DNA of 64,000 nucleotides from a virus. How positions within the stretch are numbered: the first letter of the stretch is position 1; every line of letters begins with the position of its first letter. The translations under genes and the position numbers were made by a program. Shown here in pieces: positions 1 through 64,000 of the stretch. The notes below the pieces were generated by a model. It was given only the letters and a program-made list of their open reading frames with translations. It was not told the origin of the DNA and made no database searches. The stretch lies in the IMG/VR virus record IMGVR_UViG_3300020411_000003; one strand, 5' to 3'.

Positions 1-49
1 GATCCTAATACTGACCCACATAGAATAGTGAGTAGAATTAATACAATTC

Positions 50-232
50 TCATTGATAATATGCTGGTTTGTATTTGTTATTGTATGTCATGCCCGACTC
101 ATTCTCTACTGTTCTTCGTAGTTCATTTAATTCTTCATTGATTACATCATTACATTCAGTCAATTGTTCTGCTTCAATCAGATATAATACTAATTGTATT
201 TGTGCATCTGATAATGGAATAAGAGTTTTCAT
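50..232 (-). CDS. hypothetical protein (60 aa)
   Basis: ATG overlaps the stop of the upstream oxygenase gene; same strand as the operon. Confidence 0.55.
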   Translation of the reverse strand: MKTLIPLSDAQIQLVLYLIEAEQLTECNDVINEELNELRRTVENESGMTYNNKYKPAYYQ

Positions 233-795
233 CGTTTAAATGTCAGATTAAATGAGAGTGAGACACGATTGTGATTTGTTTCATTGATACGTGTACCATG
301 CATAAGAAATGATGGCCACAACACGATTAGTCCTTTCTTTGGTATGATTTGTCGTGCCATGTCTAGATGAGCAATCATATAATTGTTCTCAGACACGTAG
401 TGTGGTGAATGAAAGTAAATGTTCCCATCCCTTTGGTTGGTACTCACATAATACACGCCACTGATGTCGCTGCCACCATGACTGTGCAAGTGTGCATACT
501 GTCCATTAGTAGTTGACGTGAACCATGAGTTGTTAATATCATAGGGATCATGTGATTTAATACCAATATCATTTAAGTATTGTGTCACATGATATTGAAG
601 AAACAACTGAAATTTCTCTGACTTTTCTATCACATTTGATTCAAATGGATTAGGTGTCAGATGATGTGTATCAGATGACCAACCAGGACGATGAACAAAC
701 TCGGTGAGTGTTAAATCATCATTGAGTTCTTTTCTCTCTGGTATAGAACATTGATACTCATATAAGGGAAGGGGAAACCACTGTTCAGTTGCCAT
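229..795 (-). CDS. 2OG-Fe(II) oxygenase, TIGR02466-like
   Basis: HLHSHGGSDISGVYY, WPSFLMHGT and RVSLSFN motifs. Confidence 0.8.
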   Translation of the reverse strand: MATEQWFPLPLYEYQCSIPERKELNDDLTLTEFVHRPGWSSDTHHLTPNPFESNVIEKSEKFQLFLQYHVTQYLNDIGIKSHDPYDINNSWFTSTTNGQYAHLHSHGGSDISGVYYVSTNQRDGNIYFHSPHYVSENNYMIAHLDMARQIIPKKGLIVLWPSFLMHGTRINETNHNRVSLSFNLTFKR

Positions 796-1028
796 TAGTT
801 TTTAAGATATTGAAATGTATGAGGTCCTGTTGGTTCTTTGATTTCAAATTCAACTGTTTCAAACAATCGCATGAGAGTCTTTGAATACATTCTGTATCCA
901 TTACCCACATACAATTGTCCTAACAACACTGAAATTGTAGCAGATGACCAAAAGAAGTAATACCATCGTGATTTTACTTGCGCCCTTACCTTATCTCTTT
1001 TACTAGTCATACAAATTGTTCTGTTCAT
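795..1028 (-). CDS. hypothetical single-TM protein
   Basis: Hydrophobic segment WYYFFWSSATISVLLGQLYVG; directly downstream of a consensus promoter. Confidence 0.6.
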   Translation of the reverse strand: MNRTICMTSKRDKVRAQVKSRWYYFFWSSATISVLLGQLYVGNGYRMYSKTLMRLFETVEFEIKEPTGPHTFQYLKN

Positions 1029-1033
1029 TAGAC

Positions 1034-1062
1034 ATTATAAAACCCCTGACAGTATTTGTCAA
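1034..1062 (-). promoter_or_regulatory. sigma70-like early promoter TTGACA-17-TATAAT; the ATG begins 5 nt after the -10 box (probably leaderless)
   Basis: Perfect consensus read directly on the minus strand. Confidence 0.85.
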
Positions 1063-1094
1063 GGGTTATGTGGATGAATTATTCTATTGTAATG

Positions 1095-1256
1095 TTAGGG
1101 AAGCAACGACCTACACATTCGTTTGTCTCCATGCACTGCATCTGCTTCAATTATACAGTCGTAGTAGTCATCTAATCTTGTGAGCGTGTCCTGTGTAGTG
1201 GGGTGCTCGATATGTTTCCACTCTGCTAATTGGTTCTGCGAGATGAGATTGTGCAT
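1095..1256 (-). CDS. small protein (53 aa, MHNLISQNQLAEW...CRSLLP), not in the ORF track
   Basis: Manual translation; GAGG upstream of the ATG; YYDCIIE and CR pattern typical of small cyanophage proteins. Confidence 0.65.
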   Translation of the reverse strand: MHNLISQNQLAEWKHIEHPTTQDTLTRLDDYYDCIIEADAVHGDKRMCRSLLP

Positions 1257-1401
1257 TTATTGTTACCTCTTTAGAATTTGGTTATCATGATGTAGAGAGA
1301 GATTCACTTCATCGGTCTGTCCTTAATTCTACCACTATTTATGGTGGAATGGACACATTTATGAGTGATGGTAACAATAATTTATGCCTACGTGATTATA
1401 C

Positions 1402-1563
1402 TTAGTCTGCTTGTAAAATGTAATCTATACAGTTTGGGTGACCATGAATGTATGGGACATCCTCAGTTGCTTCTATCTTTGCTTCGTATGAATTCTCTGC
1501 ATATTCACAGATTTCATGTGTATGCATCTGATGGTCATGATAACCAACAACATAGTGTGACAT
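1402..1563 (-). CDS. small protein (53 aa, MSHYVVGYHDHQMHTHEICEYA...), not in the ORF track
   Basis: Manual translation; TAATG overlap with the upstream stop. Confidence 0.65.
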   Translation of the reverse strand: MSHYVVGYHDHQMHTHEICEYAENSYEAKIEATEDVPYIHGHPNCIDYILQAD

Positions 1564-2126
1564 TAGCTTCTAACTCGAAAGACTATACTATATCTATACA
1601 AATGTGGGTGATTCAGTGATGGTCCAAGTCCTCGATGACTGACATAAGCAGGAAATATAATTATTCTTCCTGGTTTGTACTCATGTGTCTCAATGACACG
1701 GTCCTTGTCTAGGATTTGAAACTGTCCTCCCCACTCTTGACACCACTCAGGGTTTGGGAATACCATGATAGTAAGTTCATCACTCATACCTTCTATGGAG
1801 TCTATGTGTGATGATCCATCACATCCAGAGTGTTGTAAGTTGATGAATATCTCTTGCAAATAATACTCATGTGATGTGAGAGAACATATTCTCTCAAACA
1901 TATCAAAGAATGGTTGTGCTTTATCATGTAATACTGTGCATCTATTCAATGACTTGCGTTCAAATAGTCTGCATCCTAACAGTCTATGTGAACCACTGTC
2001 ACCAAATGGCCAGGTCTTACGATTTGCTATGTTATTTGCTTTGTATTCTATCTGATCATTCAATACTTGCATAATATTATACAAGTACTGTTGATCAAAT
2101 GTGTTATCTATTATTTTTGCGATCAT
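1563..2126 (-). CDS. 2OG-Fe(II) oxygenase (prolyl-hydroxylase-like)
   Basis: HID motif, WGGQF, PGRIIIFP, HRG, RYSIVF. Confidence 0.8.
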   Translation of the reverse strand: MIAKIIDNTFDQQYLYNIMQVLNDQIEYKANNIANRKTWPFGDSGSHRLLGCRLFERKSLNRCTVLHDKAQPFFDMFERICSLTSHEYYLQEIFINLQHSGCDGSSHIDSIEGMSDELTIMVFPNPEWCQEWGGQFQILDKDRVIETHEYKPGRIIIFPAYVSHRGLGPSLNHPHLYRYSIVFRVRS

Positions 2127-2232
2127 CTTTCACTGATTTCATTGCGAGGTGTTCAATTAACAAATATAACCACACGATACTCAGCACCATGATAGCAAAT
2201 AGTCTGATATTTTCTGCATTAACTACGATCAT
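2104..2232 (-). CDS. small membrane protein (42 aa, MIVVNAENIRLFAIMVLSIVWLYLL...)
   Basis: Manual translation; ATGA overlap; hydrophobic helix. Confidence 0.55.
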   Translation of the reverse strand: MIVVNAENIRLFAIMVLSIVWLYLLIEHLAMKSVKDDRKNNR

Positions 2233-2837
2233 GATTCACTCTTTGGATTTATGTAGTAGTTGAAAGCAACACTGATACGATCTTCATCACTGTATGACTC
2301 TTCAACATAATGCCACACATGACCAGGTAATATGTACATTTTACCTGCTTCACTCGGTACACTGTATTGAAAATCATCATACAACTGTGAGTATGTTGAC
2401 CCATCATTGCGAGCCACAATCATCTTGCCACTGTTATCAGGAGTCTTAATGAATGCAACTGCAATTAAATCTGTGCGTCCATGGTGGTGTATAGCATTAT
2501 AGTGATGTTTCTCATTGATGTTCACCCACCAACCCACATGATCTTTACGCAATTTCTTCTTAAACTTACCAGTTGTAATACTATTACACAAATCCCAACA
2601 GTCTTTCTGAAGATTTGAGAGACTTTGTGGGATTTGATTGAGTATTTCAATAGGACACTGTGGTCCAAAGACTGGTGACTGCCAACCTCCGATGTTGCTG
2701 ATAGACTGAGAAGGATAGTCTTGCTTAAGGATGTATGTATCCTCAACAAGTCTATCCAAATCATGATCTAGATTAACAGTGATGATGAAGTCCTGGAATA
2801 TCTCATCCACGACCACACGATTCATGTCAATAGTCAT
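2229..2837 (-). CDS. 2OG-Fe(II) oxygenase, TIGR02466-like
   Basis: SNIGGWQS, HHHGRTD, LPGHVWHYV, RISVAFN. Confidence 0.8.
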   Translation of the reverse strand: MTIDMNRVVVDEIFQDFIITVNLDHDLDRLVEDTYILKQDYPSQSISNIGGWQSPVFGPQCPIEILNQIPQSLSNLQKDCWDLCNSITTGKFKKKLRKDHVGWWVNINEKHHYNAIHHHGRTDLIAVAFIKTPDNSGKMIVARNDGSTYSQLYDDFQYSVPSEAGKMYILPGHVWHYVEESYSDEDRISVAFNYYINPKSES

Positions 2838-3006
2838 CTATTTCATTATGTGCTTTCCATTCTGCATACATGCGTCCGTAGACCATGCCTTCGTTTGATT
2901 TGAGTGGAGATCCTTCAAGAATCTCCCTCTCTCGCTTGTTGATAACATTGAATGCGTCTGAGAGATACTCTCGTTCCCATCCCTTGATACGTTCAGACTT
3001 TTCCAT
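2827..3006 (-). CDS. small protein (59 aa, MEKSERIKGWEREYL...GRMYAEWK)
   Basis: Manual translation; ATG immediately follows the upstream TAA; tiles the gap between genes. Confidence 0.65.
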   Translation of the reverse strand: MEKSERIKGWEREYLSDAFNVINKREREILEGSPLKSNEGMVYGRMYAEWKAHNEIDDY

Positions 3007-3147
3007 TTAGCAATCCTTGCATAATTTACGTAGTGTCTCAATGTTTTCTAGGATCTTAGCAGATGCTTCCTCATCATGTTTGGTTTGTGCTTCACAATAT
3101 TGAAGAACCAAAACACGCAATGACTCAGCGATTTGTGATTGATTCAT
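3007..3147 (-). CDS. small protein (46 aa, MNQSQIAESLRVLV...)
   Basis: Manual translation; tiles the gap between neighbouring genes. Confidence 0.5.
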   Translation of the reverse strand: MNQSQIAESLRVLVLQYCEAQTKHDEEASAKILENIETLRKLCKDC

Positions 3148-3370
3148 AGAGTTCTTTGAGCTCATACTCGTCGTAAAAATGAGTGGACTCGTTTATATAG
3201 TTGTCGGGATCCATCCACTCGAACCATTCATCCGCAAAAGCGAGGGCATCATCTACCCTTTCCTCCGCAATCAATGCTCTGAAACGATCCATGACCCACT
3301 CACAGATATTGTCACGTTCTCCTGATACACGGATTTCCATGAACTCTGATTCTGGTGTTTGGTTAGTCAT
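3125..3370 (-). CDS. hypothetical cyanophage protein
   Basis: Acidic ORF with ALAFADEWFEWMDP; TAATG coupling. Confidence 0.65.
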   Translation of the reverse strand: MTNQTPESEFMEIRVSGERDNICEWVMDRFRALIAEERVDDALAFADEWFEWMDPDNYINESTHFYDEYELKELYESITNR

Positions 3371-3663
3371 TAGTTACGCTCCAGTGATGCAATGTTGTTC
3401 AAATGATCGTATTGTACAAGGCGATAACCCTCTGGTATCAAGGACTCTAGTGCTTTAACAAACTCAAGAGTGAAACGAGATTGGTAATTCCAAAATGTTC
3501 TGTAATCTCTAGAGTAAGGATCAGCGTTAGTATTAAGTCGAACGGTAAATGCAGAGCGTTCGTTGCACGTGTCGATAGGTGCGAGTAATTCTTTAACATG
3601 AGATACTACCAGTGGAGACAAGCGTTGTGCCTTTAGTTGTTGGTTGTAGAATTTCTTTGACAT
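3370..3663 (-). CDS. hypothetical protein
   Basis: ORF directly downstream of the promoter at 3686-3714. Confidence 0.6.
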   Translation of the reverse strand: MSKKFYNQQLKAQRLSPLVVSHVKELLAPIDTCNERSAFTVRLNTNADPYSRDYRTFWNYQSRFTLEFVKALESLIPEGYRLVQYDHLNNIASLERN

Positions 3664-3685
3664 AGTAGGTTGTTACCTGTAGGAT

Positions 3686-3714
3686 AGTGTAGCAGAGAAT
3701 GGTATGAGTGTCAA
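3686..3714 (-). promoter_or_regulatory. sigma70-like promoter TTGACA-17-TACACT
   Basis: Read directly on the minus strand. Confidence 0.7.
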
Positions 3715-3723
3715 GTGGTGTAT

Positions 3724-4146
3724 CTATATCATGTATAGATACCCACCTGCCCAGTCTGCTCTACGTAAACACTCTAGTCTTGATGCTTCATCCATTAGAT
3801 TGAATCTGATGTGCTTTGCTGGTTTGTTATATCCTGCTGGTTTGTACACATCACCTGTTTTCTTATCTATGAATGCATGTACTGATGAATCTCTGTACTC
3901 ATACTTAGGTGAAGGTCCCATGTCATCAAACTCTTGCATAACAATCTTGATGTACTTACGTCCTACGTATGATACAAATTTGTTAAGACCTGCTGTACCC
4001 TCCATGATCTTAGAGAGAGCACCTTGATGATATCCAGTGGAATCTCCTTCCTTAAGGATAGATCTGTTGTGCATTGCGATGCTATGATCTTCAAAGTCTT
4101 TGTCTAATGCGTTGATTAGTTCTTGTGCTCTTTCTGCTACGGTCAT
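3724..4146 (-). CDS. conserved phage early protein (GRKYIKI...SVHAFIDKKTGDVYKPAGYNKPAKHIRFNL...ADWAGGYLY); probable start MTVAERAQ
   Basis: Recognisable T4-like early-protein motif; start moved downstream of the promoter. Confidence 0.75.
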   Translation of the reverse strand: MTVAERAQELINALDKDFEDHSIAMHNRSILKEGDSTGYHQGALSKIMEGTAGLNKFVSYVGRKYIKIVMQEFDDMGPSPKYEYRDSSVHAFIDKKTGDVYKPAGYNKPAKHIRFNLMDEASRLECLRRADWAGGYLYMI

Positions 4147-4174
4147 GATTAGTAAGATTGTTGTGTATGTACTT

Positions 4175-4230
4175 ATTATAATGGAAAAACAGGCAGTGTG
4201 AACCACCTGTGTACCAGTTTATGAACTGGT
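4175..4230 (-). promoter_or_regulatory. early promoter (TTCACA-16-TATAAT) with upstream palindrome ACCAGTT-N4-AACTGGT
   Basis: Read directly; same architecture as four other copies. Confidence 0.65.
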
Positions 4231-4530
4231 CTCTAGTATAATATCTCTTACTCTCTCACGATCTAGACTATCACCACCACCCCATGTGTAATGTACATAC
4301 TCTAGGTCACCTTTCTCAATTCTCTCAATGTACACGTCAAGTGCATCTTCAATCTTCTGACTAGTTAATCCATCTATAGGATATAATACATCTGGGTGTG
4401 TTGGTAAGTAGAATGATTCAACATACTCAACGAATAACTGTCTATTTGCTGCTGCTTCTGCTTCTTCAATAGAATATGGTTCATCTGATACCATTCTTTC
4501 AGCGAATTCATTGAGTTGACGTGTCATCAT
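4219..4530 (-). CDS. hypothetical protein
   Basis: ORF with AAGGA upstream; WGGGDSLDRERVRD motif. Confidence 0.65.
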   Translation of the reverse strand: MMTRQLNEFAERMVSDEPYSIEEAEAAANRQLFVEYVESFYLPTHPDVLYPIDGLTSQKIEDALDVYIERIEKGDLEYVHYTWGGGDSLDRERVRDIILETSS

Positions 4531-4555
4531 GTGTTCCTTTGTTTGTTATGTACTT

Positions 4556-4609
4556 ATTATAAAGCATATAACCACACATGCAATCAATCGTGTACAGTTT
4601 CTGAACTGT
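4556..4609 (-). promoter_or_regulatory. early promoter (TTGCAT-16-TATAAT) with upstream palindrome ACAGTT-N4-AACTGT
   Basis: Read directly; followed by AAGTACATA, as in the 4175 copy. Confidence 0.65.
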
Positions 4610-4796
4610 CCACTTTCTTACACTCTTTCCAATATTGCCTGTACACTAACAAATTACATTGTTTGTAACCATGTAATGTATTCTCATCCTCCCACTGTGC
4701 CACACATAACGTAAAATAATGGTGATCTATAAATGTGATGAAACCTGACTCATCACCGTATTGTATATGATCACCGACAGAGAATGGGAAAGACAT
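4584..4796 (-). CDS. hypothetical protein (SH3-like, FSVGDHIQY...GFITFI)
   Basis: ORF in the operon. Confidence 0.55.
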   Translation of the reverse strand: MSFPFSVGDHIQYGDESGFITFIDHHYFTLCVAQWEDENTLHGYKQCNLLVYRQYWKECKKVDSSETVHD

Positions 4797-4798
4797 AA

Positions 4799-5029
4799 CT
4801 ATAAGGCAAATTTACTTATAGAAATGCATGTCATGAATGACAGCATAATTACGACATCCCATCCTTTAGTACGTATGAAATATGGTATGCTAATTGCATC
4901 AGCAATAGCATGCATCACAGTACCAGTGATGACATTTACATGAAGGATAATAAAATATGAGATCACAATCATACATGATCCAATAATCCTGCTAATTGTA
5001 TCTACTTTCAATGTCATGCTACTATCCAC
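4799..5029 (-). CDS. small multi-TM membrane protein
   Basis: Hydrophobic ORF; ADAISIPYFIRTKGWDVV. Confidence 0.6.
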   Translation of the reverse strand: MDSSMTLKVDTISRIIGSCMIVISYFIILHVNVITGTVMHAIADAISIPYFIRTKGWDVVIMLSFMTCISISKFAL

Positions 5030-5172
5030 TCATGCTTTTCTGCTTTACGCTTACAGTACATACAATACAATGCAGACCATGCAAAGTTGTACACTCTTGA
5101 TGCACCATCACAGTGTGGACATACAATCCATCTACCGTCACGTGGTGCTCGTGTGTGATTGTTTACGTTCAC
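5014..5172 (-). CDS. small zinc-ribbon protein (CPHC...CMYC); probable GTG start
   Basis: Two CxxC motifs; GAGG 5 nt before the GTG. Confidence 0.6.
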   Translation of the reverse strand: MNVNNHTRAPRDGRWIVCPHCDGASRVYNFAWSALYCMYCKRKAEKHEWIVA

Positions 5173-5195
5173 ATGTACCTCATAGAATATGGTGA

Positions 5196-5291
5196 GCGAA
5201 AACAAAACTGAGGGTCGTCTTTGTATGCATTACCCCAACGGTCATGTGACTGCTTCTAAGTCAGTCTAGTCAGGAACTCGTTTGTTTTCGC
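5196..5291 (-). ncRNA. candidate structured RNA closed by an 11-bp terminal stem
   Basis: GCGAAAACAAA / TTTGTTTTCGC perfect inverted repeat; internal hairpins; starts just after a TATAAT box. Confidence 0.45.
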
Positions 5292-5297
5292 ATTCTT

Positions 5298-5351
5298 ATT
5301 ATAATGGATAAAGTATCGGTTGCAACCATTTGTTAGACACTTGTAACACTG
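5298..5351 (-). promoter_or_regulatory. early promoter (TTGCAA-16-TATAAT) with degenerate upstream palindrome CAGTG-N4-AAGTG
   Basis: Read directly. Confidence 0.65.
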
Positions 5352-5356
5352 GCACA

Positions 5357-5710
5357 CTACAGACTGCTACCCTTATGGAATTTTGCTATATCTGACATAG
5401 TGATATGAGCAGCATACTTGTATTCATTCATTTCTTTCTTACCTGGAATTGTGGTAGGAGTATACTCATACCCTTCTTCAGGTGATGGTGTCCAGTCAGG
5501 ATCTTTACCCCACTCATTCCAGTCCTCCTCATTTAATAGGACTGTCTTGGGTGCTTTACCACTCATCTTAGCAGCATCATCAGCATGTTGTTGATGATAT
5601 GATTGAAGTCTTTCTAACTCTGACTGTAAATCAGAATGAAACTCATCAACAGATGCATCATCAAGATACATTTGAATTGCTTCTGCTAACATCGTTCTTC
5701 TACTTTTCAT
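5357..5710 (-). CDS. hypothetical protein
   Basis: 117-aa ORF in the operon. Confidence 0.6.
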   Translation of the reverse strand: MKSRRTMLAEAIQMYLDDASVDEFHSDLQSELERLQSYHQQHADDAAKMSGKAPKTVLLNEEDWNEWGKDPDWTPSPEEGYEYTPTTIPGKKEMNEYKYAAHITMSDIAKFHKGSSL

Positions 5711-5711
5711 T

Positions 5712-5906
5712 TTACTTCCTTATAGTATTAAGATATTCTAGTACGTGATCTCTCACTGCCATGAGTTCATTAAAACATTTTTGGTTGTGAGCACACCCAC
5801 GTAGAGAATTGTCTGGTTTCTGTACTGACTCAATGAATAAGTCTAGTCCACGATTCCACTTCTCATCTTGAGTTTCTTCATGATCAATTGAGCGTTGGTC
5901 TTTCAT
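5712..5906 (-). CDS. hypothetical cyanophage protein
   Basis: KWNRGLDLFIESVQKPDNSLRGCAHNQKCFNELM; ATGA overlap. Confidence 0.65.
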   Translation of the reverse strand: MKDQRSIDHEETQDEKWNRGLDLFIESVQKPDNSLRGCAHNQKCFNELMAVRDHVLEYLNTIRK

Positions 5907-6688
5907 AGGAATTTCTTAAGAGGTGTGTGACGTGCAATACGGTCGTCTGCCATCTTAACATACTCTTCATGAATTTCAACACCAATGTATCGTCTGTCAT
6001 ATTTCAAGCATGATATGGCAGTAGTTCCTGATCCCATGAATGGATCAAGAACTAGATCATTCACAAAACTATAATATTGAACTATCCTATCAGATAACTC
6101 AGTTGGATATGGTGCTAAGTGTTTTGATGTGGTCTCAGGATTGAAACACCATACATTACTACGTTCATACCCATCAGGAACTAATGATCTTTCAAGTATC
6201 TCAGGTGCATATGATCGTACTGTCTTATCTATAAGAAATGATGCAGGTTTCTTGAATATTAATATAGTCTCTGTTACAAGGTTTGGTTTATATGCTACTG
6301 GTTTACGATGCTGAAAAAATCCACCGTTACGATTAACAGCAGATCCTTCTGGTTTCAACCATATAATATCATCAATGTATTGCCATCCCAATCTCTCCAT
6401 AATACTAAAGAAGTGGAATGGAATCGCAAGTCTCTTACTCTCATGTGCTCTTGACTCACGTGCTTGTATGACTGGTGATAAATTGACAGCACACATTCTA
6501 CCTTGTTCAGTTACTCTGTATACTTCACGAAATATATCTTCAAGAAATTGTAGATACTTATCATACGTAGACCATTGTGCGTATGCCTTTGCATTATAAT
6601 ATGGTGGAGATGTACATGTAAGGTGTACACAATCTCCATCCATCTCAGTCAAATAATTTAATGCATCGTCACATACTATCTTATTCAT
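5903..6688 (-). CDS. DNA N4-cytosine/N6-adenine methyltransferase, beta class
   Basis: TSPPY catalytic motif is N-terminal to the DPFMGSGTT SAM-binding motif. Confidence 0.9.
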   Translation of the reverse strand: MNKIVCDDALNYLTEMDGDCVHLTCTSPPYYNAKAYAQWSTYDKYLQFLEDIFREVYRVTEQGRMCAVNLSPVIQARESRAHESKRLAIPFHFFSIMERLGWQYIDDIIWLKPEGSAVNRNGGFFQHRKPVAYKPNLVTETILIFKKPASFLIDKTVRSYAPEILERSLVPDGYERSNVWCFNPETTSKHLAPYPTELSDRIVQYYSFVNDLVLDPFMGSGTTAISCLKYDRRYIGVEIHEEYVKMADDRIARHTPLKKFL

Positions 6689-7104
6689 CCAATGCTCCTC
6701 GATGATGATTTGTTACTGTTACAGTCTCCATTTAATATTGATTTGCGTCCATGACATAGTTTACAGTATGTCTTGACATTACTAGGAACATTATTATGAT
6801 GATCACCATCTAAATGGTCTAGGTCAAGACTAGTCTCGAATCCTACAAATGTAGATACAGGACATGTCCATCCTAAATGACCATCATTATTTTCGCAATA
6901 GTTCTTTTTATGTCTTGTAACACCAGGTCTATCGATTCCTTTCTTACGTGCAGTAGCACAACTAGAACATTCTGATTTGAATGACCAGTACTTCCACTCT
7001 CTTACTTGTACATTATTATTACATCCATCATTGACACATGTAGGAAGTGTGTGTCCTTCTGCAAAGAATCTTGCTTTCTGTTGTTGTGATACTGTAGAAG
7101 GCAT
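6685..7104 (-). CDS. HNH endonuclease with Cys-rich N-terminus
   Basis: LDLDHLDGDHHNNVPSNVKTYCKLCHGRK. Confidence 0.8.
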   Translation of the reverse strand: MPSTVSQQQKARFFAEGHTLPTCVNDGCNNNVQVREWKYWSFKSECSSCATARKKGIDRPGVTRHKKNYCENNDGHLGWTCPVSTFVGFETSLDLDHLDGDHHNNVPSNVKTYCKLCHGRKSILNGDCNSNKSSSRSIG

Positions 7105-7123
7105 CGTTTAACTAACGCTACTA

Positions 7124-8071
7124 CTAGTATAGCGGAAGTTTGTTGGGTATGCTATTGATACGTTCAGTTTGCAAACTGGCATAGTCCTTATGCAATTCAC
7201 ATCCAATGTATGCTCTACTATTCTTCTTAGCAACCATCGCTGTGGTTCCTGATCCTAAGAATGGATCTAGAATAATATCACCCTCCTCAGAACCTGCTAG
7301 AATGCAAGGTTCAATTAAATCAGGTGGGAATGTTGCGAAGTGAGCACCCTTGTAAGGTTTACTAGTTATCGTCCAGACAGATCTTTTATTCTTTGTTCGA
7401 TATGACTTTGTAAGTCCTGTATGGGGTTGTAATCCAGTTCCTTCATTGTGATATTTTCCATTGGATCTGTCACGTGTGCCCCAATCTTTTGCTGGTTCCT
7501 TGATTGCTTCATTGTTATAATAATATTTCTTACTCTTACTTAGTAAAAAGATATATTCATGTGATTTTGTGCATCTATCTCTTACTGACTCAGGCATAGG
7601 ATTTGGTTTGTTCCAAATAATATCCTGCCTCAGATACCAACCATCAGCACGTAGTGCAAATGCTAACATCCAAGGTATACCAATAAGATCCTTGCTTTTC
7701 AATCCTTCTAGTTTATTTCCTCTAGCAGGTGAAAAACTAGGCAAATCTTGATTGGTTTTGCTTACTGTTTGTTTAGGATAGTTCCCATCACTTCTGTAAT
7801 TGTAATAGGTATCACCCATGTTAACCCATAATGTACCATCATCAGCAAGTACATCACGTACACCTCTGAATACTTCTACCAGACTATCAATAAACTGTTC
7901 TGGTGTTTGTTCTTGTCCAATCTGTTCTTCCTCACCACCATAGTCACGTAAACCATAATAAGGTGGAGATGTTACACACATACGTGGTCTCTCAGAGATA
8001 CCAGTTGTGATTTGTGCCTTGAGTGTACCTAGTGTCTTACGACAATCACCAAATAATACTGTGTTTCTCAT
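7124..8071 (-). CDS. DNA N4-cytosine/N6-adenine methyltransferase, beta class
   Basis: VTSPPYYG, IIWNKPNPMPES, HFATFP, DPFLGSGTT. Confidence 0.9.
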   Translation of the reverse strand: MRNTVLFGDCRKTLGTLKAQITTGISERPRMCVTSPPYYGLRDYGGEEEQIGQEQTPEQFIDSLVEVFRGVRDVLADDGTLWVNMGDTYYNYRSDGNYPKQTVSKTNQDLPSFSPARGNKLEGLKSKDLIGIPWMLAFALRADGWYLRQDIIWNKPNPMPESVRDRCTKSHEYIFLLSKSKKYYYNNEAIKEPAKDWGTRDRSNGKYHNEGTGLQPHTGLTKSYRTKNKRSVWTITSKPYKGAHFATFPPDLIEPCILAGSEEGDIILDPFLGSGTTAMVAKKNSRAYIGCELHKDYASLQTERINSIPNKLPLY

Positions 8072-8151
8072 TTTTTAAAGACACCAAATTTAGTTAGTAA
8101 GTAAAGTGATAGTACTGTCCAGAATACTATCTCTAATCCTATGTTATTCAT
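8068..8151 (-). CDS. 27-aa hydrophobic peptide MNNIGLEIVFWTVLSLYLLTKFGVFKK
   Basis: Manual translation; ATGA overlaps at both ends fill the gap exactly. Confidence 0.6.
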   Translation of the reverse strand: MNNIGLEIVFWTVLSLYLLTKFGVFKK

Positions 8152-8375
8152 TTACTATAATGTTTCATCATTAAGTTGTAAGCAACTTGATAGTTACAAG
8201 CTTTAAGTATTTCACCATTGTGTATGACCATGTACCTGTTATGCTTACCAGCACAAGGTACAGCAGCCCATTCACCATAAGGATCCTTAGTAACAAATCC
8301 TGGCATCATAAACTTATCGTCTAATAGATACGGATTGTCTAATTTCTCTAGGTTGGGTCTGGTACGTTTTGCCAT
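8148..8375 (-). CDS. hypothetical protein
   Basis: ORF in the operon. Confidence 0.55.
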   Translation of the reverse strand: MAKRTRPNLEKLDNPYLLDDKFMMPGFVTKDPYGEWAAVPCAGKHNRYMVIHNGEILKACNYQVAYNLMMKHYSK

Positions 8376-8701
8376 ACTATATCACCGTATGTATCAACGA
8401 CATACGCATTTATGAAATGATCTGAGTCAGGGCAGTCTGCTTGCTTGGGGAACCAAGCACCAGCATTCACTGTAGCAGTGTCCTCTGTCTCAAACCTGAT
8501 AGTAGTATACACCCCTTGTTTGATGATGTCAAGTACATACTCATCCATGAATCCTTCATACCATGAATTCACGGTTGCTTTCTTACTTGCATCAAGATTA
8601 TTATATGTGCTAAGATCCATGTATACCAAATAACATTGGTTACGATTAGCATAGTATTCCATCAACTGAAATACTGATAGTTCGTTACCCTGTATGATCA
8701 T
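8348..8701 (-). CDS. hypothetical protein associated with the tail-fibre module
   Basis: ORF coupled to the chaperone gene. Confidence 0.6.
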   Translation of the reverse strand: MIIQGNELSVFQLMEYYANRNQCYLVYMDLSTYNNLDASKKATVNSWYEGFMDEYVLDIIKQGVYTTIRFETEDTATVNAGAWFPKQADCPDSDHFINAYVVDTYGDIVWQNVPDPT

Positions 8702-9573
8702 GACATTCCTTCTAACTCATCACTAGCATCTTTGATAATTCTTTCTAAGAAATCTCTATTCTTCTCAGTATCACGACCACCATACTCAGCCTCTATTCTA
8801 TCTGTTTTAATCTTATCATACTCAACCAACATATCATTGAAGTATGTCTTATCAGTCTCTGACTTAAGTGTCAAGAAATATGCTATCTTATCTCTGAACT
8901 TCTTAAGTCTATGCTTACCCATTTCAATGAACTGACCAGTAGTTGCAAGATAATCTTCAGTTGGGTAGTCTACCTTGTATACTTTATTATAAAACTCTGG
9001 AGATATAGGGAACTTAGTATTCTCTGTGTCATTAGTAAACTCGGTAGAATCAGTTAGTTCTCTTAGTTTAGTTCTATACAATGTATACTGTGCTTTAGTA
9101 TCAGCATCAATTGGTGCATCAGGTAACTGTGTCCAATCTGTTTCATCCAACAAGAAATTTCTTGCTAGTCTTATACTAAATGGTGAGACTGCTTTCTGCT
9201 TAGAATACATTCTAGCTAATTCATCTTGGAAATCTTGGTTCTCAAGTGAATCAATTAAATAGAATCCTTCAATTAGTTTATCTTTAAATGCAGTTGCTTC
9301 GGCAGCACCAACTGCCTCCATCTCATAGTCAACCCACTTAAATGTATTAGTCTTAAAGTCTTTTACATACTTCCTACGCTTTGCAGTGTATGAATCATTG
9401 GTAAAATACTGAAACGTGATGAGTTTATCCTTGTCACTATCCCATAAAGGGTATAACAATGGAGTGAGTGTATCCTTCCAATATGTTTCAGGAATAGTCT
9501 TTGGTGTACCGTTGTACTCAATCTCCTGATTGATAACATCTAACTGTACTTGCAGTACTGGTGCATCTGCCAT
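8698..9573 (-). CDS. tail fibre assembly chaperone-domain protein
   Basis: RNFLLDETDWTQLPDAP...YTLYRTKLREL motif; follows the fibre genes. Confidence 0.75.
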   Translation of the reverse strand: MADAPVLQVQLDVINQEIEYNGTPKTIPETYWKDTLTPLLYPLWDSDKDKLITFQYFTNDSYTAKRRKYVKDFKTNTFKWVDYEMEAVGAAEATAFKDKLIEGFYLIDSLENQDFQDELARMYSKQKAVSPFSIRLARNFLLDETDWTQLPDAPIDADTKAQYTLYRTKLRELTDSTEFTNDTENTKFPISPEFYNKVYKVDYPTEDYLATTGQFIEMGKHRLKKFRDKIAYFLTLKSETDKTYFNDMLVEYDKIKTDRIEAEYGGRDTEKNRDFLERIIKDASDELEGMS

Positions 9574-9600
9574 TGTATTTTAGTATCTCCGTAGTTATAT

Positions 9601-12600
9601 TTAGAATGCTTTGATCAAGTACTTACATAATATGTAAGGATGCAAGAGTGGAACATCAATATCAGGATCAATAGTTGCTTGTGGTTCTATCTTAGTAGTT
9701 GATTTTAATGTCAATGTTGCTTCAGATGCACCAAGACCAGAACTATATGTAATACCTGGACCTGTCTCACCTTGAACAGTATAACTTAATGAGTCAACAC
9801 CTGGTTTACTGATCTTACCAGCAGTAGGAACAAATACAAGACCACTCACCTTTTCATTCCAATAAATGAATTCACATATACCATAGTGGTCACTGTCTGC
9901 ATCATTATCATTAGCAGCACTAGGTGTTGCACGTGGTTGTTCAATCTTTATCTTAGTACCAACTGCTTTAGCATCTGTTGGCATTGCTACTGAATAAGTA
10001 TACCATTTAGTATCACCACTTGCACCATCCCATGCTTGACTGAGTACAGGAACATCACCAATAATAGGATCAGTTCTAACTGAGTTTGGTGTAATAATAG
10101 TATCAATTAATGTCCAATCAGTTGAATCAGCAGCTTGATAGTATACACGTAGAACTTCTTCTGGTACGTTACCACCATTGACACCATTACCTCTACATGC
10201 CTTGATGGAGAAATAATTGCAATTGGTTGTGTCAACTGGATTCAATGTAATGAATCGTGTGCCAGTTGTACCACTGAGACCACCGAACTTGACATAGTTG
10301 GTATATTGTTGTGAACTATTAGAAGCAAGAAATAATTGATCAACAACACCAGCAGCATCATCAACTGTGGATGTAACCTTAGTACCACCACCAGCTCCGT
10401 TCATAACATAGATGTATGGTATCTCTGTGTATCCACCACCAGCAGAATCTAAATTGATTGCTGTTACTTTATTAGATGCTACAGTTACTGATGCTTGAGC
10501 AGCAGTGGTAGCACCACCACCAACAATATAAACGTCTGGTACTTGTGTGGTTGGTAGTTTAAAGTTGCCAGCACTACCAGTACCAGTACCACCACCAACA
10601 ATATTTACATCCCATACTGTGTTGTCTTGTGATCCTGATGCAATAATGTCACCTGTTGATGTACCTGTTGATCCACCAGTATATCCAACAATCTTACCTA
10701 ATCCAATCTTAACATATCCATCACTACCATTACTTGTAGAACCAGTAGTTTGTCCACCTGGACTAACACCTGCTCCACCACCACCAACTGTAACTGATAC
10801 TGAACCAGGATTATTTAAGTTAGACCATTGTATTGATCCACCCCAGATAGCACCTGATCCACCACCACCGCCTCCAGCAGTCCAGTAATCATTATTATAT
10901 GTGACGCTTAAACTAACACCACCTCCACCAGTATTTGAATGACTGAATGAATTGAGACTAAACCAGTCAGTACGATAAGAACTAACACCTGAAAGTCCTG
11001 CACCACCACCTTGGTGACCTCCATCTCCTCCAGGAGCACCGCCTGGACCTCCTGATGCACCACCATTTCCTTGTCCACCAAATGATACACCATTTCTAGC
11101 AACGCCAGCACCGCCAGCTCCACCTCCACCACCGATACATCCGTAGTGTCCACCGCCACCACCAGCACCTGGACCTAGAGCTTGAGTTGTTCCATCTGGT
11201 TGAGAATATCCTGATGGTGGTCCTCCACCATTAACGCCAGCACCACCGTCATAACCAGATGCACCAGCACCTCCACCGCCACCAGCACCTGCTAAGATTT
11301 GAGTACCACGCATGATCATGCCAGCAGCACCGCCACCGCCACCATCTGCTTCTAGGTGTCCTTCACCACCATATCCACCATTAGCACCCATGCTATTGGA
11401 TCCACCATTTCTACCACTAGCAGCACCACCAAATTTAACATTCCACCCACCAGTTGAAAAACTACTCAACTGTGACTGAATCATATCAACAACTAACGTG
11501 CCACCATTATATCCTGTGTATCCACCACGACCAGCATTTCCACCCTTTCCACCTCTTACTGTGAATTGTACTGCACTTGGATTAGTAATACCCTGAGTAT
11601 TAAATGTACCATCTTGATTAAGTGTCTCAGTATATGTACCACTTTGTCCACCGACGAGTAGATTTATACCAGCAGTTCCATTTCCTGGTTGGTTCTCACC
11701 CCATAATCCAGCAGTTCCACCACCGTTAGGATTATTTGGATAGTCTGCGACTGGCCAACCATCTGATGTCTGACCATTAACACCATTACCACCATCCTGA
11801 CCATCTGAATTACCAGTGGCTGAAACACTACCAGATTGTGTGGCACTACCACCATCACCACCGTCTCCTCCTTGCTGTCCGTTGGATGCACCTCCACCCT
11901 CTCCACCTTCAGCAACTAAGTTTAGATCACTACCAACAACTATACTACTATTGCCACCATTATTACCAGCAACATTACCAGCAGCACCTGATCCACCACC
12001 ACCAGTAACTGTGTATATTAATCTATCTGGTGTACCTGTAATATTTCCTAAGTTAATGCTGTATGATCCTGGTGAAGAATATGTCCACTCATCTGAATAA
12101 TCATATACAGGAGTACCACCAGTGTTAACTGTTCTACCACCAATATTAGATGAACCAGTAAACTGTTTCATTACTGGGTCAGGTATGTATGTCTGGAACA
12201 CATAAGAACCAGCACCTTGAGCACCTGATGCCATATAGAACTGTTCATTTGCAGCAGCAGTTGGATCTTTAAGTGAACCACAACCACCAGCACCACCAAA
12301 TGCATCAAATACATCATAGGTAGCAACAGTATTATCTGTAATAGGACTTCTTAATAGTCCATGCTTGTGTGTGAATACAATACCACCAGTAGGATACCAT
12401 CTAGCAAGTCTACCTCTACCTTCACGATAGTCTTGTAGATACCTATCACCACCTGCTTCTGCTTGATATTGGTTAAATCCTGGTACAGTATGATATACTG
12501 TGTGACTATGTTGTGGAGCACCAGAGAGTTTAGTCTCTCTCATTGTTATATCAATCTGTTGTTGACCAATAATAGTACACTCAACAGTCTCAACAACATT

Positions 12601-13398
12601 CTCATATCCAGTAGTAACTATTCTACCAAGTGAGAAGTATTCATCTTGTTGATCCTTATCAAGATACCATGCACCACCTGTAGTACCAACACCAAGTGTT
12701 GAGTTACCTACGTTAGGAGAGTTGTTACCAAATACAGGACCATTACCAACAATCTTTCTCGTTCTTAAATCAGGTACTTTAAATGTTCCTAAGTTTGGAT
12801 CACCCCACCATTCCATTACATTATTAGTATTGATACCTTCAATAGAACCATCATCACTAGTAATTCTTGCTTCAGCAACAGCACCAGATCCACCACCACC
12901 TGAGAATGTTATTGCGGGTGCAGTTACATATCCTTGACCAGGATTAATAACATCAACACGTACAACCTTTCCATTTTCAACTGTTGCACTTGCTGTGGCA
13001 TCTGTCCCACCAGCAGGAGCAGCAGCAATTGCTACGTTAGGATTAGATGTATAACCAGATCCACCATTTGTTATATCAATACCACTACTAGCTCTACCAC
13101 CATACTTGTTACCAATTAATTCAAATAATCCTGGAAAATCACCAATATTATACTCTGCTCCATCACAATACAAATAACCCTGATGAGTATATGCAGGATC
13201 ATCTTTTACTGCATAAGCATTACCAGTAGTCTCTGTTAAAGCAGGGAATGTGGTAGCACCAAACTTAACAAAATTATGATCATACGAATTTGTGCCAGTC
13301 TTTAAATTGGGTACAATAGCACCCACTGGTGTTGTATCTACGGTAAGATCTGTATAGAAACCTTGCCTAGTATTTCTGTATAATTGTGTTGATGTCAT
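9601..13398 (-). CDS. glycine-rich tail fibre protein with tail-collar domain
   Basis: GYLYCDGAEY...FKVPDLR collar motif; long GGxGG tracts; ends YLIKAF. Confidence 0.85.
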   Translation of the reverse strand: MTSTQLYRNTRQGFYTDLTVDTTPVGAIVPNLKTGTNSYDHNFVKFGATTFPALTETTGNAYAVKDDPAYTHQGYLYCDGAEYNIGDFPGLFELIGNKYGGRASSGIDITNGGSGYTSNPNVAIAAAPAGGTDATASATVENGKVVRVDVINPGQGYVTAPAITFSGGGGSGAVAEARITSDDGSIEGINTNNVMEWWGDPNLGTFKVPDLRTRKIVGNGPVFGNNSPNVGNSTLGVGTTGGAWYLDKDQQDEYFSLGRIVTTGYENVVETVECTIIGQQQIDITMRETKLSGAPQHSHTVYHTVPGFNQYQAEAGGDRYLQDYREGRGRLARWYPTGGIVFTHKHGLLRSPITDNTVATYDVFDAFGGAGGCGSLKDPTAAANEQFYMASGAQGAGSYVFQTYIPDPVMKQFTGSSNIGGRTVNTGGTPVYDYSDEWTYSSPGSYSINLGNITGTPDRLIYTVTGGGGSGAAGNVAGNNGGNSSIVVGSDLNLVAEGGEGGGASNGQQGGDGGDGGSATQSGSVSATGNSDGQDGGNGVNGQTSDGWPVADYPNNPNGGGTAGLWGENQPGNGTAGINLLVGGQSGTYTETLNQDGTFNTQGITNPSAVQFTVRGGKGGNAGRGGYTGYNGGTLVVDMIQSQLSSFSTGGWNVKFGGAASGRNGGSNSMGANGGYGGEGHLEADGGGGGAAGMIMRGTQILAGAGGGGGAGASGYDGGAGVNGGGPPSGYSQPDGTTQALGPGAGGGGGHYGCIGGGGGAGGAGVARNGVSFGGQGNGGASGGPGGAPGGDGGHQGGGAGLSGVSSYRTDWFSLNSFSHSNTGGGGVSLSVTYNNDYWTAGGGGGGSGAIWGGSIQWSNLNNPGSVSVTVGGGGAGVSPGGQTTGSTSNGSDGYVKIGLGKIVGYTGGSTGTSTGDIIASGSQDNTVWDVNIVGGGTGTGSAGNFKLPTTQVPDVYIVGGGATTAAQASVTVASNKVTAINLDSAGGGYTEIPYIYVMNGAGGGTKVTSTVDDAAGVVDQLFLASNSSQQYTNYVKFGGLSGTTGTRFITLNPVDTTNCNYFSIKACRGNGVNGGNVPEEVLRVYYQAADSTDWTLIDTIITPNSVRTDPIIGDVPVLSQAWDGASGDTKWYTYSVAMPTDAKAVGTKIKIEQPRATPSAANDNDADSDHYGICEFIYWNEKVSGLVFVPTAGKISKPGVDSLSYTVQGETGPGITYSSGLGASEATLTLKSTTKIEPQATIDPDIDVPLLHPYILCKYLIKAF

Positions 13399-14762
13399 TA
13401 GATCTTAATTAGGTATTCCATTACAACAAAAGGAGCACATGCACTATCTATTGAAACTGATGAGTCTGCACCAACTGTCATAGTAGTTTGTAAATTCTCA
13501 GGTGGAATGACAATAGCATTTGTCTTAACCTGATAGTTATGATCTCCTTTCTCTAAATCAATACGATGATTATGTATAGTAGGATCGAGACCTCCCTCAC
13601 GTGGTAATTCTGCTGTATCTGTTATAGTATTCTCTAGGTCTGTTGTAGCACGACCAGTAACTACTGAATCATTTGCTTGTAGTGGTAACACATCATATAA
13701 ACTGTTACCAAGAAAATCTTCAGGTACACCTTGAGCACCCTGAATATATGTTGGTTGAACTGTTATAGTATCATTAGAAATAGCACCTCCACCTGGAATA
13801 CAAACAAATAATAATTGTACGACGTTTCTATAACGTGCTATATTAGATCCATCAGCAGAACCAGCAAGTGTTCCTCTATTAATAGGACCCATTGTTGAGT
13901 TTAATATACAATTATATGTGTATTGATCACCAGCACCATATATGCAGTGACCCCAATAGATAGTACCCTGTGGACCTTGTGTTGATGTTGCACCACCACC
14001 TGAACCTGGAGACCATTTATCTATAGCAAAACAAGGTTGTTGTCCTGATCCTGGTACCCCACTACTATTTGTAGTTCCATCCAACCAATCCTGAATAGGA
14101 ATAGTAGAAGCATTTCTTCTACCAAGTTGACCCTGAACCTGTGGAGCATTAGTACCAGTCTCTGTTACTGCTAAGTTTCTCGCTCTTACAGCAGAGTGGA
14201 AGTGTGCGTGTGGATGAATAGTATTCTCTTCAGCACCTTCACTATCTGTACGGTGTGTTGCACCAGCATATGTCCAAGAGGGTTTACCTCTAATATCAAT
14301 CTCTTGACTTGGTACTGAAATAGATCCACTATAATCTATTCTAACATTATCACCAATAGCAGAGACTGCTTCAATACCAATACCAGATCTACTAACCTCT
14401 GTACCTAATGAATTATCTAATCTTATATTATTATATAATCCTGAGTTAGCACCTGAAGTTGGTTCAGGATACTTAGAACCAAGATCGGGAACCATAAACT
14501 GTGAATCAGTTAATGTATCAAAATTTGATAGATCATTATTCTTTCTGATAAACTTACAGTTCTCACCCACACCACATATAGCTGCTAGTTGTGGATAATC
14601 ATCTGCATAATATTTTGTACCATCACATTTTAAATAACCAGCAGGTAAATTCTTTATATTAAGAGTACCATCAGGTAATCCCTCATACTCTACTGGCCAA
14701 ATAATAATTTGACCTGTCAGATTACCATACTTAGCTCTTTCTTTAGCGTAAAATGTTGCCAT
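13398..14762 (-). CDS. tail collar-domain fibre/baseplate protein
   Basis: PAGYLKCDG...FMVPDLG; HPHAHFH; ends YLIKI. Confidence 0.8.
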   Translation of the reverse strand: MATFYAKERAKYGNLTGQIIIWPVEYEGLPDGTLNIKNLPAGYLKCDGTKYYADDYPQLAAICGVGENCKFIRKNNDLSNFDTLTDSQFMVPDLGSKYPEPTSGANSGLYNNIRLDNSLGTEVSRSGIGIEAVSAIGDNVRIDYSGSISVPSQEIDIRGKPSWTYAGATHRTDSEGAEENTIHPHAHFHSAVRARNLAVTETGTNAPQVQGQLGRRNASTIPIQDWLDGTTNSSGVPGSGQQPCFAIDKWSPGSGGGATSTQGPQGTIYWGHCIYGAGDQYTYNCILNSTMGPINRGTLAGSADGSNIARYRNVVQLLFVCIPGGGAISNDTITVQPTYIQGAQGVPEDFLGNSLYDVLPLQANDSVVTGRATTDLENTITDTAELPREGGLDPTIHNHRIDLEKGDHNYQVKTNAIVIPPENLQTTMTVGADSSVSIDSACAPFVVMEYLIKI

Positions 14763-16423
14763 TAGAATGCCTTGATGATGAATGTCATAGTTAACGAAGG
14801 TTGTGTAGTATCACATGAAATATTTAGAGCATTTTCTAAACTTTGTGCCTGTAATGCAGAACCATCTGCATTATCAGCAGTATGTGATGGAGGACCAGAC
14901 ATTGATCCTATACCCTGTTGAATTTCAAAACTACCATGATTATGTGCTCTGAATGCAGACTGAACTGGATCCTTATTCTCTGCACCTAAGTTCATTGAAG
15001 TTGGCCATGCACCATGTCTAAATTTAAGATCATATGTACCAGAAACTAATGTTGATGCACTAAGAGTAACTTCCCACTGTGGTGTAGGATTAACATCAAC
15101 TTCTTGAGCAGCTTCCATTGTCTGTACATAAGTACCTTCTCTTAAAATATCATACTTATCATCCACATTAACAGGTGTCACATACATCAATGGAGTTATC
15201 TTATCCCACTGATACCATGTGTCTGGTGCAGTACCATACTGTCGTCTAAGATCAGTACCAGCAGGTAATATAATTTTATTAGTAGCATCAAGTATACATC
15301 CTGAAACAGTAAACACTGGTGCAGTTTCAGGGTCGTCTACCAAACCATCAGATCTTAATGGTGATCCTGTATCATATCCAAAGTAGTTTGGTCTAGACCT
15401 ATATTCCATAGGTCTTGGGAACATACCAGTATGATTTGGTGTCTTGTGTGTATCTACAGGAACAGTATCTAACAACTGATCTGTGTTTCCTCTACTGAAA
15501 ATTGTTTGTGTGTATGTTGTAGTACCATGTCCAGATCCTCTGTCACTGGTATTGGTACGCCAGTTTGCTTCACCAGCAGGAGTAGTACCCCAGTAGTCTT
15601 TATTAGTACTGTCTGTTATGAACTCCATGAAACTATCCATACGTGGTAGAGTATGCTCATGAGTTTCATCACCATAGAATGTTATGTTAGTTGCACCATT
15701 CTGCCATGATGTTGGTTCAGCAGCTTTAAGAGCACAAGTATTAGGACCATCAGTAGCACAATATACACTAGCAGAACCAGTCATCTCTATACCTTGGTCT
15801 GTCCTAAATGTCATTGCACCAGTAGGGTTGGCATTGGTAGATAATATATTATCTGAGTGACCATGAGCAGGAGTATGATTAATACCTAACTTACGATTCA
15901 GTGTGTATATTGTCTCAATAAAATCAGGAGCAAATAAAGTTATGTTAGTGAACTTAAAGTATAAGTTACCAGCTATATTAAGTGTAAAATCAATATCAGA
16001 TGTTGCTTCATAGGTTGTAGTAACTGAGACAGTTTCACCATAGTCTTGAACTAGATGACCTACTACAGACTGAGCATCATCTTGACCATGTTGATACGTT
16101 GGATCATTAAGATCTGTATTCTCTAGGTCAGTCATTACTCTATTAGATAACTGAGGTAATCTAAACTCAGCATTATCATAACCAATATAAGGGAATGGAT
16201 AATGATCTCCATTAGTATCAACCATACTACCACCATAGGTGTCACCTAAATTTGATGCAAGTAATGGATAGTCAGAAGCTTTTAAAGTCTGACCTGTACA
16301 TACTATCCATCCTCTAGGTATGTTGGAAGCAAGGAAACCTGTACCACCATCACCGCCCCAAGGTAGGATTGTTCCTACCTTTGCAGTTCTCATACTTTTA
16401 ATAGAATCGTAGAATGCAGTCAT
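14762..16423 (-). CDS. tail collar-domain fibre/baseplate protein
   Basis: VGTILPW...IPRGWIVCTGQ...FRLPQL; ends FIIKAF. Confidence 0.8.
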   Translation of the reverse strand: MTAFYDSIKSMRTAKVGTILPWGGDGGTGFLASNIPRGWIVCTGQTLKASDYPLLASNLGDTYGGSMVDTNGDHYPFPYIGYDNAEFRLPQLSNRVMTDLENTDLNDPTYQHGQDDAQSVVGHLVQDYGETVSVTTTYEATSDIDFTLNIAGNLYFKFTNITLFAPDFIETIYTLNRKLGINHTPAHGHSDNILSTNANPTGAMTFRTDQGIEMTGSASVYCATDGPNTCALKAAEPTSWQNGATNITFYGDETHEHTLPRMDSFMEFITDSTNKDYWGTTPAGEANWRTNTSDRGSGHGTTTYTQTIFSRGNTDQLLDTVPVDTHKTPNHTGMFPRPMEYRSRPNYFGYDTGSPLRSDGLVDDPETAPVFTVSGCILDATNKIILPAGTDLRRQYGTAPDTWYQWDKITPLMYVTPVNVDDKYDILREGTYVQTMEAAQEVDVNPTPQWEVTLSASTLVSGTYDLKFRHGAWPTSMNLGAENKDPVQSAFRAHNHGSFEIQQGIGSMSGPPSHTADNADGSALQAQSLENALNISCDTTQPSLTMTFIIKAF

Positions 16424-16427
16424 ATCT

Positions 16428-19400
16428 TTAGAGTTCGATTAACCACCATCCTCTCAATCCAGGAGGAATGGTTTGAGCAGAAGCAGAACCTTCAACGTCA
16501 ACAGTACCAGCATAAACTAGACCGAATGATGCGTTGCGTGTCTGAATAATTAACTCACCTGAATCCCATGCTGTATTCAATGTCTGACCAGCACCAGCAG
16601 CAATTCTTGAACCAGAACCATCACCTTGAATATTCGTGGCAATGTTATTGATCTTCTTCGCTCTGATAATCAGACTTGTGTTGTATGTGAGGTTACCACT
16701 CAATTCAACAAATCTAATCATGTCACCTGTTTGTGCATTGTCTGGTAGGTAAACAACCATGTTACTTCCAGAAGATGCATTAACAAGATAGTTTTGGTTA
16801 ACTTGTAGTGGGTTATCAATCTGTTGTCCAAGACCTGTTGTAGGATCGAAGGCAACATAAGTATGTCTTCTACCACCACCTGCTGTCCAGTATTTCTCGA
16901 TACCGAATGAATCGATAGCGTTGTTCTGATAGATCTTGAAGTCCTTAGGACCTTCAGTTCCACCAGTACCAGCAGCACCTAAGTTATCTATATGGAATAT
17001 TGGATCAATTGCTGATTCAACTGACAATACCTTACCTTTCTGATAGAAGGTTTCACCCATCAAGATGTTACCTTCTCTGTTGGTAACTCTGAATGAAGTC
17101 TCGGTTGAGCAGACCCCATGCATCTGACAGTTATCATAGTAGATCTTAAGATCACCGTAGAATGCAGCAGCACCCTTAAGTGTAAGACCAGCAGTCTCTG
17201 TCTTAGGATCTTCAAGTGATCCATCACCTGAGTGACCATCATCGTTAGCGATAGACATGACCAGAGTCTTGCCATCAGAACCATACATTCTGAGGACACC
17301 ACTCATAATCTCAAGATCCTGATTAATCGTTGTGGATCCACCACCAAATAGTTGAACTGGTGTAGTACCAACAACGTTAGGTTCTCTGATCTGCTTAGGC
17401 ATCTTGATTGCATAGAATGCATCAAGTGTTCCATCAACAGAGTCAGGTAAGAAGAATTCAGATCCGATTCTTACAAGAGTTACATAATCAAGTTTAGGAG
17501 CAATTAGATCAGCATCCTTAAGTGAGATCTCTAATCTAATATCACTTTGGTTAGGTGTTCTAGCTTTAAGTTCAGTTGCTCTATCAGCCTGCAATGCAGG
17601 AACATCATGTAGAAGTGTTGTAGTTCTATCATACTTGTCTAACTTAACAACGTTAGCACCGATAGAGAATGCTCTGGCACTAGTGCCTTCCATTCCACGA
17701 CCACCGTTAGTATACTGAGCATTAGATGATGTTGGAAGTAATAGTTCTCCACCACCACCTGTGTAAGGATCATCAGTAATCTGAATAATCTCAATAGCAT
17801 CAGTAGTATAGATTGCAACCAAATCACCCTTAGTGAAGGATGTCAAGTTACCTTGAATCTCAATGTTAGATGTTGCAGTTACAACGTTATCAGCAGTAGT
17901 TGTTGCAGGACCACCAGAGATAACAGACATTGGATTATGTCTGTAAACGTGGACTTCATCAACACCCTTAGTGTATGCAGCAGGAGCAGTACCATACTGT
18001 TCTGCAAGCATGAACACTGTGCCATGATGGTTACCGATAGTTGTGTCACCTGTACAAGTGTCAACTTCGAAGGTTGTTATCTCCGAACCATTTGTTATAG
18101 TTAACTTCTTATTGGTAGGATCATTAGTATATGGTGAAGCACATGTACCATTAAGACTTAGTTGACCATTGATAACAGTGGTTCCACCTGTACCTAACTG
18201 AGTGTTACCAGTTGTTGAATCAACTTCAAAGACTGTTACCTCATTAGCAGTATCACAACCATTCTTAATGGATAGTTTCTTAGCAACCTGAGATAAGAGA
18301 ACCTTGACCTTGAACATCTCACCTTGATCAAAGATACCATTATTTGTAGTATCTTCACGATCAATGATTACATAATCTCCAAGTTCAATAGAACCACCAA
18401 ACTGTGCTAAGTATACATTTTCTTCAGCACCTGTGGCATCTATAGTTGTAGTTGTCCAAGTAGCATTATACTGAACAACACACTTGTAGATTGCTGTAGT
18501 ATCTGGATGATCAGATCTCTTAGCAGTGTATGTACCAAACGGTAGTCTCTCAACTACAATCCAGTAAGGTGCAACGTTAATTCTTGGAAGAGAAATAACT
18601 TTAACAAATTCTGGATGTCTGTTACCTGAGTCATCAGTATCAATGAGAAGTATATCTTGCTCACTAATATATTGATCACCATTGTTATCGAACGGACGAT
18701 TCTTAAGTGGTAAGTAGTACTGTTCACCAGTTAGAGCTGGTAGAGTTAGAGGTTCAACAGTTCCAGAAATCTGTGTGATTTCATTCTGGAATATTGTTCC
18801 ACCCCAATCACCAGTACCTGCTGTATCAACTGCGTTGTATACATCAGACGTACTTGCAACTCTTAGTACATCAATCAAGTCAACATTACTGTTGAATACA
18901 TTGTTACCAAGATCTCCACTAGCATGAGAGAATGCAGTAGATCCAATCTGTGCTCTGTATGCTGTGAATGAGTAAGAAGCAAATCCACCACAGAGTGTGA
19001 TATCAGAGTTAAATCTAGCAGATGAATCAACAACTAGGTTGTTTCTAATTGTTGTAGTACCACCTTTACCAGCGATTGTTATTTCAGCAGCGTTGGTAGC
19101 AAAATCAAGTTTAGATGTAGCAGAGTTACCAGAGAAGAACTCAACAGTTCCAGCAGTAGAGGTTAACTTAACAGTATCAAGTAGTCCTCTATCTGTTCCT
19201 AACTGGAAGTCTCCCTTAGTCTTGAATGACTTAGTACCTATAAGTGTGAATGATAATGATTCGTTATTATTATAAGCACCACCTATCTCTATCTTAGAAA
19301 TGTTAGTGGAAGTATCAGGAGTAGCACCAATCCATATATTACTATGGAGTGAAGCATTACCTACACGAATGAATTGATCAGCAGTGCTATCGTTAGCAAC

Positions 19401-22400
19401 ATGAACTGTAGTTGCAAGAGGTGCAAAATCTAATGTTCCTTCGAATAGACTTGGGAAGAACTCAATCGTTCCTGTAGTAATAGTAGTTCTAACCTGTGCA
19501 GTATTAGTTCCACCACCACCATTGATCTCGATGTCTTCTTCAAACTTAGCATCACCAGTGAATCTAGACTCACCATCAACAACTAATGCTCTATCTAATT
19601 CAGTGTTAGTTACATTGATACCAACACGTCCACCATTAGCAGTAGAAACTCTAAAGGTTGACTCATTTTCTGGTGTAGCACTGTCGCCACCAACCATGAA
19701 CGCATCAGTACGATCCTGATATGTTCTGGTAGCATCAGTTGCATGTGATGCATAATCAGTGATCTTCTTACCACTGATGAATGCAGTACCAACAACATCT
19801 AAGTTAGCACGTGGTGTTGTCTTAGCATCAACGAAGTTCTTCTCGAAGGATGCCTTATCAGATCTACCAACTGTGTTAACACCAAGTTTGTAATCACCAA
19901 TAGTATCAGACTCTGTTCTAAGTGCTTCAGCACCAATAACACCCCACTCTTTCCAGTTGGAGTTAGAGTACTCAAGTCTAATATTAGGATTGTTAACAAC
20001 CTCATCAGACCACATTCTTGGGTTCTGATTGTTAACACTATTCTTGGTTGCACCGATAGCAATTTGTAATGTATCAGAAGCAGGATTAAATCCATTTGAT
20101 ATAACCTGCCATGTACCATTGAAATCACTATCAGAGAATCCTGTGATCTTAATCTCAGAGGATGATGTGATACCAAGTTGTGTGTTAGTTAGTGAAACCC
20201 ACTTGATTGTAATAACGTTGGTGTTGTTGAATGCAAATGATTCAGGAACAGCGTTACCAATTAATGTGTAGTAGTTAGAGTAGATCCAACCAAGTGATCC
20301 AGTCTTACCAATACTCTCACCCTTAAGTAAGAAGTCACCAGAGGTAGGAGCACCAGCATTACCATACTGAACAATTTGTGATGCACCAAATGCACCAGTC
20401 TGATCAGGAGTAATATTAGAAGGTACAGCACCTACAACATGTGTCTGAATCTTATATGCTTGACCATCTCTGCGACTATTGAACTGGAAAATTGCTGCGG
20501 AAATTTTATTCCTAGCAATGACAATATCACCACCAGTTTCGACATTTCTGACGAATGCTGATCTATCAAGAGAACCATCATCAATAGCAGGATCAACGAA
20601 GGAAGAAACTACCAACGCAGGGTTGTTTCTAACAGTTCCAAGAACATTAATTAGAACAGGTGAGTTGAATGTACTTCTCTTATCCTGAGCCTCACCACCA
20701 TTAACAGTGATGTACTCATTAAATGTAACAGGAGTATCAAACGTAGTAACTAGATTGCCTAGTGTCTCGTCATCATCAGCAGAATCCTGAAGTGTTGCAG
20801 ACTCAAGGAATACTTCTTCACCAGTGATAGCATCAATCTTACGGTTACCAATGTATAGGTCACCATTTGAGTTAAGACCAGTGTAGAATACTAAACCACC
20901 ATCTTGCTTCTTAGACTGTGCATAGAAATCTTGTATCTCTGTGAGTACAACTTCTTGACGTTGAGGTAGACCAGTTGAGTAGTTACCTGGACCAAAACCG
21001 AGATATTCAAATGTGTGGTTACCTGCTCTTGCGATAGATGGTCGTCTAAGTTCAACGTAGTATCGTTGATCTGTTTGGACTGTACTATCACCAGCGATAG
21101 GAATTAATCTATCTTCTGATCCAGAAGCAGCGTTACCCTTCTGTGCTCTAATTCTATTATCAACGGAGGCTGATACTTGTGTATAAGTATTAGTTCCAAA
21201 TGCATTGTTCTTAACCAGATCAATGACACTCTCTTGAGTTAGTGAACCCTTGAAGTCATTAACTCTTACAAGACCGTGAACATAGTTATCAGCAGCAGAA
21301 TATGTCTGAGGTGGATCAACTAATGTTGCATCCAACTGCTGATACCAGAGAGGATCGTTCTTATAGTTTAATGGATATAGTTTGCTGATAGGCTGAGAGA
21401 ACTTGAAGTTCTTGAAGTTACCTAAGTTACCAGCACCTTGAGGCATTGGTGAAATATTACCACGAACAGCAGTTAGATAGTAGATACCATCTTGCTGACC
21501 ATAGATACGTTTCTGAATCTCCTGTGTATTGAAGATGTAGAATGTGTCATCAATCTGACCAACATCTTCTACTGACTCAACATAGTATTGGATACTTGCA
21601 TCGTCTTCAATAATATCACCAGGTGTGATAGTATATACAGCAGCACCATTCTGTCTGTAATAGTATTCAGGATAACCTTTCTTGATAAGATCCTTAAGTA
21701 CCAATGACTTACCCATGTCAGCATCAGCAAGTAGATCTGCGAATGCAGTACCCTGACTGAATCTGATATTATCAATAGAATCATAATCAATCTTACCAAC
21801 TGTATCCTTAAGGATCATGTGCCATGTAGTAGTACCAGGTACTTGCATGATGGCATGTAGATAACCATAACCACTAGAGTTACCAGCCCACTCGATTCTG
21901 TTACCTGCTACAGATTGTGTCTTGTTCGCAACGAATGCTCCACCTTGAGGTGCAGTAATCTTAACAGTAGTAAACTTAGTGTTTGCTAGTGCAGTGTTAG
22001 TAACACCCTGTTCAAATACAGTTAGTTCTAGATAATCATCAGCACCCTGAGTAACATATCTACCAGACTGAATCGTCATTGAGATATAGTTCTGAGTTGT
22101 GATAGTCTTAGCAAACTGTGTATTACCTACAAGATCTTTCTTGTATGGATCGTATGCTACTTCTTCATTAAGACTGAAGTTAATGAAGTCTTCCTTAGTG
22201 TAACCAATGTACTCGTTAGACTGTACTGGGTTAGAGAAACGTGCTTTAGTTACGTTACCAGATACAGGTTTCAGTAATAGTTTCTGAGGTACTAACCTTC
22301 TTGTTTCGTCAGTCCTTGTCTTAATAGTAAATCCGTTGAGTGGATCACGAACAGACTGTAAGTACTGAGGAATAACATAACGTAAACGATATAATCTATC

Positions 22401-25400
22401 ATCAGCAGGTCTCTCATCCTTAATTCTTTCGAACCAAGAATCATTTGTCTTATCAATACCATCAGCATACTCTCTAAGTCTCTTGATGATTTGATCTGTG
22501 CTGTTGTCATTCTCAACCTGTAAGTACCACTTACCATATATTACTGGGCTAGTGTTAGGATTAACGAAGGTAGGATCAAAGCGCATAGGAGACTCACGCT
22601 TGTTCGCAAAGACGTTGAAGTCATAAATGCCTGGTTGATATGTAATTGGGTTAACACCCTGTTCTGCATCACTCTTAGTCTTGTGAATAGTAAAGACTTT
22701 CTCTGTCTGATACCTAGCATAGAAGAACTTGTTGTTTAACAGTCTTCCATTAACATCTGCGACAGTAGTGTCACTAGCATATGCTGCACCAACTAAAGGT
22801 AGAGAACCACCTTCTCTCTTTCTAAAGAATACAGTGTGTCCTGTAATATTAGAGAATGGAACATCAAAGATGTGTGGAACATCTGTACGGATGTTAGTAT
22901 TACTTACACCATCAAGTACACAAGCATATTGATGTAGATCATAGTTATCATCCAATGTGAATTGATAAAGATCAATCTCTACATCTGGATGGATATCTTC
23001 TACTTCAGCAGAATGTAAGTAGATACCAGCAGCAGCATTTTCTTTGCTGCTTGCAAGCATGATCTTAGTTTGATCAGTACCATTAAATGTAGCAGAAATA
23101 CCATAGTTCTCAGGCTTGGTAGTTCTTGCAGGAGCAATTACATAATACTCTTGGTTAGTATTAAATCCATTAGGAAGTCTTACGAAACGCTTATCAACTT
23201 CAACATATGACTGTGTAACTGTATCATATCTTGGACGTGGAACCAATCTAACTGGTGTACCTGTCTCAAGATCATGTGGGTTAGCAACATTACCTTGTCC
23301 TAATGTCCAGACTGTTGCTCTAGATGAGAGTGCAGTAGACAACTGTGAAGGTTCACTACGTGGTACAGTTCCTAAACCAGTTTGAATAACTGTGCTAATA
23401 TTAGAGAAGTACTGACGTATAGCATTTGCTTGGTCAACACACTGAGGATATGTTGTATTCTGTGTGATAGTATCATCAACTGTTCTAGTAAGAGTTGTGT
23501 ATACACCATCAATGAATTCGAAGTACAAGTAAGAGTTAGTACTTGTAGCGTTAGCATTGATAGAAGGACCAAACTCTAGACCAAGAGGAACAGGGTTTCT
23601 CTCTACAGTATCAAGATAAGAAGCAGAGTTAATAGTTCCAGTGATTATCTGGAAGAGAGTTGTGATTGTAGATGCAACCTGTTGACAAGCACCATTAGAA
23701 ATAGTTCTTGGTACACCATCAAGACTTGTTGGTGTTTCAACTGTGTCAATAACAATCTTGAATAGTGAGTTAAGTGTTGATCTTACATCTTCACAAGATC
23801 CAACAGAAGGAGTTCTTGTAACACCACCAACTACTATTTTTTCTGCTGCACTGACGAAGGTATGAACTGACGTATCAGATGATACACCAACATTAACCGT
23901 GATTGAGGTAGCAGTAGTGCCAGTAATGGTAGGATCATTTAAAGAAGCGGGGTCTGTTGAACGTGGATATGTATGGTTAGTAGCATTATTATCTCTAGCA
24001 CATGTAAATGTGAGAGAATTATCAGGAATATAAACACTGGTTCCAGCACTGTAACTATGAGCACCGATCTCAAGTGTTAAAGCACCAGTAGCAGGATCAT
24101 AAGATGATGTAGATACTGTATGCTTCTTACCAGATAATGTACTAGGATCTGCAATAGCATCAGTTACAATCTTAGCAAGAGTACCAACAGCAGATCTCAT
24201 GTCCTCACAAGGACCATTAGAATCTGTACGTGTTACACCTTGAAGTGATGCAGGACTCTGGATTGTACCTGTTAAGATAGAAACCAAAGTATCAATAGCA
24301 CTGAGTACAACGTTGCAGTCTCCGTTACTTACACCATCAGTGATGGTAGTATCTTTAACCTGAGCTAATGATGTGTGACCACCAACAGTAACATCTACGT
24401 TAGTAGCAATCTCTTTGATGATGTCACGTACTGCATTGAATGCAAAGATAGTTTCATTCTCAGATCCTGAAGCATGAGCACCAGCAACATAAAGGTTAGC
24501 AGCATCCCATACTCTATGGTTACCACCATAACCTGTGTTATGTGCAACAACCTTAACTACATCCTTAAGATCATCTAAGCAATCAGTAGAACTATAACCA
24601 GACTGCCATGTGTAAGAAGGATACTGAGCGATCATTCTACCCAATGCAATCTCTGCTGCAAACTCAACGTTAGCTAAGATTAGATCTTTAGCATCAGCAT
24701 GTCTGTTGCTTACATGAGCAGCTACGTTAGCAGTTATAGAAGTGTCCCTAACTTGAGTACGACCATGAGAACCAAGTGTTACAATGTTCTCATTCCTAGC
24801 GATTTGAATCATCAAATCACGTGCATGATTAAGTGCATCAATAGTTTGTTGCTCTTCACCAGCAACCTCTTGAACCATACCCTGAACATAGAGATCAGTC
24901 ATCTCCCAAACTCTATCGTTACCACCGTATGCTAGGTTGTATGAGACTTCTTCAACAAAGTCTACGATATCGTCTTTACAATCTTGTGGGTTACCTGTTG
25001 GAGGAACAAAACCAGGATAGTTAACCAACATCCTCTCATATGCCTCATCCGCAATGAGTAGTTTGTTAGCAACAACTAGGTTACGTGCATCACCAAATCT
25101 ATCTGTTGGGGGATCAGGTTCGTTGTAAGTAATACTCTTATCGAATACCTGAGATAAACCATGATGTCCAGTAACAAGGATCTTCTGGTTTCTAAGTGCT
25201 TGAGCAGCCATCTCACGTGCTTGCTCAAATACATAATTGGTTTCTTCTTCCTCACCAGCAACATGAGCACCAGTCTTGTATGAGTATGCAGCATCCCATG
25301 TCTTATCATTACCACCATAGGCAATGTTATCAGCAACTGCTTCAAGTAGATCAACAACATCATCAATACAATCTTGATTATGATACTGTTGGTTACCAGC

Positions 25401-28400
25401 AACTGTGAATACTTTATGAATGGAATTAGTTACTGCACTAACAAACTTATGGAAGTATGCACCACCAGTTTGAACAGCACCAGCAGATGCAGTAGTGAAC
25501 AGATGTGGATACTGATCAGCAAGAGCAGCAGCACCAACATTAACTGTGAATGTTCCTGACTCTCTTTCAATATTATTAGCAACTGCTCTTACAAATGTAT
25601 GGTTAGCAGTAGGATAATGCTTGATAGAATTAGCAACAGCACTTACAAATGTGTGAGGTGACTGTGGTTCAAAATGTACAGCATTAGTAGTTGAACTTAC
25701 AAATGTATGAGTGTATCTCTGGTTGTAGATAACAGCATTAGTATTTGCAGATACAAATGTATGATCATATTGATCAGCAGTAGCAGCAAAGTTAACATTA
25801 ACTGTAATAGTTGTAGCAGTAGCGTCCTTAATTTCTAGATCGCTATTGTATGCTGGATCTGTAACTCTAGGATATGTGTGGTTAGTAGCATTGTTGTCCT
25901 TAGTACATGTAAATGTCAAGGAATCAGTTGCTAGTCTAATCTTCTCACCGTTCTGTAGATCATGTACACCGATATCAAGAACAAGATCACCATTAGATGC
26001 ATTGTAAGAAGCAGAAGTAGGTGTATAGTTAGTTAAAGGAGATGCACCAATGTTAACTGTAATAGTTCCATTCTGTCTCTTGATGCCATTAGCAACAGCA
26101 GATACAAATGTATGATTAGTAGTATCACTAGAGATACCTACGTTAACATCGAATGCATTTGTTGTTACGTTCTGGATCTTCAACCAACGTCCACTTGGGT
26201 AGTCAAATCCTGCACGGGGATAATTTTTGGAACTTACGTTACCATCAAGGTCACATGTCATGACAAGTGAACCATCAACTATCTGGATATAATCTCCATG
26301 AGAGAATCCATGATTATTAACAGTCAATGAAAGAACACCTGTCTCTGGAATATATGATGCACCAGCAGCACTGTGGAGTGTAGCACCTACCTCATTAATA
26401 GTGATAGATTTCTCACCTGCATATGGATCAATTCCTGGACGTGGGTAACTATGGTTAGAAGTATTGTTGTCCTTAGAACATGTAAAGGTTAATGAATTAT
26501 CTTTAAGGATAATGTTTGCACCTTCACGAAGACCATGCTGACCAATAGTAAGAATCATGTCACCAGTGGTTGAGTTATAATCAGCAGCACTTGGAGTCCA
26601 TGTCTGGTTATCTCCAGCTCCACCAACATTAACTGTAATAGTGTTAGAAGTTCTTCCAACAATATTCAATGATCTTGAAGAAGCCCAGTCACTACCAGTC
26701 TGACGTGTAATTGCATCAGCAACACCACTCACAAATGTATGTACATCTGTGTTAGTAGAAGGTAGACCAGCAAGACACTGGAATTCAAATGTAGTTGCAC
26801 TTACGTTAGAAACTTTAATCCACTGACCACTTACAGGATCACTAGGACGTGGGTATGATTTCTCAGCAATAGAACCAGTAGCACCGTTGAATCCACAACT
26901 GAATGTTAATGCACCATCGGCAATCTTAACAAAGTCACCATCTAATAATCCATGCTCAGTTGTAGTTGTAATAGAAACAATACCTGTTGTAGGATTATAT
27001 GTTGTACCAGTTGTAGCAGTAAGAGATTTAGATGCTGGACGTGGATATACTTTATTGGATTGTTCACCATCCATCTGACACTTGAATGTCAGTGAGTTGT
27101 CATCGATAGTAATACCATCACCAACAGCGAGAGAGTGAGAACCAATTGTTAAAGTAAGATCTCCACTAGCAGGGTCATAGTTTGCACCTGTTGGTGTGAA
27201 CTTATTCTCTGTAATATCAGCAACAACAGCACCGTAGTCAGCAGATATAAATGTGTGAGTATAGTTACCACCACTTGTTACAGAATCAGCAAGACCAGAA
27301 ACAAATAGATGTTGTGTAGTGTCAGAAGACTTACCAACATCAAGTGTAATTGAATCAGCAGTAACAGCAGTAACATTTACAGGAGAATCATATGACTTAT
27401 CTCTCTTCTGAGTAACCGCACCAGCAACAGCAGATACAAATGTATGTGCAGTGGTGTTAGTAGATGGAGCAAAGTCTAATACTTGAATATCAAATGTGTC
27501 TATGGTTACAGCAAGAACCTTAACCCACTTGTTACTGATAGGATCAGTAGCACGAGGATATGTGTGGTTAGTACCATCGTTATCTTGAGCACATGTAAAG
27601 GTTAGAGAATTATCTGCTACCTTAACCCAATCTCCTTGCTTGATACCATGACCACTATTGGTTAATGTAAGAACACCTGTTGAAGGATCATAACTTGCAT
27701 CAGATATATTATGTGAATCAATAGTTGATCTTGGATATGCATGATTGGTAGCATTATTATCCTGAGCACATGTGAATGTGACAGCACCATCAGCAAGTTT
27801 AACAGAATCACCAACACTAATATTATGATTACCAATAATTAATGTCATCAAACCAGTTACGGGATCGAATGATGCACCCGTTGGAGTATGAGTAACTAGA
27901 GGTGATGCACCAACATTAATAACAATTTCATCACCAGAAACTGAATTTACTATTGTAGGTGTATTGTAGATAGGATCAGTTTGTCTAGGATATGACTTAA
28001 TCTCTGAAGTATCACCCATTGTGCAACGGAACTTCAATGAGTCCTGTGCTATAGTAATATTCTTACCAATAGGAATATTATGGTTAGGGATTGTTAGGAT
28101 TAAGTTACCACTTGCAGGTTGATAATCTACACCAGTTGGTGTGTAAGATTGAGAAGCACCTGCCTGACCAACATTAACCTTGAATGAATCTGAGGTTGAA
28201 CCATAAATTGATAACCACTTACCATTGCTAGGATCCTTAAGTCTTGGATAAGCATGCTCAGTAGCATTATTATCCATGTCACATGTAAATGTGAGAGATC
28301 CATCAGCAATCTTAATTCTGTCACCATCAGTGAATCCATGACCAGCAACTACCAGTGTTAATTCACCTGTTGCAGGATCATAAGAAGCATTAGTTGAACT

Positions 28401-31400
28401 ATGATAGGTAGAACCAACATCCTTAACAACTAGAGAACTAGTACCAGCAGGATCAGTAGGTCTAGGATATGCATGTTCTGTTGCATTGTTATCCTTATTA
28501 CAGGTAAACTTAATAGAATTACCAATAATCTTAACGTCTTGACCTGGCTCTAAATTATGCTGACCAACTGTTAATGTAAGATCACCAGTTGAAGGATTAT
28601 ATGCTGCATCACTTACATCAAGATTACCTTGAGATGTCTTACCAATATTAACAGTAATTTGATTAGTAGATGCTGCTAAGACTGGTAGATCCTCTTGGTA
28701 TGCAGGGTCACTGATACGTGGATATGCATGAGAACTACCATGATTATCCATATCACAGGTAAATGTCAAAGCACCATAATCAATTCTTATACGATCATTA
28801 GCTTTCTTGATACCATTAGGATTAGCATCAATGAATGAATGAGTGTAGTTACCGCCAGTTGTAATTGCATTAGGTATAGCACTGACGAATGTATGTGCAG
28901 TTGTATTAGATGATGTACCAACATCTAAGGTTACTGTGTCATTGTATCTTGTTAATCCATTGGCAACAGCACCAACAAATGTATGTGCATAGTTACCACC
29001 AGAAATTAGAGCACCACTTGTAGCAGATACAAATGTGTGTAGATAATTACCACCAGTCTTAACAGCACCTGCATCAGCAGACTTGAATGTGTGGACGTAT
29101 CCACCACCAGACTTAACAGCACCTGCTAGTGCAGATACGAAAGTATGTACATCTGTAGTCTTGCTTGAAGGTCCAACATTAATTGTGATAGTGTCAGCAG
29201 TAACACCAGTGATTTCTATTGCTTGATCATATGATCTGTCAACCTTAGAAGTAATACCGTTGGTGCTACCAGTTACGAACAAGTGAGCAGTGGTATTAGT
29301 AGAAGGAATAACATCCAATACTTGTACTTCAAATGTAGTTGAAGTTACATTAGAAACCTTCAACCACTTACTACTTACTGGATCAGTTACACGAGGATAT
29401 GTGTGCTGAGTAGCATTATTATCCTCCATACATGTGAAGGTAAATGCACCAGTAGCAAACTGAACATAGTCACCGTTCTTGATGTTATGAGCAGCAGTTG
29501 TTACACTTAATATACCTGTAGCTGGATCATATGTTGTACCAGCAGCAGCTGTATGTGTTTCAGTAGCAGATCTAGGATAAGACTTAGCACTTTGACTACC
29601 AACAGAGAATCCAACGAATACTGTCATTGTTGTACCAGTGACAGAATCTAGACCCAATGTTTCATTACGGAATGGGTCAGTAGCACGTGGATATGTGTGT
29701 TGTGTAGCATTATTGTCAGCATCACAAGTGAATGTCAATGCATCCTGTGCAAATGTAATTGTACTATTTGCTTTCTTAAGACCACTAGCAGTAGCTGATA
29801 CAAATGTGTGTGCATAGTTTCCACCAGATGTAACACAATTAGCGGTTGCAGAAACAAATGTATGTGCTGTAGTATTAGTAGATGGGATTGTACTCAATAC
29901 CTGAACACTAATTGTTGTAGCAGTTACATCTGTAATAGCAAATGCTTTATCAGAGAATGGATCAGTTGCACGTGGATATGTATGAGTTGTTGCGTGATTA
30001 TCTTCAGCACAAGTGAATGTTAGAGAGTTATCAGCAATCTTAACAGCAGTACCAACAGTCAGACTATGAGCACCAATGGTAAGTTCCATTATACCAGTGG
30101 TAGGATCATAATTTGCACCTGTAGGTGTATGCTGTATTAATGGAGATGAACCAACATCAACTGAGAATGAATCTTGAGTTACATTAGAAATTTGTAACCA
30201 CTTACCGAATGTAGGATCAGATCTGCGTGGGTATGTCTTAGTAGAAACATTACCGTCCATAGCACAGTTAAGTGATATAGAACCTTCAGCAAATTTAACT
30301 CTATCACCATTACTAAATCCATGATTAGCAATAGTAACAACCATAGCACCAGTTGCAGCATTATATGTTGCGTCTGTTACTGTATGTGTAGAAGCAGCAT
30401 TTAAAGAGTGTGCTCCAACTTCAAGAACCAATTCACCTGTTATAGGATCGTAAGTTGTTCCAGAAGCTGCTGTCCAATTATTGCCACCACCATCGGTGAT
30501 ACCATTATTAGCACCAGTGATAAAGGTGTGTGGAACATTACCATATGTACAACTGAATGTTACACCACCATCAGCAATCTTGATTGACTCACCAACAGTT
30601 AGACTGTGGTTTCCAATCTTCAATGTCATCTCACCTGTTGCAGGGTCGTATGAACCATCATCAACATTGTGACTTACTATTGGAGATTGACCAACATCAA
30701 TAGTAATAGTTGTAGCTGTTACTGCTGTAATCTCAATAGAAGTATCATGTACAGGATCAGTTGAACGAGGATAAGACTTGACACTATAGTTTCCATCCAT
30801 CTCACAAGTAAACTTGAGAGCATCATCATCGATCTTGATACTTGTGCCAGCAGTTAAACTGTGACTACCTATAGTTAATTCCATCAATCCTGTGTTAGGA
30901 TCATAGGTAGCATTAGTTGGTGTAAATTCTACAATAGGAGACTTACCAACATTAACTGTAATATCACCACCTCTCTTAGAGATAGCGTGACTAGTTGCTC
31001 TCTTAAATGTATGAGCAGACTGTGGTAAATTCTTAATTGAATTTGTTAATGCAGATACGAATGTATGTGCTGACTGAGGCTTATATTCAACAGCATCGGT
31101 AAGAGCAGATACAAATGTGTGAGCATATCTGTTAGCAGGATCAGCATCAAAACCAACATTAATTGTTAATGTTCCGTCTTGCTTTAAGATACCGTTAGCA
31201 GAAGCAGAAACAAATGTGTGTACTGAGTTATCAGTAGAAGAACCAACATTAATTGTAAATGTATCAGTGGTTGCTGATAGAATAGGAACCCATCTGTTGC
31301 TTAGTGAATCAAAGTTAGTACGTGGATATGTTTTCTGACTTACATTACCATCAAGATCACATGTCAATGTAATAGAGTTATCTGCTACCTGAATGTAATC

Positions 31401-34400
31401 TCCTGGTGAGAATCCATGACTAGCAACAGTAACAACCATAGCACCAGTTGAAGGTGTGTAGTCAACATTAGTTGCTGTATGTTGTGTAGAACCAACTGCT
31501 GTAACAGCGATTGACTTACCAGCAAAAGGATCAGTACCAGGACGAGGATATGAATGCTGAGTAGCACCACCATCCTTATCACAAGTAAATGCTAATGAGT
31601 TATCTTTTAATACAATGTCAGTACCAACACGTAATCCATGTTGACCAACAGTAAGAACCATGTCACCATTGTTCTCATTATATGTTGCACCAGTAGGAGT
31701 TAGGAACTTATTAGAACCAGCAGCACCTACATTAAGTGTAAACTTACCTGTATCAATTGCTGTAATTGGAAGAGATCTTCCAGAAGCTTTATCTAAGTTT
31801 GCACGTGGATATGACTGAGCAACTTGGTTGCCATCCATTGTACATGTAAATGATAGAGCACCGTCATCCATGACGATTCCATCACCAACAGATAAATTAT
31901 GAGGACCAACAGTAAGTTCTAAGTCACCTGTTGCAGGATCATAAGAAGCATTAGTTGGAGTAAATTCTACGTTAGAACCAGCATCTGCAATCTGAACTTT
32001 GAATGTATTTTGTGCTACATCATAAACAGGTAACCAATCACCAGAATAAGGATCAGTTGCACGTGGATACTTATGCTCGGAAGCATTGTTATCCATACCA
32101 CATGTGAATGTCAAAGATTCCTTAGCAATCTTAATAAGTTCACCATTTGCTATTCCATGATTAGGAACAGTAAATTCAAGTACACCTGTAGATGGATTAT
32201 AGTTAGCGTTAGAGATATCAAAGTCACCACCAACACCAATAACTTCTAGTCCAGTATTATATGCAGGATCAGTTACACGAGGATAAGTATGGTTAGAACT
32301 ATTTCCATCCATACCACATGTAAATGTTAATGCATCAGTAGCAAATCTGATATTCTCACCAACATCAATGTCATGATTTCCATCAACACTAACTGTTAAC
32401 TGACCACTTGCAGGATCATAGTTAGCATTAGTAATATCATATGTTACTGCACCAGTAGTTCCAACATGTGCTTCAAAAGTATTATTGGTTGTGTTTGTAA
32501 TAGTAACCCACTTACCACTGATAGGATCACTCTTACGTGGATATGAATGCTCAGTAGCATTAGCATCCATTGCACAAGTAAAGATTAGAGAATCATCATC
32601 AAGTCTAATCTTATCTCCATCAGAGAATCCATGATTAGCAAGAGTAAATTCTATTGTACCTTTGTCAGGATTATATCCAGCACCAGTAACTGTATGCTTA
32701 GAACCATCTGCTACAATCTTAACAGAACTTTGATATGCTGGATCAGTAGAACGAGGATATACATGCTGTGTAGCATGATTATCTTGAGCACATGTAAATG
32801 TAAATGCAGAGTCTTCAACTCTTACATTCTGACCTTCACTTAACTGATGGTTTGGAATAGTTACAGTCAACAAACCAGTAGCAGGAGCAAATGAAGCAGC
32901 AGTTACATCATGTCCAACTAATAAAGACTTACCTACATCAACACTGAATGTATTTGTATCTGCCTCAACAACCTCAATCCACTTATCACTAATAGGATCT
33001 GTAGAACGTGGGTATGTATGAACAGAAGCATTTCCATCCATTGAACATGTCAATGTTAATGAATCATCTTCAATCTTAATCTTACTACCAGCAGCTAAAC
33101 CATGAGCATTAGATGTAATAGTTAACCAACCAGTTTCAGGATTATAAGTTGCATCTGAAGCAGTGATTGAAGTAGGACCAATTAGACCATGACTAGCAAT
33201 GTCAAGAGTCAAATCACCTGTTGCTGGATCATACTCAGCATCAGATGGTGTATACTCAGCAGTAGAAGAACGAATCAACATTCTCTCTACAGATTCAGCA
33301 GCAATCAGTTGCTTGTTAGCAAGAATCAAATTACGTGCATCACCATTTCTGTCATTAACCACTTCAGGTGGTTCATAAGTGACAGTATTATCATATGTTT
33401 GAGTTAGACCATGACTACCAAACACAAATGCTTGCTCGTTACGCATGATCTGGATAGACATATCCCTTGCATATTCAATAGCACGGATAGTCTCATTTTT
33501 CTTCTGTGAAATATACTGAACTGCACCACTATCATAGTGATAAGCAGCATCCCATACTTCATCGTTACCACCATAAGCAGTGTTCTCAGCAATTGCTTCA
33601 ACGATGTCAACTAAGTCATCTCTACAATCCTGTGGACCATATCCTTGAGGTGAAGTGTAGGATGGATAATCCAACACCATTCTGTCAAATGCTTCAGCAG
33701 CAATGAATAATTTGTTTGAAAGTAATAGGTTTCTAGCATCACCATTACGATCAGAGATTACCTTCTTCGTAGAGAAAGTTGCTTTTTGTCCAAGTTCGAT
33801 CTCTGTTGATGAGACAACTCTCTTAACGTATGTGTTATCTGGAATAACAGGAGATGCAGGACGTGTAGCACCAGTATTAAGTTTATTATCTGTAAACTCA
33901 CTAGGATCATAGTCAGCAACTGTCATACCCTGTACAACACCACTGGTATCACCAATATCAACAATGGCAGATCCACCAGTAGTTTCTACACCAGTACGTA
34001 AGTATGAGAAATTACGTATAGATGCAATAGCAAGATCTCTAGCGTAGTCGTAACCCTCTAGAGTTTCAGTAAGTTCTGATGTAATATATGATAAGTTATT
34101 ACCAACATAATATGATTCAGCAGCCTGAATAGTATTAATGTTACCACCAAGTCTTAAATCTTGAATAGTAGCATCAAGTAGATATCCAATGTCACGACGA
34201 CACTTAACAATATCAATACCTTCTCTGTCTAAGAGGTATGGATACTTATTAGTAATGAATCCGTATGCCTCGTAAGCAATAAATTCTTTATTTGCTTCGA
34301 TAAGGTCAGCAGCATCAAGATCCTTATTATTAATTGTAATTCCAGTAGGATTAAGAATACTTGCAGTTGCATTGAATTTCTTAAATCCATTAGGAGATAA

Positions 34401-36260
34401 GGTTGCACTGAAAATATTGCTACTTCCAGCAGTTCTAGGAATTAATTTTACATATAACTTTTCATCTGACCTAGCACCTATACGGAATCCATCAATAGAT
34501 GCAGCGAGACGTGTCTCAGGATTATATCCTTCATCGTCTCCAAGATAGATCTTAGTCTGGTCTGATGCAGTGTTAAGATTTTTGGTAGCTGGAATATCAA
34601 TAGTATAATAAGCATTCTTCTTGATATTTCCAGTAGTTGTATCCACCACTTTAGGTGGAACAATGTCAGTAATATATCCACCCTTATCCTGTGCAAAGGC
34701 ATATCCTTTATGACCGATAGCATGTAAGGATGTATTACCAAAGTTGGAGTTAGAGTTGGTGATACTCATATCACCACCACTTTCCATTAAGAAGTGATCA
34801 GCGAAACCAACAGCGAAGATACTAACACACTGAATGAATGCGTCTTCAGATGCACGAACGTGGAAGTTTCTCCAGTCATCCTTCCAGAATGCATCACCCT
34901 TAGTATGATAAGGTACTGTTGCAAATGCGTCTGTTAGAGATGCTTGGTTAAATGTGTTTGTAAACTCATCATATCTGATGAATGCTCTATCGTCTTTCTG
35001 TAGAGATACACCAGTGTACTGAGCGATAACCATTGATTTGAAACCAGTGGCTTTCAAACCATTTGCCCAGATACCACAAATACCCCATGTAGATCTGATG
35101 GAGCAGTTGAATACGTATGGAGATGCAGATTCAACAGAGTCAACTTCTGCTTTAACAACTGCGTTTGAATCTAAACCATTTGCAGCAGTATATGTTGTGC
35201 CACTTATTAAAGATGTACTAGTTCCAAGAGCAGCAACAGTTCCTGGTATATTATAGGAGAACTTACGTTGATCAACTAAATCAATCTCAGAGATTGTGAA
35301 TACACCATCAAGTTGTTCATCTAGACCATTGTTTTCAATAGCAACGAACTGGTTCTTGAAGTAACCATGATTAACTTTAGATGTTACTTCAACATTAATT
35401 GTTCCTGCTGGTGCAGAATCTGTAAGTTTAATACTCTCAATAGAACGAATATCTGAGAGAGGTCCAACAATTCTAGTCTCTTGAATTCTATCACTGAATT
35501 CACCTGGATCATCAATTGTTGGTTGATATTGTGAAAATGCTTTAGCAACTTTCTGATAATACAGACCTAATTCTTCTTTGTCTGCATACTCAAAAACAGT
35601 CAGTTTATGGTGAGAGAAGTTTGGTACAGCTTTTGCAGTCCAATCACCATTTTGATAATAAACTTTACCAATTCCGTCAGAATTGTCAAACAATGGTGAC
35701 GCAGGTTCTAAATCACCATCTCTGATAGTGAACTGCCAGAAGTAACAACCACCAGTAACATTGAATATAGCAGAGCGAGCTTCTAAGCGATCAGCAGGAT
35801 CGGGAACAAACAGTGGATGAACTGATGTTCTACGTAGGTCATAACCAATAATAGAAGAACCACGAGGGATAATAGCACCACCCTCAGTGTTGTTAAATTT
35901 GTAGAGACAGTTGTTAGGATCACCAATATCTAAGTTAGAATTGTCAACCCATTCGTTGAGTGCTTGATCAAATTGGAACGGATCGATTCCATCAGCAGTA
36001 GCAAGACCAGGTCTGTTATCAACGTAATGCTTACCTGGCATCACCATGACAGTAAACTGGTCAAACCTATCGTTATCAGGACCTGGTTGGTAAGAGAATC
36101 GTGAAATCTCTAAAAATGCCCTCTGAATAGATTTAAACGGTCTAATAGGGGAGTTACCTCTATTATTAATCTCATCCGTTGCGTTAAAATCGTCAGGAGA
36201 AACATACAAATACTTACCAGTTTTAGAACTAATAAGATTGTCAAGTCTTGTCAAAGCCAT
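16428..36260 (-). CDS. giant virion structural protein (6610 aa), probable long fibre/adhesin
   Basis: Uninterrupted ORF; cyanophage-type N-terminus LYVSPDDFNATD...GNSPIRPFKSIQRA; late promoter upstream; lies in the fibre module. Confidence 0.9.
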   Translation of the reverse strand: MALTRLDNLISSKTGKYLYVSPDDFNATDEINNRGNSPIRPFKSIQRAFLEISRFSYQPGPDNDRFDQFTVMVMPGKHYVDNRPGLATADGIDPFQFDQALNEWVDNSNLDIGDPNNCLYKFNNTEGGAIIPRGSSIIGYDLRRTSVHPLFVPDPADRLEARSAIFNVTGGCYFWQFTIRDGDLEPASPLFDNSDGIGKVYYQNGDWTAKAVPNFSHHKLTVFEYADKEELGLYYQKVAKAFSQYQPTIDDPGEFSDRIQETRIVGPLSDIRSIESIKLTDSAPAGTINVEVTSKVNHGYFKNQFVAIENNGLDEQLDGVFTISEIDLVDQRKFSYNIPGTVAALGTSTSLISGTTYTAANGLDSNAVVKAEVDSVESASPYVFNCSIRSTWGICGIWANGLKATGFKSMVIAQYTGVSLQKDDRAFIRYDEFTNTFNQASLTDAFATVPYHTKGDAFWKDDWRNFHVRASEDAFIQCVSIFAVGFADHFLMESGGDMSITNSNSNFGNTSLHAIGHKGYAFAQDKGGYITDIVPPKVVDTTTGNIKKNAYYTIDIPATKNLNTASDQTKIYLGDDEGYNPETRLAASIDGFRIGARSDEKLYVKLIPRTAGSSNIFSATLSPNGFKKFNATASILNPTGITINNKDLDAADLIEANKEFIAYEAYGFITNKYPYLLDREGIDIVKCRRDIGYLLDATIQDLRLGGNINTIQAAESYYVGNNLSYITSELTETLEGYDYARDLAIASIRNFSYLRTGVETTGGSAIVDIGDTSGVVQGMTVADYDPSEFTDNKLNTGATRPASPVIPDNTYVKRVVSSTEIELGQKATFSTKKVISDRNGDARNLLLSNKLFIAAEAFDRMVLDYPSYTSPQGYGPQDCRDDLVDIVEAIAENTAYGGNDEVWDAAYHYDSGAVQYISQKKNETIRAIEYARDMSIQIMRNEQAFVFGSHGLTQTYDNTVTYEPPEVVNDRNGDARNLILANKQLIAAESVERMLIRSSTAEYTPSDAEYDPATGDLTLDIASHGLIGPTSITASDATYNPETGWLTITSNAHGLAAGSKIKIEDDSLTLTCSMDGNASVHTYPRSTDPISDKWIEVVEADTNTFSVDVGKSLLVGHDVTAASFAPATGLLTVTIPNHQLSEGQNVRVEDSAFTFTCAQDNHATQHVYPRSTDPAYQSSVKIVADGSKHTVTGAGYNPDKGTIEFTLANHGFSDGDKIRLDDDSLIFTCAMDANATEHSYPRKSDPISGKWVTITNTTNNTFEAHVGTTGAVTYDITNANYDPASGQLTVSVDGNHDIDVGENIRFATDALTFTCGMDGNSSNHTYPRVTDPAYNTGLEVIGVGGDFDISNANYNPSTGVLEFTVPNHGIANGELIKIAKESLTFTCGMDNNASEHKYPRATDPYSGDWLPVYDVAQNTFKVQIADAGSNVEFTPTNASYDPATGDLELTVGPHNLSVGDGIVMDDGALSFTCTMDGNQVAQSYPRANLDKASGRSLPITAIDTGKFTLNVGAAGSNKFLTPTGATYNENNGDMVLTVGQHGLRVGTDIVLKDNSLAFTCDKDGGATQHSYPRPGTDPFAGKSIAVTAVGSTQHTATNVDYTPSTGAMVVTVASHGFSPGDYIQVADNSITLTCDLDGNVSQKTYPRTNFDSLSNRWVPILSATTDTFTINVGSSTDNSVHTFVSASANGILKQDGTLTINVGFDADPANRYAHTFVSALTDAVEYKPQSAHTFVSALTNSIKNLPQSAHTFKRATSHAISKRGGDITVNVGKSPIVEFTPTNATYDPNTGLMELTIGSHSLTAGTSIKIDDDALKFTCEMDGNYSVKSYPRSTDPVHDTSIEITAVTATTITIDVGQSPIVSHNVDDGSYDPATGEMTLKIGNHSLTVGESIKIADGGVTFSCTYGNVPHTFITGANNGITDGGGNNWTAASGTTYDPITGELVLEVGAHSLNAASTHTVTDATYNAATGAMVVTIANHGFSNGDRVKFAEGSISLNCAMDGNVSTKTYPRRSDPTFGKWLQISNVTQDSFSVDVGSSPLIQHTPTGANYDPTTGIMELTIGAHSLTVGTAVKIADNSLTFTCAEDNHATTHTYPRATDPFSDKAFAITDVTATTISVQVLSTIPSTNTTAHTFVSATANCVTSGGNYAHTFVSATASGLKKANSTITFAQDALTFTCDADNNATQHTYPRATDPFRNETLGLDSVTGTTMTVFVGFSVGSQSAKSYPRSATETHTAAAGTTYDPATGILSVTTAAHNIKNGDYVQFATGAFTFTCMEDNNATQHTYPRVTDPVSSKWLKVSNVTSTTFEVQVLDVIPSTNTTAHLFVTGSTNGITSKVDRSYDQAIEITGVTADTITINVGPSSKTTDVHTFVSALAGAVKSGGGYVHTFKSADAGAVKTGGNYLHTFVSATSGALISGGNYAHTFVGAVANGLTRYNDTVTLDVGTSSNTTAHTFVSAIPNAITTGGNYTHSFIDANPNGIKKANDRIRIDYGALTFTCDMDNHGSSHAYPRISDPAYQEDLPVLAASTNQITVNIGKTSQGNLDVSDAAYNPSTGDLTLTVGQHNLEPGQDVKIIGNSIKFTCNKDNNATEHAYPRPTDPAGTSSLVVKDVGSTYHSSTNASYDPATGELTLVVAGHGFTDGDRIKIADGSLTFTCDMDNNATEHAYPRLKDPSNGKWLSIYGSTSDSFKVNVGQAGASQSYTPTGVDYQPASGNLILTIPNHNIPIGKNITIAQDSLKFRCTMGDTSEIKSYPRQTDPIYNTPTIVNSVSGDEIVINVGASPLVTHTPTGASFDPVTGLMTLIIGNHNISVGDSVKLADGAVTFTCAQDNNATNHAYPRSTIDSHNISDASYDPSTGVLTLTNSGHGIKQGDWVKVADNSLTFTCAQDNDGTNHTYPRATDPISNKWVKVLAVTIDTFDIQVLDFAPSTNTTAHTFVSAVAGAVTQKRDKSYDSPVNVTAVTADSITLDVGKSSDTTQHLFVSGLADSVTSGGNYTHTFISADYGAVVADITENKFTPTGANYDPASGDLTLTIGSHSLAVGDGITIDDNSLTFKCQMDGEQSNKVYPRPASKSLTATTGTTYNPTTGIVSITTTTEHGLLDGDFVKIADGALTFSCGFNGATGSIAEKSYPRPSDPVSGQWIKVSNVSATTFEFQCLAGLPSTNTDVHTFVSGVADAITRQTGSDWASSRSLNIVGRTSNTITVNVGGAGDNQTWTPSAADYNSTTGDMILTIGQHGLREGANIILKDNSLTFTCSKDNNTSNHSYPRPGIDPYAGEKSITINEVGATLHSAAGASYIPETGVLSLTVNNHGFSHGDYIQIVDGSLVMTCDLDGNVSSKNYPRAGFDYPSGRWLKIQNVTTNAFDVNVGISSDTTNHTFVSAVANGIKRQNGTITVNIGASPLTNYTPTSASYNASNGDLVLDIGVHDLQNGEKIRLATDSLTFTCTKDNNATNHTYPRVTDPAYNSDLEIKDATATTITVNVNFAATADQYDHTFVSANTNAVIYNQRYTHTFVSSTTNAVHFEPQSPHTFVSAVANSIKHYPTANHTFVRAVANNIERESGTFTVNVGAAALADQYPHLFTTASAGAVQTGGAYFHKFVSAVTNSIHKVFTVAGNQQYHNQDCIDDVVDLLEAVADNIAYGGNDKTWDAAYSYKTGAHVAGEEEETNYVFEQAREMAAQALRNQKILVTGHHGLSQVFDKSITYNEPDPPTDRFGDARNLVVANKLLIADEAYERMLVNYPGFVPPTGNPQDCKDDIVDFVEEVSYNLAYGGNDRVWEMTDLYVQGMVQEVAGEEQQTIDALNHARDLMIQIARNENIVTLGSHGRTQVRDTSITANVAAHVSNRHADAKDLILANVEFAAEIALGRMIAQYPSYTWQSGYSSTDCLDDLKDVVKVVAHNTGYGGNHRVWDAANLYVAGAHASGSENETIFAFNAVRDIIKEIATNVDVTVGGHTSLAQVKDTTITDGVSNGDCNVVLSAIDTLVSILTGTIQSPASLQGVTRTDSNGPCEDMRSAVGTLAKIVTDAIADPSTLSGKKHTVSTSSYDPATGALTLEIGAHSYSAGTSVYIPDNSLTFTCARDNNATNHTYPRSTDPASLNDPTITGTTATSITVNVGVSSDTSVHTFVSAAEKIVVGGVTRTPSVGSCEDVRSTLNSLFKIVIDTVETPTSLDGVPRTISNGACQQVASTITTLFQIITGTINSASYLDTVERNPVPLGLEFGPSINANATSTNSYLYFEFIDGVYTTLTRTVDDTITQNTTYPQCVDQANAIRQYFSNISTVIQTGLGTVPRSEPSQLSTALSSRATVWTLGQGNVANPHDLETGTPVRLVPRPRYDTVTQSYVEVDKRFVRLPNGFNTNQEYYVIAPARTTKPENYGISATFNGTDQTKIMLASSKENAAAGIYLHSAEVEDIHPDVEIDLYQFTLDDNYDLHQYACVLDGVSNTNIRTDVPHIFDVPFSNITGHTVFFRKREGGSLPLVGAAYASDTTVADVNGRLLNNKFFYARYQTEKVFTIHKTKSDAEQGVNPITYQPGIYDFNVFANKRESPMRFDPTFVNPNTSPVIYGKWYLQVENDNSTDQIIKRLREYADGIDKTNDSWFERIKDERPADDRLYRLRYVIPQYLQSVRDPLNGFTIKTRTDETRRLVPQKLLLKPVSGNVTKARFSNPVQSNEYIGYTKEDFINFSLNEEVAYDPYKKDLVGNTQFAKTITTQNYISMTIQSGRYVTQGADDYLELTVFEQGVTNTALANTKFTTVKITAPQGGAFVANKTQSVAGNRIEWAGNSSGYGYLHAIMQVPGTTTWHMILKDTVGKIDYDSIDNIRFSQGTAFADLLADADMGKSLVLKDLIKKGYPEYYYRQNGAAVYTITPGDIIEDDASIQYYVESVEDVGQIDDTFYIFNTQEIQKRIYGQQDGIYYLTAVRGNISPMPQGAGNLGNFKNFKFSQPISKLYPLNYKNDPLWYQQLDATLVDPPQTYSAADNYVHGLVRVNDFKGSLTQESVIDLVKNNAFGTNTYTQVSASVDNRIRAQKGNAASGSEDRLIPIAGDSTVQTDQRYYVELRRPSIARAGNHTFEYLGFGPGNYSTGLPQRQEVVLTEIQDFYAQSKKQDGGLVFYTGLNSNGDLYIGNRKIDAITGEEVFLESATLQDSADDDETLGNLVTTFDTPVTFNEYITVNGGEAQDKRSTFNSPVLINVLGTVRNNPALVVSSFVDPAIDDGSLDRSAFVRNVETGGDIVIARNKISAAIFQFNSRRDGQAYKIQTHVVGAVPSNITPDQTGAFGASQIVQYGNAGAPTSGDFLLKGESIGKTGSLGWIYSNYYTLIGNAVPESFAFNNTNVITIKWVSLTNTQLGITSSSEIKITGFSDSDFNGTWQVISNGFNPASDTLQIAIGATKNSVNNQNPRMWSDEVVNNPNIRLEYSNSNWKEWGVIGAEALRTESDTIGDYKLGVNTVGRSDKASFEKNFVDAKTTPRANLDVVGTAFISGKKITDYASHATDATRTYQDRTDAFMVGGDSATPENESTFRVSTANGGRVGINVTNTELDRALVVDGESRFTGDAKFEEDIEINGGGGTNTAQVRTTITTGTIEFFPSLFEGTLDFAPLATTVHVANDSTADQFIRVGNASLHSNIWIGATPDTSTNISKIEIGGAYNNNESLSFTLIGTKSFKTKGDFQLGTDRGLLDTVKLTSTAGTVEFFSGNSATSKLDFATNAAEITIAGKGGTTTIRNNLVVDSSARFNSDITLCGGFASYSFTAYRAQIGSTAFSHASGDLGNNVFNSNVDLIDVLRVASTSDVYNAVDTAGTGDWGGTIFQNEITQISGTVEPLTLPALTGEQYYLPLKNRPFDNNGDQYISEQDILLIDTDDSGNRHPEFVKVISLPRINVAPYWIVVERLPFGTYTAKRSDHPDTTAIYKCVVQYNATWTTTTIDATGAEENVYLAQFGGSIELGDYVIIDREDTTNNGIFDQGEMFKVKVLLSQVAKKLSIKNGCDTANEVTVFEVDSTTGNTQLGTGGTTVINGQLSLNGTCASPYTNDPTNKKLTITNGSEITTFEVDTCTGDTTIGNHHGTVFMLAEQYGTAPAAYTKGVDEVHVYRHNPMSVISGGPATTTADNVVTATSNIEIQGNLTSFTKGDLVAIYTTDAIEIIQITDDPYTGGGGELLLPTSSNAQYTNGGRGMEGTSARAFSIGANVVKLDKYDRTTTLLHDVPALQADRATELKARTPNQSDIRLEISLKDADLIAPKLDYVTLVRIGSEFFLPDSVDGTLDAFYAIKMPKQIREPNVVGTTPVQLFGGGSTTINQDLEIMSGVLRMYGSDGKTLVMSIANDDGHSGDGSLEDPKTETAGLTLKGAAAFYGDLKIYYDNCQMHGVCSTETSFRVTNREGNILMGETFYQKGKVLSVESAIDPIFHIDNLGAAGTGGTEGPKDFKIYQNNAIDSFGIEKYWTAGGGRRHTYVAFDPTTGLGQQIDNPLQVNQNYLVNASSGSNMVVYLPDNAQTGDMIRFVELSGNLTYNTSLIIRAKKINNIATNIQGDGSGSRIAAGAGQTLNTAWDSGELIIQTRNASFGLVYAGTVDVEGSASAQTIPPGLRGWWLIEL
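25400..33260 (-). repeat. about 25 imperfect beta-rich protein repeats (YDPxTG...FTCxxDNNxxxHxYPRxxDP...HTFVSA), nested
   Basis: Counted about 26 YPR motifs in the translation, one of them an isolated unit at about 23870-24120. Confidence 0.85.
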
Positions 36261-36295
36261 ATCTGATCCAGCTTAATGTTAGTTGGTGCTCAGAT

Positions 36296-36303
36296 TATTT
36301 ATA
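36296..36303 (-). promoter_or_regulatory. T4-type late promoter TATAAATA
   Basis: Exact T4 late consensus 35 nt upstream of the giant ORF. Confidence 0.75.
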
Positions 36304-36375
36304 CAAGAAAATCCTTGATTTCGCTTAGGTTCTAGAGAAATTACATCGATGTGATTTTAACCCAGTTCGAAAAAG

Positions 36376-36449
36376 TAGGAGTGGTGGGATTCGAACCCAC
36401 ACTGGAAAGATTTTAAGTCTTCTATCTCTGCCGATTGGATTACACTCCC
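36376..36449 (-). tRNA. trnL: tRNA-Leu(TAA)
   Basis: Cloverleaf: anticodon arm GAAGA-CTTAAAA-TCTTT, T-loop TTCGAAT. Confidence 0.9.
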
Positions 36450-36452
36450 AAA

Positions 36453-36526
36453 CGACTCAGGTAGGATTCGAACCTACGACCGACTGCTTAGAAGGCAGTT
36501 GCTCTTGTCCACTGAGCTACTGAGTC
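36453..36526 (-). tRNA. trnR: tRNA-Arg(TCT)
   Basis: Acceptor GACTCAG/CTGAGTC; anticodon arm ACTGC-CTTCTAA-GCAGT. Confidence 0.92.
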
Positions 36527-36528
36527 AA

Positions 36529-36601
36529 TAGGGGTTACGGGGATCGAACCCGTCTCCTATCAATTATGAGTTGATTGCATTCACCAGATTGCTAAACCCC
36601 T
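36529..36601 (-). tRNA. trnI: tRNA with CAT anticodon, probably Ile2 (lysidine) rather than Met
   Basis: Anticodon arm ATCAA-CTCATAA-TTGAT; paired first base pair, so not an initiator. Confidence 0.8.
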
Positions 36602-36948
36602 GGTATTAAAACTAAATCTGGTAATTCCCTTAAACCTGCATGAACTAATCTATGACAATTAGCACATAATGGAACACACTTGTCAACCTCCTCTTTCAGT
36701 GATGCGTACGGACCTGTTCTGACTAAACCTGTTATACTTACTGTTTTTTCTGAATTGTCTGCATGATGGAGATCCATCACACATACAGGGTATTGTATAT
36801 TGCAGATGACACAAGGATTTGACTTGGCATCATCTACCAATTTCTGCCTATTTTTCGGACCTCTTTGATTTGCTCGTTTGGTTTTACCATTTTTACGAGC
36901 CCATTCTCTTTGGTACTCTCTATTCTTCTGTTTGTCCTTTATTGGCAT
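36592..36948 (-). CDS. HNH endonuclease inside the tRNA cluster
   Basis: CVIC...MDLHH...EEVDKCVPLCANCHRLVH. Confidence 0.8.
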   Translation of the reverse strand: MPIKDKQKNREYQREWARKNGKTKRANQRGPKNRQKLVDDAKSNPCVICNIQYPVCVMDLHHADNSEKTVSITGLVRTGPYASLKEEVDKCVPLCANCHRLVHAGLRELPDLVLIPGV

Positions 36949-37063
36949 GTAATTTGTCTAATGCTTTCTTTACTTCAGGAGTCTCTTCCCATTCCCATAT
37001 ATTAGTATGCTTAGGGTTCTTTTTTTCTTGCTTGAAGGTTTTTTTCACAGTTCTTAATTTCAT
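36920..37063 (-). CDS. small basic protein (47 aa, ...IWEWEETPEVKKAL...)
   Basis: Manual translation; ATGA overlap with the upstream stop. Confidence 0.55.
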   Translation of the reverse strand: MKLRTVKKTFKQEKKNPKHTNIWEWEETPEVKKALDKLHANKGQTEE

Positions 37064-37608
37064 TGTTTCTCGAAGAAGTTAAAGTTTACCACACACTTGA
37101 ACCGATTGTCAAGTTGACTCACACCTCTATGTTTTAAATTTGCTGGAAATTTTACTAGACGATTAGCAACTGCTTCTGTTACTGTACCATCCTCAAACTC
37201 AGTAAATCCATCACATGTGTTAACATAATATATGGCGGTTGTCATTGTGTTGCTTGGAATTGGGTTTCCATTTTCCATTTCTGCCCAATCATAATGAAAA
37301 TCACTATAAAATCTCTTACTTTTTAGTGGTTCTAGATTTGCTTTAACTTTATGTAATGCAATAAAGTCTAGTCTATTCACTAAAGGTAATATAGATTGAA
37401 AATCTGGAGATATTTCATATCTAAAATTGCCACCGAATGCTTCTTGAAAATAAAATGGGTGAGTAAACTGATAATTGTCAATATCCTGTTCATTTGGACC
37501 ACATGTAACTTTATGTTGCTGATATGTCCATAAGAGAACTCCTCCCATGAAATATTGTTCAAGATGTACGAATTCTTCTTGTGGTAAAAAATTATCTAAT
37601 ATTTCCAT
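37060..37608 (-). CDS. 2OG-Fe(II) oxygenase; probable start MEILDNF
   Basis: FHYD motif, TAIYYVNTCDGFTEF, KHRG, KCVVNFNF; the track's GTG start lies inside the tmRNA 3' hairpin. Confidence 0.8.
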   Translation of the reverse strand: MEILDNFLPQEEFVHLEQYFMGGVLLWTYQQHKVTCGPNEQDIDNYQFTHPFYFQEAFGGNFRYEISPDFQSILPLVNRLDFIALHKVKANLEPLKSKRFYSDFHYDWAEMENGNPIPSNTMTTAIYYVNTCDGFTEFEDGTVTEAVANRLVKFPANLKHRGVSQLDNRFKCVVNFNFFEKQ

Positions 37609-37616
37609 TGTATGAA

Positions 37617-37917
37617 GGGGGTATTCCACCCCCGATAGGTTATTTGGGTTAGAAGGCTAACCTAACCCCCATCTCACCTTATGGTCTAAACAGCCACGAG
37701 GTCACGAGTTGCAACCTTGCTGAATGGACGTGAGAATGCTACGATGTTATTCGCAGCAGGTGTATCTGTTTTAGCAGATGTTGTTTGCTTATCCAAGCAG
37801 GTTTCAGTCCCGATCCTTATACCCTGTCGAAGCCATGGCATCCCCTCGAATGGAGATGACGGGAATCGAACCCGTGTCCAGAATGTAGGTGTCGTCACCT
37901 ATTCCCCAGAAGGGGAA
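37617..37917 (-). ncRNA. ssrA: circularly permuted (two-piece) tmRNA, cyanobacterial type
   Basis: T-arm ACGGG-TTCGATT-CCCGT plus CATCTCC-A precedes GGGGATG; acceptor stem with G3-U70; tag frame ANNIVAFSRPFSKVATRDLVAV* at 37754-37686. Confidence 0.9.
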
Positions 37918-37989
37918 AGCCAACAGTCGGATTTGAACCAACGACCTTCGCTTTACAAAAGCGTTGCTCTACCACTGAGCTATGCTGGC
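37918..37989 (-). tRNA. trnT: tRNA-Thr(TGT)
   Basis: Acceptor GCCAGCA/TGTTGGC; anticodon loop TT-TGT-AA; T-loop TTCAAAT. Confidence 0.9.
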
Positions 37990-38396
37990 AGTTTATCGAA
38001 TTTAAAGTGACCCCATTGAGAACCCCAAGTGTCACCTAAGTCTAGCACATGATAGATCTCATCGGTGAGGATTGCATCAATACTGTAATGTACGTTATCA
38101 TCTGATTTACCATGCCAATGATCGTCTTGCCACTCGAATATTGTATCACGTCCTTCCAGATATGTCCAACCTGAAGAGTCAAAATTTTGTACGAGAAATT
38201 TTTCCCCAATCGGGGTAACACGCATCCGAAATTCCCTGTATGGTTTAGGGTTGTGGTGGTATGCTTGAAACCCTTTGATCCAACCATCACCAACTTCCTC
38301 ATGACATATGAGGATCCTAGCAAACCTACTCGGATATTGCAAGGCTTGTTTATGATTGTCAAATTTTCCAATTAAACATTCACGAAAAGGTTTCAT
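37980..38396 (-). CDS. cpeT: CpeT/CpcT-like bilin lyase, copy 1
   Basis: GKFDNHKQALQYPSRFARI, PYR, WGSQWGHFKFDK. Confidence 0.65.
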   Translation of the reverse strand: MKPFRECLIGKFDNHKQALQYPSRFARILICHEEVGDGWIKGFQAYHHNPKPYREFRMRVTPIGEKFLVQNFDSSGWTYLEGRDTIFEWQDDHWHGKSDDNVHYSIDAILTDEIYHVLDLGDTWGSQWGHFKFDKLPA

Positions 38397-38691
38397 CAGG
38401 TAAACTTCCAACTAAAGGTACTTCAAATAGGAGAGGGTGCATCTCTTCCTCCATCAAATAACTAGAGACCTTTTCAACTTGTTCTAGTGTAAATTCTGGG
38501 TTGACTGCTGCTTCACCTCGAACCCATACATCTTCTAACTCTTCTTTATCCAAAGAGTCAAATGTAAAGGGCATTTTGTTGATAAACCACATTCTCACAA
38601 TGGATGAGTGGTTATCATCAAAGTAACAATACACGTATTTCGACGACAATTTGTATCCTTTGAACGCCATGATAAAACAATCTTCATACAA
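38380..38691 (-). CDS. conserved cyanophage hypothetical protein
   Basis: VRMWFINKMPFTFD...YLMEEEMHPLLF; ATAAATA upstream. Confidence 0.7.
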   Translation of the reverse strand: MYEDCFIMAFKGYKLSSKYVYCYFDDNHSSIVRMWFINKMPFTFDSLDKEELEDVWVRGEAAVNPEFTLEQVEKVSSYLMEEEMHPLLFEVPLVGSLPDETFS

Positions 38692-38695
38692 CTAT

Positions 38696-39148
38696 TTATC
38701 CAACTTTATCAAATTTGTAGACTACATCACTGCCCCAGACTACTTTGTCATCTTTCCATCCTTGATCTCTGCTCTTATAGTATACACCATTAAACTTGAC
38801 TAATGACACCACTTTACCACCGTTAACAATGCATTTATCTGTCTTAACCTGTCCAGAGTAGTAGTCCTCAATCTTATTGAATATCATATCACAACACTCG
38901 TTATGATCTGACCAATCAGGCAACCAGTTTTCAACTAGAATAGTACCTTCTTGCTGAAATACCTTATGCCACTTATGTCTGTATGCTTTCTCCTCACCGA
39001 GATATTCATACCACTGCTTAGATTCAAATTCATGATCACCGATACGTTCCCAACGCAATTTGACGTGAGACCACACAGCAGGATTTCTGCATGCCTGATT
39101 CCAGTTATCATAGAATCCTTCTAATTTATCGCAAAATTCTTCTAACAT
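38696..39148 (-). CDS. cpeT: CpeT/CpcT-like bilin lyase, copy 2; probable start MLEEF
   Basis: GFYDNWNQACRNPAVWSHV, SKQWY, AYR, SRDQG, VWGSDVVYKFDK. Confidence 0.75.
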   Translation of the reverse strand: MLEEFCDKLEGFYDNWNQACRNPAVWSHVKLRWERIGDHEFESKQWYEYLGEEKAYRHKWHKVFQQEGTILVENWLPDWSDHNECCDMIFNKIEDYYSGQVKTDKCIVNGGKVVSLVKFNGVYYKSRDQGWKDDKVVWGSDVVYKFDKVG

Positions 39149-39173
39149 AAAAAAAGGAGGGGTTTCCCCCTCC
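39148..39173 (-). terminator. intrinsic terminator GGAGGGG-GAAA-CCCCTCC-T7
   Basis: GC hairpin plus T tract after the beta-barrel gene; a TTGACT-16-TATAAT promoter lies immediately upstream. Confidence 0.8.
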
Positions 39174-39201
39174 ATTATAGCATATTCTATTGACTAGTCA
39201 A

Positions 39202-39597
39202 TTAGAATGTGAACTTAGCACCTAACTTAGCACCCCAATCAATGATTGTGTCGCCATCGCTATCTTCGCCATTAGAAGCACCAGAAACCTCACCGTAGAG
39301 AGCAAGATCTTCGTTTACAGGAACAGAAGCACCTACCTTACCAGATAGTTCTGTCTCTGTGTCATCTGTTGATTCAGTATGGTTCAATGAAGGACCACCT
39401 TGTACGTAGTATGCAATGTTACCGTTAGCACCTGTTACGCCCTCATAACCGATATGGATATCAGTAGCAGCAGATGAATAATCTCCATCAGGATAAGAAA
39501 GGTTACTTTCTACGTTCACGTATGGACCAGCAAAAGCTGCACCAGCGAGAAGGAATGGAGATGCTGCAACAGCAGCGATTGTTGATTTAATAGACAT
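39202..39597 (-). CDS. secreted small outer-membrane beta-barrel-like protein
   Basis: Signal peptide, alternating amphipathic strands, C-terminal Phe (AKFTF). Confidence 0.75.
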   Translation of the reverse strand: MSIKSTIAAVAASPFLLAGAAFAGPYVNVESNLSYPDGDYSSAATDIHIGYEGVTGANGNIAYYVQGGPSLNHTESTDDTETELSGKVGASVPVNEDLALYGEVSGASNGEDSDGDTIIDWGAKLGAKFTF

Positions 39598-39610
39598 GTT
39601 TGTATTTTAA

Positions 39611-39676
39611 GTGTCTCGTAGAGTTTAACCTACGGATGGAAGGAAGACCGACAATCTTCCGTTTTGTACGGGACAC
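39611..39676 (-). promoter_or_regulatory. structured 5' leader of the beta-barrel gene
   Basis: GTGTCCCGTA/TACGAGACAC closing stem (9 of 10 bp) enclosing a GGAAGA/TCTTCC hairpin. Confidence 0.5.
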
Positions 39677-39788
39677 CTACCTAGCGAGAGTAATTGAGTC
39701 ATTCGGGAGGTTGATCAAATACTTATATAAGGAAAACTAATACCTTCTATAAGTATAATTAACTAGTAGTAATGCATTTACTTCAAGT

Positions 39789-39851
39789 TATTTATAAGGA
39801 TAACATTTTCTTCGGGATCGGTCAACCGTCCTTGTGACAGTTGTGCAACTG
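39789..39851 (-). promoter_or_regulatory. composite promoter: CAGTT-N4-AACTG box, TTGACC-17-TATCCT, and late TATAAATA
   Basis: Read directly. Confidence 0.65.
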
Positions 39852-39856
39852 GCACA

Positions 39857-40984
39857 CTAATTTAGGAATATTTTGAGACCAGCATCTATATCGACGTTAC
39901 CTGCCTCTGCCTCTATCTTGATGTCTTTTGTCTCAGTTGTCAACGAAATGCCAGTTTTTGCTGACACATCAACGTTAGCACTAGAATTAATTTCTGTAAC
40001 ACCAGTATCAATCTTAACTTTTCCTAGTGCTGGACTTGTAGATTTAAGATTCAGTCCTAGTAATGAGTTCATATTGATTGTTCCTGGTTTGATACCATCA
40101 AAACTAGGACATGCAAGAGCACCAGTAGCCATGATATGCATACTACCAAGATTAGTTCCAAGTTTAAAATCTCCTGACTTTGTATTGATAGCAATACCAG
40201 TCTTCTTGTCAATAATGAAAGGACTTGTTGAAATACCAGCAACATCTAATCTATAAGCACCCATAACCTGATGCTTAACATCACCCATATACTTGATACT
40301 CTGGTGACCTGGTGAGATTAATGCTTTAGTTCCTCTAGGATCATAGTTGACTTCTGTATTCTCAGATGCTACAGTCATCTTCTGTCCTATAATATATTCT
40401 TCTTTATTAGAAGCAACCTGTGTTATAGTACCTGCTTGCATTGTAATAGGACCGCCACCATTGGGTCCTGCTTGCAGTATAATACCATTATGACCAATAA
40501 GAGTTAATAAATCTGTTGCCTCAATAACAACATTAAGAGCACTGATTCTCTTATCACCTTCAACCTCTTCTTTGTCATCACCATATAATACTGTTGATCT
40601 TGCTAGTCCATCAGTACTATTTTCTTCACCTGTCTCAACAGCATTAGTTTTATTTGCTATCGCTTCCTGAATAATAGGACCGCCATGCTTCTCTAACTTA
40701 CCACCAGTGGTGTTTATCATAAACCTACCACCACAGGGGTTGTCTTTACCACCTGGACCAGAAACATAGATAAAATCACCAGACTGTGTGATAGTAAACC
40801 CGTGACCTGTTAGTTTGTTACGGGCATCTAAATCACCACCATCAGTTCTCAGAACATATTCTTTGTTCTGAAATATAACTGTGACTTGTCGAGTAATCTG
40901 GACATCTTCCTTCTCATCAGCCCTAGATGCTTCGATCTGTTTTTTTCTCAGTTGTTCGTTTCTGTTTATTTCTGATAAAGCCAT
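39857..40984 (-). CDS. baseplate hub/spike protein, gp5 C-terminal beta-helix-like
   Basis: Repetitive beta-strand composition, ends GNVDIDAGLKIFLN; coupled to the gp5-like gene. Confidence 0.6.
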   Translation of the reverse strand: MALSEINRNEQLRKKQIEASRADEKEDVQITRQVTVIFQNKEYVLRTDGGDLDARNKLTGHGFTITQSGDFIYVSGPGGKDNPCGGRFMINTTGGKLEKHGGPIIQEAIANKTNAVETGEENSTDGLARSTVLYGDDKEEVEGDKRISALNVVIEATDLLTLIGHNGIILQAGPNGGGPITMQAGTITQVASNKEEYIIGQKMTVASENTEVNYDPRGTKALISPGHQSIKYMGDVKHQVMGAYRLDVAGISTSPFIIDKKTGIAINTKSGDFKLGTNLGSMHIMATGALACPSFDGIKPGTINMNSLLGLNLKSTSPALGKVKIDTGVTEINSSANVDVSAKTGISLTTETKDIKIEAEAGNVDIDAGLKIFLN

Positions 40985-43833
40985 TAGGGACAATCAATAT
41001 AAGAACCAGTACCAATCTTAGCAGATCCAACCTTAACAAGAGCCTCAGCACTAAGACAACTAAAGGATGGGATCCATCTTGCTCCATATCCACCACCACC
41101 TATAATTTGGACTCGTGGATACTCAGTGAATGTTTTCTGTCTATCTTTAATTCTAACACTAACCACAAATCCATTCTCCACGATAGCTTCTGCTGCGTAT
41201 GGATCACCATCAACATATACTTTAGGAGCAGATTTATAACCTGTACCAGGAGATAACATAGTAAAACTATCAATGATACAACGTTTCTGTTCTGTTTGTG
41301 GTATGTTAAGTTTATATCCAAATCCAGGATTTGTTACTCTAACTTCAGTAACCTGATTGTTATTATCAAGTAAAGCAATTCCAACAGCACCATAACCCTG
41401 ACCTGTAATAAGAACAGCAGGTGGTTCTGTATAAGGAGTACCAGGTGTTTCGATAGGAACTTCTATGATACCTCCTTTAGAATCTGTAATTGGTTTACCT
41501 GCAACTGGTCTCGTAGAAGGTGTATAAACATTATCCTTATTAATGAGTTGTGATTCATCTAACTCATCTAATAAGTCCTCTCTACCAAAATTCTGTAATT
41601 GTGATTCAATATACACAGAGCAACTAGCATTAGTACCAAGTATACCAAGTATCAATGTTTCTCTATCCTCTAATGAAGCATCATCCTCAATACCAACAAC
41701 AATTAATGCTTTGTTATCCTCAATGACAAATTGACCTAATAGGTTACCACCAACAATATCAGCATTTGTTATACCTTCACCAAATAATTGGTACTGGAAT
41801 AGAGTACCATTTCTAACATTAGTTGTCTCTACATTATATGTTATAAACTCACCCTCCTTAACAGATGCCCTGTCTGGTGTAACTTTATAAGTTGGAAATG
41901 TTGTTACAGGTACTTCAGTATCACTATCATTATCATTTGCTAGTGTATCAAAGACCTCTCCAAACTCAAAATTATTAGGATTATTTGGATTTACAAATGG
42001 TGGAGTTACTTGATCTGTCTCTATATCTTCACCATCTGGACTAGATCCTAGAGGAGATTTATTAATAACAACTCTAGCAATACTATCAGTAAATGTTCTT
42101 GCTACTGTGCCAGGAGTTCCTGGTCTTGCTACCACAAAGAAATCTTCTTGGTTTTCTATTTCATCTGAATATATTGTTTGTACTTCAATAGTCTTTTCTG
42201 TTTCTCCTGGTGAGAATCCTAACGTACCATTTGTCTCTAGAAAATCATCAACAAAATCTGCTGTACCTGCAATAGTTCTATAGAATATACTAGAAGCAAT
42301 ATCAGTCTTACCTTTTCTAGTAACTCTAATCTTAGCTTTTTCTCCTTCTACTACTTCATCATCAAATACTTGATATATTATTCTATCTTCAAGTCCATCA
42401 GTAGATGGTTTACCACCCACGAATGTAACTTCAGTATTCTCTAAGGTAACACCTTCGTATGCTTCTTCACATGTATAGGTTGCCCAATCTTCACCAGCAC
42501 CGTCCCATGGATCTTGTAAACTTTCTAATAATTTATCTAAGAAATCTTCTCTCTTGTCTGTTTTACATTTAGTAGATACAGATGTAACTTTATTACAACT
42601 GTTGTCAGGTCCATTACATTGAATACCTAAGAGATTCAATACATAATTGATTGCTTCTCCGATCATATTCAACGGACCTGCTATAGCACCAAGTATAGAT
42701 TGTAGAGGACCAAGAATACTGGATAGTAAATCCTCCATTAAAGATTGAATCTTATTAAGAATTCCACTAACCATCTTGTCTACTTGACATGCAGCAGCTT
42801 TGTAAATGTCAAAGAGATAACCAAATATTAAATCTTCAAGAAACTTTTCTAAACGTAATCCCAGATCTGCCATAGAACATCCAAGATCTGCTAACATATT
42901 ATTAAACCACTTAGTCACTGGTGTGAGAGCATTACCATTCTCATCAGGACGTAGAATTGCTTTAACAATATCATCAACAGCTCGTTTGATCTTTTCTAAT
43001 ACAAATCCTTTGACTTTAGCAACAAATTTTCTGACGATATAGATCGCTTTATTAACATATTTTCTACCAATATCAACATAGTCATAGATCTGACCTGTCC
43101 ATTGGTTGACAACATATGTTCCTAACTGACCATTACTTTGTTGTGCATCACGTAACATCTCACTCAAGAGACGTTTGAATGTAGAATTCATGTCAGATTC
43201 TTTACCGCATGAATCAGCAACTTCAACTGTCCAGTTAATACCTGCTCTATTAGATTCGGATGCATCTGCAAACTTTGCTATAGTCAGGTTATTGATACCA
43301 TTAGTAATTCCATCAGAGGGATTACCATCCAAAGCATGTCCTGCCTCAACAGGATCAAACTCAACTGGTTTATTTGGATCTTGATCTACTTGTTTGACAT
43401 CTTCAGAAATGAAAGTTGTAAAGTTCTTACAACCTTCTCCAGGATTAGGATCTTCTCCTGGTGGTGTTCCAGAATTAGCGACCTGTCCAATAGATCCCAT
43501 GATAACAGGTTGCTGTTGTTCTTTATCTAAAAAGAACCCGATAACCCAATCACCTGGTTCCAACTGTGGCGTTGCAGAACGCACAGCACCAGATGAATAT
43601 GGAGTAGTCACAGGCATCATAGTGATTGCCCATGGAAGATCCTCACTCTTTACAGCACTGCAAGATCTAGGATGATGTCCTATGATCCTGACTTTATATC
43701 TCCCAGAACGTTTCTGATCTTTATTTTCTTCACCATCCTGAGAATGTGTAGGCGACTCAACCTGTCCGATCCACCAGGCGAACCCGTCGGATCCAATTTG
43801 GTGGATTGGATATAATTGATTAAGTCCTTCCAT
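40984..43833 (-). CDS. gp5: gp5-like baseplate hub protein (OB-fold plus Calx-beta-like domains)
   Basis: GFAWWIGQVE...GRYKVRIIGHH...DLPWA...GDWVIGFFLDKEQQQPVIMGSI; LGFSPGETEKTIEV. Confidence 0.8.
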   Translation of the reverse strand: MEGLNQLYPIHQIGSDGFAWWIGQVESPTHSQDGEENKDQKRSGRYKVRIIGHHPRSCSAVKSEDLPWAITMMPVTTPYSSGAVRSATPQLEPGDWVIGFFLDKEQQQPVIMGSIGQVANSGTPPGEDPNPGEGCKNFTTFISEDVKQVDQDPNKPVEFDPVEAGHALDGNPSDGITNGINNLTIAKFADASESNRAGINWTVEVADSCGKESDMNSTFKRLLSEMLRDAQQSNGQLGTYVVNQWTGQIYDYVDIGRKYVNKAIYIVRKFVAKVKGFVLEKIKRAVDDIVKAILRPDENGNALTPVTKWFNNMLADLGCSMADLGLRLEKFLEDLIFGYLFDIYKAAACQVDKMVSGILNKIQSLMEDLLSSILGPLQSILGAIAGPLNMIGEAINYVLNLLGIQCNGPDNSCNKVTSVSTKCKTDKREDFLDKLLESLQDPWDGAGEDWATYTCEEAYEGVTLENTEVTFVGGKPSTDGLEDRIIYQVFDDEVVEGEKAKIRVTRKGKTDIASSIFYRTIAGTADFVDDFLETNGTLGFSPGETEKTIEVQTIYSDEIENQEDFFVVARPGTPGTVARTFTDSIARVVINKSPLGSSPDGEDIETDQVTPPFVNPNNPNNFEFGEVFDTLANDNDSDTEVPVTTFPTYKVTPDRASVKEGEFITYNVETTNVRNGTLFQYQLFGEGITNADIVGGNLLGQFVIEDNKALIVVGIEDDASLEDRETLILGILGTNASCSVYIESQLQNFGREDLLDELDESQLINKDNVYTPSTRPVAGKPITDSKGGIIEVPIETPGTPYTEPPAVLITGQGYGAVGIALLDNNNQVTEVRVTNPGFGYKLNIPQTEQKRCIIDSFTMLSPGTGYKSAPKVYVDGDPYAAEAIVENGFVVSVRIKDRQKTFTEYPRVQIIGGGGYGARWIPSFSCLSAEALVKVGSAKIGTGSYIDCP

Positions 43834-43835
43834 AA

Positions 43836-44063
43836 TTAGTCGTCATAAATCAAGCACTCAGGCTCGTCTGGATGGGTCTCACAGAAGAGTTCGATACAGT
43901 TGGGATCATGGTGATCTCCTGCTTCAATCTCCTTCTTGTGGTGGTCTGCGTATACCTCTAGATCGTGTAACTCCTCCTTATAGTGCCTACGAGCAGCAGG
44001 ACTAGTGGTAGGATCTTCCAAGATCTCTTGGTCTTTCTTAATGTGTTCTTCTATAGTATTCAT
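43836..44063 (-). CDS. cp12: CP12 Calvin-cycle inhibitor, phage type
   Basis: C-terminal ELFCETHPDEPECLIYDD. Confidence 0.9.
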   Translation of the reverse strand: MNTIEEHIKKDQEILEDPTTSPAARRHYKEELHDLEVYADHHKKEIEAGDHHDPNCIELFCETHPDEPECLIYDD

Positions 44064-44072
44064 ATCTTTAAG

Positions 44073-45518
44073 TTATGCGTCTGATTTTGTGTCTTCGTAA
44101 CCCCAAGAGTCACGAATCAATTCCAATACAGTATAGACACTCATGGAAGGTCTGTCAAATTGATGATTGAGTTTCCTGATCAAGTAGATACCACTGTGTT
44201 CTGGATCAACCGATCCTAGGTCTTCCTTGCTTTCTAAAGGAACTTGGTTGGGTATCTGTACTTCAATCTTCTGACCCACTCTCAAATCTAGGTTCCCTGT
44301 CACAGATATAGCTAATTGCTGATTGAACAATGTACCCACACGTGAGATAGATTGTACCAAATACTGCTTTTGAGAATCATAGAATTCAGATGGTTCGTCA
44401 CTTTCATCAGAAGCATCGTTCGATGCTACTTCAGTACCATTGTACCAATTTTCATGATTAATCACAGAAGATAAGCGTCTAGTTGGATACTGAGATAATT
44501 GTTCTTGCCCCTTTGGTAGTTTAGTTTGTGGTCCCAAATGAGCCATCTCATCCCAGCTTTCACTTAATTTATATGTGTACTCCGTGTAAACACCAGTATT
44601 TATGTCAAAAAACGCACACTCAGTAGAATACGCACCCTCTCTGAGTTTCTTCATCATGTCAATCTCAGATCTAAAGACAACTTCTTGAATTTTTCTGTGA
44701 TCTTTAAATTCTGTCTGATCTACATTTGCTGGTTCATAAGAATACACAGCAACTTTACCAGAACCACCAAATTTACTTGGATCTGGTGATACAACAGAAT
44801 CTACACTCTTGAAATTAAATCCATCACGATCTTCCCAGAAGAAATATCCAGCAGTACCTTTAAGTTTTTTAGAATCCTTGACATTATCTGATTTTGTATC
44901 TACATTAGTGTCACCACTATTACTGATAATATCAGATGATGTTCCACCTCCACCTGCTGTGAATGTTTCTTTGGATATTGCTTTAGCTTGTAAGTCTCTA
45001 ATTACTGCAAACGGTGATTTACCAGCAGGAATTATCTTGAATGTATTAAGAGACTCTTCAACTTTTATCTTAGCAGAAGGTACATTAAGATAATCTATAA
45101 GAAGACTATTGACAATTCCACTAGCAGTATTTGTGAGAACCTTATTTACTTTAACACCTTCATTAGTTAATCCTTGATCACCAATCAATCCTAAAGTATA
45201 TGCTTGACCCTTCTCAGTACTAACTCTGTTACCAATCTTCCATACACGAAAATCAAATTGATGATCATCACCTTTATTATCTGAAACAGCAATAACAACC
45301 TTCTCGAAACCTGTGATAGGCATATCAGCAGGTAGATTAAGTGCTTTGTCAAGAATTACCAGAGTACCAGATATCGATGGTGATAATAAATCCTCAACAT
45401 ACTGGAAACTAGAAAACGCATCAGTAAGATATGCGTATGGTTCACCCATCTCTTGACCTACTTTCCAAATAGCGACAAATTTTATATTATATTGTTCTGC
45501 TCTAACTATTTCTGACAT
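44073..45518 (-). CDS. baseplate hub protein (gp27/late-control-D-like)
   Basis: YFFWEDRDGFNFKSVD, GNLDLRVGQKIEVQIP, HSGIYLIRKLNHQF. Confidence 0.7.
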   Translation of the reverse strand: MSEIVRAEQYNIKFVAIWKVGQEMGEPYAYLTDAFSSFQYVEDLLSPSISGTLVILDKALNLPADMPITGFEKVVIAVSDNKGDDHQFDFRVWKIGNRVSTEKGQAYTLGLIGDQGLTNEGVKVNKVLTNTASGIVNSLLIDYLNVPSAKIKVEESLNTFKIIPAGKSPFAVIRDLQAKAISKETFTAGGGGTSSDIISNSGDTNVDTKSDNVKDSKKLKGTAGYFFWEDRDGFNFKSVDSVVSPDPSKFGGSGKVAVYSYEPANVDQTEFKDHRKIQEVVFRSEIDMMKKLREGAYSTECAFFDINTGVYTEYTYKLSESWDEMAHLGPQTKLPKGQEQLSQYPTRRLSSVINHENWYNGTEVASNDASDESDEPSEFYDSQKQYLVQSISRVGTLFNQQLAISVTGNLDLRVGQKIEVQIPNQVPLESKEDLGSVDPEHSGIYLIRKLNHQFDRPSMSVYTVLELIRDSWGYEDTKSDA

Positions 45519-47920
45519 TATTTGAATGCTGAGTATACAAATTGATATTGATCGACCTGCGTTTCTGCTGAATTATCAATATGAGACAATGGTTCATCAT
45601 GAGATTCAGTATTATGAGTAATAACGTTCTGACTATTAAGGGTTAAACTATCTAAATCAACCTCATTCTTAACCAGTCTATTAAGAGACTGTTCCTTTGA
45701 ATTCAAATCAACAATTTCTGCTTTACCATTAGCTAATGGTTCTGCCCATGATGGTCTCTCACCAGTATATCCAGGATGATTGTAGTATGCATTTGGACCA
45801 TGCATATCTTGATACTGACCAACAGGATCTGGGAATATAAAATCGGTAAGGAAACTTGCAATACCAAGTGCTTTTGATCCAAACTTAAGGAATGGTTTTG
45901 CCATACCCATAAGTCCCAAACCTTTATTTGCTGGTGATGTCATCAACCCTCTAGCAATATTTGCTTGAGCACTGTTAGGATATGCACCACCCAGTAATCT
46001 CTGAGCTAGATTCAATCCCTTAGTTGCTTGTTTAGGTTTAACAGCAACTTCTGATGACATACCAAAATTCTTCAACCAACCAGGCAATCTAAGACCAGAA
46101 CCTTTCGGTTGTAGTACATTTAATACCTTACCTCTTCCAGCACCAAGATTACTAGCACCAGTTCCTGGAAGACCCTTAACACTGAAAGGATTTAAACCAG
46201 TAGCACCAGGTCTAGCATACTGAGCAGAATTCCAGAAGTCTGGTGTTAAGAATGTCTTACCTTTACCAGCCCAACTCATAGCATTGCTAGGTTTGAATCC
46301 ACCTGAGAATATACTGGCTGCTCTAGCATTACTGGTTCCATGATATAAGTTTTGTAGACTACTTGAACCACTTAAACCTGGACCACCTATACCACCATAT
46401 CCATGATCCCCTCCATCACCACTTTCTCTGTCACCTCTGAATAATCCAAATATATCCCACCACGCACGTCTATTCTGACTCTGTTCTTTCCTGAAGATCT
46501 CCTGATTTCTTTGTTCTGACTGGTATGCTTTAGTCTCTAATAAATTATTGACCTTACCACTAATTGTATCTTTAACACTAAATGCTTGAGCAACAGGATC
46601 AATAACAGATCCTATAGTATTTTTCATACCACTGAATCCTGGTGTTGCTCTAACAGCATTACCAGTAGCAGCCATGATTCCTAATGAAGCAACCTCAAAT
46701 GGTAACTTCATTGCTTTCATCAAATTCTCTTCACTGAACTTGTCTCTCTTAACATCATTCACTGGAGACTTCATTATATTACCAGAAGTCTCAGATGGTC
46801 TCTGAGCAAAGAAGTTCATTGCTGGTATTTGTGGAGTAGGAGCAGGTATATCTGTTCCAGTCTCATACTGTTTACGAGTTACACCATCAACAGCACTCGG
46901 TTGTCCTTGTGTATAATTATTATCTAATGGTGTGATCATCTCATCACCATGTAACCTGACTAGGTATCCACTATCAGGACCAGAAACTATACCACCCTGT
47001 TCAAAGTTAGGAACATCAACTCCACCAAAATCTAACTCCTCATTATCAACATCTAAAGCATTCTCAAGTTCATTCTCTTGTCTTATCTGATTAGGATCCT
47101 CATCAAGATCAGTAAATCTCTCAGTACCAGAAAGATCATCCTCTTGGTCTAATTTTTTCTTTACCTCAGTAGTTTCTGCTTGATCAGCTTGTTGTTTAGC
47201 AAGTGCAAGTTGCTCATTTAATATACCAGCAATAGCATCTAACCTATCACCTATGCCATCATTGCTAACTTCAAGACCCTTAGCAATAGCAAGGTTGGAC
47301 TGATTTGCAGCAGTAATCTCAGACTCTAGAGTACCCTGTTTCTGATTAATAGAAGCAACAGTTCTATTAAGTGACTCTGCTATAGCAGCAAAGAATATAC
47401 CAAGTTTTTCATCCTTGACATTTACAGGGTTATTCTTCTCCGAAACACTACTTTCATACCTCCTAGTACCAGAAGATCCGACCATTGGAGTATTTGATTG
47501 TACATTCTTAGTGATTGCTCCAGGAGTAATATTAAGCATATTACCAAGAATAGTATCATTTGGTACTATTTCAGGATCTATACCACCACCCCCACGAGGA
47601 CCACCACCAGATGCTGTAGGTTGAGGATTTATAGGACTTGCAAACGGTGTACTCTGACCTCTATTAAAATAATCAGGATACTTAAATTTACTACCAAAAT
47701 TCCTTCTCCTAACAAAACCAGGAGTCATCTGATACTTCAGTGCTTCACCAAAAAATTCTCCTCTACGAAGTCCTAGAATATCTCTGTCTACTTTAAGTTT
47801 ATCAGCAGCAGCATGAGCACGTGCCTTCTCAGACTTAGCCATACTGGCAGCATCAAACAACGCACCAATTATCATTGGTGCAATACTTCCGTCAGCTACA
47901 GCTTGATATCTAACAGTCAT
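45518..47920 (-). CDS. tape-measure-like virion protein with an ART-like C-terminal segment
   Basis: Coiled-coil region; FEQGGIVSGPDSGYLVRLHGDE motif; LYHGTS...YA...SEVAV. Confidence 0.55.
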   Translation of the reverse strand: MTVRYQAVADGSIAPMIIGALFDAASMAKSEKARAHAAADKLKVDRDILGLRRGEFFGEALKYQMTPGFVRRRNFGSKFKYPDYFNRGQSTPFASPINPQPTASGGGPRGGGGIDPEIVPNDTILGNMLNITPGAITKNVQSNTPMVGSSGTRRYESSVSEKNNPVNVKDEKLGIFFAAIAESLNRTVASINQKQGTLESEITAANQSNLAIAKGLEVSNDGIGDRLDAIAGILNEQLALAKQQADQAETTEVKKKLDQEDDLSGTERFTDLDEDPNQIRQENELENALDVDNEELDFGGVDVPNFEQGGIVSGPDSGYLVRLHGDEMITPLDNNYTQGQPSAVDGVTRKQYETGTDIPAPTPQIPAMNFFAQRPSETSGNIMKSPVNDVKRDKFSEENLMKAMKLPFEVASLGIMAATGNAVRATPGFSGMKNTIGSVIDPVAQAFSVKDTISGKVNNLLETKAYQSEQRNQEIFRKEQSQNRRAWWDIFGLFRGDRESGDGGDHGYGGIGGPGLSGSSSLQNLYHGTSNARAASIFSGGFKPSNAMSWAGKGKTFLTPDFWNSAQYARPGATGLNPFSVKGLPGTGASNLGAGRGKVLNVLQPKGSGLRLPGWLKNFGMSSEVAVKPKQATKGLNLAQRLLGGAYPNSAQANIARGLMTSPANKGLGLMGMAKPFLKFGSKALGIASFLTDFIFPDPVGQYQDMHGPNAYYNHPGYTGERPSWAEPLANGKAEIVDLNSKEQSLNRLVKNEVDLDSLTLNSQNVITHNTESHDEPLSHIDNSAETQVDQYQFVYSAFK

Positions 47921-47921
47921 T

Positions 47922-50900
47922 CTATCCTACTAACTTTGCCAACTTAAACATCTCAAGAGAATTATTGTTACTAGCAATAACATTATTCTTCCTCTTGACA
48001 GTCTGGTTGTTAACTATAGTGTTATTTAACATAACAATCTGTAAAGTATTAGAATCTTCCTCTATTTGACTAAACAATTTACTATCATCAAGAAGTCTAT
48101 TATCATTCATTAAATTAATTGCTGATAAAATTTCAGTTTGAAGATTATTATTCACTTGTAAATCTTTAATATCATTGTGATGTGGTGATTCATCATAATC
48201 AATAGGGTTATCTCGCAACAGATTTAAAATAGGACTACTTCTTCTTTCTCCTACATCATTCATCCACTTAGATTCTACTCCAGGTCTGTTAACTGGATCT
48301 GCAAACTGAAGTTGTCTTGCTGCTTCTTCAAAATCACCATTTTTCAATGCTTCTTCCATTGATGGAAATGCATCTAAGAAATAAGGACCCATATTAAAGA
48401 CCAAATCAATCAATGCTGCTCTCTGTCTTTCAGAAGCTTCTGCCCAACCAGGAAGATTCATTGCTGCTTCTAAATGATGTTTGAAATCCATCTCAAATAA
48501 TTCATTAGCTTTCTCTTGAGTAATAACATCACCTTCCTTCAAACCATATACAGGAGAATCTTCATCAATTAAGTGTCCATAACCAATTGTCAGATTGTCG
48601 TTGTTATCATAATATGCGTCAAGTCTAAGTCCTTCATGCTCTTTGATCATCTCTTTCTCAAAAGTATAATCTTTCTGTTCAATACCTCCTAATAGGTCAT
48701 TCCTCTTTGGAGATAGACCTTCAGATTTAATAATCAAGTTAGTTAAGAAACTTGCATTAGAATAGGTTGCCGTACTATCAGGTTCATAGAAATCAACACT
48801 GGTATGATATCCAGACATCCTACCAGCACCATTAGGTTGAAGTTCTGGTTCACCTGATGGAGCAGATACAAAACCAACTTGTCCTAGATATTGTCCTCTT
48901 CTAACCTTTTTTCCTTCTTTGACTTTAATACCACCATCAGGAAAGTGTGCGTACAAAGCATCAAATTCCTTACCATTGGTAGGATCAGTACTTCTAATAA
49001 TTACAACGTTACCATAATTGGTACTTTGATGTCCTGTCTTAACAACTGTACCATCAAACAATGAATAATTCTTAGTATAATCACCATAACTAAAATCAAC
49101 ACCAGGTTCTCCTGAACGGTCTAGACCTTGCTTACCTGTAAAAGTTATAGTAGTCGGATTAGGATGATCACCATCTCCTCCAAATGATTGCAACCATTTT
49201 CCAAACATCTTTATAGGTTGAAATCCACCTTCACCATTATTTTCTTCTGGTTCTACTTCTTCTTTCTTACGATTTTTATCAAATTGTTCCTTAGCCCACG
49301 CTGACAAACTATCTGTTCTTTCTAAGTAAGTTTCAGTAGTTGCCCTTGATTTAACTGGTGCAGTTTTAATACCAGTATTATATCTAATATTTCTAACTGC
49401 AAATGGTAAGGAAGAAACTGTATTAGAGATATCTCTATCAACTCTGAGATCTCTTGCCATTGCAACACTAGTAGATACTAAAGTATCACCAATATTTTTA
49501 ATATGGCTTGTGGTCATACCACTCTTAGGATCTACTGCTTGAATCAACTCTGTACCGTGCATCATACTATCTCCTCTCCTGGTCAATCCATATGGATTAC
49601 CTTGTTCAAACTGGTCTATTCTACCACCACTAGCGGTATAATTCAAACGATCATTAGCGTCAGGAGGAGGTGGTAACCCAAGTGGGTTAAACCCAAGATC
49701 CCTACCAATATCAACTGCGGTGACACCCCATCCTAGTATAGGTACAGCAGAAAGTAAGGATAATATACCACCAGTCGTATCACCCTGAGAGAATCTATAT
49801 CCTGCTTCACCTAATGCTATAAACGTACCTACACCTGGTATGAATTTAGAACTCTTACCAAGTGCTTTAGCACCTGCTTTAGTAGCTACCTTTTTCGTTG
49901 CTTTTTTGCCTGCACTACTAGCAAATTTCTTCTGTATAACTCTACTACCAACATCTGATCCAAGATAAGGAACTTTTCTTGAAATGGAAGGTGGTAACCC
50001 CATTTGAGGTGCAATATCAGCACTCACACCTTTCATACCTTTGACCAGTTCAGGAGAGATCAACCCCTTATTGATCATCTGTTGGACTCCACTCTTCTGT
50101 CCAGCTCTTGCTGCACGTGCTGCTCTATCTTTTAGAATTTTAGCATCCCCAAAATCTCCTAACAATTCTTCAGGTATACCAGATTTGAGGGTGGCATCCA
50201 GACGGGCTAAACCCTTTGGCGATAAAATTGTCTTCTGGTGTTTTCTAATTGAAGTTCTTCCTAAACCAGTTTCAAGATATTTTTTAAATCTGGGTTTTCC
50301 AAGTTGTCTAGTCAGATAAGCACCTGCATATTCAGGTCCAAATCTCATTAAAATCTTCCTGAAATTCTTACCCCCTATAATTTCACCAGTAGCTGTAGCA
50401 AGTCTTCTTCTACCAAAACCTCTTACACCTAATCGAGACTTTATTGCATTAGCTGCTTTCTTTAAACCAAGTTTATCAAAAACTGCATTAGCAATTTTTC
50501 TACCAACAATATCGGATAGAGCTCCAAATATCCATTGACCTGTTTCAGTTCCAGTACCAAATCCAGTATATCTCCTAGTTCTTGAAAGATCTCTTGTTAG
50601 TTCTAATTGATTCTCTGCTCGAGCTACCTGTGATTTGTCCTTAAGAATATTTTGAAATTCAAACTGTTGTTGATATAAATTTAAAACCTTATCTAATTTA
50701 CCTGCAATCAACTCATTATGATCGATCATCAAATCGATACTATGCTGATGAGATGTTCTTATGTCAGATAAAAGATTCAGACTCTTAGATACTCTTTGAT
50801 CTACCAGTGCTAACTTAGCATCTATACCACCACCAAAAACACGAGCAACATACTCTCTAAGTTTCTCGTCTTTTACTGGTATATGATCATCATTTGCCAA

Positions 50901-51266
50901 AAGATCGTCAACAGCACGATCAACGTCTTCATTAGACTTTTTTACTTCTTCTTCAGCCTCCTCAGTCTGTTTCTTTGTTCTAGGAAAATTTGCAGCAAAT
51001 CTACTTGCTTTACTAGCTGCTCTATCAGTTTTCCTGGCATCAGAATTTGGATTAAGAGTGCCTATTGTTCTGGCAAAGAAGTCTCCACCAAATTCACTTA
51101 CTAATGCCTTACCAAATAAATTACCACTATTAGCAACATTCAGACCAGCTTGTCTATCCCTCTCCTGTGACTCTGCCTCGTCTCTAGCCATGCCAGCAGC
51201 AGACATTACCTTACCTGCTATCCACTGGGAAGTATCACCTCTAACTGTTGACTGATATCTAGCCAT
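47922..51266 (-). CDS. tape-measure-like virion protein with M23-like and GH24 lysozyme domains
   Basis: IKEHEGLRLDAYYDNNDNLTIGYGHL; GNVVIIR...ALYAHF...VKEGKKVRRGQYLG. Confidence 0.7.
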   Translation of the reverse strand: MARYQSTVRGDTSQWIAGKVMSAAGMARDEAESQERDRQAGLNVANSGNLFGKALVSEFGGDFFARTIGTLNPNSDARKTDRAASKASRFAANFPRTKKQTEEAEEEVKKSNEDVDRAVDDLLANDDHIPVKDEKLREYVARVFGGGIDAKLALVDQRVSKSLNLLSDIRTSHQHSIDLMIDHNELIAGKLDKVLNLYQQQFEFQNILKDKSQVARAENQLELTRDLSRTRRYTGFGTGTETGQWIFGALSDIVGRKIANAVFDKLGLKKAANAIKSRLGVRGFGRRRLATATGEIIGGKNFRKILMRFGPEYAGAYLTRQLGKPRFKKYLETGLGRTSIRKHQKTILSPKGLARLDATLKSGIPEELLGDFGDAKILKDRAARAARAGQKSGVQQMINKGLISPELVKGMKGVSADIAPQMGLPPSISRKVPYLGSDVGSRVIQKKFASSAGKKATKKVATKAGAKALGKSSKFIPGVGTFIALGEAGYRFSQGDTTGGILSLLSAVPILGWGVTAVDIGRDLGFNPLGLPPPPDANDRLNYTASGGRIDQFEQGNPYGLTRRGDSMMHGTELIQAVDPKSGMTTSHIKNIGDTLVSTSVAMARDLRVDRDISNTVSSLPFAVRNIRYNTGIKTAPVKSRATTETYLERTDSLSAWAKEQFDKNRKKEEVEPEENNGEGGFQPIKMFGKWLQSFGGDGDHPNPTTITFTGKQGLDRSGEPGVDFSYGDYTKNYSLFDGTVVKTGHQSTNYGNVVIIRSTDPTNGKEFDALYAHFPDGGIKVKEGKKVRRGQYLGQVGFVSAPSGEPELQPNGAGRMSGYHTSVDFYEPDSTATYSNASFLTNLIIKSEGLSPKRNDLLGGIEQKDYTFEKEMIKEHEGLRLDAYYDNNDNLTIGYGHLIDEDSPVYGLKEGDVITQEKANELFEMDFKHHLEAAMNLPGWAEASERQRAALIDLVFNMGPYFLDAFPSMEEALKNGDFEEAARQLQFADPVNRPGVESKWMNDVGERRSSPILNLLRDNPIDYDESPHHNDIKDLQVNNNLQTEILSAINLMNDNRLLDDSKLFSQIEEDSNTLQIVMLNNTIVNNQTVKRKNNVIASNNNSLEMFKLAKLVG

Positions 51267-51402
51267 TCTGTGCCTGTTGCTTTTGTTTGACTTCTTCTAG
51301 ATATTGCATCAAGAACGCTACATAAACTTCACGTTCCCATGGCATCCAATTCTCTACTTCGGTCAAACTATATTTATGGTACTGCATCAGAGCAAAATTC
51401 AT
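51259..51402 (-). CDS. gp51: gp51-like baseplate hub assembly protein (47 aa from the first ATG; frame open back to the gp26 slippery site)
   Basis: Manual translation MNFALMQYHKYSLTEVENWMPWEREVYV...; not in the ORF track. Confidence 0.8.
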   Translation of the reverse strand: MNFALMQYHKYSLTEVENWMPWEREVYVAFLMQYLEEVKQKQQAQNG

Positions 51403-51404
51403 TC

Positions 51405-51450
51405 TATAGTACCCCTCCAGGTTATTATGGAAGAGTGCTATACGAAAAAA
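51405..51450 (-). other. candidate -1 programmed frameshift signal (T-TTT-TTC plus hairpin)
   Basis: Heptamer at 51450-51444 is in the gp26 frame; hairpin TATAGCACTCTTCC/GGAGGGGTACTATA. Confidence 0.6.
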
Positions 51451-52151
51451 CTCTGTAATCCCTCCAAAGTATACTCAGATTCAACTCCAGTCTTGGGATT
51501 AGTCACTTTAAACGTATGACGCAATTTTGGAGATGTTTCATAGAATTGTTGAATTGACTCAAATTGCTTAGTAGTCAATCCTTCGACAAATTGCCGAAAT
51601 TCCTTCTTTGTAGTAGTTGTAGAGTCAAATACCTCTTCAGAGTCATATATCTGATCTATGCTTTCAGCAATTAAATCAAAAACTTGCTCAGTATCCAATT
51701 CTTTCTGTAAAAAGTCTAATTCGATGAATCTCTGCATACTTGGATATTTCATCACAATACCCATTTCATCAGTCAACTCAATTTTGTTAGTATGACCTTC
51801 TGGTTTGAAAACATTGATATCATCAATATTAATGACTGTTTCTGCTTTTGTCTCATTATCATCAAGACAAGTTACAGTCAAAGTGATGCTTTCTCCAATA
51901 GAAGCACCTCTAATCTTCAAAAAGAGATATTCCAAATCAAACAAAGGTAGCGTATCCACCTTAATTCTCGAAATAACGCAATTTTTGATTAAATCCTTAA
52001 CAGCAGATGTAATCTGTTTTTCGTCTTCTGCCTCTAATGCTAGTAAAAGTACTTTTTCCTCTTTTACTAAAAATGGTCGATATTTAACAGTTTTGCCTGT
52101 AGAAGGCAATTCTAATTCATAGGTAGGATAACCAACTTTCGGTAATGCCAT
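51438..52151 (-). CDS. gp26: baseplate hub assembly chaperone gp26
   Basis: PTYELELPSTGKTVKYRPFLVKEEKVLL...DLEYLFLKIRGASIGE. Confidence 0.9.
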   Translation of the reverse strand: MALPKVGYPTYELELPSTGKTVKYRPFLVKEEKVLLLALEAEDEKQITSAVKDLIKNCVISRIKVDTLPLFDLEYLFLKIRGASIGESITLTVTCLDDNETKAETVINIDDINVFKPEGHTNKIELTDEMGIVMKYPSMQRFIELDFLQKELDTEQVFDLIAESIDQIYDSEEVFDSTTTTKKEFRQFVEGLTTKQFESIQQFYETSPKLRHTFKVTNPKTGVESEYTLEGLQSFFV

Positions 52152-52171
52152 AAAAACTAATTCAAGTCGTA

Positions 52172-52179
52172 TATTTATA
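52172..52179 (-). promoter_or_regulatory. T4-type late promoter TATAAATA
   Basis: Exact consensus 20 nt upstream of gp26, within an AAGTCG/CGACTT hairpin. Confidence 0.75.
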
Positions 52180-52252
52180 TATAGCGACTTTTTCAGAGAA
52201 AAATGTGCGGAGATTTTTTTCCCGATTTTATGGAATCGAAAATCCGAATTTG

Positions 52253-52960
52253 CTAGCCTGGTGGGAGTCTTCCTGTTCTATCAAAAAATTCGGTGGCAGT
52301 TTCTTCTTTCTTTGCTTGAGCCATATTTTTATTTTGATTCACTTCAGAGAAAATTACCGAATGTCTTACGTAATGAAAGTTAACAGTGACTCTGGTGACC
52401 TGAGAGGATCCATAAGACAAAGGAACAGCATCTATAGCATAAGGATAAGAACCTTCCAACATATATGTAATTGAAGGTCTATCACCATACCCAACATAAT
52501 TTGACGCATTTGTAGTACCTAATTCAACCTTAGTAATCCTAGTTGTACAGGTATAAGTTTCAGGATAAGAAAGTCTAGTCTTTCTCTCTCTTGTCCTAGT
52601 TCCTTGAGACATCATATTTTCAACGTCAGCAGCCTCAAGAATTTGTTGATTATCAAGAAAAATTTGATCATACCACTGCTGAAAAAACTTTAACTGAGTC
52701 AAGTTTGCATCACAAAGGAATCCCAGAGACACATCAGTGAACAATCTGGTATGCGGATATTGATAAGGACCTTCACCTAAAAATCGTCCTGTCATCTGTG
52801 CGGTAGCAGCCTGTACGTTAGGCAACTGTGCTTCATCACAGAACAAAGTTAGGTCTTCACCATCCCCACCTGGCCTATCAAATTTTACGAGATAGGTAGT
52901 CGTACGGGATATTCCCCCACGAGCTCCTATTTTTCCCATTAAGTTCTCTATGCTTGACAC
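52253..52960 (-). CDS. tail-tube-family protein (gp54/gp19-like tube initiator)
   Basis: FCDEAQLPNV...YPYAIDAVPLSYGSSQVTRVTVNFHY. Confidence 0.7.
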   Translation of the reverse strand: MSSIENLMGKIGARGGISRTTTYLVKFDRPGGDGEDLTLFCDEAQLPNVQAATAQMTGRFLGEGPYQYPHTRLFTDVSLGFLCDANLTQLKFFQQWYDQIFLDNQQILEAADVENMMSQGTRTRERKTRLSYPETYTCTTRITKVELGTTNASNYVGYGDRPSITYMLEGSYPYAIDAVPLSYGSSQVTRVTVNFHYVRHSVIFSEVNQNKNMAQAKKEETATEFFDRTGRLPPG

Positions 52961-52991
52961 ACTAAATAAAAACGTGGAATCTATATTATAT

Positions 52992-53429
52992 ATGGCAAAG
53001 ACAGGACTCTATAAGCCCAATAACCCTAAAAAGTATAAAGGTAATCCTACCACTATCATTTATAGGTCATCTTGGGAACAAAAATTCATGAGGTTCTGTG
53101 ATAGAACAAACTCTATCATAGAGTGGGGAAGCGAAGAGTATATTATACCTTACAGGTGTCCTACAGATAACAAAGTCCATCGGTACTATCCTGACTTTTA
53201 TATTAAAGTTCGTAAAAAGGATGGAACGTACGCTAAGTACATAATCGAAATCAAACCGAAGAAACAAACGAAACCACCGTATGATCATAAAGATAAAAGA
53301 ACATCTGCTTACAAAAAAGCTTGTCTAACGTTCGCTAAAAACCGTGCCAAATGGGATGCTGCCGAAGACTACTGTGAGGATAGGCAGATGGGTTTCCTTA
53401 TATTAACTGAAGAAAACCTAGGAGTGTAG
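52992..53429 (+). CDS. gp4: head completion nuclease gp4 (TnsA-like)
   Basis: YKGNPTTIIYRSSWE, WGSEE, HRYYPDF, AKWDAA; start moved to the ATG at 52992. Confidence 0.9.
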   Translation: MAKTGLYKPNNPKKYKGNPTTIIYRSSWEQKFMRFCDRTNSIIEWGSEEYIIPYRCPTDNKVHRYYPDFYIKVRKKDGTYAKYIIEIKPKKQTKPPYDHKDKRTSAYKKACLTFAKNRAKWDAAEDYCEDRQMGFLILTEENLGV

Positions 53430-53440
53430 GAGTATGAAAA

Positions 53441-54127
53441 ATGGCACAAGGATTTGGAGAGATACAGCGATCTGCTGTAAAAGAATCTACTGGTTATGAA
53501 ACAATCTTTGAGAAAGTATCTCAAAAGACTGGAGGTGAGAAGAAATCCCTTACATGGTACAGAAATACTGTAAGGGAAGAAGTAATTAGATTTAAAAAGG
53601 ATCATAAAAAATTCATTCGTGATGAGAGATATGATTCTTTTGACCCCGAAGATGAGCAAGACGCAAATGTATTGAGAAGATATGCAGTGCAAGGTCACAT
53701 GTACCTCTTCGAATACAAAGCACAATCTAAATATCTACCATATTGGGACAAGTTTCCGCTTGTTTATTGTATTAAGTCTGAACCAAATGAATTCTTTGGA
53801 GCTAACTTACATTACATGACACCTAAGAAAAGGATACTTGCTATAAGAGATCTAATGAATGGAAGGATCAACCTACCTAAGGCTTGCTTCCATAAATACC
53901 TTAAGTCTAATGTGGACGGTCTTTTATTAGATCTATCTGCTGAAGAATGGGATACGGCAATCCTCCTCCCAGTTGAAGATTTTGTTATAACTAGAAAAGG
54001 TTCAGAGTATAACTTCTCTAAAGAAGATGTCTGGAGTGATACCAATGAAAACTTCTACGACAAAATCAAAGCACGTAGAATGATCAGAGGATATGGAACA
54101 GAAAAATCAGTATCTATGGCAAAATGA
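53441..54127 (+). CDS. gp2: DNA end protector gp2
   Basis: LPYWDKFPLV, FFGANLHY, PKACFHKYL. Confidence 0.85.
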   Translation: MAQGFGEIQRSAVKESTGYETIFEKVSQKTGGEKKSLTWYRNTVREEVIRFKKDHKKFIRDERYDSFDPEDEQDANVLRRYAVQGHMYLFEYKAQSKYLPYWDKFPLVYCIKSEPNEFFGANLHYMTPKKRILAIRDLMNGRINLPKACFHKYLKSNVDGLLLDLSAEEWDTAILLPVEDFVITRKGSEYNFSKEDVWSDTNENFYDKIKARRMIRGYGTEKSVSMAK

Positions 54128-55485
54128 GAATAAAGATAGATAAAATTCCTGAAACAGCTGAATATCTTGGTAATGATGCGAAAGACAATATCAATATCAG
54201 TGGTGGGACACGAAGGGATTACTATTATGATCCAGCAACTGAAACATACTATGTCAAAGAGTTTGATGGTAGTCTACCATGGAAGCATTATATAGCAGGT
54301 GATTCTGATATTGCAACAGTTAAAGAAGATTTTGCTGCTGATTTAATAAGAATAACTGATGCATATAACGATAGAGATACTACTATTGAAACAGATGATA
54401 CTTCTGGTGATGAACTAGTCCAAGAATTTAATCTAACAAATGATAGTGCATACTTACAACTAGCACAAGCAACAAGAAAGGACGGGAAAGATAGAACTAT
54501 AGTACCTATTCCAAAAGGTAATCATGATGGTGATGCTGGTACTAGTTTAAGATATCCTAACTCAGATTATTTTGAAAAAGATTCAGACTATATGATGTTT
54601 GAATTTGGTAAATATATACCACCATTTTTACCAGAAAATGTTCAAGATAGATTAGGAAGTGGTACAGCAGGAAGAAACGAAGACATATCTAGTAGATATA
54701 TTGGATACAATCAGTCAGCAACAAACTTCAAACCAATAACAGATAGTAAAAGATATAGACCAGTCATTCTATACATGCCTCAAGATATATCAACTGAGGT
54801 AAAAACATCATGGAATGCTAAAGCATTCAGTAGTATGGGTAGAGGTCTTGTTGCTGCTGCTAATGGTGACTTTAGTAAACTAGGAGATTACAATGTTCCT
54901 AACGGTTTAAAGAGTACGTTTGCAAGTTTGTTTACTCAAGGTATTAACTCAATTCCTGGTGTTGCTGGAAACTTATCATTAAATGACGTTACTGGATCAA
55001 CCAGAGGTGTGATATTAAACCCAAACGTAGAAGTATTATTTGACCAACCAGATCTAAGAGAGTTTGGATTAAAGTTTAAGATGACTCCTCATAATGCAGA
55101 AGAAGCAAAGATTATCAGATCAATCTGTAGAACATTTCAAAGAGCATCACTACCAGGTTTTGGTGATGAGAACGCAGGTTCTTGGTTAGATAAAGACGGT
55201 GGCAATGATGCTAAAGGATCTGATAAAGTTTCTATTGGTGGAGGAAACATGATCACAGTACCACACATGTGTAGAGTATCTTTCATGAAAGGTTCAGGTT
55301 TACACCCATACTTGACACAATATAAAACATGTGCAATCACTAGAGTACAAGTAAACTATACACCTGACGGAAACTATGCAACCTATGCAGATGGTGCTCC
55401 AGTTGCAACAGAGATATCACTAGACTTTCTAGAGACAAAACTCATCTTCGACCAAGAAATATCAAATAATTCATCGAGTCTATAA
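54124..55485 (+). CDS. gp48: baseplate tail-tube cap gp48 with N-terminal extension
   Basis: VILYMPQDIS, LNPNVEVLFDQPDLREF, KMTPHNAEEA, VNYTPDG. Confidence 0.85.
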   Translation: MRIKIDKIPETAEYLGNDAKDNINISGGTRRDYYYDPATETYYVKEFDGSLPWKHYIAGDSDIATVKEDFAADLIRITDAYNDRDTTIETDDTSGDELVQEFNLTNDSAYLQLAQATRKDGKDRTIVPIPKGNHDGDAGTSLRYPNSDYFEKDSDYMMFEFGKYIPPFLPENVQDRLGSGTAGRNEDISSRYIGYNQSATNFKPITDSKRYRPVILYMPQDISTEVKTSWNAKAFSSMGRGLVAAANGDFSKLGDYNVPNGLKSTFASLFTQGINSIPGVAGNLSLNDVTGSTRGVILNPNVEVLFDQPDLREFGLKFKMTPHNAEEAKIIRSICRTFQRASLPGFGDENAGSWLDKDGGNDAKGSDKVSIGGGNMITVPHMCRVSFMKGSGLHPYLTQYKTCAITRVQVNYTPDGNYATYADGAPVATEISLDFLETKLIFDQEISNNSSSL

Positions 55486-56138
55486 TGTTTTTCAGATTAT
55501 TACCAAGTATAGAATACACCAAGTCTCCCATCAGTTATCCGTTCTCGGAATCTGATTATGTTGTTGCGACAAACTTCTTCAAGAAGTATACAATCGATGA
55601 AAACATATTTGAATACGCAGTATACTTTGACAAGTATGTCATACAGACTGGTGAAAGATTAGATACTATTGCAATGAAGTTCTATAAAAATCCTTTCTAT
55701 GATTGGGTGATAGCAATAACAAATAACATGGTGAATCCTGGATATGATTTACCAATGGATGATAATGCTATCAGAATATATGCTGAAGACAAATATGATG
55801 ATCCTTACTCTGGCACACATCACTATGAAACAATTGAATATAAAAGCGTACAAGATGTAGTACTACAACCTGCTGGTCTCTATGTTGATGAGAACTTCTA
55901 TACAAGTAGTCATACCTTCAACAACGGAGCAAGTCTAGTTACTATACCTGGTTCTACATTATCAAGACCAGTGAACAACTATGAGTATGAGATACAGAAG
56001 AACGAAAAGAACAGAGAGATCTATCTCTTACAACCAGCACTGGTAGGTGCATTTGTTAGTAGTTTCAAAAAATCTAACAAATACACAGAGTCTAGTGACT
56101 ATATTAATAAGAACTTAAAGAAAACAAATCGTATATGA
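55485..56138 (+). CDS. gp53: baseplate wedge gp53
   Basis: MFFRLLPSIEY, GERLDTIAMKFY...YDWVIAITNN, THHYET. Confidence 0.85.
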   Translation: MFFRLLPSIEYTKSPISYPFSESDYVVATNFFKKYTIDENIFEYAVYFDKYVIQTGERLDTIAMKFYKNPFYDWVIAITNNMVNPGYDLPMDDNAIRIYAEDKYDDPYSGTHHYETIEYKSVQDVVLQPAGLYVDENFYTSSHTFNNGASLVTIPGSTLSRPVNNYEYEIQKNEKNREIYLLQPALVGAFVSSFKKSNKYTESSDYINKNLKKTNRI

Positions 56139-56416
56139 TATTTTGGATTGGTTTCACTCTCATGTTTCTTAATGAGGGTTTCGTCATGATGAGACATGTA
56201 TCACCACTCTTTGCACAGATCAGAGAGGAACTCATCAAAGACTTAGGTGATACTTGGCAGAAGATTCATTCAACCTTAGACTGGTTGTGGATCTTCTTTG
56301 TTGTGTTAGGATTAATATTCACACAGCACAGAGCACTTGATGTGTTTGCACTCGTAACATTCTGGAGTGCAGCACTGTGTTTAATTTACATACCTAAATG
56401 GTTGAAAGACTTTTAG
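56135..56416 (+). CDS. conserved membrane protein
   Basis: MFLNEGFVMMRHVSP; three hydrophobic segments. Confidence 0.7.
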   Translation: MIFWIGFTLMFLNEGFVMMRHVSPLFAQIREELIKDLGDTWQKIHSTLDWLWIFFVVLGLIFTQHRALDVFALVTFWSAALCLIYIPKWLKDF

Positions 56417-56417
56417 A

Positions 56418-56476
56418 CAAAAAAATACCCCGAAAAAATTTTCGGGGTTTTATGTAATTGAAATATCAATTTTGGA
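56418..56476. terminator. palindromic element ACCCCG-AAAAAATTTT-CGGGGT between convergent genes
   Basis: Hairpin flanked by A and T tracts. Confidence 0.6.
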
Positions 56477-56872
56477 TTAAGGTGCTGGTTGTTGTGGAAC
56501 AGGTTGTAAAGTTACCATACCTTCGTACACTACTGGTGGTTCTGGATCAGGACAGCATGGCATGTCTTGATGTGCATGCTCCATCAAATGCTCAACCTTT
56601 TGGTTAAGTTCTTCAAGTAATTGAATGACATAATCTACACGAGGATCTTCAACAGGTGCATCTGATGGTGCTGTGAAAGTTCCATCTGGTCCTGTTGTAA
56701 TGACCACGTTAGGATCATCTGCAACAGCAGTTGGATCTGGGTAAGGTACATTCACAACGCCATCAGGAGTATCAGGTGCGATGTTCTCTGGATACAAACC
56801 AGGTTGCTCTGTTACTTCAGTGCCTGGAATTGGTTCGTTGTTGTACTCAGGTGTAAAGTTTGAATTAGTCAT
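56477..56872 (-). CDS. Pro/acidic low-complexity hypothetical protein
   Basis: 131-aa ORF. Confidence 0.6.
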   Translation of the reverse strand: MTNSNFTPEYNNEPIPGTEVTEQPGLYPENIAPDTPDGVVNVPYPDPTAVADDPNVVITTGPDGTFTAPSDAPVEDPRVDYVIQLLEELNQKVEHLMEHAHQDMPCCPDPEPPVVYEGMVTLQPVPQQPAP

Positions 56873-56877
56873 TGATT

Positions 56878-57093
56878 TTACTTAGAGATTAGTTCGGTTA
56901 GTTCTTCCTCCCTATGCTTTGTAGCACGGTCAGGATAGATTCTTTTATCATCATGTTCATACAAAGATGTCAATGATGTAAGGTCAGGTGGTGCTGCACC
57001 ACTCAAGACAGCAGAACCAGTGGCAACTACACCTATCGTCAGTGTAGTGGCAACCATGGTCGCTTCCATGAGTTGCAATAGTTCGACTAGCAT
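56878..57093 (-). CDS. hypothetical membrane protein
   Basis: ORF with a hydrophobic helix; promoter upstream. Confidence 0.55.
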   Translation of the reverse strand: MLVELLQLMEATMVATTLTIGVVATGSAVLSGAAPPDLTSLTSLYEHDDKRIYPDRATKHREEELTELISK

Positions 57094-57118
57094 TTCTTTA
57101 TTTAGTTTCTATAGGCAT

Positions 57119-57172
57119 ATTATACAGAAAAAAAGGAGTGTTTGACCACTCCTTGTGACAGTTATTCATCTG
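57119..57172 (-). promoter_or_regulatory. CAGAT-N4-AACTG box, terminator hairpin GGAGTG/CACTCC-T7, and TATAAT, overlapping
   Basis: Read directly. Confidence 0.55.
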
Positions 57173-57398
57173 TCTTAAACTCTTCACTCCAAGCATCTAT
57201 AAACTGTCTCCTCTGTTCCCATGTCTGACCACTAGTAGATCCTTTACAGGGATTGATGCATGTTTCATCACCAAATTGATTACATACTAAACCTGCTAGA
57301 TCATGTGGACATCCTACCTTACCTGTTGACCAATAAAGTTCTCCTCCATACCATTTTGCTTCACACTTTGGACACGTTGCGTTGCTGTAAGAATCCAT
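57162..57398 (-). CDS. Cys-rich conserved cyanophage protein
   Basis: CPKC...W...DLAGLVCNQFGDETCINP. Confidence 0.7.
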   Translation of the reverse strand: MDSYSNATCPKCEAKWYGGELYWSTGKVGCPHDLAGLVCNQFGDETCINPCKGSTSGQTWEQRRQFIDAWSEEFKTDE

Positions 57399-57577
57399 TC
57401 TCCACTCCTGTCTTTATTCCAATGACGAATTACGCCTGCCATAATAAAACCATTAGTAATGAGATAACAAAAGAGTATAGAAGTACGTACCAGAACAACG
57501 TAGTTGTCGTAGCGTTTAGTTTTTTCGTCAGAGAAAGAACCCAATGCATACTTCCATATCCTCCATAATTTCTTCAC
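57314..57577 (-). CDS. conserved small membrane protein
   Basis: WRIWKYALGSFSDEKTKRYDN...AGVIRHWN. Confidence 0.65.
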   Translation of the reverse strand: MKKLWRIWKYALGSFSDEKTKRYDNYVVLVRTSILFCYLITNGFIMAGVIRHWNKDRSGEWILTATQRVQSVKQNGMEENFIGQQVR

Positions 57578-57756
57578 TAATAATCGTCCTCTTTACTTTC
57601 AATATATTCTTTGTTTCGTTTACATACACCATGTACATCAATCTCTTGATGCCAATGGGCTGTAGTATGTATACCTTCTATTAATAGTAGTATCATTAAT
57701 AGCATGACTGGTAGCATCCATAATGGATGACCAATAACCTCTTCAGTTGTTCTCAT
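57577..57756 (-). CDS. small membrane protein (59 aa, MRTTEEVIGHPLWMLPVMLL...)
   Basis: Manual translation; overlaps the pebS stop and the next start. Confidence 0.6.
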   Translation of the reverse strand: MRTTEEVIGHPLWMLPVMLLMILLLIEGIHTTAHWHQEIDVHGVCKRNKEYIESKEDDY

Positions 57757-58391
57757 TCTGCATACGAGAAGAAAAATTCATCCATCATTCGGTCAGCTTT
57801 TTCCTTACCAAAACGATGTGTCATGTATCCTAAAATAGGATCCAATTTCTTCATGTATATATCAAAGTCTTTGTAAAATGTTGTGTCTTCTCCTGTTGGT
57901 AATGCTTCATCAATCATACTACGATAGACCTCAAGATACTTTCTGAACTCAGGTAGATATGTATCAACCTCATCAAAGGTACAGTACCTTACAAAAATGT
58001 TCTCTGAAAAATGGTTGCCCATCTCAAAGAACCTGTAGTCTCTGTCTGCTTTAGGTAAATTGGGTAAAGAAAACAAAAACTTTTCAACTGGATGTTGGAA
58101 GTCAAATACTATGATGACTTTCTTTTGATGAAAACCCATGAGATCCATCCCAAAACAGGGAAGATAACTCCCTGTCTTAGGATAGATTACATTGTTATAG
58201 ATATCTGACTTTTCATTGTAGATATCTACTCGTCTTGACTTTATAAAATGAGGAGCAGTATAGATGTCTGCCGTTAAGGTCAGATCACCTTTACCTTTCC
58301 ACTCACACCACCGTGAATCAAATTTAAACTCAGGGAAAACATCATCAAGAACTTTTTTATAGTTGACCCAGAGGTCAACTGTGTTAGTCAT
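57753..58391 (-). CDS. pebS: phycoerythrobilin synthase (ferredoxin-dependent bilin reductase)
   Basis: IYPKTGSYLPCFGMDLM, IIVFDFQHP, YRFFEMGNHFSENIFVRYC, LDPILGYM. Confidence 0.9.
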   Translation of the reverse strand: MTNTVDLWVNYKKVLDDVFPEFKFDSRWCEWKGKGDLTLTADIYTAPHFIKSRRVDIYNEKSDIYNNVIYPKTGSYLPCFGMDLMGFHQKKVIIVFDFQHPVEKFLFSLPNLPKADRDYRFFEMGNHFSENIFVRYCTFDEVDTYLPEFRKYLEVYRSMIDEALPTGEDTTFYKDFDIYMKKLDPILGYMTHRFGKEKADRMMDEFFFSYAE

Positions 58392-59286
58392 CGGATGCTA
58401 GTGATGCAAAGTATGATAGTGCATCGTCATCCTCAACGACTGCTTCCTTCTTAACAGGACTCGTAGCAGCACCTACCTTCTCTCTAAAAGATGCAGTAGG
58501 AGGTGCAGCAATAGGAGTCTCAAGTTCCTCAACAACAGCACGTGCTGGAGCACGTTTACCTGTACCTAGAACAAGGTTCAATCTTGCTTCGAGGTCGTCG
58601 TAGGATTTGAAGTTGTCCTTTGCTGTAAATGCTTCGAGGGAGTGCTCCAACTTCCATGTTGCTTCCAGTTCAGAATCATCTGCACTAAGAGCACTAACAC
58701 TATCAAACTCACTGCTGTCATAGTTCCAATATCCTGCTACCTTTTTGATCTTCAACTTAAAGTTAGCACCTTCCCAAAGATCAAACACATTGATAGGTGT
58801 CTCATCTTGGAACTCAGGTTGCATTGCTGCAAGGATCTTGTCATGGATCTTCTTGCCATACTTGTACAAGAATACTTTACCCTCGTTCTCAGGGTTCTTT
58901 GGATCCTTTACAACATAGATGTTACTGTAGTAAGAAAGCTTACGCTTCTGCTTACGTGCAGTATCTTTGTCTTCTTCTGCTCCACTATTCCAAAGGCGAC
59001 GATTAACTTCACCAACTGGATCTTTCTCACCTAGTGTGGTAAGACTGTTCTCAATGTACCAACCACCTGGTCCTTGGAATGCATGGGAATAAACCTTTGC
59101 CCAAGGTACTGTTTCTCCATCAGGTGCTGGAAGAAATCTGATGACTGCATAACCGTTACCGCTTGCGTCAACTTCTGGTTTCCAGAAACGATCATCTGCA
59201 TTATTATTTGAAGATGATTTCTCTAGTTCCTTTTGAAGGAATTGAAAATTACTACTTGATTTTTTCTTTAATTCTGCGAAAGACAT
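58384..59286 (-). CDS. gp32: single-stranded DNA-binding protein gp32
   Basis: DDRFWKPEVDASGNGYAVIRFLPAP, HAFQGPGGWYIENSLTT; acidic tail. Confidence 0.97.
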   Translation of the reverse strand: MSFAELKKKSSSNFQFLQKELEKSSSNNNADDRFWKPEVDASGNGYAVIRFLPAPDGETVPWAKVYSHAFQGPGGWYIENSLTTLGEKDPVGEVNRRLWNSGAEEDKDTARKQKRKLSYYSNIYVVKDPKNPENEGKVFLYKYGKKIHDKILAAMQPEFQDETPINVFDLWEGANFKLKIKKVAGYWNYDSSEFDSVSALSADDSELEATWKLEHSLEAFTAKDNFKSYDDLEARLNLVLGTGKRAPARAVVEELETPIAAPPTASFREKVGAATSPVKKEAVVEDDDALSYFASLASDD

Positions 59287-59310
59287 ATTAGTTTAGATTC
59301 TATTGGATTT

Positions 59311-59491
59311 GGGGTGGGAGGTAGGAATTATGTGTACCTACAAGTACAGGGCATTTCTACATAAGTAAATTTTTACTGTACTGCATGAGTCCTGTCTGGT
59401 TGGACAGTTCTGTTGTTGCCAACAGCGAGCACCACCTCTGACTCATCACCTTAACTAGACCATTGCCAGCAAGTTTAATTCAGTCACTCCC
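59311..59491 (-). ncRNA. highly structured RNA in the gp32 leader, tentatively manA-motif-like
   Basis: Multiple stems (GAGTC/GACTC, CTGTTG-GCAA-CAACAG, CTGTC/GACAG, AGTACAG/CTGTACT, GTAGG/CCTAC, GGGAG/CTCCC) and a TTATGT/ACATAA pseudoknot; family name from recall only. Confidence 0.65.
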
Positions 59492-59517
59492 GTGTCAGGT
59501 AGCTAACCCGACATTTA

Positions 59518-59548
59518 TATTTATAGCACGGTCAGGAACCTTTGTCAA
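59518..59548 (-). promoter_or_regulatory. overlapping TTGACA-17-TATAAA and late TATAAATA promoter
   Basis: Read directly. Confidence 0.75.
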
Positions 59549-59879
59549 GCTTTTCAACATGGTTTCTGTAAGATGTTACTTTCTTTAATAGATCGTCAAA
59601 CATGTCTATAACATTCATGTTTGGATCTCCACCAAGCAACAGTGCTGCTTGCTTCATGTTCTCTTTGATAGACTCTGCATCTGGATCATCAGACAATCTA
59701 ACACGGGTATAAAAGATCTTCTGTTTTTCTATCAACTGAGTTAGTGCATCGAAATATTCTAGTTGTTGTTCCTTCTTCAAGAGTGGAAGGTTCATAGCAG
59801 ATTTGAAACAGAACTCTTGGAGAACTGTCATCTCTTGGATCGTACCACGTACTAGTTCGGACTGAAAGAATTTACCCAT
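59532..59879 (-). CDS. DUF1825-like conserved cyanophage protein
   Basis: FFQSELVRGTIQEM...LIEKQKIFYTRVRLSDDPDA. Confidence 0.75.
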   Translation of the reverse strand: MGKFFQSELVRGTIQEMTVLQEFCFKSAMNLPLLKKEQQLEYFDALTQLIEKQKIFYTRVRLSDDPDAESIKENMKQAALLLGGDPNMNVIDMFDDLLKKVTSYRNHVEKLDKGS

Positions 59880-60133
59880 TAGACTAAAAGTAATTTTGCT
59901 CTTGATGTTTTCTTGATAAAGTTTAACTTCTGTGCTTCATATTTAATCTTTTCTTTCAATGGTTTGGACAGTAGTTTCGGTACGGATTCTACTTCAATTT
60001 CATTCACTTCACAGAAATGTAGAACTGCATCAATGTAGTTCATATCTACATTGTGGACAGCAATCTTCTCAACTTCCTGCGAAAATTTTGCAGGTGTCAT
60101 AAATTTATCCTCTAGTAATTTTGATTTATCCAT
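59879..60133 (-). CDS. gp33: late promoter transcription co-activator gp33
   Basis: MNYIDAVLHFCEVNEIEVESVPKLLSKPLKEKIKYEA. Confidence 0.9.
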   Translation of the reverse strand: MDKSKLLEDKFMTPAKFSQEVEKIAVHNVDMNYIDAVLHFCEVNEIEVESVPKLLSKPLKEKIKYEAQKLNFIKKTSRAKLLLV

Positions 60134-60800
60134 ACTTGTCTTGGTACTCGCTTCGGTATTGTATTAGTTTTAAGAGAAACTCCTTCTTCGGTGGAAGCAC
60201 CTTGACTTGGGTCTCACCGTTTTCACATGCAACAATAGTCACGAGTTGTTTAACAGTTATACCATAAATCTCCTGTAAACAGCAAGCATATGCTGTCTCT
60301 TGGACATAATAATCGTAAAGATATTGTTCTCTCTTTGGTTCAGCAGCAGTTTTAAAGTCTATGATAGATAGTACTCCATCAAAATCAGCGATACAATCTA
60401 CACGACCAGCTATTTCTAAATGATCTGAGTATAATGCTGCTTCTTGTAAGAATATATTATTTATTCTATCTAGTACATGCTTACTATGCTGAAACATAAC
60501 CACAGGTAGTGGAGATTCTTTGTATGAATCTATATCTAATCTATTATTAAAGTAGTCTTCAACAATAGAATGATACGTAGTACCTCTAGTAGTTGAACGC
60601 TTACAGATAGCATCTGCTTTAGCGTTACCTATCTTTGCTCTCCACTTAGCAATGCCTGCTTTCTTAGCAGCGTTGTTGCTAATGACTGTAGTGATAGAAG
60701 GATAGTTCCTCCCATAGGGAGTGGAGTATAACCTCCTACCATCTATCATCTTAGCTTCCATATGGATGGGACTAATGCCATCCCTGTGGTTAAAAATCAT
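60126..60800 (-). CDS. PD-(D/E)xK exonuclease
   Basis: YPSITTVIS, RGTTYH, AGRVDCIA, IIDFKTA, QETAYA. Confidence 0.9.
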   Translation of the reverse strand: MIFNHRDGISPIHMEAKMIDGRRLYSTPYGRNYPSITTVISNNAAKKAGIAKWRAKIGNAKADAICKRSTTRGTTYHSIVEDYFNNRLDIDSYKESPLPVVMFQHSKHVLDRINNIFLQEAALYSDHLEIAGRVDCIADFDGVLSIIDFKTAAEPKREQYLYDYYVQETAYACCLQEIYGITVKQLVTIVACENGETQVKVLPPKKEFLLKLIQYRSEYQDKYG

Positions 60801-61546
60801 AATCCTAATGACATTTTACTAATGAGATAGGACTTGATTAATCCAGAACGAACGATATCATTCACTCCGAATTCTATCATAGAAAACTCTTCCATGTTCT
60901 CAAGGATACGTTGGAAGTCTATGATACCATTCCTTTCTTTGTCTCTAGTTAAGTCTGTCTGATTTACATCACCACAGAACATAATCTTAGAGTCTTGACC
61001 AACACGAGTCATAATAGAATCTAACTCGTGGAAGTTAAGGTTCTGGCACTCATCCACTATGATAATAGAATTATCTAATGTTGTACCACGTAGGAAAGAT
61101 GTAGACCAAAATGATATGGTCTCTTGATGTTTAAGATTCTCATAAAGCATCTCGAATGATGCATCATCAGGCATTTCAAACATCGACTGAACCATATTCT
61201 TATATGGTATCTGATAAAGAAGAGACTTGTCTTCATGATCTCCTGGTAAGAAACCAATCTCTCTTGTTGCTACAAGAGACCTAACAATATAAACTTTATC
61301 AAATGGTGTGAAGTCACTTAGTACATCCTTAAGTGCAAGGTACAATGCAATGAATGTTTTACCTGTACCTGCTGCACCATAAGCAAAGATGTTTTTATCT
61401 TCACTCCATTCTTTAAAGAACCCCTGTTGATTCTCAGTAAGGGGTTGGATGTCTGTCATGTAAGATGAATCAATAGGTTTCCTACGTCTCATCTGTCGCT
61501 TAGACATACCACTAGGTACTGGAACCTTTGGTTTACGTCCTGCCAT
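60797..61546 (-). CDS. phoH: PhoH-family ATPase
   Basis: GAAGTGKT, IGFLPGD, FLRGTTL, DECQN, CGDVNQTDL. Confidence 0.95.
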   Translation of the reverse strand: MAGRKPKVPVPSGMSKRQMRRRKPIDSSYMTDIQPLTENQQGFFKEWSEDKNIFAYGAAGTGKTFIALYLALKDVLSDFTPFDKVYIVRSLVATREIGFLPGDHEDKSLLYQIPYKNMVQSMFEMPDDASFEMLYENLKHQETISFWSTSFLRGTTLDNSIIIVDECQNLNFHELDSIMTRVGQDSKIMFCGDVNQTDLTRDKERNGIIDFQRILENMEEFSMIEFGVNDIVRSGLIKSYLISKMSLGL

Positions 61547-61547
61547 A

Positions 61548-61808
61548 TTACTTACCCCACTGATAACCACGACGGTCGAAACCTTTATCGACCTTACCTA
61601 CTCTTCCAATAACATCTTTCCAACCTGGATGAGTCTTGCTCATTTTATCACGCCAGTCACCCACCTCTGCAATATCAGCAGCACAACCTGCTTGCCAATC
61701 TTTATCCCAATCAGGATTCTCCTTCCTCCATTCATCGTAGGCTTTCATTGTCATAGAGAGTTCTTTCTTCTCTCCAGTTTTTAGATTTTTTACTGGATAT
61801 GTTGGCAT
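61548..61808 (-). CDS. FmdB-like conserved cyanophage protein
   Basis: MPTYPVKNLKTGEKKEL...WRKENPDWDKDW. Confidence 0.75.
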   Translation of the reverse strand: MPTYPVKNLKTGEKKELSMTMKAYDEWRKENPDWDKDWQAGCAADIAEVGDWRDKMSKTHPGWKDVIGRVGKVDKGFDRRGYQWGK

Positions 61809-61809
61809 A

Positions 61810-62448
61810 TTATTTCCACTCCAATGCTTCAGATACTATAGGGAACTGTTCAACAAAGATAGATCTAACCATCTCTGCTATCTCCATGTGTTCCTTCTGG
61901 GTTCCATGTGCAGACCGTAGATCTATGTAGTGTACCCATGAACGAACACTACCTGTCATATATAACCGAGTCGGTGTAGCGAGAGGTAGTACAAACCGAG
62001 CACATTCTTTTGCAATTCCTGCATGCAACATCTTCTTATAGAGATCAATACTAGCATCAAATTGCTTTCGCATCTCTATATTAAATGTCTCCACCACTTT
62101 AGGATCAACATCATCAACAGAGTTCTGTCTGTTCTTTAGATCTTGACTGCGTAATGCTGGCAATGGAATATCTTCTCTAATATGAGAGACATCTGCATAC
62201 CGTTGTGAAAATTCTTGATATGTGAACGACCTATGACGAAGGATTTGAGCTGCCAGTCCTCTGGTAGTCTCGATCTCCACTGTCATGTGTGCCTGTTCGA
62301 AAACGGACCAGTGACCATGCTTTATGCAATACTTTAGCAATCCACTCACGTTTGGATTGTCTTGGTTGTTTGGGTTGCTGACTCTCGCCACGTAACCCAT
62401 CGTTTCCTCCGCTTTGGGAGTCACTGTTATTAGTCTCACTTGTTGCAT
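61810..62448 (-). CDS. thyX: flavin-dependent thymidylate synthase
   Basis: HGHWSVFEQA, QILRHRSFTYQEFSQRY, ECARFVLP, TQKEH. Confidence 0.95.
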   Translation of the reverse strand: MQQVRLITVTPKAEETMGYVARVSNPNNQDNPNVSGLLKYCIKHGHWSVFEQAHMTVEIETTRGLAAQILRHRSFTYQEFSQRYADVSHIREDIPLPALRSQDLKNRQNSVDDVDPKVVETFNIEMRKQFDASIDLYKKMLHAGIAKECARFVLPLATPTRLYMTGSVRSWVHYIDLRSAHGTQKEHMEIAEMVRSIFVEQFPIVSEALEWK

Positions 62449-62587
62449 AATTTTTTTTCTTCAGTGATTTTCTTATAAGTTTTGCGTACTGCACTTCGTA
62501 GTCAGTATACCACGTCGGATGCTTCTTTGCAAGCTTTATAATTTTCTTTGCTGTTTTCCTTGTATCTTTTCGTTCTTCTTCTTTCAT
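62231..62587 (-). CDS. basic hypothetical protein; only the N-terminal ~45 aa are convincing
   Basis: KKIIKLAKKHPTWYTDYEVQYAK; the C-terminal part overlaps thyX by about 220 nt. Confidence 0.5.
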   Translation of the reverse strand: MKEEERKDTRKTAKKIIKLAKKHPTWYTDYEVQYAKLIRKSLKKKNYATSETNNSDSQSGGNDGLRGESQQPKQPRQSKREWIAKVLHKAWSLVRFRTGTHDSGDRDYQRTGSSNPSS

Positions 62588-62590
62588 CTA

Positions 62591-62752
62591 CTAGTCTGGA
62601 TATCCATCGTCGTCATCAATTGATGTCAATCCTACCTTAAGGAAATCAGAATCTTTCATATAAGACTGAGGATCTGAATAAACCTCAGCTTCCAAGCAGT
62701 CCACTAGACTCTTCATGTTTTTGACAATCAATTTAAGTTTTTCTTTATCCAT
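62591..62752 (-). CDS. small acidic protein (53 aa, MDKEKLKLIVKNMKSLVDCLEAEVYSD...DDDDGYPD)
   Basis: Manual translation; ATAAATA upstream. Confidence 0.7.
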   Translation of the reverse strand: MDKEKLKLIVKNMKSLVDCLEAEVYSDPQSYMKDSDFLKVGLTSIDDDDGYPD

Positions 62753-62804
62753 ATAGGTTCTCCTTTAATATATTTATCGTAGCATAAAGAAGAGACTTTT
62801 TCAA

Positions 62805-62860
62805 CAAAAAAATCCAGGAAAAAATTTTCCTGGATTCATTGAAATCAAAACTGATTTTTG
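62805..62860. repeat. palindromic element ATCCAGG-AAAAAATTTT-CCTGGAT, related to the 56418 element
   Basis: Same loop and flanks, different stem. Confidence 0.6.
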
Positions 62861-62866
62861 ATTTTA

Positions 62867-63007
62867 CTATGCTGTTACTAACTTTTTAGCAACTTTGATA
62901 CCACGATACATTAGTTCGTAGTTTCTTTCCTTTTGAGCTTCGTCAAGGATTAACTTGCGATACTCTTCAGTGTCGTACTTGACACCACGGTAAGTGACTT
63001 GTGCCAT
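62867..63007 (-). CDS. DUF4278 protein (46 aa)
   Basis: MAQVTYRGVKYD...LMYRGIKV; GAGGA SD; start moved from the track's 63058. Confidence 0.8.
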   Translation of the reverse strand: MAQVTYRGVKYDTEEYRKLILDEAQKERNYELMYRGIKVAKKLVTA

Positions 63008-63038
63008 TGGCTTTTCCTCAGTAGTAGGGTGGATGAGA

Positions 63039-63228
63039 CCCGTTCCTTCAGTCGGCATTTGCGTCCCAGCAACCTAGATGATATGTCTCCTCGATCACGA
63101 CCTGAACAATCTCAGCTCGTAACTCTTCCCTCATCTCATAATTGTTCTGAACATTATCGACTAAGCGATAAGCATCAGCACATGAGAGAGTGGCAGCAAT
63201 AACAGCTAGGTGAAACATAGGATGAACG
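63039..63228 (-). ncRNA. glutamine-II (Downstream-peptide)-like riboswitch, copy 2, with a 149-nt loop
   Basis: CGTTCA-TCCTA...TGGGA-CGCAAATGCCGACTGAAGGAACGGG upstream of DUF4278. Confidence 0.7.
63048..63218 (-). CDS. 56-aa ORF nested in riboswitch copy 2 (MFHLAVIAATLSCADA...GCWDANAD)
   Basis: Manual translation; 171 nt open from ATG to TGA. Confidence 0.65.
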   Translation of the reverse strand: MFHLAVIAATLSCADAYRLVDNVQNNYEMREELRAEIVQVVIEETYHLGCWDANAD

Positions 63229-63230
63229 AT

Positions 63231-63275
63231 CCGTTCCGTGTCGGCTTACTTGCGCTCTGTGTAACAGAGTGAACG
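63231..63275 (-). ncRNA. glutamine-II-like riboswitch, copy 1 (compact)
   Basis: CGTTCA-CTCTG-TTACA-CAGAG-CGCAAGTAAGCCGACACGGAACGG. Confidence 0.7.
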
Positions 63276-63278
63276 TAA

Positions 63279-63311
63279 TGTCATGATAACATGACAAAAT
63301 TATTTAGTCAA
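63279..63311 (-). promoter_or_regulatory. promoter TTGACT-17-TATCAT, with palindrome TGTCATG-N4-CATGACA over the -10 box
   Basis: Predicted start site falls at the 5' end of riboswitch copy 1. Confidence 0.7.
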
Positions 63312-63347
63312 GTGTATCTGTGTATTCTGATACATTTTAAGGATGTT

Positions 63348-63557
63348 TTAACAATCTCTGTCTTCTATAAAATCTGGACATAACATAGCACCTGCAAGTT
63401 CTCTTGCTTTAGGGTTGTTGTCACACAATTTATTCATCCAGATCCTCTCGTCGAGAGAGACCTCACCATCAGTGGACATCATTCTACAACAAATATCAGT
63501 GAGTTGCAACTGGTATTTGTTGCTTAACTTGTTGGATGGCTGCAGGAAGGAGAGCAT
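63348..63557 (-). CDS. conserved small cyanophage protein (start uncertain)
   Basis: LSNKYQLQLTDICCRM...VSLDERIWMNKL. Confidence 0.6.
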   Translation of the reverse strand: MLSFLQPSNKLSNKYQLQLTDICCRMMSTDGEVSLDERIWMNKLCDNNPKARELAGAMLCPDFIEDRDC

Positions 63558-64000
63558 ATTCTTTACGTTGAATTTTAGGGGTTAATGTTTCGACTGTATC
63601 ATCTGGTTCAATAGGTACTTCATATTGAAGGATGACTTCACCTGCGTCTAACTCTTCATTAACATAATGAACAGTACAACCAGTGACTTTATCACCTGCT
63701 TCCAATGCTTGTTCGACAGCATGGAGTCCTTTATATTTTGGAAGCAGTGATGGGTGTAGATTAATTATTCTATTGGGAAATGCTTTGATAAAATCAGGTG
63801 ATACCACCCTCATATATCCAGCAAGAACAATAAGATCTACTCTCCATGCTTTCATTAACTGAATGATCTGGTCTTCATTCTTATGAGAAATATAACAATG
63901 AGGAACACCAAACTTCTCTGCTTTCTTAGCAGCACCACACTCTTTCTTGTTGTGTATCATCAACACAACTTCATCTTCCCAACATGACCTTAGAATATTC
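63496..64000 (-). CDS. purN: phosphoribosylglycinamide formyltransferase, 5' end outside the window
   Basis: DLIVLAGYMR, IINLHPSLLPKYKG, TGCTVHYVNEELDAG; frame open to the window edge. Confidence 0.95.
   Translation of the reverse strand, partial: NILRSCWEDEVVLMIHNKKECGAAKKAEKFGVPHCYISHKNEDQIIQLMKAWRVDLIVLAGYMRVVSPDFIKAFPNRIINLHPSLLPKYKGLHAVEQALEAGDKVTGCTVHYVNEELDAGEVILQYEVPIEPDDTVETLTPKIQRKEYALLPAAIQQVKQQIPVATH

What the first reader, a model, noticed from the sequence alone, without database searches (positions are those of the whole stretch)
25400..33260. Recursively nested (matryoshka) domain insertions in a 6610-aa virion protein
Seen: the repeat unit reads YDPxTG...H.L..G...FTC..D...YPR..DP...VG.S followed by a closing HTFVSA strand. 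The units are not simply tandem. Openers stack up and closers then appear in runs (HTF.. four times at about 28960-29150; similar runs at about 31000-31230 and 25430-25770), like balanced brackets. Example: a unit opens GAHSLNAAS (~30400), two complete units intervene, and it resumes LKKANSTITFAQDALTFTC (~29770). The whole ~2600-aa block itself sits inside a helical repeat, between DARNL...RM and DCIDD. Inference: a branched or tree-like fibre built by repeated insertion of domains into loops, possibly a mechanism for diversifying receptor binding.
Basis: partly seen in the sequence, partly recalled or inferred. Interest (0 to 1): 0.72.

Follow-up and report, generated by a model that had tools for sequence, protein, structure and literature searches.

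The report
Ten-deep nested barrel tree, cyanophage fibre
A 6,610-residue tail protein of a marine cyanobacterial virus holds 25 copies of one small beta-barrel domain plugged into each other's loops, up to ten deep and branched; that is deeper than the six-level nesting reported as the extreme case in a 2026 survey of protein structures.

Summary

- **The protein.** The ORF at 16428-36260 (-) encodes 6,610 aa and is the syntenic counterpart of the giant 'short tail fiber protein' of T4-like cyanophages.
- **The count.** Residues 1004-3619 hold 25 openers, 25 middle pieces and 25 HTFVSA closers of one ~100-aa unit.
- **The parse.** A stack parser reads them as one balanced tree with no violation. 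It is ten levels deep, with six branch points and seven leaves. Only 1 in 3.6 million within-run orderings of the closers is valid.
- **The host.** The block interrupts the second of four helical repeats.
- **The models.** For units 5-8, AlphaFold2 gave pLDDT 93 and pTM 0.84. Structural alignments there, and in a weaker model of units 10-14, place distant closers in the barrels that last-in-first-out pairing predicts (units 6, 7 and 12).
- **The fold.** The unit resembles the endosialidase barrel and the E1 FCCH barrel.
- **Relatives.** They carry 2 to 26 units and differ by whole units.
- **Closest published case.** The Si3 insertion of cyanobacterial RNA polymerase has eight domains and six levels.
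- **Open points.** Function is untested; a multivalent adhesin tree is my inference.
- **Earlier notes.** This scan noted the same architecture before in at least six other genomes.

The parts
16428..36260 (-). Giant ORF, 6,610 aa. It is the syntenic counterpart of the 'short tail fiber / tail protein' giant of T4-like cyanomyoviruses.
   Evidence: ORF; phrog_4527 and phrog_529 at E=0; 51-53% identity to S-CAM4, S-PM2 and S-RIM32 proteins; same gene order in S-CAM4.
33756..36260 (-). N-terminal conserved region (aa 1-835), the most conserved part among close orthologues.
   Evidence: 94% identity among close orthologues.
33252..33755 (-). Helical repeat 1 (aa 836-968) and the first helix of repeat 2 (aa 969-1003, DARNL...RM).
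   Evidence: DARNL motifs at aa 841 and 974. Repeat 1 aligns to aa 961-996 and then to aa 3624-3725.
25404..33251 (-). Nested block (aa 1004-3619). It holds 25 barrel units in one balanced tree of depth 10, with 6 branch points and 7 leaves.
33165..33251 (-). Opener (A piece) of the trunk unit 0. Its B-d-e pieces lie at 28620-28805 and its closer at 25404-25460, about 2,600 residues away.
   Evidence: parser token table.
30969..32219 (-). Units 5>6>7>8 (aa 1348-1764). This is the conserved four-unit core nest, modelled by AF2.
   Evidence: the same 20-token word occurs 72 times in 80 related loci; pLDDT 93.4, pTM 0.84; discontinuous barrel alignments.
29103..30668 (-). Units 10-14 (aa 1865-2386). 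Unit 10 is split inside its Cys loop. Unit 11 looks circularly permuted and hosts units 12>13 in its A|B loop. Unit 14 sits after the YPR motif.
   Evidence: pLDDT 72.7, with the unit 10 pieces below 50; unit 12 spans 92..302.
30924..31229 (-). First closer run: E8, e7, E7, E6, E5, e4.
28806..29156 (-). Second closer run: E10, E9, E4, E3, e2, E2, E1.
25404..25772 (-). Last closer run: E24, E22, E20, E16, e15, E15, E0.
24171..25403 (-). Remainder of helical repeat 2 (starting at DCIDD), then repeats 3 and 4 (aa 3620-4030).
23820..24119 (-). Lone, uninterrupted unit (A-B-d-e-E, aa 4048-4147). It defines the complete domain.
16428..23819 (-). C-terminal ~2,460 aa, fibre-like and without barrel units.
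   Evidence: phrog_4527 and phrog_529 matches; no tokens.

Best explanation
**What it is.** The block is a covalent tree of 25 small six-stranded beta-barrels. The fold is of the endosialidase-barrel / E1-FCCH type.

**How the chain runs.**
- Each new barrel, or balanced sub-tree, sits in a surface loop of an older barrel.
- The chain runs outward through unfinished barrels, folds the leaf barrels, and supplies the missing strands on the way back in last-in-first-out order. These strands are an orphan 'TxTxNVG' strand and/or the 18-aa HTFVSA closer.
- Both ends of the block return to one loop of a helical-repeat rod in a baseplate or tail-fibre protein of a T4-like cyanomyovirus.

**What is shown.** The grammar is shown. 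So are the predicted closure of units 6, 7 and 12, the whole-unit differences between relatives, and the host repeat.

**What is inferred.**
- Every junction is crossed by two chain segments, so the tree should be stiffer than beads on a string.
- The outer barrels can only finish folding after everything inside them has been made.
- The tree works as a multivalent, lectin-like adhesin or reach-extending decoration that helps adsorption to picocyanobacteria. Its size and tips change by gain or loss of units. I put about 50% on this function.
- The invariant His (A), Cys and Asp (B) and His (E) may form a metal clasp that locks the closer.
For: **Sequence grammar.**
- 25/25/25 tokens and a violation-free parse.
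- Only one valid closer order per run, joint p = 2.8e-7.
- Pieces per unit sum to 90-127 aa.

**Models.**
- AF2 of units 5-8 gave pLDDT 93.4 and pTM 0.84, with all closers as strands.
- VIA-align rows for the contiguous unit 8 span 244..349: 4hiz_A Z 8.3, rmsd 2.1, 81 aligned; 4p22_B Z 8.2.
- Unit 7 spans 172..381: 9lc0_I, 81 aligned.
- Unit 6 spans 83/85..397 in eight rows, for example 8qq5_A with 81 aligned.
- Unit 12 spans 92..302 in about 20 rows, including K1F endosialidase 424-508 (Z 7.8, rmsd 2.0).

**Relatives.**
- L086, at 80% identity, lacks exactly unit 14.
- Within the protein, the paralogous copy of the core carries whole extra units 21 and 24.
- Orthologues hold 2, 8, 9, 11, 13, 14 or 26 units.
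- Independent metagenome contigs at 90-98% identity share the architecture.

**Context.**
- Host-repeat spacing is 37/2656/36/37 aa.
- The gene lies in a tail and baseplate neighbourhood.
Against: - No experimental structure exists. The tool does not show AF2 coordinates, and the alignment ranges give only the first and last aligned residue.
- Closure of units 5, 0, 10 and 11 is not directly shown. The unit 10 pieces have pLDDT below 50, and unit 11 has one weak row.
- The d and e tokens were assigned from gap lengths, not from significant HMM hits.
- Automated parsing of distant homologues was noisy.
- Function, oligomeric state, metal binding and virion location are untested here.
Confidence: 0.85

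Rival explanations
1. The units form a plain tandem string of incomplete barrels, and the HTFVSA 18-mers fold among themselves as a separate repeat structure.
For: The closers occur in runs with an 18-aa period. Foldseek on the whole model only found strings of FN3-like domains, with TM at most 0.16.
Against: - The counts are exactly equal.
- The orphan strands and orphan B-d-e pieces sit only where a stack predicts.
- The lone unit carries its own closer.
- The models place closers in distant barrels.
Confidence: 0.04
2. The nesting is real in sequence and in evolution. In the assembled virion, however, closers complete barrels of neighbouring subunits (intermolecular strand swap), so the tree is an oligomeric mesh.
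For: Tail fibres are usually trimers (general knowledge). Only monomers were modelled.
Against: - The monomer model is already very confident (pTM 0.84).
- Linkers between a leaf's last strand and its closer are only a few residues long.
- Nothing in the sequence suggests a trimerising register in the block.
Confidence: 0.07
3. The architecture is an assembly or annotation artefact caused by repeat-rich DNA.
For: The region is repetitive.
Against: - The DNA copies are at most about 80% identical, so collapse or mis-joining is unlikely.
- One uninterrupted 19.8-kb ORF covers the region.
- The same 26-unit word appears in several independent IMG/VR and JGI contigs at 90-98% identity.
Confidence: 0.01

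Closest known systems
Si3 insertion in the trigger loop of cyanobacterial RNA polymerase beta' (RpoC2)
   Same: Copies of one small beta domain are recursively inserted into each other, with bifurcating nodes, and the whole array sits in a loop of a host domain. In T. elongatus Si3, SBHM-2 to -5 are built from distant chain segments (PMC10895346). The Prochlorococcus rpoC2 model has eight domains in a 6-level recursion. That recursion is the most complex example shown in a survey of 2.7 million classified domains (PMC13114784).
   Different: - The fold is different: hybrid-motif SBHM/HABAS there, endosialidase/FCCH-like barrel here.
- The scale is different: 8 domains and 6 levels there, against 25 domains and 10 levels here (11 with the host repeat).
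- Si3 belongs to a cellular enzyme; this is a virion protein.
- No sequence match to any PDB chain was found.
Beta-barrel domain of phage endosialidases (phi92 4hiz, K1F 1v0e/3ju4)
   Same: It is the best structural match to single units: Z 7.6-8.5, rmsd 1.9-2.1 over 77-81 residues. It is also a phage tail-spike module. From my own recollection, it is an insertion into the propeller and binds sialic acid.
   Different: It shares only 15-16% identity with the unit. It occurs as a single copy, not nested in itself. Ligand-binding residues were not compared.
E1 ubiquitin-activating enzyme FCCH domain (Pfam PF16190)
   Same: Fold match with Z 7-8.2. There are also weak Pfam hits to the opener region.
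   Different: The block scores 29.3 bits against a gathering score of 29.5, and single units score at most 16.4 bits. The context and function are unrelated.
Giant 'short tail fiber / tail protein' of cultured T4-like cyanophages (S-CAM4 gp236, S-PM2, S-RIM32); PHROGs 4527, 529, 1276 and 5342
   Same: This is the same protein family and the same locus. The S-CAM4 protein already has a two-unit nest.
   Different: Those records carry names only. The searches I ran in the paper library found no description of the nesting. The window protein has 25 units, against 2 in S-CAM4.

Membership tests
Recursive self-insertion architecture (Si3 type) | Copies of one domain family interrupt each other (A1-B1-C-B2-A2 ...), with hosts that are themselves inserts | tested here: met
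   Stack parse with 0 violations and depth 10. Discontinuous barrels in the AF2 models.
Recursive self-insertion architecture (Si3 type) | The domain is the SBHM/HABAS hybrid motif of RNA polymerase | tested here: inconclusive
   The top structural rows are endosialidase, E1 FCCH and EF-Tu/FNR-type barrels. No RNA polymerase chain appears among the listed rows. There is no sequence hit to PDB.
Recursive self-insertion architecture (Si3 type) | Located in the trigger loop of RNA polymerase beta' | tested here: not met
   The host is a helical repeat of a phage tail protein.
Pfam PF16190 E1_FCCH | Score at or above the Pfam gathering threshold | tested here: not met
   29.3 against 29.5 bits for the 2,620-aa block. 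At most 16.4 bits for single units.
Endosialidase-type / b.43-like closed beta-barrel fold | Structural superposition over most of the domain | tested here: met
   4hiz Z 8.3-8.5 at rmsd 1.9-2.1 with 77-81 aligned. 3ju4 and 1v0e Z 7.6-7.8. These Z values are close to the tool's stated background of 7-8, so this is fold-level similarity only.
Endosialidase lectin-like barrel (function) | Conserved sugar-binding residues or ligand binding | not tested
   The tool does not give coordinates or residue-level alignments.
Cyanomyovirus giant tail-fibre-type protein (phrog_4527 / phrog_529) | Profile match at both ends and a conserved locus beside the hub-lysozyme, short-fibre and collar genes | tested here: met
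Virion component | Detected in purified particles | not testable with these tools
   Only annotation of relatives as tail or virion proteins is available.

The most novel reading that the evidence does not exclude
This family would be the deepest and largest self-nested domain tree known: ten barrel levels and 25 copies. It would grow and shrink by in-frame gain or loss of whole barrels or balanced sub-trees at five permissive loops, and so give cyanophages an evolvable, branched adhesin. Folding would be obligatorily last-in-first-out, so the trunk barrel stays open while about 2,600 residues are made. A His-Cys-Asp-His metal clasp may then lock each closer.
Probability: 0.35. Interest if true: 0.85.

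Novelty: new variant of a known kind. Interest (0 to 1): 0.78.

Why it matters
- **Limits of domain insertion.** A 2026 survey of 2.7 million classified domains shows a six-level recursion as its most complex case. This protein roughly doubles the depth and triples the copy number, with a different fold.
- **Folding.** How do barrels that lack their last strand avoid misfolding or aggregation while thousands of residues are still being made? This protein makes that question sharp and testable.
- **Protein design.** It offers a natural template for branched, double-strapped scaffolds.
- **Marine virology.** It points to a variable, probably host-contacting structure on abundant cyanophages. Unit number changes between close relatives.
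- **Scarcity.** The unit occurs in only 722 of 1.84 billion protein clusters.

Tried and rejected
- **Sequence libraries.** Pfam and PDB sequence searches gave nothing usable.
- **Foldseek on the four-unit model against PDB.** It returned only strings of FN3-like domains with TM at most 0.16, so it identified neither the fold nor the nesting. VIA-align was needed.
- **The short 'e' strand HMM.** It was too weak, so I assigned d and e pieces from the quantised gap lengths instead.
- **Retraining the token HMMs on homologues.** This lost one opener in the window protein and produced false violations. I used the union of both HMM sets for homologues and the original set for the window.
- **Automated parsing of distant homologues.** It was noisy. 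Only 19 of 81 proteins parsed cleanly, and the failures I read through traced to a missed closer or to false d/e calls after the end of a block.
- **Global alignment of the two paralogous halves.** It mis-paired the first units. Only the second half gave clean whole-unit gaps.
- **The metagenome scan.** It added only a few close orthologues, so the alignment for units 10-14 stayed shallow. Unit 10 came out at low confidence.
- **A second VIA run.** It gave no further rows for unit 11.
- It contained typed motif lists, so I rebuilt the motifs from coordinates (between).
- **Literature.** The searches found no description of this architecture in phage proteins.
Full report
**What is there.** The window carries a tail and baseplate gene cluster of a T4-like cyanomyovirus. 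It includes a gp5-like hub-lysozyme, short-fibre-like and collar-like genes, and virion proteins. One uninterrupted ORF on the minus strand, 16428-36260, encodes 6,610 aa.
- Its N-terminal 1,000 aa are 51-53% identical to the giant 'short tail fiber / tail protein' of Synechococcus phages S-CAM4, S-PM2 and S-RIM32.
- Both ends match phrog_4527 and phrog_529. The repeat region matches phrog_1276, 5342, 701 and 18802.
- In S-CAM4 the 4,057-aa counterpart lies in the same gene order.
- Pfam names nothing apart from a sub-threshold E1_FCCH hit. No PDB chain matches by sequence.

**Checking the observation.** I broke the sequence at the motifs. This showed five kinds of piece:
- A: YDPxTG...HxL.
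- B: G..I....LTFTC..D.N...H.YPR.
- d: DP....W..V.
- e: TxTxNVG.
- E: the 18-aa HTFVSA element.

One uninterrupted unit at aa 4048-4147 reads A-B-d-e-E and so defines the complete domain. HMMs built from eight uninterrupted units find 25 A, 25 B and 25 E pieces in aa 1004-3619. One B is split into complementary halves, HMM positions 2-19 and 22-30.

I wrote a stack parser in which A opens a unit and every later piece must be the next one needed by the unit on top of the stack. It accepts the whole string with no violation. The block closes exactly at aa 3619 and the maximum depth is 10.

The tree is 0>{1>2>3>4>{5>6>7>8, 9>10>{11>12>13, 14}}, 15>16>{17>18>19, 20>{21, 22>{23, 24}}}}. It has six branch points and seven leaves. 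By the parser's tally, insertions use the e|E loop 13 times, d|e 5 times, A|B twice and B|d twice. Units 11 and 14 sit in or just after the Cys loop of unit 10. Read by hand, unit 14 lies after YPR, so B|d is used three times and the Cys loop once.

The orphan pieces are the real test. There are five lone e strands, three d-e pairs and two B-d-e groups. Each lies exactly where the stack requires. When I permuted the closing pieces within each run, exactly one order per run stayed valid (15, 3, 720, 4, 2, 2 and 7 alternatives). The joint probability is 2.8e-7. The pieces assigned to each unit add up to 90-127 aa.

**Host repeat.** Four helical repeats carry a DARNL-type motif at aa 841, 974, 3724 and 3856, and a DCxDD motif at aa 878, 3630, 3760 and 3893. 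The spacing is 37, 2656, 36 and 37 aa. Repeat 1 aligns to aa 961-996 and then to aa 3624-3725.

**Structure.** Eighty related IMG/VR loci contain the 20-token word 'A B d e A B d e A B d A B d e E e E E E' 72 times, each 414-420 aa long. I aligned 50 of these with the window's units 5-8 (A1). AlphaFold2 then gave pLDDT 93.4 and pTM 0.84, with every closer a strand. The tool does not show coordinates, so I used the ranges reported by VIA-align against 48,161 PDB chains:
- The uninterrupted unit 8 (model 244..349) matches the barrel of phi92 endosialidase (4hiz_A 257-340; Z 8.3, rmsd 2.1, 81 aligned) and E1 FCCH (4p22_B, Z 8.2).
- Contiguous PDB barrels of about 85 residues also align to model 172..381 (9lc0_I, 81 aligned; 4ac9_A; 3e20_A).
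- Eight rows align to model 83/85..397 (for example 8qq5_A, 81 aligned; 5i4q_C, rmsd 2.6).

These spans start at the openers of units 7 and 6. They end on the closers that last-in-first-out pairing assigns to them (model 364-381 and 382-399).

A second model covers units 10-14. It used 13 sequences (A2) and is weaker: pLDDT 72.7, pTM 0.52. Its best rows, about 20 in two searches, still span 92..302. That is unit 12 closed across the nested unit 13. Examples are 4hiz Z 8.5 at rmsd 1.9, and K1F endosialidase 424-508 at Z 7.8 and rmsd 2.0.

Limits of this evidence:
- A range gives only the first and last aligned residue.
- Units 5 and 0 are not directly shown.
- The unit 10 pieces have pLDDT below 50.

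**Unit 11.** The closer-like element at aa 1908 precedes the opener of unit 11. It lies between ...FSC and a later ...SYPR of unit 10. The most economical reading is a circularly permuted unit (E-A-[12>13]-B-d-e) inserted in the Cys loop of unit 10. Without it the block would not balance. The token pattern 'A Ba E A' recurs in many unrelated loci. This remains an inference.

**Evolution.**
- L086, at 80% identity over this sub-block, lacks exactly unit 14. Its flanks align cleanly.
- Inside the window protein, units 16, 20, 22 and 23 are a paralogous copy of the core units 5-8. That copy carries units 21 and 24 as clean whole-unit gaps. The extra sub-tree 17>18>19 follows from the token parse only; the alignment mis-paired that part.
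- Orthologues and paralogues hold 2 (S-CAM4), 4, 5, 6, 8, 9, 11, 13, 14, 16, 24 or 26 units.
- DNA copies are at most about 80% identical, so the duplications are old and assembly error is unlikely. Independent contigs at 90-98% identity share the 26-unit word.
- Among close orthologues the block is 88.5% identical, against 94% for the N-terminus. Units 17, 19, 23 and 24 are the most variable, at 75-83%.
- The unit is rare. Only 722 of 1.84 billion cluster representatives match at E up to 0.001.
- BFVD holds matching predicted fragments of cyanophage proteins, for example ACG-2014d 'structural protein' at TMq 0.66 and the S-SSM7 'baseplate wedge initiator'.

**How it probably works.** What is shown is a chain that goes out through open barrels and closes them in reverse order, so that both ends return to one loop of the host rod. 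The rest is inferred:
- Double-strapped junctions should make a stiff, branched body.
- Folding has to proceed from the leaves to the trunk.
- The structural neighbours are phage decoration or lectin-like barrels (endosialidase, N4 tail, Mystique tail tube, FCWL1 connector). The gene is in a tail locus and unit number varies. So the tree most likely acts as a multivalent adhesin or reach-extender for adsorption. I give this about 50%.
- The invariant His (A), Cys and Asp (B) and His (E) suggest a metal site that locks the closer. This is untested.

**Comparison with what is known.** The closest published case is the Si3 insertion of cyanobacterial RNA polymerase. It has eight SBHM domains, four of them built from distant segments (PMC10895346). 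A 2026 survey of 2.7 million classified domains describes it as an eight-domain, six-level recursion with bifurcating nodes, and presents it as the most complex architecture (PMC13114784). The principle is therefore known. New here are the fold, the scale (25 units, 10 levels, 11 with the host), the virion setting and the family-wide variation. My literature searches found no description of it in phage proteins. The paper library is incomplete, so I cannot rule out an earlier description.

**Earlier notes of this scan.** The same architecture was noted in at least six other genomes. One note describes a 6,618-aa protein with 25 copies nested ten deep, which is evidently a near-orthologue. Those notes pointed me to Si3, and I then checked that in the papers myself.

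**Verdict.** I rate it a new variant of a known kind, with interest 0.78.

Noticed in passing
window 9601-13398 (-): A 1,265-aa virion protein (phrog_30655) with a very glycine-rich middle. It coincides with a local GC rise to 45% and a GC skew of -0.31.
   Followed up: partly
window ~23500-24400 (-), aa ~3960-4250: Short Cys-containing helical repeats of about 35 aa (xGxCxxVxSxIxTLxxIxT...). The lone barrel unit is inserted between two of them, which makes a second, independent host for the same insert.
   Followed up: no
all units, e.g. window 30969-32219 (-): His of the opener (HxL), Cys and Asp of FTCxxD, and His of HTFVSA are invariant or nearly so across 4 units in 50 sequences and across the window's own 26 units. 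They may form a metal site that clasps the closing strand.
   Followed up: partly
L205:14001-26174 (Synechococcus phage S-CAM4, NC_031900.1): The syntenic 4,057-aa 'short tail fiber protein' of a cultured phage has only two units, one nested in the other (aa 1265-1471). It would be a simple experimental model.
   Followed up: partly
L086:402-1676 and many loci among L088-L155: The token pattern 'A, truncated B, E, A' recurs widely. It reads as a permuted unit in the Cys loop. Single-unit proteins of 454-1,273 aa also exist (L144-L148, L153, L154).
   Followed up: partly
window 36500-39600: A tRNA, tmRNA and small-ORF region separates the giant gene from the hub-lysozyme genes, as in S-CAM4. 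Other notes of this scan already cover it.
   Followed up: no

Follow-up and report, generated by a model that had tools for sequence, protein, structure and literature searches.

The window, by which we mean the whole 64,000-nt stretch of viral DNA analysed here (IMG/VR record IMGVR_UViG_3300020411_000003), carries a full-length, circularly permuted two-piece tmRNA gene on its minus strand (37917..37617), located directly after a tRNA-Thr gene and recognized from the sequence, by ARAGORN and by Rfam. It is almost certainly a genuine tmRNA gene. Judged by its sequence, it belongs to a tmRNA lineage confined to phages, which includes S-SSM7, S-CAM1/3, Sf-FS3 and 111 IMG/VR contigs. The reading we favor, with moderate confidence, is that of a functional tmRNA of a T4-like marine cyanomyovirus that rescues ribosomes and resumes translation at position 37775.

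Architecture and identity of the permuted tmRNA

All elements listed in the initial annotation, which had been made from the sequence alone, are found on the minus strand (Table 1), and the ARAGORN and Rfam scans it had called for are both positive, far beyond chance. ARAGORN calls a permuted tmRNA at 37595-37940(-). The Rfam cyano_tmRNA model (RF01851; cut-off 70 bits) matches across model positions 1-288 of 288 with 134.8 bits and an E-value of 1.8e-36, and the tmRNA_permuted model (RF04321; cut-off 47 bits) matches with 76.1 bits. The permuted ARAGORN call and these two matches bear out the assignment to the cyanobacterial type of permuted tmRNA. The permuted order itself is confirmed by the sequence and by ARAGORN, with the T-arm and CATCTCC-A followed by TTCGA and then by GGGGATG.

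Table 1. Positions of the tRNA-Thr gene and of the elements of the tmRNA gene in the window
Feature	Position	Strand	Basis or detail
tRNA-Thr, anticodon TGT	37989..37918	minus	ARAGORN; directly upstream of tmRNA
Acceptor piece	37917..37851	minus	5' hairpin, then helix 2 3' strand, T-arm, acceptor 3' strand and discriminator
T-arm	37875..37859	minus	Sequence
Acceptor 3' strand CATCTCC	37858..37852	minus	Sequence
Discriminator A	37851	minus	Sequence
Intervening spacer TTCGA, 5 nt	37850..37846	minus	Sequence
Start of coding piece, acceptor 5' strand GGGGATG	37845..37839	minus	Sequence and acceptor pair counts
Hairpin GCTT-GGAT-AAGC at the pseudoknot-1 position	37798..37787	minus	Rfam alignment and fold
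Hairpin 1, ATCTG / CTAAAA / CAGAT, phage-specific	37779..37764	minus	Encloses the resume codon chosen by ARAGORN, GCT 37775..37773
Hairpin 2, 8 bp	37758..37737	minus	Encloses GCG 37754..37752; fold and pair counts
Tag frame per ARAGORN, 29 codons and TAG stop	37775..37686	minus	Coding part is 166-255 of the call
Shorter 22-codon frame of the initial annotation	GCG 37754 to TAG stop 37688..37686	minus	
Terminal hairpin	ends at 37617	minus	Sequence

The window tmRNA has a 7-bp acceptor stem that includes a G3-U70 alanine identity pair, alongside a discriminator A. The same pair and discriminator are present in 31 of 31 parsed phage copies and in 71 of 71 host tmRNAs, while CCA is absent from the gene in the window, in the parsed phage copies and in the host copies. 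Since they are common to all 71 hosts examined, the G3-U70 pair, the discriminator A and the missing CCA are not phage-specific. The spacer between the two pieces measures 4-9 nt in parsed phage copies and 5-39 nt in hosts. Acceptor pairs 5-68 and 6-67 alternate among standard pair types, and the T-stem exhibits compensatory changes among 81 phage copies. Pseudoknots and long-range pairing across the permutation kept RNAalifold, run on an 81-sequence MAFFT alignment, from producing a good global structure, and its local helices alone were used. A scan for promoters and terminators around the tmRNA gave results no better than those from shuffled sequences, and a predicted ‘terminator’ within the tRNA-Thr T-arm is an artefact.

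A phage-specific insert and the probable site where translation resumes

Phage copies of the gene contain 21 extra nucleotides ahead of the ANNIV core. In the window, this insert begins a 5-bp hairpin (hairpin 1, 37779..37764), and both the hairpin and the insert are missing from ~90 host tmRNAs. Alignments reveal the full signature of the phage lineage in the window, namely the insert with hairpin 1 upstream of an Ala-Ala-Asn-Asn-Ile-Val-Ala core, together with an extended hairpin 2. Among 50 distinct sequences, the stem of hairpin 1 occurs in compensated variants (AGATG/CATCT, ATCTG/CAGAT and GACG/CGTC), and two of its pairs have changes on both sides. Pairing is retained in 92.3% of cells, compared with 20-51% when the partners are slid, and the covariation score of 0.181, against 0.088 for shuffles, was reached by 0 of 500 shuffles; the compensated changes come from few clades and represent few events. 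Hairpin 1 is a real, covarying element, and its covariation and its absence from hosts confirm the extra ATCTG/CAGAT hairpin that the initial annotation had proposed. In some variants the insert reads GCT-AAT-AAC-ATC, and because these variants copy the resume motif, the 21-nt insert looks like a tandem duplication of the resume region.

Hairpin 2 comprises 8 bp in the window, with a folding energy of -11.1 kcal/mol and a fold z-score of -5.8. Across the phage alignment, 99.7% of its cells are paired, and a U-A/A-U swap divides 32/17 of 50 rows and 54/26 of 81. Host tmRNAs possess a shorter version of this hairpin.

Three codons are candidates for the point at which translation resumes: the GCU at 37775 selected by ARAGORN, the GCU at 37757, and the GCG at 37754 selected in the initial annotation. 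In E. coli, an A at position -4 of the resume codon is nearly universal and acts as the main determinant of frame, and the distance from pseudoknot 1 matters little (PMC2481249). Several features point to the upstream codon. Firstly, the GCU at 37775 has an A at -4 in 45 of 45 distinct phage variants, including nine in which a shifted stem leaves this A unpaired. By comparison, the GCW that precedes the GCG (37757) has it in only 15 of the 45, the window included, and the GCG at 37754 in none. Secondly, the codon at 37775 varies at its third base only, occurring as GCA, GCT or GCC. Thirdly, the upstream codon is the choice of ARAGORN in the window as well as in each of the five named phages. 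Finally, 37775 lies in a weak 5-bp stem, whereas 37754 is buried within the stable helix of hairpin 2. On these grounds, translation probably resumes at 37775 and not at 37754 or 37757.

The main alternative, which we regard as possible but clearly less probable, retains the same functional tmRNA and has translation resume further downstream, either at GCG 37754 (22-residue tag) or at the GCU before it (23 residues). Hairpin 1 would then be a structural insert that is not translated and that separates pseudoknot 1 from the resume codon. In hairpin 2, the GCG occupies the place homologous to that of the host resume codon, with which the Rfam model aligns it; the GCU at 37757, for its part, has the A at -4 in the window. 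In addition, hairpin 1 evolves as an RNA stem, while its peptide reading is not conserved and changes freely (KTDT, KTSD, NNID). Against this alternative stand the -4 base and the burial of the GCG described above, the choice made by ARAGORN, and a frame 0 that never contains a stop in the insert. The last point is tempered by the fact that the insert is stop-free in frame 0 and in frame +1 alike across the 45 variants. Indels do not settle the frame either, because the length of the insert never varies.

Resumption at 37775 modifies two elements of the initial annotation. Its 22-residue tag exists as a frame running from GCG 37754 to the TAG stop, but the ARAGORN call and the A at -4 indicate that the tag probably has 29 residues and starts seven codons upstream. 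Similarly, the hairpin that was placed before the resume codon is real, but it probably holds the resume codon inside it.

The tag and the phage-only lineage

Read from 37775, the tag is AKTDTPAANNIVAFSRPFSKVATRDLVAV, with 29 residues after the charged alanine and about twice the host length. For comparison, ~90 picocyanobacterial tmRNAs were collected from species-representative genomes, and these host copies are strikingly uniform: they encode a 16-residue tag with a Pro-Val-Ala-Ala end, place the resume codon, GCG, 12 nt beyond the pseudoknot-1 hairpin, and have U-A at -5 and -4. The window tag ends in Val-Ala-Val, in contrast to Val-Ala-Ala in the ~90 host copies, so that the earlier description of a tag longer than that of the host and ending in Ala-Val rather than Ala-Ala is upheld. 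The Ala-Ala end is a property of host tags and not a criterion of the RNA family (RF01851/RF04321).

The stop of the window tag lies 11 nt ahead of a conserved GAGATGGGGG motif. Among 59 unique frames, the frame-0 stop is located at most 12 nt upstream of the next conserved motif in almost every copy, with tags of 21 to 32 codons, and the other two frames often stop early, at codon 1 or 4. The last three residues are drawn only from A, V, T, L and P, most often as ATA (19 frames), VAA (17), VTA (9) or VAV (6), with a few others. The commonest five-residue ends start with Glu-Leu or Asp-Leu, and the tail usually offers an acidic residue, Leu and then three small residues. Named cyanophages have tags ending in ATA, VTA or VAA, whereas the window shares an Asp-Leu-Val-Ala-Val end with five IMG/VR relatives; an Ala-Val end characterizes this sub-lineage and not the window phage alone.

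The five copies closest to the window exhibit three synonymous differences versus one amino-acid change (Lys/Thr). For pairs chosen by flanking-RNA identity, pN/pS in the tail ranges from 0.06 to 0.88 and is 0.75 in the length class of the window. Peptide-level constraint on the variable tail is weak to moderate. Codon-position variability of the conserved core is biased by the search pattern and was left out of the evidence. The tag frame and its small, non-polar end are kept, and the tail is fast-evolving. Because the tail retains this small, non-polar character, degradation of tagged chains probably persists, although its rate or the preferred protease may differ from that of the host Ala-Ala tag; the weakened proteolysis raised in the initial annotation is hypothetical.

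A bolder proposal, which we consider rather improbable, is that the phage lineage rebuilt the messenger part of the tmRNA. Here, a hairpin-held, duplicated resume module would provide a new start or two alternative starts, and the tail would redirect nascent chains, mostly those of the host, to another protease or adaptor, or would slow their breakdown. If true, a virus would have redirected a tag that serves quality control in bacteria.

In a maximum-likelihood tree of 81 phage and 79 host sequences (339 columns), a single branch with SH-aLRT support of 100 divides phage from host; the rows were gathered by motif patterns and the sampling was not blind, but the split rests on the 339 columns and not on the motif alone. 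The window tmRNA groups with L187, its nearest relative at 95% identity, and with L194, L180 and L203. A search of 401 genomes of the host order found the phage-type motif in none, and no host-type copy was found in viral contigs. The phage tag was likewise not found in the ~90 host tmRNAs, so that the observation named in the initial annotation as refuting it, the same tag in host chromosomes, did not turn up. The sole exception is L261 (NYWG01000053.1), a 22-kb contig binned as a Verrucomicrobiales MAG, which carries a phage-type tmRNA with the tag tail TRELATA and is most likely a mis-binned cyanophage contig. The gene had also been described as host-derived. This holds for an old event but not for a recent one, given that all phage copies form one group apart from the hosts in the tree. 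Four viral copies (e.g., L126) have the phage hairpin and the Ala-Ala-Asn-Asn core combined with a host-like tail ending in Gln-Ala-Ala-Pro-Val-Ala-Ala, and could either preserve what the phage lineage originally looked like or have arisen by recombination with host genes.

Homologues identified by blastn occur in Sf-FS3, AG-345-P14, S-CAM1, S-CAM3 and S-SSM7/S-SSM6a. All of these named-phage copies pass the RF01851 cut-off, at 109-143 bits, and ARAGORN calls all of them permuted. They share with the window the same gene, lineage, architecture, hairpin 1, Ala-Ala-Asn-Asn-Ile-Val core and tRNA array, and Sf-FS3 resembles it further in having tRNA-Thr directly upstream of the tmRNA. The ATCTG/CAGAT stem variant is common to the window, AG-345-P14 and the IMG/VR relatives of the window. 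The window tmRNA nevertheless differs from those of the named cyanophages in sequence, being only 67-84% identical over aligned parts. Only ~15 public cyanophage records, a handful of named phages, match beyond the tRNA-Thr part in blastn, so the group as a whole can do without the tmRNA gene.

A pattern for the tRNA-like core alone proved too general, matching >114 viral contigs of all kinds, and IMG/VR was instead scanned with tag-core patterns, yielding 111 contigs with the same core. ARAGORN calls a tmRNA in 83 of 83 distinct IMG/VR contexts. A tRNA-Thr gene lies at most 30 nt upstream of the tmRNA in 40 of these contexts, and another tRNA abuts its 3' end in 27. A complete tRNA is nested within the tmRNA gene in 18 of the 83 (Tyr in 12, Asn in 6), presumably in the inter-piece spacer, which in the window is 5 nt long. 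A separate one-piece ‘tmRNA’ call by ARAGORN in Sf-FS3 (L001 2718-3135) is likely false, as it spans three real tRNA genes and lacks Rfam support.

Where the homologous loci are annotated in public records, they are given as hypothetical proteins or left blank, and a tmRNA is annotated in none. The hypothetical-protein frames overlapping the tmRNA are located at 1504-1722 in S-SSM7 (L004), 1459-1599 in S-CAM3 (L005) and 3336-3545 in Sf-FS3 (L001), and their counterpart in the window is a 70-codon GTG frame on the minus strand (37898..37686). The public annotation of this locus as a hypothetical protein should be corrected.

Proposed role in infection, related systems and the phage itself

Marine cyanomyoviruses break down host mRNA while relying on the ribosomes of their hosts, which are among the ocean’s most abundant phototrophs. 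In these organisms, rescue RNA supplied by the virus could have a real influence on infection yield, and we consider it quite likely that the phage tmRNA is active in ribosome rescue during infection. A family search detected no SmpB in four complete or near-complete genomes (S-SSM7, Sf-FS3, G001 and G002), while the same search found smpB in Synechococcus WH7803. A tblastn comparison of WH7803 SmpB with the window produced chance-level matches only (E 0.023, inside a giant ORF). With no SmpB gene in the phage and CCA unencoded, we infer that charging, CCA addition, end processing and delivery are carried out by host proteins.

In the proposed mechanism, the tmRNA would be co-transcribed with tRNA-Thr and excised by host tRNA-processing enzymes. 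The acceptor piece would gain its 5' end when the 3' end of tRNA-Thr is processed, and would be finished by 3' trimming and the CCA-adding enzyme. RNase P would cleave ahead of G1 of the coding piece, and the TTCGA spacer would be lost during this maturation. The two pieces would then pair via the acceptor stem and helix 2. Host AlaRS would charge the tmRNA through G3-U70, and host SmpB would deliver it to ribosomes stalled on broken host or phage mRNAs. Translation would resume at GCU 37775 inside the phage-specific hairpin, adding the alanine and a 29-residue tag that consists of seven hydrophilic residues, a host-like ANNIV..FSR core and a phage tail ending in Leu-Val-Ala-Val. In an infected cell, where host mRNA would be degraded and host transcription falling, the phage tmRNA supply could keep ribosomes recycling for phage protein synthesis, much as phage tRNA genes support translation.

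A role as a decoy RNA, which would tie up host SmpB or ribosomes and so block host trans-translation, appears very unlikely. The tmRNA of a phage without its own SmpB must compete for that of the host, and there is a precedent in mycobacteriophage DS6A, whose TLD-only tmRNA is reported to inhibit tmRNA (PMC4131195, PMC11915505). A decoy, however, needs no messenger part, and the mRNA-like domain, open tag frame, correctly placed stop and downstream helices are kept in >80 distinct copies. Slightly less probable again is a counter-defence spare, also suggested in the initial annotation, that would replace host tmRNA cut by a host nuclease, like the phage tRNAs proposed for cleaved host tRNAs. 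The gene does sit within a phage tRNA array, and its sequence differs from that of the host tmRNA, notably around the resume region; yet the tRNA-like core, which a nuclease would be likely to target, has changed the least, and the window holds no hint of a tmRNA-cleaving defence. We know of no such defence in cyanobacteria. Least credible is that the locus encodes a small protein, or that it is the decaying remnant of DNA captured from a host. The tmRNA is covered by the 70-codon GTG frame, and overlapping frames carry a hypothetical-protein label in the records of S-SSM7, S-CAM3 and Sf-FS3. However, its score against the RNA model, its compensated base changes and its persistence as a single phage lineage speak for a selected RNA gene.

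As a probable rescue RNA, the window tmRNA can be compared with several known systems. It resembles the picocyanobacterial tmRNA (Synechococcus, Prochlorococcus and Cyanobium; RF01851) in its permuted order, G3-U70 pair, discriminator A and unencoded CCA, as well as in helix 2, the pseudoknot-1 hairpin, the ANNIV.FSR tag core and the downstream helices. Unlike that tmRNA, it has the 21-nt insert, a longer hairpin 2 and a longer tail ending in Ala-Val. The OM43 phage Melnitz and the pelagimyophages are similar in being lytic marine myoviruses with a permuted tmRNA and no SmpB (PMC9004378), and the authors of the Melnitz study propose that the tmRNA maintains hijacked translation or tags host proteins (PMC9004378). 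Their tmRNAs, however, are of the alphaproteobacterial type and linked to a glutamine riboswitch (PMC9004378), whereas Rfam reports no riboswitch beside the window tmRNA. Mycobacteriophages of the Bxz1 group and DS6A also carry a phage-borne ssrA (PMC4131195), but their tmRNAs have the one-piece standard form and belong to another host phylum, and that of DS6A is without a tag frame (PMC4131195).

A 2014 survey of tmRNAs noted phage copies in mycobacteriophages and Bacillus phage G only (PMC4131195), and a 2025 update of the tmRNA database also processed viral genomes (PMC11915505). Buchholz et al. (2022) surveyed 18,146 phage genomes and found 53 two-piece tmRNAs, almost all of them marine or aquatic (PMC9004378). 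Table S1 of that study lists S-CAM1, S-CAM3, S-SSM7, S-SSM6a, S-CRM01 and AG-345-P14 as ‘Permuted’, with Sf-FS3 not among them (PMC9004378). The novelty implied by the initial annotation is reduced by this catalogue to a new lineage member with a long tag; the cyanophage permuted tmRNA was already known, and the shared tag design is a modest addition. A literature search, with most subscription journals outside it, retrieved no text on cyanophage tmRNA tags or on the resume-site insert, and no report of expression, processing, charging or tagging for any cyanophage tmRNA. The phage-only insert at the resume site, tags longer than that of the host and tag ends that are mostly not Ala-Ala invite experiments, and cultured phage-host pairs with the same gene are available (S-SSM7 on WH8109, S-CAM1 on WH7803 and Sf-FS3 on WH8102).

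The genes that adjoin the tmRNA are cyanophage structural and auxiliary genes, among them tail, baseplate and CpeT genes, in keeping with the original claim that it is phage-encoded. Neighboring frames match two CpeT-like families, a cyanophage outer-membrane-protein-like domain, gp5 hub, tail and short-tail-fibre families, and an HNH endonuclease. Megablast of the window finds only patchy matches of 77-82% to tail-fibre genes of Synechococcus phages, and the nearest relative is a complete, uncultured 202.5-kb IMG/VR genome (G001), which is syntenic in this region at 81% identity. Based on these gene families, the patchy matches and the synteny with G001, we identify the window as part of an uncultured T4-like cyanomyovirus without a close cultured relative.

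Several further features of the window deserve mention. A single open frame of 6610 codons (16428-36260, minus) adjoins the tail-fibre genes, and its 5' end (~34650-36240) shares 77-82% identity with Synechococcus phage genes for short tail fibres or tail-fibre-like products. Pfam has no match in its first 5000 residues; the frame probably encodes a giant fibre protein or a structural protein of the virion. A second tRNA block (Met-CAT, Arg-TCT and Leu-TAA) lies ~1 kb downstream of the tmRNA, at 36375-36601 (-) and 36592-36948 (-), and is abutted by the HNH endonuclease frame. Two frames give partial CpeT/CpcT matches, to the N-terminal part at 37980-38411 (-) and to the C-terminal part at 38696-39175 (-), an order that is wrong for a simple split gene. 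The former overlaps tRNA-Thr by 10 nt, so the true end or start may differ. Farther away, at 59311-59513 (-), the window contains a manA RNA motif (Rfam RF01745) that matches the full model with 163.1 bits.

What the first reader, a model, noticed from the sequence alone, without database searches (positions are those of the whole stretch)
51259..52151. Putative -1 ribosomal frameshift fusing gp26 to gp51: a lambda G/GT-like tail chaperone system in a T4-like phage
Seen: gp26 ends ...CAG AGT TTT TTC GTA TAG, containing the X-XXY-YYZ heptamer U-UUU-UUC at 51450-51444. The -1 frame has a TGA eight codons earlier, then is open from the heptamer straight into gp51 (FFRIALFHNNLEGYYRMNFALMQYHKYS...), with no ATG, GTG or TTG for 16 codons. 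A hairpin (TATAGCACTCTTCC/GGAGGGGTACTATA, 51442-51405) follows immediately and sequesters the GGAGG SD of the internal ATG. The predicted fusion is about 297 aa. Known: long-tailed phages make tail assembly chaperones G and GT by a -1 frameshift in the gene pair just upstream of the tape measure gene, and the pair here is immediately upstream of two tape-measure-like genes. Inference: the short cyanophage gp51 is really the T-like extension, produced in fixed ratio to gp26. I am not aware of this being described for T4-like cyanophages.
Basis: partly seen in the sequence, partly recalled or inferred. Interest (0 to 1): 0.85.

Follow-up and report, generated by a model that had tools for sequence, protein, structure and literature searches.

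The report
Frameshift joins cyanophage gp26 and gp51
This T4-like cyanophage very probably makes a short and a long form of one tail-assembly protein, because some ribosomes slip back one base on a strictly conserved TTTTTTC run; this is the lambda G/GT trick that reviews say is missing from T4, which instead has two separate genes (26 and 51).

Summary
gp26 (51438-52151, minus strand) ends with the in-phase heptamer T_TTT_TTC (51450-51444). The -1 frame is open from a TGA 8 codons upstream, through 16 codons with no start codon, into the 47-codon gp51 ORF. A hairpin follows (z = -4.0).

- **Conservation.** All 81 Kyanoviridae-type junctions keep TTTTTTCG, gp51 in the -1 frame and an open -1 frame. 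The codon before the run always ends in T, although it varies over six codons and five amino acids. The arrangement recurs in seven further lineages of T4-related phages.
- **No fixed start.** The first gp51 ATG moves between five positions. In several phages it comes only 21-33 codons after the run, yet the peptide upstream of it is conserved.
- **T4 comparison.** T4 gp51 is a complete gp26-type domain plus this same tail. The predicted 297-aa fusion aligns to long gp51 proteins without a gap across the junction. Lineages with a long gp51 have lost the slippery run.
- **Fold.** The first ~90 residues of gp26 best match solved tail assembly chaperones.

No paper reporting the slip was found, and a 2016 review names T4 as the exception. 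This scan noted the same signal on at least 67 other genomes. No protein evidence exists yet.

The parts
52172..52179 (-). TATAAATA, a T4-type late-promoter-like box 20 nt upstream of the gp26 ATG
   Evidence: Read from the sequence. The sigma-70 scan found no promoter or terminator between gp26 and gp51. Late-promoter function is an inference from the T4 consensus (my own knowledge).
52253..52960 (-). Upstream gene, 235 aa, tail-tube-type protein
   Evidence: Pfam PF23849 Phage_TTP_2, E 1.5e-54; phrog_45 tail tube. Relatives annotate it as tail tube or tube initiator.
51438..52151 (-). gp26 ORF (237 aa plus stop), the zero-frame 'G-like' product. Residues 1-~90 have a tail-assembly-chaperone-like fold.
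   Evidence: PF12322 T4_baseplate, E 6e-72; phrog_150. AlphaFold model pLDDT 91.7. Top structural matches are YqbN, the HK97 tail assembly chaperone, 3fgx and the PLE chaperone.
51460..51465 (-). GGAGGG, Shine-Dalgarno-like, 9 nt upstream of the heptamer; a possible upstream stimulator
   Evidence: Read from the sequence. GAGGG is present in most relatives, but it also encodes the conserved Glu-Gly, so a stimulator role is only an inference.
51444..51450 (-). Slippery heptamer T_TTT_TTC, the proposed -1 shift site
   Evidence: Invariant in 81 of 81 junctions, with the preceding codon always NNT (AGT, TCT, AAT, GCT, GGT, GAT). A -1-frame stop lies directly 5' of the run in L013 and L073. The zero-frame stop lies directly 3' of it in HTVC008M. 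The run is lost in lineages that have a separate long gp51.
51405..51442 (-). Hairpin after the heptamer. The core 9-bp stem starts 7 nt after the heptamer, and its 3' arm holds the GGAGG that precedes the gp51 ATG.
   Evidence: z -4.0 and -2.3. In the window's clade, 79.6% of cells are paired against about 50% for slid controls, and 3 pairs change on both sides. Hairpins of other sequence sit at the same place in most Kyanoviridae loci. They are weak or absent in several outgroups.
51259..51444 (-). -1-frame extension (61 codons plus stop), the 'T-like' tail. It includes the annotated 47-codon gp51 ORF (51259-51402).
   Evidence: phrog_634 baseplate hub assembly catalyst, E 1e-19, matching only profile positions 71-116 of 121. 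The peptide is conserved from the heptamer onward in all relatives. It is colinear with the C-terminus of long gp51 proteins. The database labels this tail PF28602 Gp51_C.
47922..51266 (-). Downstream 1114-aa gene whose ATG overlaps the gp51 stop (ATGGCTAG); a candidate tape measure or hub protein
   Evidence: M23 peptidase and phage lysozyme domains lie in the C-terminal third. No similarity to T4 gp29 or to the HTVC008M 'putative tail tape measure'. The tape-measure role is an inference from size and position only.

Best explanation
gp26 and 'gp51' form one recoded gene.

Most ribosomes translate gp26 (237 aa) and stop at TAG. A fraction slips back one base while decoding UUU-UUC on U_UUU_UUC. 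In this clade the slip is probably helped by the hairpin whose strong stem starts 7 nt downstream, and possibly by the GGAGGG 9 nt upstream. Those ribosomes go on in the -1 frame and make a 297-aa gp26-gp51 fusion, with the junction reading ...S-F-F|R-I-A....

The short and long forms share the chaperone-like gp26 body, and only the long form carries the helical Gp51_C tail. They would act as lambda gpG and gpGT do, as non-virion chaperones for assembly of the hub, tape measure and tube, made in a ratio fixed by the shift efficiency. T4 itself makes the same two forms from two paralogous genes, 26 and 51.

Shown here: the signal, its conservation, the colinearity with T4-type gp51, and the chaperone-like fold. 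Inferred: that the slip happens, its efficiency, that it is ribosomal rather than transcriptional, and the chaperone function.
For: 1. The signal is present and in phase.

2. In 81 of 81 junctions TTTTTTCG is kept, gp51 is in the -1 frame and the -1 frame is open. The wobble base before the run is always T across six codons and five amino acids, while neighbouring wobble positions vary freely.

3. Stops in the two frames pin the shift window to the heptamer itself: directly 5' of it in L013 and L073, and directly 3' of it in HTVC008M.

4. The first ATG in the gp51 frame lies at +5, +14, +38, +50 or +53 nt after the gp26 stop.
- It comes only 21 codons after the run in Cronobacter LPCS28 and S-CAM1, and 33 codons after it in Aeromonas AS-szw.
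- The peptide FFR(I/V/L)... is nevertheless conserved from the heptamer onward.
- In the window's clade, 10 of 14 third positions of the -1 frame between the heptamer and the ATG are below 70% conserved, against 3 of 27 first and second positions (counted).

5. The same arrangement occurs in Pelagibacter, Ochrobactrum, Stenotrophomonas, Cronobacter, Vibrio, Aeromonas and Rhizobium phages.

6. T4 gp51 residues 1-201 form a full PF12322 domain (E 4e-52), followed by a tail like the cyanophage gp51. A profile of 79 in-silico fusions aligns without a gap through the junction to long gp51 proteins.

7. The cultured phage S-CAM1 has one PF12322 gene in 198 kb and no annotated gp51. It can therefore make a gp51-type protein only by the shift.

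8. Negative control: lineages with a separate long gp51 do not keep a canonical slippery run at the gp26 end (G TTC TTT G/A in T4, VR26 and Roth04; one relative has GAG TTT TTT). In four of the eight the Phe-Phe pair itself is replaced.

9. Of 48,161 solved chains, the best matches of the window gp26 model are YqbN (Z 6.8), the HK97 tail assembly chaperone (Z 6.8), 3fgx (Z 6.1) and the PLE chaperone 5ir0 (Z 4.8). The next, unrelated chain scores 4.2. A second model of a 43%-identical homologue reproduced this.

10. Gene order is tail-tube-like gene, gp26, gp51, then a very large gene.
Against: - No protein, ribosome-profiling or reporter data exist.
- The window has its own ATG with GGAGG 11 nt upstream. 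Most relatives have an ATG 2-11 nt after the gp26 stop, so gp51 could also, or instead, be made separately.
- The hairpin is not universal: z is about 0 in the HTVC008M, Ochrobactrum, Cronobacter and Rhizobium phages and in about a fifth of Kyanoviridae loci. Covariation in the window's clade is modest.
- Fold matches of Z 6-7 lie in the range the tool calls 'middling'. No chaperone Pfam family matches by sequence.
- The downstream gene could not be shown to be a tape measure.
- Ackermannviridae-type relatives have degenerate runs (G ATT TTC, C CTT TTT, A CTT TTC) yet keep the -1 ORF. The shift is therefore either non-canonical there or replaced by reinitiation.
Confidence: 0.82

Rival explanations
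1. The same fusion protein is made, but by transcriptional slippage. RNA polymerase adds one extra U on the T6 run (T7-T8 in some relatives), and normal translation of that mRNA reads gp26 into gp51.
For: The site is a homopolymer run of 6 T, of 7 in the Ochrobactrum phage and of 8 in HTVC008M. The downstream hairpin is dispensable in several lineages. Rare assemblies carry T7 and a fused 301-aa ORF, which shows that a single added T gives exactly this product.
Against: From my own knowledge and PMC5009743, bacterial RNA polymerase slips efficiently mainly on runs of about 9 or more. The run is kept in the exact X_XXY_YYZ phase and is followed by C or G. Many clades keep a hairpin 5-8 nt downstream, the geometry of ribosomal stimulators, whereas the known slippage-promoting stems lie upstream. 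The T7 contigs are a pilon-polished contig and a contig labelled 4.36x coverage, so they are probably homopolymer errors.
Confidence: 0.08
2. There is no recoding. gp51 is an independent small protein, started at its own ATG (51402 here) or by termination-reinitiation after the gp26 stop. The TTTTTTC run is kept only because gp26 needs Phe-Phe at its end.
For: The window has ATG plus GGAGG. About half of the relatives have an ATG 2 nt after the gp26 stop. Many GenBank records annotate a separate gp51. Vibrio phage D532 has ATG overlapping the TAA and no canonical heptamer.
Against: - This does not explain the invariant T at the wobble position of a variable codon, nor the invariant TTT-TTC choice.
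- It does not explain conservation and -1-frame codon periodicity upstream of any start codon.
- It does not explain phages with no start for 21-33 codons, which were left unannotated.
- It does not explain why the tail in T4-type phages is always the C-terminus of a gp26-type domain.
- It does not explain loss of the run exactly where a long gp51 exists.
- The window's GGAGG is buried in the hairpin.
Confidence: 0.08
3. A chance juxtaposition of a T-run, an open -1 frame and a hairpin, with no function.
For: One gene in three lies in the -1 phase, and 16 open codons are not rare in AT-rich DNA.
Against: 81 of 81 junctions and seven further lineages keep every element.
Confidence: 0.01

Closest known systems
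Lambda gpG/gpGT and the conserved -1 frameshift of tail assembly chaperone genes in long-tailed phages (Levin 1993 and Xu, Hendrix & Duda 2004/2013/2014, as summarised in PMC5009743)
   Same: - A slippery heptamer a few codons before the stop of the upstream ORF.
- Short and long products that share an N-terminus.
- The gene pair sits after a tail-tube-type gene and before a very large gene.
- The N-terminal domain has a chaperone-like fold.
   Different: - No sequence membership in any chaperone Pfam family.
- The 'G' part is 237 aa, with extra alpha/beta domains after the chaperone-like 90 residues.
- The 'T' part is only 61 aa and helical.
- The heptamer is U_UUU_UUC, not G_GGA_AAG.
- The family is annotated as baseplate hub subunit and assembly catalyst.
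- The review states that G-T frameshifting is conserved 'except T4'.
Phage T4 gp26 (208 aa) and gp51 (249 aa), hub assembly chaperones (PMC3004832, Table 2)
   Same: Both carry PF12322. T4 gp51 is that domain plus the Gp51_C tail, colinear with the predicted fusion, and T4 gp26 corresponds to the unshifted product. gp51 is required for assembly but absent from the particle, as with gpGT.
   Different: T4 encodes the two forms as separate, divergently transcribed paralogues with no slippery run. Here a single gene makes both. Klebsiella phage Fraggle has the two in tandem on one strand.
HK97 tail assembly chaperone (PDB 2OB9), B. subtilis YqbN (3KLU) and the V. cholerae PLE chaperone (5IR0)
   Same: These are the best structural matches of gp26 residues 1-~90: Z 6.8, 6.8 and 4.8, with 79-85 residues aligned of chains 103-119 residues long.
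   Different: Sequence identity is 5-13%, and the Z values are moderate. These proteins are about 100-120 aa, single-domain proteins. That YqbN is an XkdN-type chaperone is from my own knowledge.
E. coli dnaX -1 frameshift signal (upstream SD-like element, heptamer, downstream hairpin)
   Same: The window shows the same three-part layout: GGAGGG 9 nt upstream, the heptamer, and a hairpin core 7 nt downstream.
   Different: The SD-like element also encodes the conserved Glu-Gly, so it is not shown to be selected as RNA. The product here is an extension, not a truncation.

Membership tests
Programmed -1 ribosomal frameshift site | X_XXY_YYZ heptamer in the zero-frame phase, with an overlapping open -1 ORF | tested here: met
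   T_TTT_TTC at 51450-51444. The -1 frame is open from 51474 to 51262.
Programmed -1 ribosomal frameshift site | Heptamer conserved beyond what the amino acids require (synonymous sites) | tested here: met
   81 of 81 junctions keep the run. The preceding codon is always NNT across six codons and five amino acids, and TTT-TTC is never replaced. The run is lost in T4-type lineages.
Programmed -1 ribosomal frameshift site | Downstream stimulatory structure 5-9 nt after the heptamer | tested here: inconclusive
   Present here (z -4.0 and -2.3) and in many Kyanoviridae (34 of 80 with z < -2). Covariation is modest. It is absent in several outgroups.
Programmed -1 ribosomal frameshift site | Trans-frame protein detected | not testable with these tools
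   This needs mass spectrometry, a western blot or a reporter assay.
Lambda G/GT-type tail assembly chaperone pair | [quoted passage not shown] | tested here: met
   Met at the sequence level only: the heptamer lies 1 codon before the gp26 stop.
Lambda G/GT-type tail assembly chaperone pair | Located between the tail tube gene and the tape measure gene | tested here: inconclusive
   The upstream gene is PF23849 tail-tube type. The downstream 1114-aa gene could not be identified as a tape measure.
Lambda G/GT-type tail assembly chaperone pair | Tail-assembly-chaperone fold | tested here: met
   In two independent models the top hits of 48,161 chains are 2ob9, 3klu and 3fgx (Z 6.1-6.9) plus 5ir0. 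The next unrelated match to this domain scores 4.2. The Z values are moderate, and the match covers residues 1-~90 only.
Lambda G/GT-type tail assembly chaperone pair | Sequence match to a known chaperone family (Pfam Phage_TAC_*) | tested here: not met
   Pfam finds only PF12322. NCBIfam finds nothing. A profile search against PDB sequences finds nothing.
Lambda G/GT-type tail assembly chaperone pair | Binds the tape measure and tube proteins and is absent from the virion | not testable with these tools
   The only support is by analogy: T4 gp51 is required for assembly but is not in the particle (PMC3004832).
T4 gp26/gp51 family (PF12322 T4_baseplate, with or without Gp51_C) | PF12322 domain | tested here: met
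   E 6.4e-72, covering profile positions 2-218 of 219.
T4 gp26/gp51 family (PF12322 T4_baseplate, with or without Gp51_C) | Gp51 C-terminal tail colinear with the tail of long gp51 | tested here: met
   phrog_634, E 1e-19. PF28602 Gp51_C is recorded on fused database forms. The alignment to long gp51 proteins is gapless through the junction.

The most novel reading that the evidence does not exclude
gp26 and gp51 are the G/GT-type tail assembly chaperones of the whole T4 superfamily. On this reading the -1 frameshift is the ancestral state, still used by Kyanoviridae, by many Straboviridae outside Tevenvirinae, and by related families. T4, the textbook 'exception', replaced it with a gene duplication in which one copy was fused in frame to the tail; a single added T in the run would do this. 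This would give the long-unexplained 'hub assembly catalyst' gp51 a defined mechanism.
Probability: 0.6. Interest if true: 0.8.

Novelty: new member of a known kind. Interest (0 to 1): 0.72.

Why it matters
- **It removes the T4 exception.** The G/GT frameshift is regarded as near-universal in long-tailed phages 'except T4' (PMC5009743). This result indicates that the T4 superfamily is not an exception: most of its branches use the frameshift, and T4 encodes the same two forms as genes 26 and 51.
- **It explains old puzzles.** Sullivan et al. 2010 noted that cyanophage and vibriophage gp51 lack the first ~200 residues and that Aeh1 'lacks' gp51. The missing residues are supplied by gp26 through the shift.
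[quoted passage not shown] The G/GT analogy gives it a hypothesis that can be tested in a tractable phage.
- **It corrects annotation.** All eleven frameshift-type GenBank/RefSeq records examined here annotate a tiny separate gp51 or nothing at all, and none shows a joined coding sequence.

Tried and rejected
- **Structure and family searches.** Foldseek against the PDB gave nothing below E 0.1. A profile of gp26 against PDB sequences gave nothing. NCBIfam found nothing for gp26 or for the tail. Rfam gave only a chance MIR394 match (E 0.14, 20 bits against a gathering score of 60). BFVD returned only other 'baseplate hub' proteins.
- **Downstream gene.** I tried to show that the 1114-aa gene is the tape measure. 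It has no similarity to T4 gp29 or to the HTVC008M 'putative tail tape measure', and the ESM Atlas was uninformative.
- **Fused forms.** The search for longer gp26 homologues returned only fusions with neighbouring genes. The search with the tail found 301-aa in-frame forms. These carry T7 instead of T6 (L105), and both come from contigs where homopolymer errors are likely (a pilon-polished contig and one labelled 4.36x coverage). I treat them as probable homopolymer errors, not natural fusions.
- **Universal hairpin.** Rejected: outgroups lack it.
- **Genome context.** No whole genome is held for this window, so the check for paralogues was made on the relative S-CAM1.
- **Lost tool.** The script machine was lost. 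A wider quantitative survey (dN/dS, more clades, efficiency predictors) could not be run.
- **Literature.** Ten full-text searches found no report of this frameshift. Subscription-only papers, including Xu et al. 2004, could not be read.
Full report
**Observation**

On the minus strand, gp26 (51438-52151, 237 aa) ends CAG AGT TTT TTC GTA TAG. T_TTT_TTC (51450-51444) is therefore in X_XXY_YYZ phase.

The -1 frame has TGA at 51477-51475. It is then open through the heptamer and through 16 codons that contain no ATG, GTG or TTG, up to the ATG at 51402 of the 47-codon gp51 ORF (stop at 51261-51259).

The hairpin at 51442-51405 is real. The 81-nt context folds at -25.7 kcal/mol, z = -4.0, and none of 200 shuffles folds as well. 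Its GC-rich core stem starts 7 nt after the heptamer, and its 3' arm contains the GGAGG that precedes the ATG. A GGAGGG lies 9 nt upstream of the heptamer.

- gp26 is PF12322 T4_baseplate (E 6e-72).
- gp51 matches phrog_634, 'baseplate hub assembly catalyst', but only profile positions 71-116 of 121.
- The upstream gene is a tail-tube-type protein (PF23849).
- The downstream 1114-aa gene carries M23 peptidase and lysozyme domains.

**Conservation in relatives**

I fetched 80 IMG/VR loci encoding gp26 relatives of 51-78% identity and analysed the junctions.

- All 81 junctions, counting the window, keep TTTTTTCG. In all 80 where a gp51 match could be placed, it lies in the -1 frame at a constant distance (38 or 41 nt after the gp26 stop). 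The remaining locus, L018, runs off its contig 40 nt after the stop, but its -1 frame is open there too. The -1 frame is open across the run in all 81.
- The codon before TTT varies (AGT, TCT, AAT, GCT, GGT, GAT; five amino acids) but always ends in T. The third positions of the codons on either side vary freely. This is selection on the nucleotide run, not on the protein.
- In L013 and L073 a -1-frame stop lies directly 5' of the run. In Pelagibacter phage HTVC008M the zero-frame stop lies directly 3' of it. Taken together, the only shift window shared by all relatives is the heptamer itself.

**The gp51 frame has no fixed start**

- The first ATG lies at +5, +14, +38, +50 or +53 nt after the gp26 stop.
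- The -1 peptide FFR(I/V/L)..H..LE.Y(Y/F) is nevertheless conserved from the heptamer onward in every locus.
- In the window's clade (alignment A1), 10 of 14 third positions of the -1 frame between the heptamer and the window's ATG are below 70% conserved. Only 3 of 27 first and second positions are. This is the signature of protein-coding selection upstream of the ATG.

**Beyond cyanophages**

The same arrangement, T_TTT_TTY at the gp26 end with a gp51-like ORF in the -1 frame, occurs in these phages:

- Pelagibacter phage HTVC008M and Ochrobactrum phage OC (both T_TTT_TTT);
- Stenotrophomonas Ps15, where GAT TTT TTC is kept;
- Cronobacter LPCS28, Vibrio D483 and Aeromonas AS-szw;
- a Rhizobium phage (T_TTT_TTG).

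In LPCS28 and AS-szw the first ATG comes only 21 and 33 codons after the run, and no gp51 is annotated. The same holds for the cultured cyanophage S-CAM1. Its 198-kb genome has a single PF12322 gene.

Ackermannviridae-type relatives keep the -1 ORF but have degenerate runs (G ATT TTC, C CTT TTT, A CTT TTC). One of them has an ATG overlapping the stop. The mechanism there is open.

**The T4 comparison**

In T4, genes 26 and 51 are divergently transcribed, so no shift can join them.

- T4 gp51 (249 aa) is a complete PF12322 domain (residues 1-201, E 4e-52) followed by a tail of about 48 aa. That tail resembles the cyanophage gp51.
- I built the 79 predicted trans-frame fusions in silico; the window's is 297 aa. 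A profile made from them aligns to the long gp51 proteins of Aeromonas AhFM11, Proteus Pm5461 and others without a gap through the junction.
- T4 gp51 is therefore the equivalent of the fusion, and T4 gp26 the equivalent of the unshifted product.
- As a negative control I examined eight lineages that have a separate long gp51. None keeps a canonical slippery run at the gp26 end (G TTC TTT G/A in T4, VR26 and Roth04; one relative has GAG TTT TTT), and in four the Phe-Phe pair itself is replaced.
- Klebsiella phage Fraggle has the long gp51 and gp26 in tandem on one strand, which suggests a duplication.
- Rare 301-aa in-frame ORFs in ENA assemblies carry T7 instead of T6 (L105). They are probably homopolymer errors, since both come from error-prone assemblies. 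They do show that one added T yields exactly the T4-gp51 architecture.

**Is it a tail assembly chaperone?**

- AlphaFold models of the window gp26 (pLDDT 91.7) and of a fused homologue (pLDDT 86; the tail is helical) were compared with 48,161 solved chains.
- In both searches the top matches are the HK97 tail assembly chaperone 2OB9, YqbN (3KLU) and 3FGX, at Z 6.1-6.9 with 79-86 residues aligned on model residues 1-~90.
- The PLE chaperone 5IR0 also appears, ranking fourth (Z 4.8) for the window's gp26 and eighteenth (Z 4.5) for the fused homologue. The best unrelated match to this domain scores 4.2. 5IR0 is called a tail assembly chaperone in PMC12987554.
- The Z values are moderate. Foldseek and sequence profiles see nothing.
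- I read this as real but not conclusive support. Gene order (tube-type gene, gp26, gp51, very large gene) fits. The large gene could not be shown to be a tape measure.

**The hairpin**

- Most Kyanoviridae loci have a hairpin starting 5-8 nt after the run, of different sequence in different clades (mean z -1.8; 34 of 80 below -2).
- In the window's clade the named stem is 79.6% paired, against about 50% for slid controls. Three pairs change on both sides.
- Several outgroups have no significant structure. The heptamer is the universal element, and the hairpin is a stimulator specific to some clades.

**Literature**

- Sullivan et al. 2010 recorded that cyanophage and vibriophage gp51 lack the first ~200 residues and that Aeh1 lacks gp51, without explaining it.
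- Leiman et al. 2010 list gp26 and gp51 as hub assembly chaperones. They call gp51 essential, of unknown function and absent from the particle.
- Atkins et al. 2016 state that G-T frameshifting is conserved among long-tailed phages 'except T4'.
- Ten full-text searches found no report of a gp26-gp51 frameshift. None of the eleven frameshift-type GenBank/RefSeq records examined carries a joined coding sequence.
- Earlier AI notes of this scan describe the same signal on at least 67 other genomes, with the same reading. They are not independent evidence. I reached the T4 comparison before reading them.

**Verdict**

A -1 shift at U_UUU_UUC that makes a 297-aa gp26-gp51 fusion is very probable, at about 0.8. 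Within that, a ribosomal mechanism is favoured over transcriptional slippage. A G/GT-like chaperone role is likely, at about 0.6. It is a new member of a known kind of system, and it removes the best-known exception to that kind.

Noticed in passing
window 47922-51266 (-): A 1114-aa protein whose ATG overlaps the gp51 stop (ATGGCTAG). It has an M23 peptidase domain (residues 721-809) and a phage lysozyme domain (875-987) after an N-terminal part of about 700 aa with no family match. This fits a tape measure or hub protein carrying cell-wall hydrolases, but no homology to T4 gp29 was found.
   Followed up: partly
window 45518-47920 (-): An 800-aa protein that starts where the 1114-aa gene ends. 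It matches only phrog_10925 (unknown function). An earlier first-reader note proposes an ADP-ribosyltransferase-like island in it; I did not examine that.
   Followed up: no
window 52172-52179 (-): TATAAATA, identical to the T4 late-promoter consensus, lies 20 nt upstream of the gp26 ATG.
   Followed up: no
L105:2206-2216 and L106 (ENA contigs): In-frame 301-aa gp26-gp51 ORFs (P0005, P0008). In L105 the ORF is fused by a run of 7 T where relatives have 6; the L106 DNA was not inspected. One contig is pilon-polished and the other is labelled 4.36x coverage, so these are probably homopolymer errors. The product equals the predicted frameshift fusion.
   Followed up: partly
L088, L090, L091 (Klebsiella 0507-KN2-1, Vibrio D532, Vibrio Kuja): Ackermannviridae-type relatives keep a gp51-like ORF in the -1 frame after gp26, but with degenerate runs (G ATT TTC, A CTT TTC, C CTT TTT). 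D532 has an ATG overlapping the TAA stop. Either the slip there is non-canonical or the shift has been replaced by reinitiation.
   Followed up: partly
L102:1301-2594 (Klebsiella phage Fraggle): The long gp51 (247 aa) and gp26 (187 aa) lie in tandem on one strand, right after the tail tube gene. This looks like an intermediate between the frameshift arrangement and T4's divergent genes.
   Followed up: no
L107 (S-CAM1 RefSeq), L084, L086, L088: Four deposited genomes have an unannotated gap of 160-500 nt after gp26. It holds the conserved gp51-like -1 ORF, so these records miss a T4 core gene.
   Followed up: partly

What the first reader, a model, noticed from the sequence alone, without database searches (positions are those of the whole stretch)
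63039..63228. A 56-codon ORF forms the loop and 3' half of a glutamine-II-like riboswitch
Seen: the aptamer 5' strand CGTTCA-TCCTA ends on the A of an ATG. A 149-nt loop follows, and the 3' half TGGGA-CGCAAATGCCGACTGA-AGGAACG is encoded by the last codons (W-D-A-N-A-D-stop) of the same ORF. DUF4278 starts about 30 nt later. Known: glutamine-II (Downstream-peptide) riboswitches precede DUF4278 genes in marine picocyanobacteria, and glutamine riboswitches control glutamine-synthetase inactivating factors. Inference: translation of the nested ORF and aptamer folding are mutually exclusive, giving a translation-gated riboswitch or attenuator; alternatively a gene has parasitised the loop. Either would let the phage tune host nitrogen assimilation.
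Basis: partly seen in the sequence, partly recalled or inferred. Interest (0 to 1): 0.78.

Follow-up and report, generated by a model that had tools for sequence, protein, structure and literature searches.

The report
Gene nested inside interlocked glutamine riboswitch
An uncultured marine cyanophage begins a small two-gene operon with a glutamine-sensing RNA built from two strand-swapped sensor cores, and one sensor hairpin closes around a real 56-codon gene, so sensing nitrogen status and translating that gene must compete on the same RNA; I found no paper that describes this layout.

Summary
On the minus strand, CGTTCA-TCCTA (63228-63218) ends on the A of an ATG. A 56-codon ORF follows (63218-63048). 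TGGGA-CGCAAATGCCGACTGAAGGAACGG (63068-63039) covers its last codons and stop. A DUF4278-like gene starts at 63007.

The ORF is a real gene: phrog_504, two invariant Cys, coding-type substitution pattern. The 5-bp stem across it pairs and covaries in 132 unique relatives.

A compact copy sits directly upstream (63275-63232). In all 58 relatives that vary at the one variable helix position, pairing holds only if the copies are strand-swapped: the first CGUUC pairs with the last GGAACG, and the middle GGAACG pairs with the second CGUUC.

Related phages show every combination of compact and ORF-bearing hairpins. Compact versions pass Rfam's glutamine (RF01739) threshold. Standard scans miss the split form.

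Because start and stop lie in or beside sensor helices, folding and ORF translation are physically exclusive. Whether this gives opposite glutamine control of the two genes is inferred, not shown.

This scan has already noted the same layout in at least 79 other genomes. I found no published description.

The parts
63283..63311 (-). Sigma-70-type (early) promoter: TTGACT, 17-nt spacer, TG-TATCAT. The predicted start lies 1-3 nt before the RNA element.
   Evidence: 10 of 12 consensus matches, extended -10. Relatives carry TTGACT..TATAAT at the same place.
63270..63275 (-). CGTTCA, the 5' strand of the outer helix (core 1). It pairs with GGAACG at 63046-63041.
   Evidence: Sequence. Covariation CGUUU:GAAACG in 11 relatives.
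63255..63269 (-). P1a hairpin of core 1 (CTCTG-TTACA-CAGAG), compact in this phage.
   Evidence: covarying stem in 65 compact relatives. The same loop carries a 61-75 aa ORF in 31 of 125 relatives.
63238..63254 (-). Joining strand J1: CGCAAGTAAG plus the linker CCGACAC.
   Evidence: Invariant CGCAAGTA(A/G)G in all parsed loci. Matches the Rfam glutamine consensus.
63232..63237 (-). GGAACG, the 5' strand of the inner helix. It pairs with CGTTC at 63228-63224.
   Evidence: GCAACG co-occurs with CGTTG in all 57 fully parsed relatives that carry either variant. The local hairpin is -3.9 kcal/mol.
63223..63228 (-). CGTTCA, the 3' strand of the inner helix (core 2), 3 nt after the GGAACG above.
63218..63222 (-). 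P1b 5' strand, TCCTA. Its last A is the A of the nested ORF's ATG.
63048..63218 (-). Nested ORF of 56 aa (phrog_504). It has a hydrophobic N-terminus, invariant Cys13 and Cys50, and the aptamer-encoded tail WDANAD. The stop TGA is at 63050-63048.
   Evidence: coding substitution pattern; three-helix model, pLDDT 81.7.
63064..63068 (-). P1b 3' strand, TGGGA (codons W and D). It pairs with TCCTA across 149 nt.
   Evidence: compensatory C-G/U-A/A-U changes.
63047..63063 (-). Joining strand J2, CGCAAATGCCGACTGAA. It holds the ORF's last codons and its stop.
   Evidence: Letter-identical in compact aptamers L028, L115 and L120.
63041..63046 (-). GGAACG, the 3' strand of the outer helix.
   Evidence: A and A are invariant in IMG/VR (searches found no variants).
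63027..63041 (-). Small hairpin GGGT...ACCC. Its first G is the last G of GGAACG, so it competes with the outer helix and may be part of the expression platform.
   Evidence: RNAalifold consensus of 62 relatives: 3 pairs, the third with G-C/G-U/A-U types.
63015..63019 (-). Shine-Dalgarno-like GAGGA, 7 nt before the downstream ATG.
   Evidence: Sequence; conserved position in the alignment.
62867..63007 (-). DUF4278-like (IF17-like) ORF of 46 aa: MAQVTYRGVKYD...
   Evidence: Pfam PF14105 at 23.7 bits (threshold 25.3) and phrog_5049 at E 1e-20.
62810..62837 (-). Intrinsic terminator that ends the roughly 465-nt transcription unit.
   Evidence: 12-bp stem followed by a T run.

Best explanation
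**What it is (shown by sequence and comparison).** A roughly 465-nt early transcript begins with a double glutamine sensor made of two homologous half-units that pair with each other's strands.
- The outer helix is 63275-63271 with 63045-63041.
- The inner helix is 63236-63232 with 63228-63224.
- Each helix is flanked by its own hairpin (P1a, P1b) and CGCAA joining strand.
- Hairpin P1b (63222-63218 with 63068-63064) closes around a genuine 56-codon gene.
- The gene's AUG starts on the last stem pair, directly after the inner helix, with no separate ribosome-binding site.
- Its UGA lies 1 nt before the outer helix's 3' strand.

**What follows physically.** A 30S subunit initiating on this AUG must melt the inner helix and P1b. 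Elongating ribosomes keep the P1b strands apart. A terminating ribosome covers the outer helix strand. So a folded sensor and ORF translation cannot coexist on one RNA.

**How I think it works (inferred).**
- At high glutamine, both cores lock. The nested gene is shut off and the DUF4278-like gene is switched on, as in cellular glutamine riboswitches.
- At low glutamine, the 5-bp long-range stem is open and the nested gene is translated. Ribosome traffic then keeps the sensor unfolded.
- The result would be opposite, sharpened outputs from one mRNA.
For: - **Layout:**
- **Conservation:** six cultured phages and 94 of 125 IMG/VR loci.
- **P1b:** pairs 1-4 are 99-100% paired in 132 unique sequences with C-G/U-A/A-U swaps. 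Pairs 3-5 beat 1000 shuffles. When the Trp codon TGG changes to TAG or TAA, the 5' strand compensates, so the RNA and not the peptide tail is under selection.
- **Strand swap:** among 176 fully parsed loci there are four strand states, and all 58 non-canonical loci are Watson-Crick only in the swapped pairing.
- **Sensor identity:** compact relatives pass RF01739 at 35.4-41 bits against 35. The window's 3' half is identical to theirs.
- **Real gene:** 94 of 94 frames are intact, with lengths of 49-66 aa. Substitutions by codon position are 643/294/1055. Synonymous to non-synonymous changes are 550:402 in frame, against 208:813 and 98:909 out of frame. The family is phrog_504, with invariant Cys13 and Cys50.
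- **Start position:** the ATG lies 9-11 nt after the C of CGTTCA in 85 of the 91 loci with an in-frame start (95 long-form loci). The stop is inside the aptamer 3' half in 90 of 94.
- **Precedent:** glutamine riboswitches are translational ON switches for DUF4278/IF17 genes (PMC6212724; PMC6698751). The glutamine-II RNA can form the same swapped helix, as shown by its crystal dimer (PMC7357161).
- **Energetics:** the interlocked fold is only 4.6 kcal/mol above the MFE.
Against: - There is no binding or expression data, so the sign of regulation for either gene is inferred.
- Related phages with compact hairpins (31 of about 125) show that the ORF is dispensable for the sensor.
- In this window's subclass I could not find the helix that links the ORF stop to the downstream Shine-Dalgarno in 126 of 137 relatives. 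I also could not find the P3 helix of the other subclass. Its expression platform is therefore unclear.
- The helix covariation rests on one variable position (5:36) and perhaps only 2-3 independent events.
- Closing a 5-bp stem over 149 nt may be slow in vivo.
- The MFE fold is not unusual (z = -0.67).
Confidence: 0.55

Rival explanations
1. Passenger gene. The P1 loop tolerates any insert. The small gene sits there only to save space or to share the early promoter. The sensor works between rounds of translation, and no regulatory coupling has been selected.
For: Compact and ORF-bearing forms coexist in close relatives, in all four combinations. The loop sequence is irrelevant to the aptamer, and the riboswitch can be split into two RNAs (PMC6698751). 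The nested protein has no known link to nitrogen.
Against: The ATG is fixed on the stem's last pair in nearly all of 94 loci, despite about 37% protein identity. No independent Shine-Dalgarno is present. The stop is inside the sensor in 90 of 94. Both ORF families, in both hairpins, obey the same rule. A pure passenger could start and stop anywhere in the loop.
Confidence: 0.2
2. Translational coupling or attenuator-like logic. Translation of the nested ORF is the positive signal for the downstream gene, because the terminating ribosome melts the helix that occludes its ribosome-binding site. Glutamine then acts mainly by blocking nested-ORF initiation, so both genes go down together at high glutamine.
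For: In 126 of 137 unique relatives, CU(G/A)AAG, which contains the nested stop, can form 6 bp with a hexamer ending 9-11 nt before the downstream ATG. Shuffles give 3.8 of 137. The pairings are A:U, G:C and G:U, and never A:C.
Against: That helix is absent in this window and its subclass. Compact relatives lack the ORF yet keep the same helix, so the platform must work without ORF translation. The predicted sign is opposite to the ON switch measured for cellular glutamine riboswitches (PMC6212724). There is no enrichment of Gln codons and no terminator/antiterminator pair.
Confidence: 0.12
3. Two ordinary side-by-side aptamers, each pairing its own CGUUC with its own GGAACG. The second simply has a long loop.
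For: With canonical sequences both pairings are possible. Rfam aligns compact second copies alone at 35-39 bits. The constrained fold energy is only 1.5 kcal/mol worse than the swapped fold. Sherlock et al. 2022 list 157 glutamine doublets as independent units.
Against: All 58 loci with a variant at position 5:36 would carry C.C, G.G, U.C, G.A or C.A mismatches in one or both helices under this model. They are perfectly paired when swapped. In the GUCGC subclass, a P3 helix linking J1 to the end of J2 covaries (GUCG:CGAC to GUCA:UGAC).
Confidence: 0.05
4. A decayed riboswitch remnant. Insertion of the gene destroyed the second sensor, and the flanking similarity is only recent ancestry.
For: Rfam and my own covariance model do not report the split unit as one hit.
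Against: All core nucleotides are invariant across relatives whose nested proteins are only about 37% identical. The stem covaries across the ORF. A37 and A38 never vary in IMG/VR.
Confidence: 0.03

Closest known systems
Glutamine-I riboswitch (glnA RNA motif, Rfam RF01739), e.g. the Synechocystis gifB (IF17) leader (Klahn et al. 2018, PMC6212724)
   Same: It shares the core sequence CGUUCA-hairpin-CG(C/G)AAGUA...GAAGGAACG and a closing helix CGUUC:GGAACG. It also sits in the 5' leader of a DUF4278/IF17-type gene. Compact phage relatives pass the family threshold.
   Different: Here the closing helix encloses a second, circularly permuted core whose helix is made from the neighbouring copy's strands. 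One hairpin loop also holds a translated gene. The window itself is not reported above threshold.
Glutamine-II riboswitch (Downstream-peptide motif, RF01704) of Prochlorococcus/Synechococcus, and its domain-swapped crystal dimer (PDB 6QN3; PMC6698751, PMC7357161)
   Same: It shares the P1 hairpin, the CGUUC:GGAACG helix and the glutamine pocket nucleotides. Most relatives also have a P2-like helix around GGAACG that abuts the ribosome-binding site. The crystal dimer pairs C1-C5 of one molecule with G36'-G41' of the other, the same swap that covariation supports here within one RNA.
   Different: The crystal swap was judged a non-physiological artefact. Here it appears to be the selected, intramolecular fold. 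The window's subclass lacks the P2 helix. The upstream copy scores 32.8 bits against a threshold of 33.
Tandem ('doublet') glutamine riboswitches, classed as pseudo-cooperative independent units (Sherlock et al. 2022, PMC9481103)
   Same: Two glutamine aptamer copies lie in a row before one gene. The arrangement is common (157 doublets reported).
   Different: The review treats them as side-by-side switches with separate expression platforms, and mentions neither cross-pairing nor ORFs inside aptamers. The linker here is 2-6 nt, and covariation supports cross-pairing.
Homing-endonuclease ORFs in peripheral loops of group I introns (e.g. phage T4 td/I-TevI; from my own knowledge, not checked here)
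   Same: A protein gene is housed in a loop of a functional structured RNA in a T4-like phage, and translation can interfere with RNA folding.
   Different: That RNA is a ribozyme and the ORF is a mobile-element gene. Here the RNA is a metabolite sensor, and the ORF start and stop are built into the sensor helices.
Leader-peptide attenuation (trp, his operons; from my own knowledge)
   Same: Ribosome position on a short upstream ORF decides which RNA structure forms.
   Different: There are no regulatory codon runs and no terminator/antiterminator pair. The ORF encodes a conserved 2-Cys protein family, and the signal is read by an aptamer, not by tRNA charging.

Membership tests
Glutamine riboswitch (Rfam RF01739, glnA / glutamine-I) | Covariance-model score at or above the gathering threshold (35 bits) | tested here: not met
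   In the window only the upstream copy is reported, at 26.9 bits. There is nothing at gathering level, and the split unit is invisible. Compact relatives score 35.4-41 bits, with halves identical to the window's.
Glutamine riboswitch (Rfam RF01739, glnA / glutamine-I) | Conserved core nucleotides CGUUCA / CG(G/C)AAGUA / GAAGGAACG | tested here: met
   63275-63270, 63254-63245 and 63049-63041. These are invariant in 22 compact doubles.
Glutamine riboswitch (Rfam RF01739, glnA / glutamine-I) | Closing helix CGUUC:GGAACG supported by covariation | tested here: met
   Met only in the strand-swapped register: C-G to U-A in the outer helix (11 loci) and C-G to G-C in the inner helix (57 loci).
Glutamine riboswitch (Rfam RF01739, glnA / glutamine-I) | Hairpin next to the pocket, variable in sequence but always paired | tested here: met
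   P1a is a compact hairpin. P1b is a 5-bp stem across the 149-nt ORF and covaries in 132 unique sequences.
Glutamine riboswitch (Rfam RF01739, glnA / glutamine-I) | Selective binding of L-glutamine | not testable with these tools
   Needs in-line probing or ITC of the full-length and loop-deleted RNA.
Glutamine-II riboswitch (RF01704, Downstream-peptide) | Covariance-model score at or above the threshold (33 bits) | tested here: not met
   The upstream copy scores 32.8 bits, just under threshold. The second copy is not reported.
Glutamine-II riboswitch (RF01704, Downstream-peptide) | P2 helix enclosing GGAACG (H-type pseudoknot) | tested here: not met
   Present in 126 of 137 relatives but absent in this window and its subclass. 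Only a 3-4 bp GGGT/ACCC hairpin is found.
Glutamine-II riboswitch (RF01704, Downstream-peptide) | Lies upstream of a short DUF4278-type ORF | tested here: met
   PF14105 scores 23.7 bits, sub-threshold against 25.3. phrog_5049 has E 1e-20. The association is documented in PMC6212724.
Side-by-side tandem riboswitch | Each aptamer pairs within itself and is an independent unit | tested here: not met
   All 58 variant loci are mismatched under intra-copy pairing and matched under cross-copy pairing.
Leader-peptide attenuator | Short non-functional peptide with codons for the sensed amino acid, plus terminator/antiterminator alternatives | tested here: not met
   The ORF has 2 Gln in 56 residues. 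It belongs to a conserved protein family under purifying selection. There is no terminator between the ORFs.
phrog_504 small protein family (cyanomyovirus 'T4-like GC 430') | Profile match and shared residues | tested here: met
   phrog_504 matches at E 1.6e-12. GC 430 is annotated at the same position in P-SSM7 and S-SSM7. Cys13 and Cys50 are invariant and Glu36 is nearly so.

The most novel reading that the evidence does not exclude
The two sensor cores are a natural, intramolecular version of the 'domain-swapped dimer' that was dismissed as a crystal artefact. Together with the gene built into one hairpin, they would form a ribosome-gated bistable switch. Glutamine would lock the RNA and turn on the IF17-like gene. 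Lack of glutamine would let ribosomes onto the nested gene, which then keeps the sensor unfolded. One phage mRNA would thus give two mutually exclusive protein outputs according to host nitrogen status. The same rule would apply to a second gene family nested in the other hairpin in many relatives.
Probability: 0.35. Interest if true: 0.88.

Novelty: new variant of a known kind. Interest (0 to 1): 0.8.

Why it matters
Riboswitch aptamers are thought of as compact non-coding domains. Tandem glutamine riboswitches are described as independent side-by-side units. Three points follow.

- A conserved protein gene sits inside an aptamer hairpin, with its start and stop built into sensor helices. This is a way of coupling metabolite sensing to translation that I did not find described.
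- Natural sequence variation supports strand-swapped pairing between the two copies. That changes how glutamine doublets should be modelled. It also gives a biological meaning to the swapped helix seen in the glutamine-II crystal.
- The layout is invisible to Rfam-type scans, so riboswitch surveys of phage genomes undercount it.

It is widespread in marine T4-like cyanophages, which infect globally important primary producers. It controls an IF17-like (glutamine-synthetase-inhibitor-like) gene, so it bears on how phages read and rewire host nitrogen status. It is directly testable with short RNAs and reporter fusions.

Tried and rejected
- **tblastn of the nested protein against cultured phages** found nothing. 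The cause was probably the low-complexity filter and the short query, because DNA-level hits and PHROG and HMMER searches did find relatives.
- **My single genome-contig scan was wasted.** I used a 14-base pattern that was too unspecific, and all 120 loci were chance matches in unrelated bacteria. So I could not test whether host cyanobacteria have the nested or interlocked layout.
- **No whole genome is held for the window**. The genome search on two phage records found only the first core, once per genome.
- **The MFE fold of the leader is unremarkable** (z = -0.67) and does not recover the sensor. Constrained folds do not discriminate between the topologies.
- **RNAalifold on the 3' platform** recovered only a 3-bp hairpin.
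- **My covariance model of compact doubles** hits the window's two halves separately, at 32.6 and 27.2 bits, and cannot bridge the ORF.
- **Scans for variants at A37 and A38** of the last helix strand found none.
- **Function of the nested protein is unknown.** Foldseek against the PDB and the ESM Atlas gave nothing.
- **Ames & Breaker 2011 is not held**, so I could not check its text for a description of nested or tandem forms.
- **Rejected readings:** a Gln-codon attenuator, a non-coding ORF and a decayed aptamer. Reasons are given in the rivals section.

Full report
**Observation.** All genes at this end of the window are on the minus strand.
- CGTTCA lies at 63228-63223 and TCCTA at 63222-63218. 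The last A of TCCTA begins ATG 63218-63216.
- The ORF runs to TGA at 63050-63048 (56 aa).
- Its last codons TGG GAC GCA AAT GCC GAC TGA are at the same time TGGGA (63068-63064), CGCAAATGCCGACTGAA (63063-63047) and, 1 nt later, GGAACG (63046-63041).
- A DUF4278-like ORF starts at ATG 63007.
- A sigma-70-type promoter (63311-63283) and an intrinsic terminator (62837-62810) bracket the unit.

Rfam scores this copy 32.8 bits on Glutamine-II (threshold 33) and 26.9 bits on Glutamine (threshold 35). Nothing here reaches gathering level in the whole-window scan.

**Is it more than chance?** A distant DNA search found the same region in cultured cyanomyoviruses.
- In S-SSM4, P-TIM40, P-SSM7, S-SSM7, P-RSM6 and P-SSM2, the second copy reads CGTTCATC(C/T)(C/T)ATG, then an ORF of 49-62 codons, then (C)ATGGGACGCA(A/G)A..GACT(G/A)AAGGAACGG.
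- In P-TIM68 and the uncultured virus AG-345-P14, the same copy is a compact hairpin with no ORF.
- In P-SSM7 and S-SSM7 the ORF is annotated as 'T4-like GC 430'.

Of 125 parsed units, 94 carry an ORF in the second hairpin and 31 are compact. In 31 the first hairpin also carries an ORF. All four combinations occur.

**The stem across the ORF.** I anchored on CGTTCA and CGCA and scored the stem position by position in 132 unique ORF-bearing sequences.
- Pairs 1-4 are paired in 99-100% of sequences.
- Pair 3 is C-G, U-G or U-A. Pair 4 is C-G, U-A, U-G or A-U. Pair 5 is A-U, U-A or C-G.
- Pairs 3-5 exceed all 1000 partner shuffles. Pairs 6-7 are unconstrained.

So this is a 5-bp stem, like that of compact aptamers. 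In several loci the Trp codon TGG is TAG or TAA and the 5' strand compensates (TCCTATGC...GCATAGGA; TCTTATG...ATAAGA). Selection therefore acts on the RNA stem and not on the peptide tail.

**The ORF is a gene.**
- All 94 nested ORFs are intact and in frame. Lengths range from 49 to 66 aa, and stem-offset changes are matched by length changes modulo 3.
- Between pairs of equal length, differences fall 643/294/1055 on codon positions 1/2/3.
- Single-base codon changes are 550 synonymous to 402 non-synonymous in frame. In the other frames they are 208:813 and 98:909, and those frames hold 4-6 stops per ORF.
- The protein matches phrog_504 (E 1.6e-12), has no Pfam family, and has only metagenomic or viral relatives.
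- In an alignment of 50 members (mean column identity 37%), Cys13 and Cys50 are invariant and Glu36 nearly so. D52, A53 and D56 are invariant because the aptamer dictates them.
- AlphaFold2 gives three helices at pLDDT 81.7. No structural neighbour is informative.
- ORFs in the first hairpin (61-75 aa) have the same design, and a profile comparison aligns them Cys to Cys (hhalign probability 64%, E 6.5e-5). This fits duplication of a whole core-plus-gene unit.

**Topology.** With canonical sequences, CGUUC and GGAACG of either copy can pair. I searched IMG/VR for variants of the second G of GGAACG in each copy and parsed all four strands in 176 complete loci. The strand states, in the order first CGTTC, first GGAACG, second CGTTC, last GGAACG, were:

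| Loci | Strand state |
|---|---|
| 118 | CGTTC / GGAACG / CGTTC / GGAACG |
| 47 | CGTTC / GCAACG / CGTTG / GGAACG |
| 10 | CGTTT / GCAACG / CGTTG / GAAACG |
| 1 | CGTTT / GGAACG / CGTTC / GAAACG |

Every one of the 58 variant loci is Watson-Crick paired if the first CGUUC pairs with the last GGAACG and the middle GGAACG pairs with the second CGUUC. Under copy-internal pairing, every one has at least one mismatched helix, and 57 of the 58 have both (I checked these by eye). No variants exist at the two A positions.

In the GUCGC subclass, a helix AGUCG:CGACU joins the first joining strand to the end of the second, with a GUCA:UGAC swap. Rfam's model aligns one compact double in exactly this way: 86 nt, 41 bits, with a 39-nt insert.

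The element is therefore one interlocked double sensor and not two neighbours. The variation sits at a single position and may reflect only 2-3 events, which is the main caveat.

The published glutamine-II crystal is a domain-swapped dimer in which C1-C5 pair with G36'-G41' of the partner. It was judged not to occur in vivo (PMC7357161). The phage RNA looks like the same swap made intramolecular.

**Family membership.**
- Compact second copies in relatives pass RF01739 (38.8, 37.8 and 35.4 bits).
- The window's halves are letter-identical to such compact forms.
- My covariance model of 22 compact doubles finds the window's halves separately, at 63277-63203 (32.6 bits) and 63110-63040 (27.2 bits), and cannot span the ORF.

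So standard scans miss the split form.

**Mechanism.** The following is shown by sequence.
- The AUG's A is stem pair 5.
- The 10 nt before it are the inner helix strand and the stem. There is no room for a separate ribosome-binding site.
- The stop lies 1 nt before the outer helix strand.

From the established size of the ribosome footprint, initiation, elongation and termination on this ORF each disrupt a sensor helix. A folded sensor in turn buries the start.

The direction of regulation is inferred. Cellular glutamine riboswitches switch DUF4278/IF17 genes ON (PMC6212724; PMC6698751). I therefore propose that high glutamine shuts off the nested gene and turns on the downstream gene. Low glutamine would do the reverse, reinforced by ribosome traffic.

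In 126 of 137 relatives the hexamer CU(G/A)AAG, which holds the nested stop, pairs with a hexamer that abuts the downstream Shine-Dalgarno. Shuffles give 3.8, and there are no A:C mismatches. This could instead couple the two ORFs positively. That helix is absent in the window's subclass, where only a GGGT/ACCC hairpin sharing the last G of GGAACG is seen. The platform here remains unresolved.

**Literature.**
- Searches for glutamine riboswitch with cyanophage, tandem, nested, domain-swapped, or ORF within the aptamer found no description.
- The 2022 review of tandem riboswitches lists 157 glutamine doublets as independent pseudo-cooperative units. It contains neither 'nested' nor 'interlock'.
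- Ames & Breaker 2011 is not held.

**Earlier notes of this scan.** They report the same layout in at least 79 other genomes and reach the same 'interlocked cores' reading. I re-derived that reading here from my own scans.

**Verdict.** This is a new variant of a known riboswitch kind, of high interest.

Noticed in passing
L122, L019, L027, L033, L055, L058, L088 and others (IMG/VR loci): In about a quarter of relatives, the first hairpin (P1a) also encloses a gene of 61-75 aa with two invariant Cys. Some of these proteins have a clear signal-peptide-like N-terminus. The start lies in the stem, and the stop lies in the stem or at the TAA of CGCAAGTAAG. Some phages carry genes in both hairpins.
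   Followed up: partly
L019, L024, L040, L079, L094, L122, L129, L138 (after the last GGAACGG): An extra conserved hairpin module (GAAACGGATCC-stem-loop-GAGAAGGTT...) of about 30 nt is inserted between the sensor and the downstream ribosome-binding site in a subset of relatives. Its function is unknown.
   Followed up: no
many IMG/VR loci, e.g. L014, L015, L017, L026: In many relatives the gene after the sensor is not DUF4278-like (MAQVTYRG...). It belongs to another small family starting MNTL(N/T)(L/I)I.., so the same sensor controls at least two different downstream gene families.
   Followed up: no
window 63056-63058 (-): An ATG inside the second joining strand (CAAATGCC) is in frame with the DUF4278-like ORF and would add 17 residues (the 63-aa ORF). 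It exists only in the AAATG subclass, so it is probably not used.
   Followed up: partly
window 63279-63296: The palindrome TGTCATG-N4-CATGACA overlaps the -10 box of the promoter. The + strand scan flags it as terminator-like. It could be an operator.
   Followed up: no
window 59311-59513 (-): A full-length manA RNA motif (RF01745) scoring 163 bits.
   Followed up: no
window 37618-37934 (-) and 36376-36601 (-): A phage-encoded cyanobacterial-type permuted tmRNA (RF01851, 134.8 bits) lies next to three tRNA genes.
   Followed up: no
window 61810-62448 (-) and 63496-63999 (-): The flanking ORFs look like a ThyX-type thymidylate synthase and a PurN-like formyltransferase, judging from their translations only. 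The window is about 72% identical at best to cultured cyanomyoviruses, so it is an uncultured lineage.
   Followed up: no
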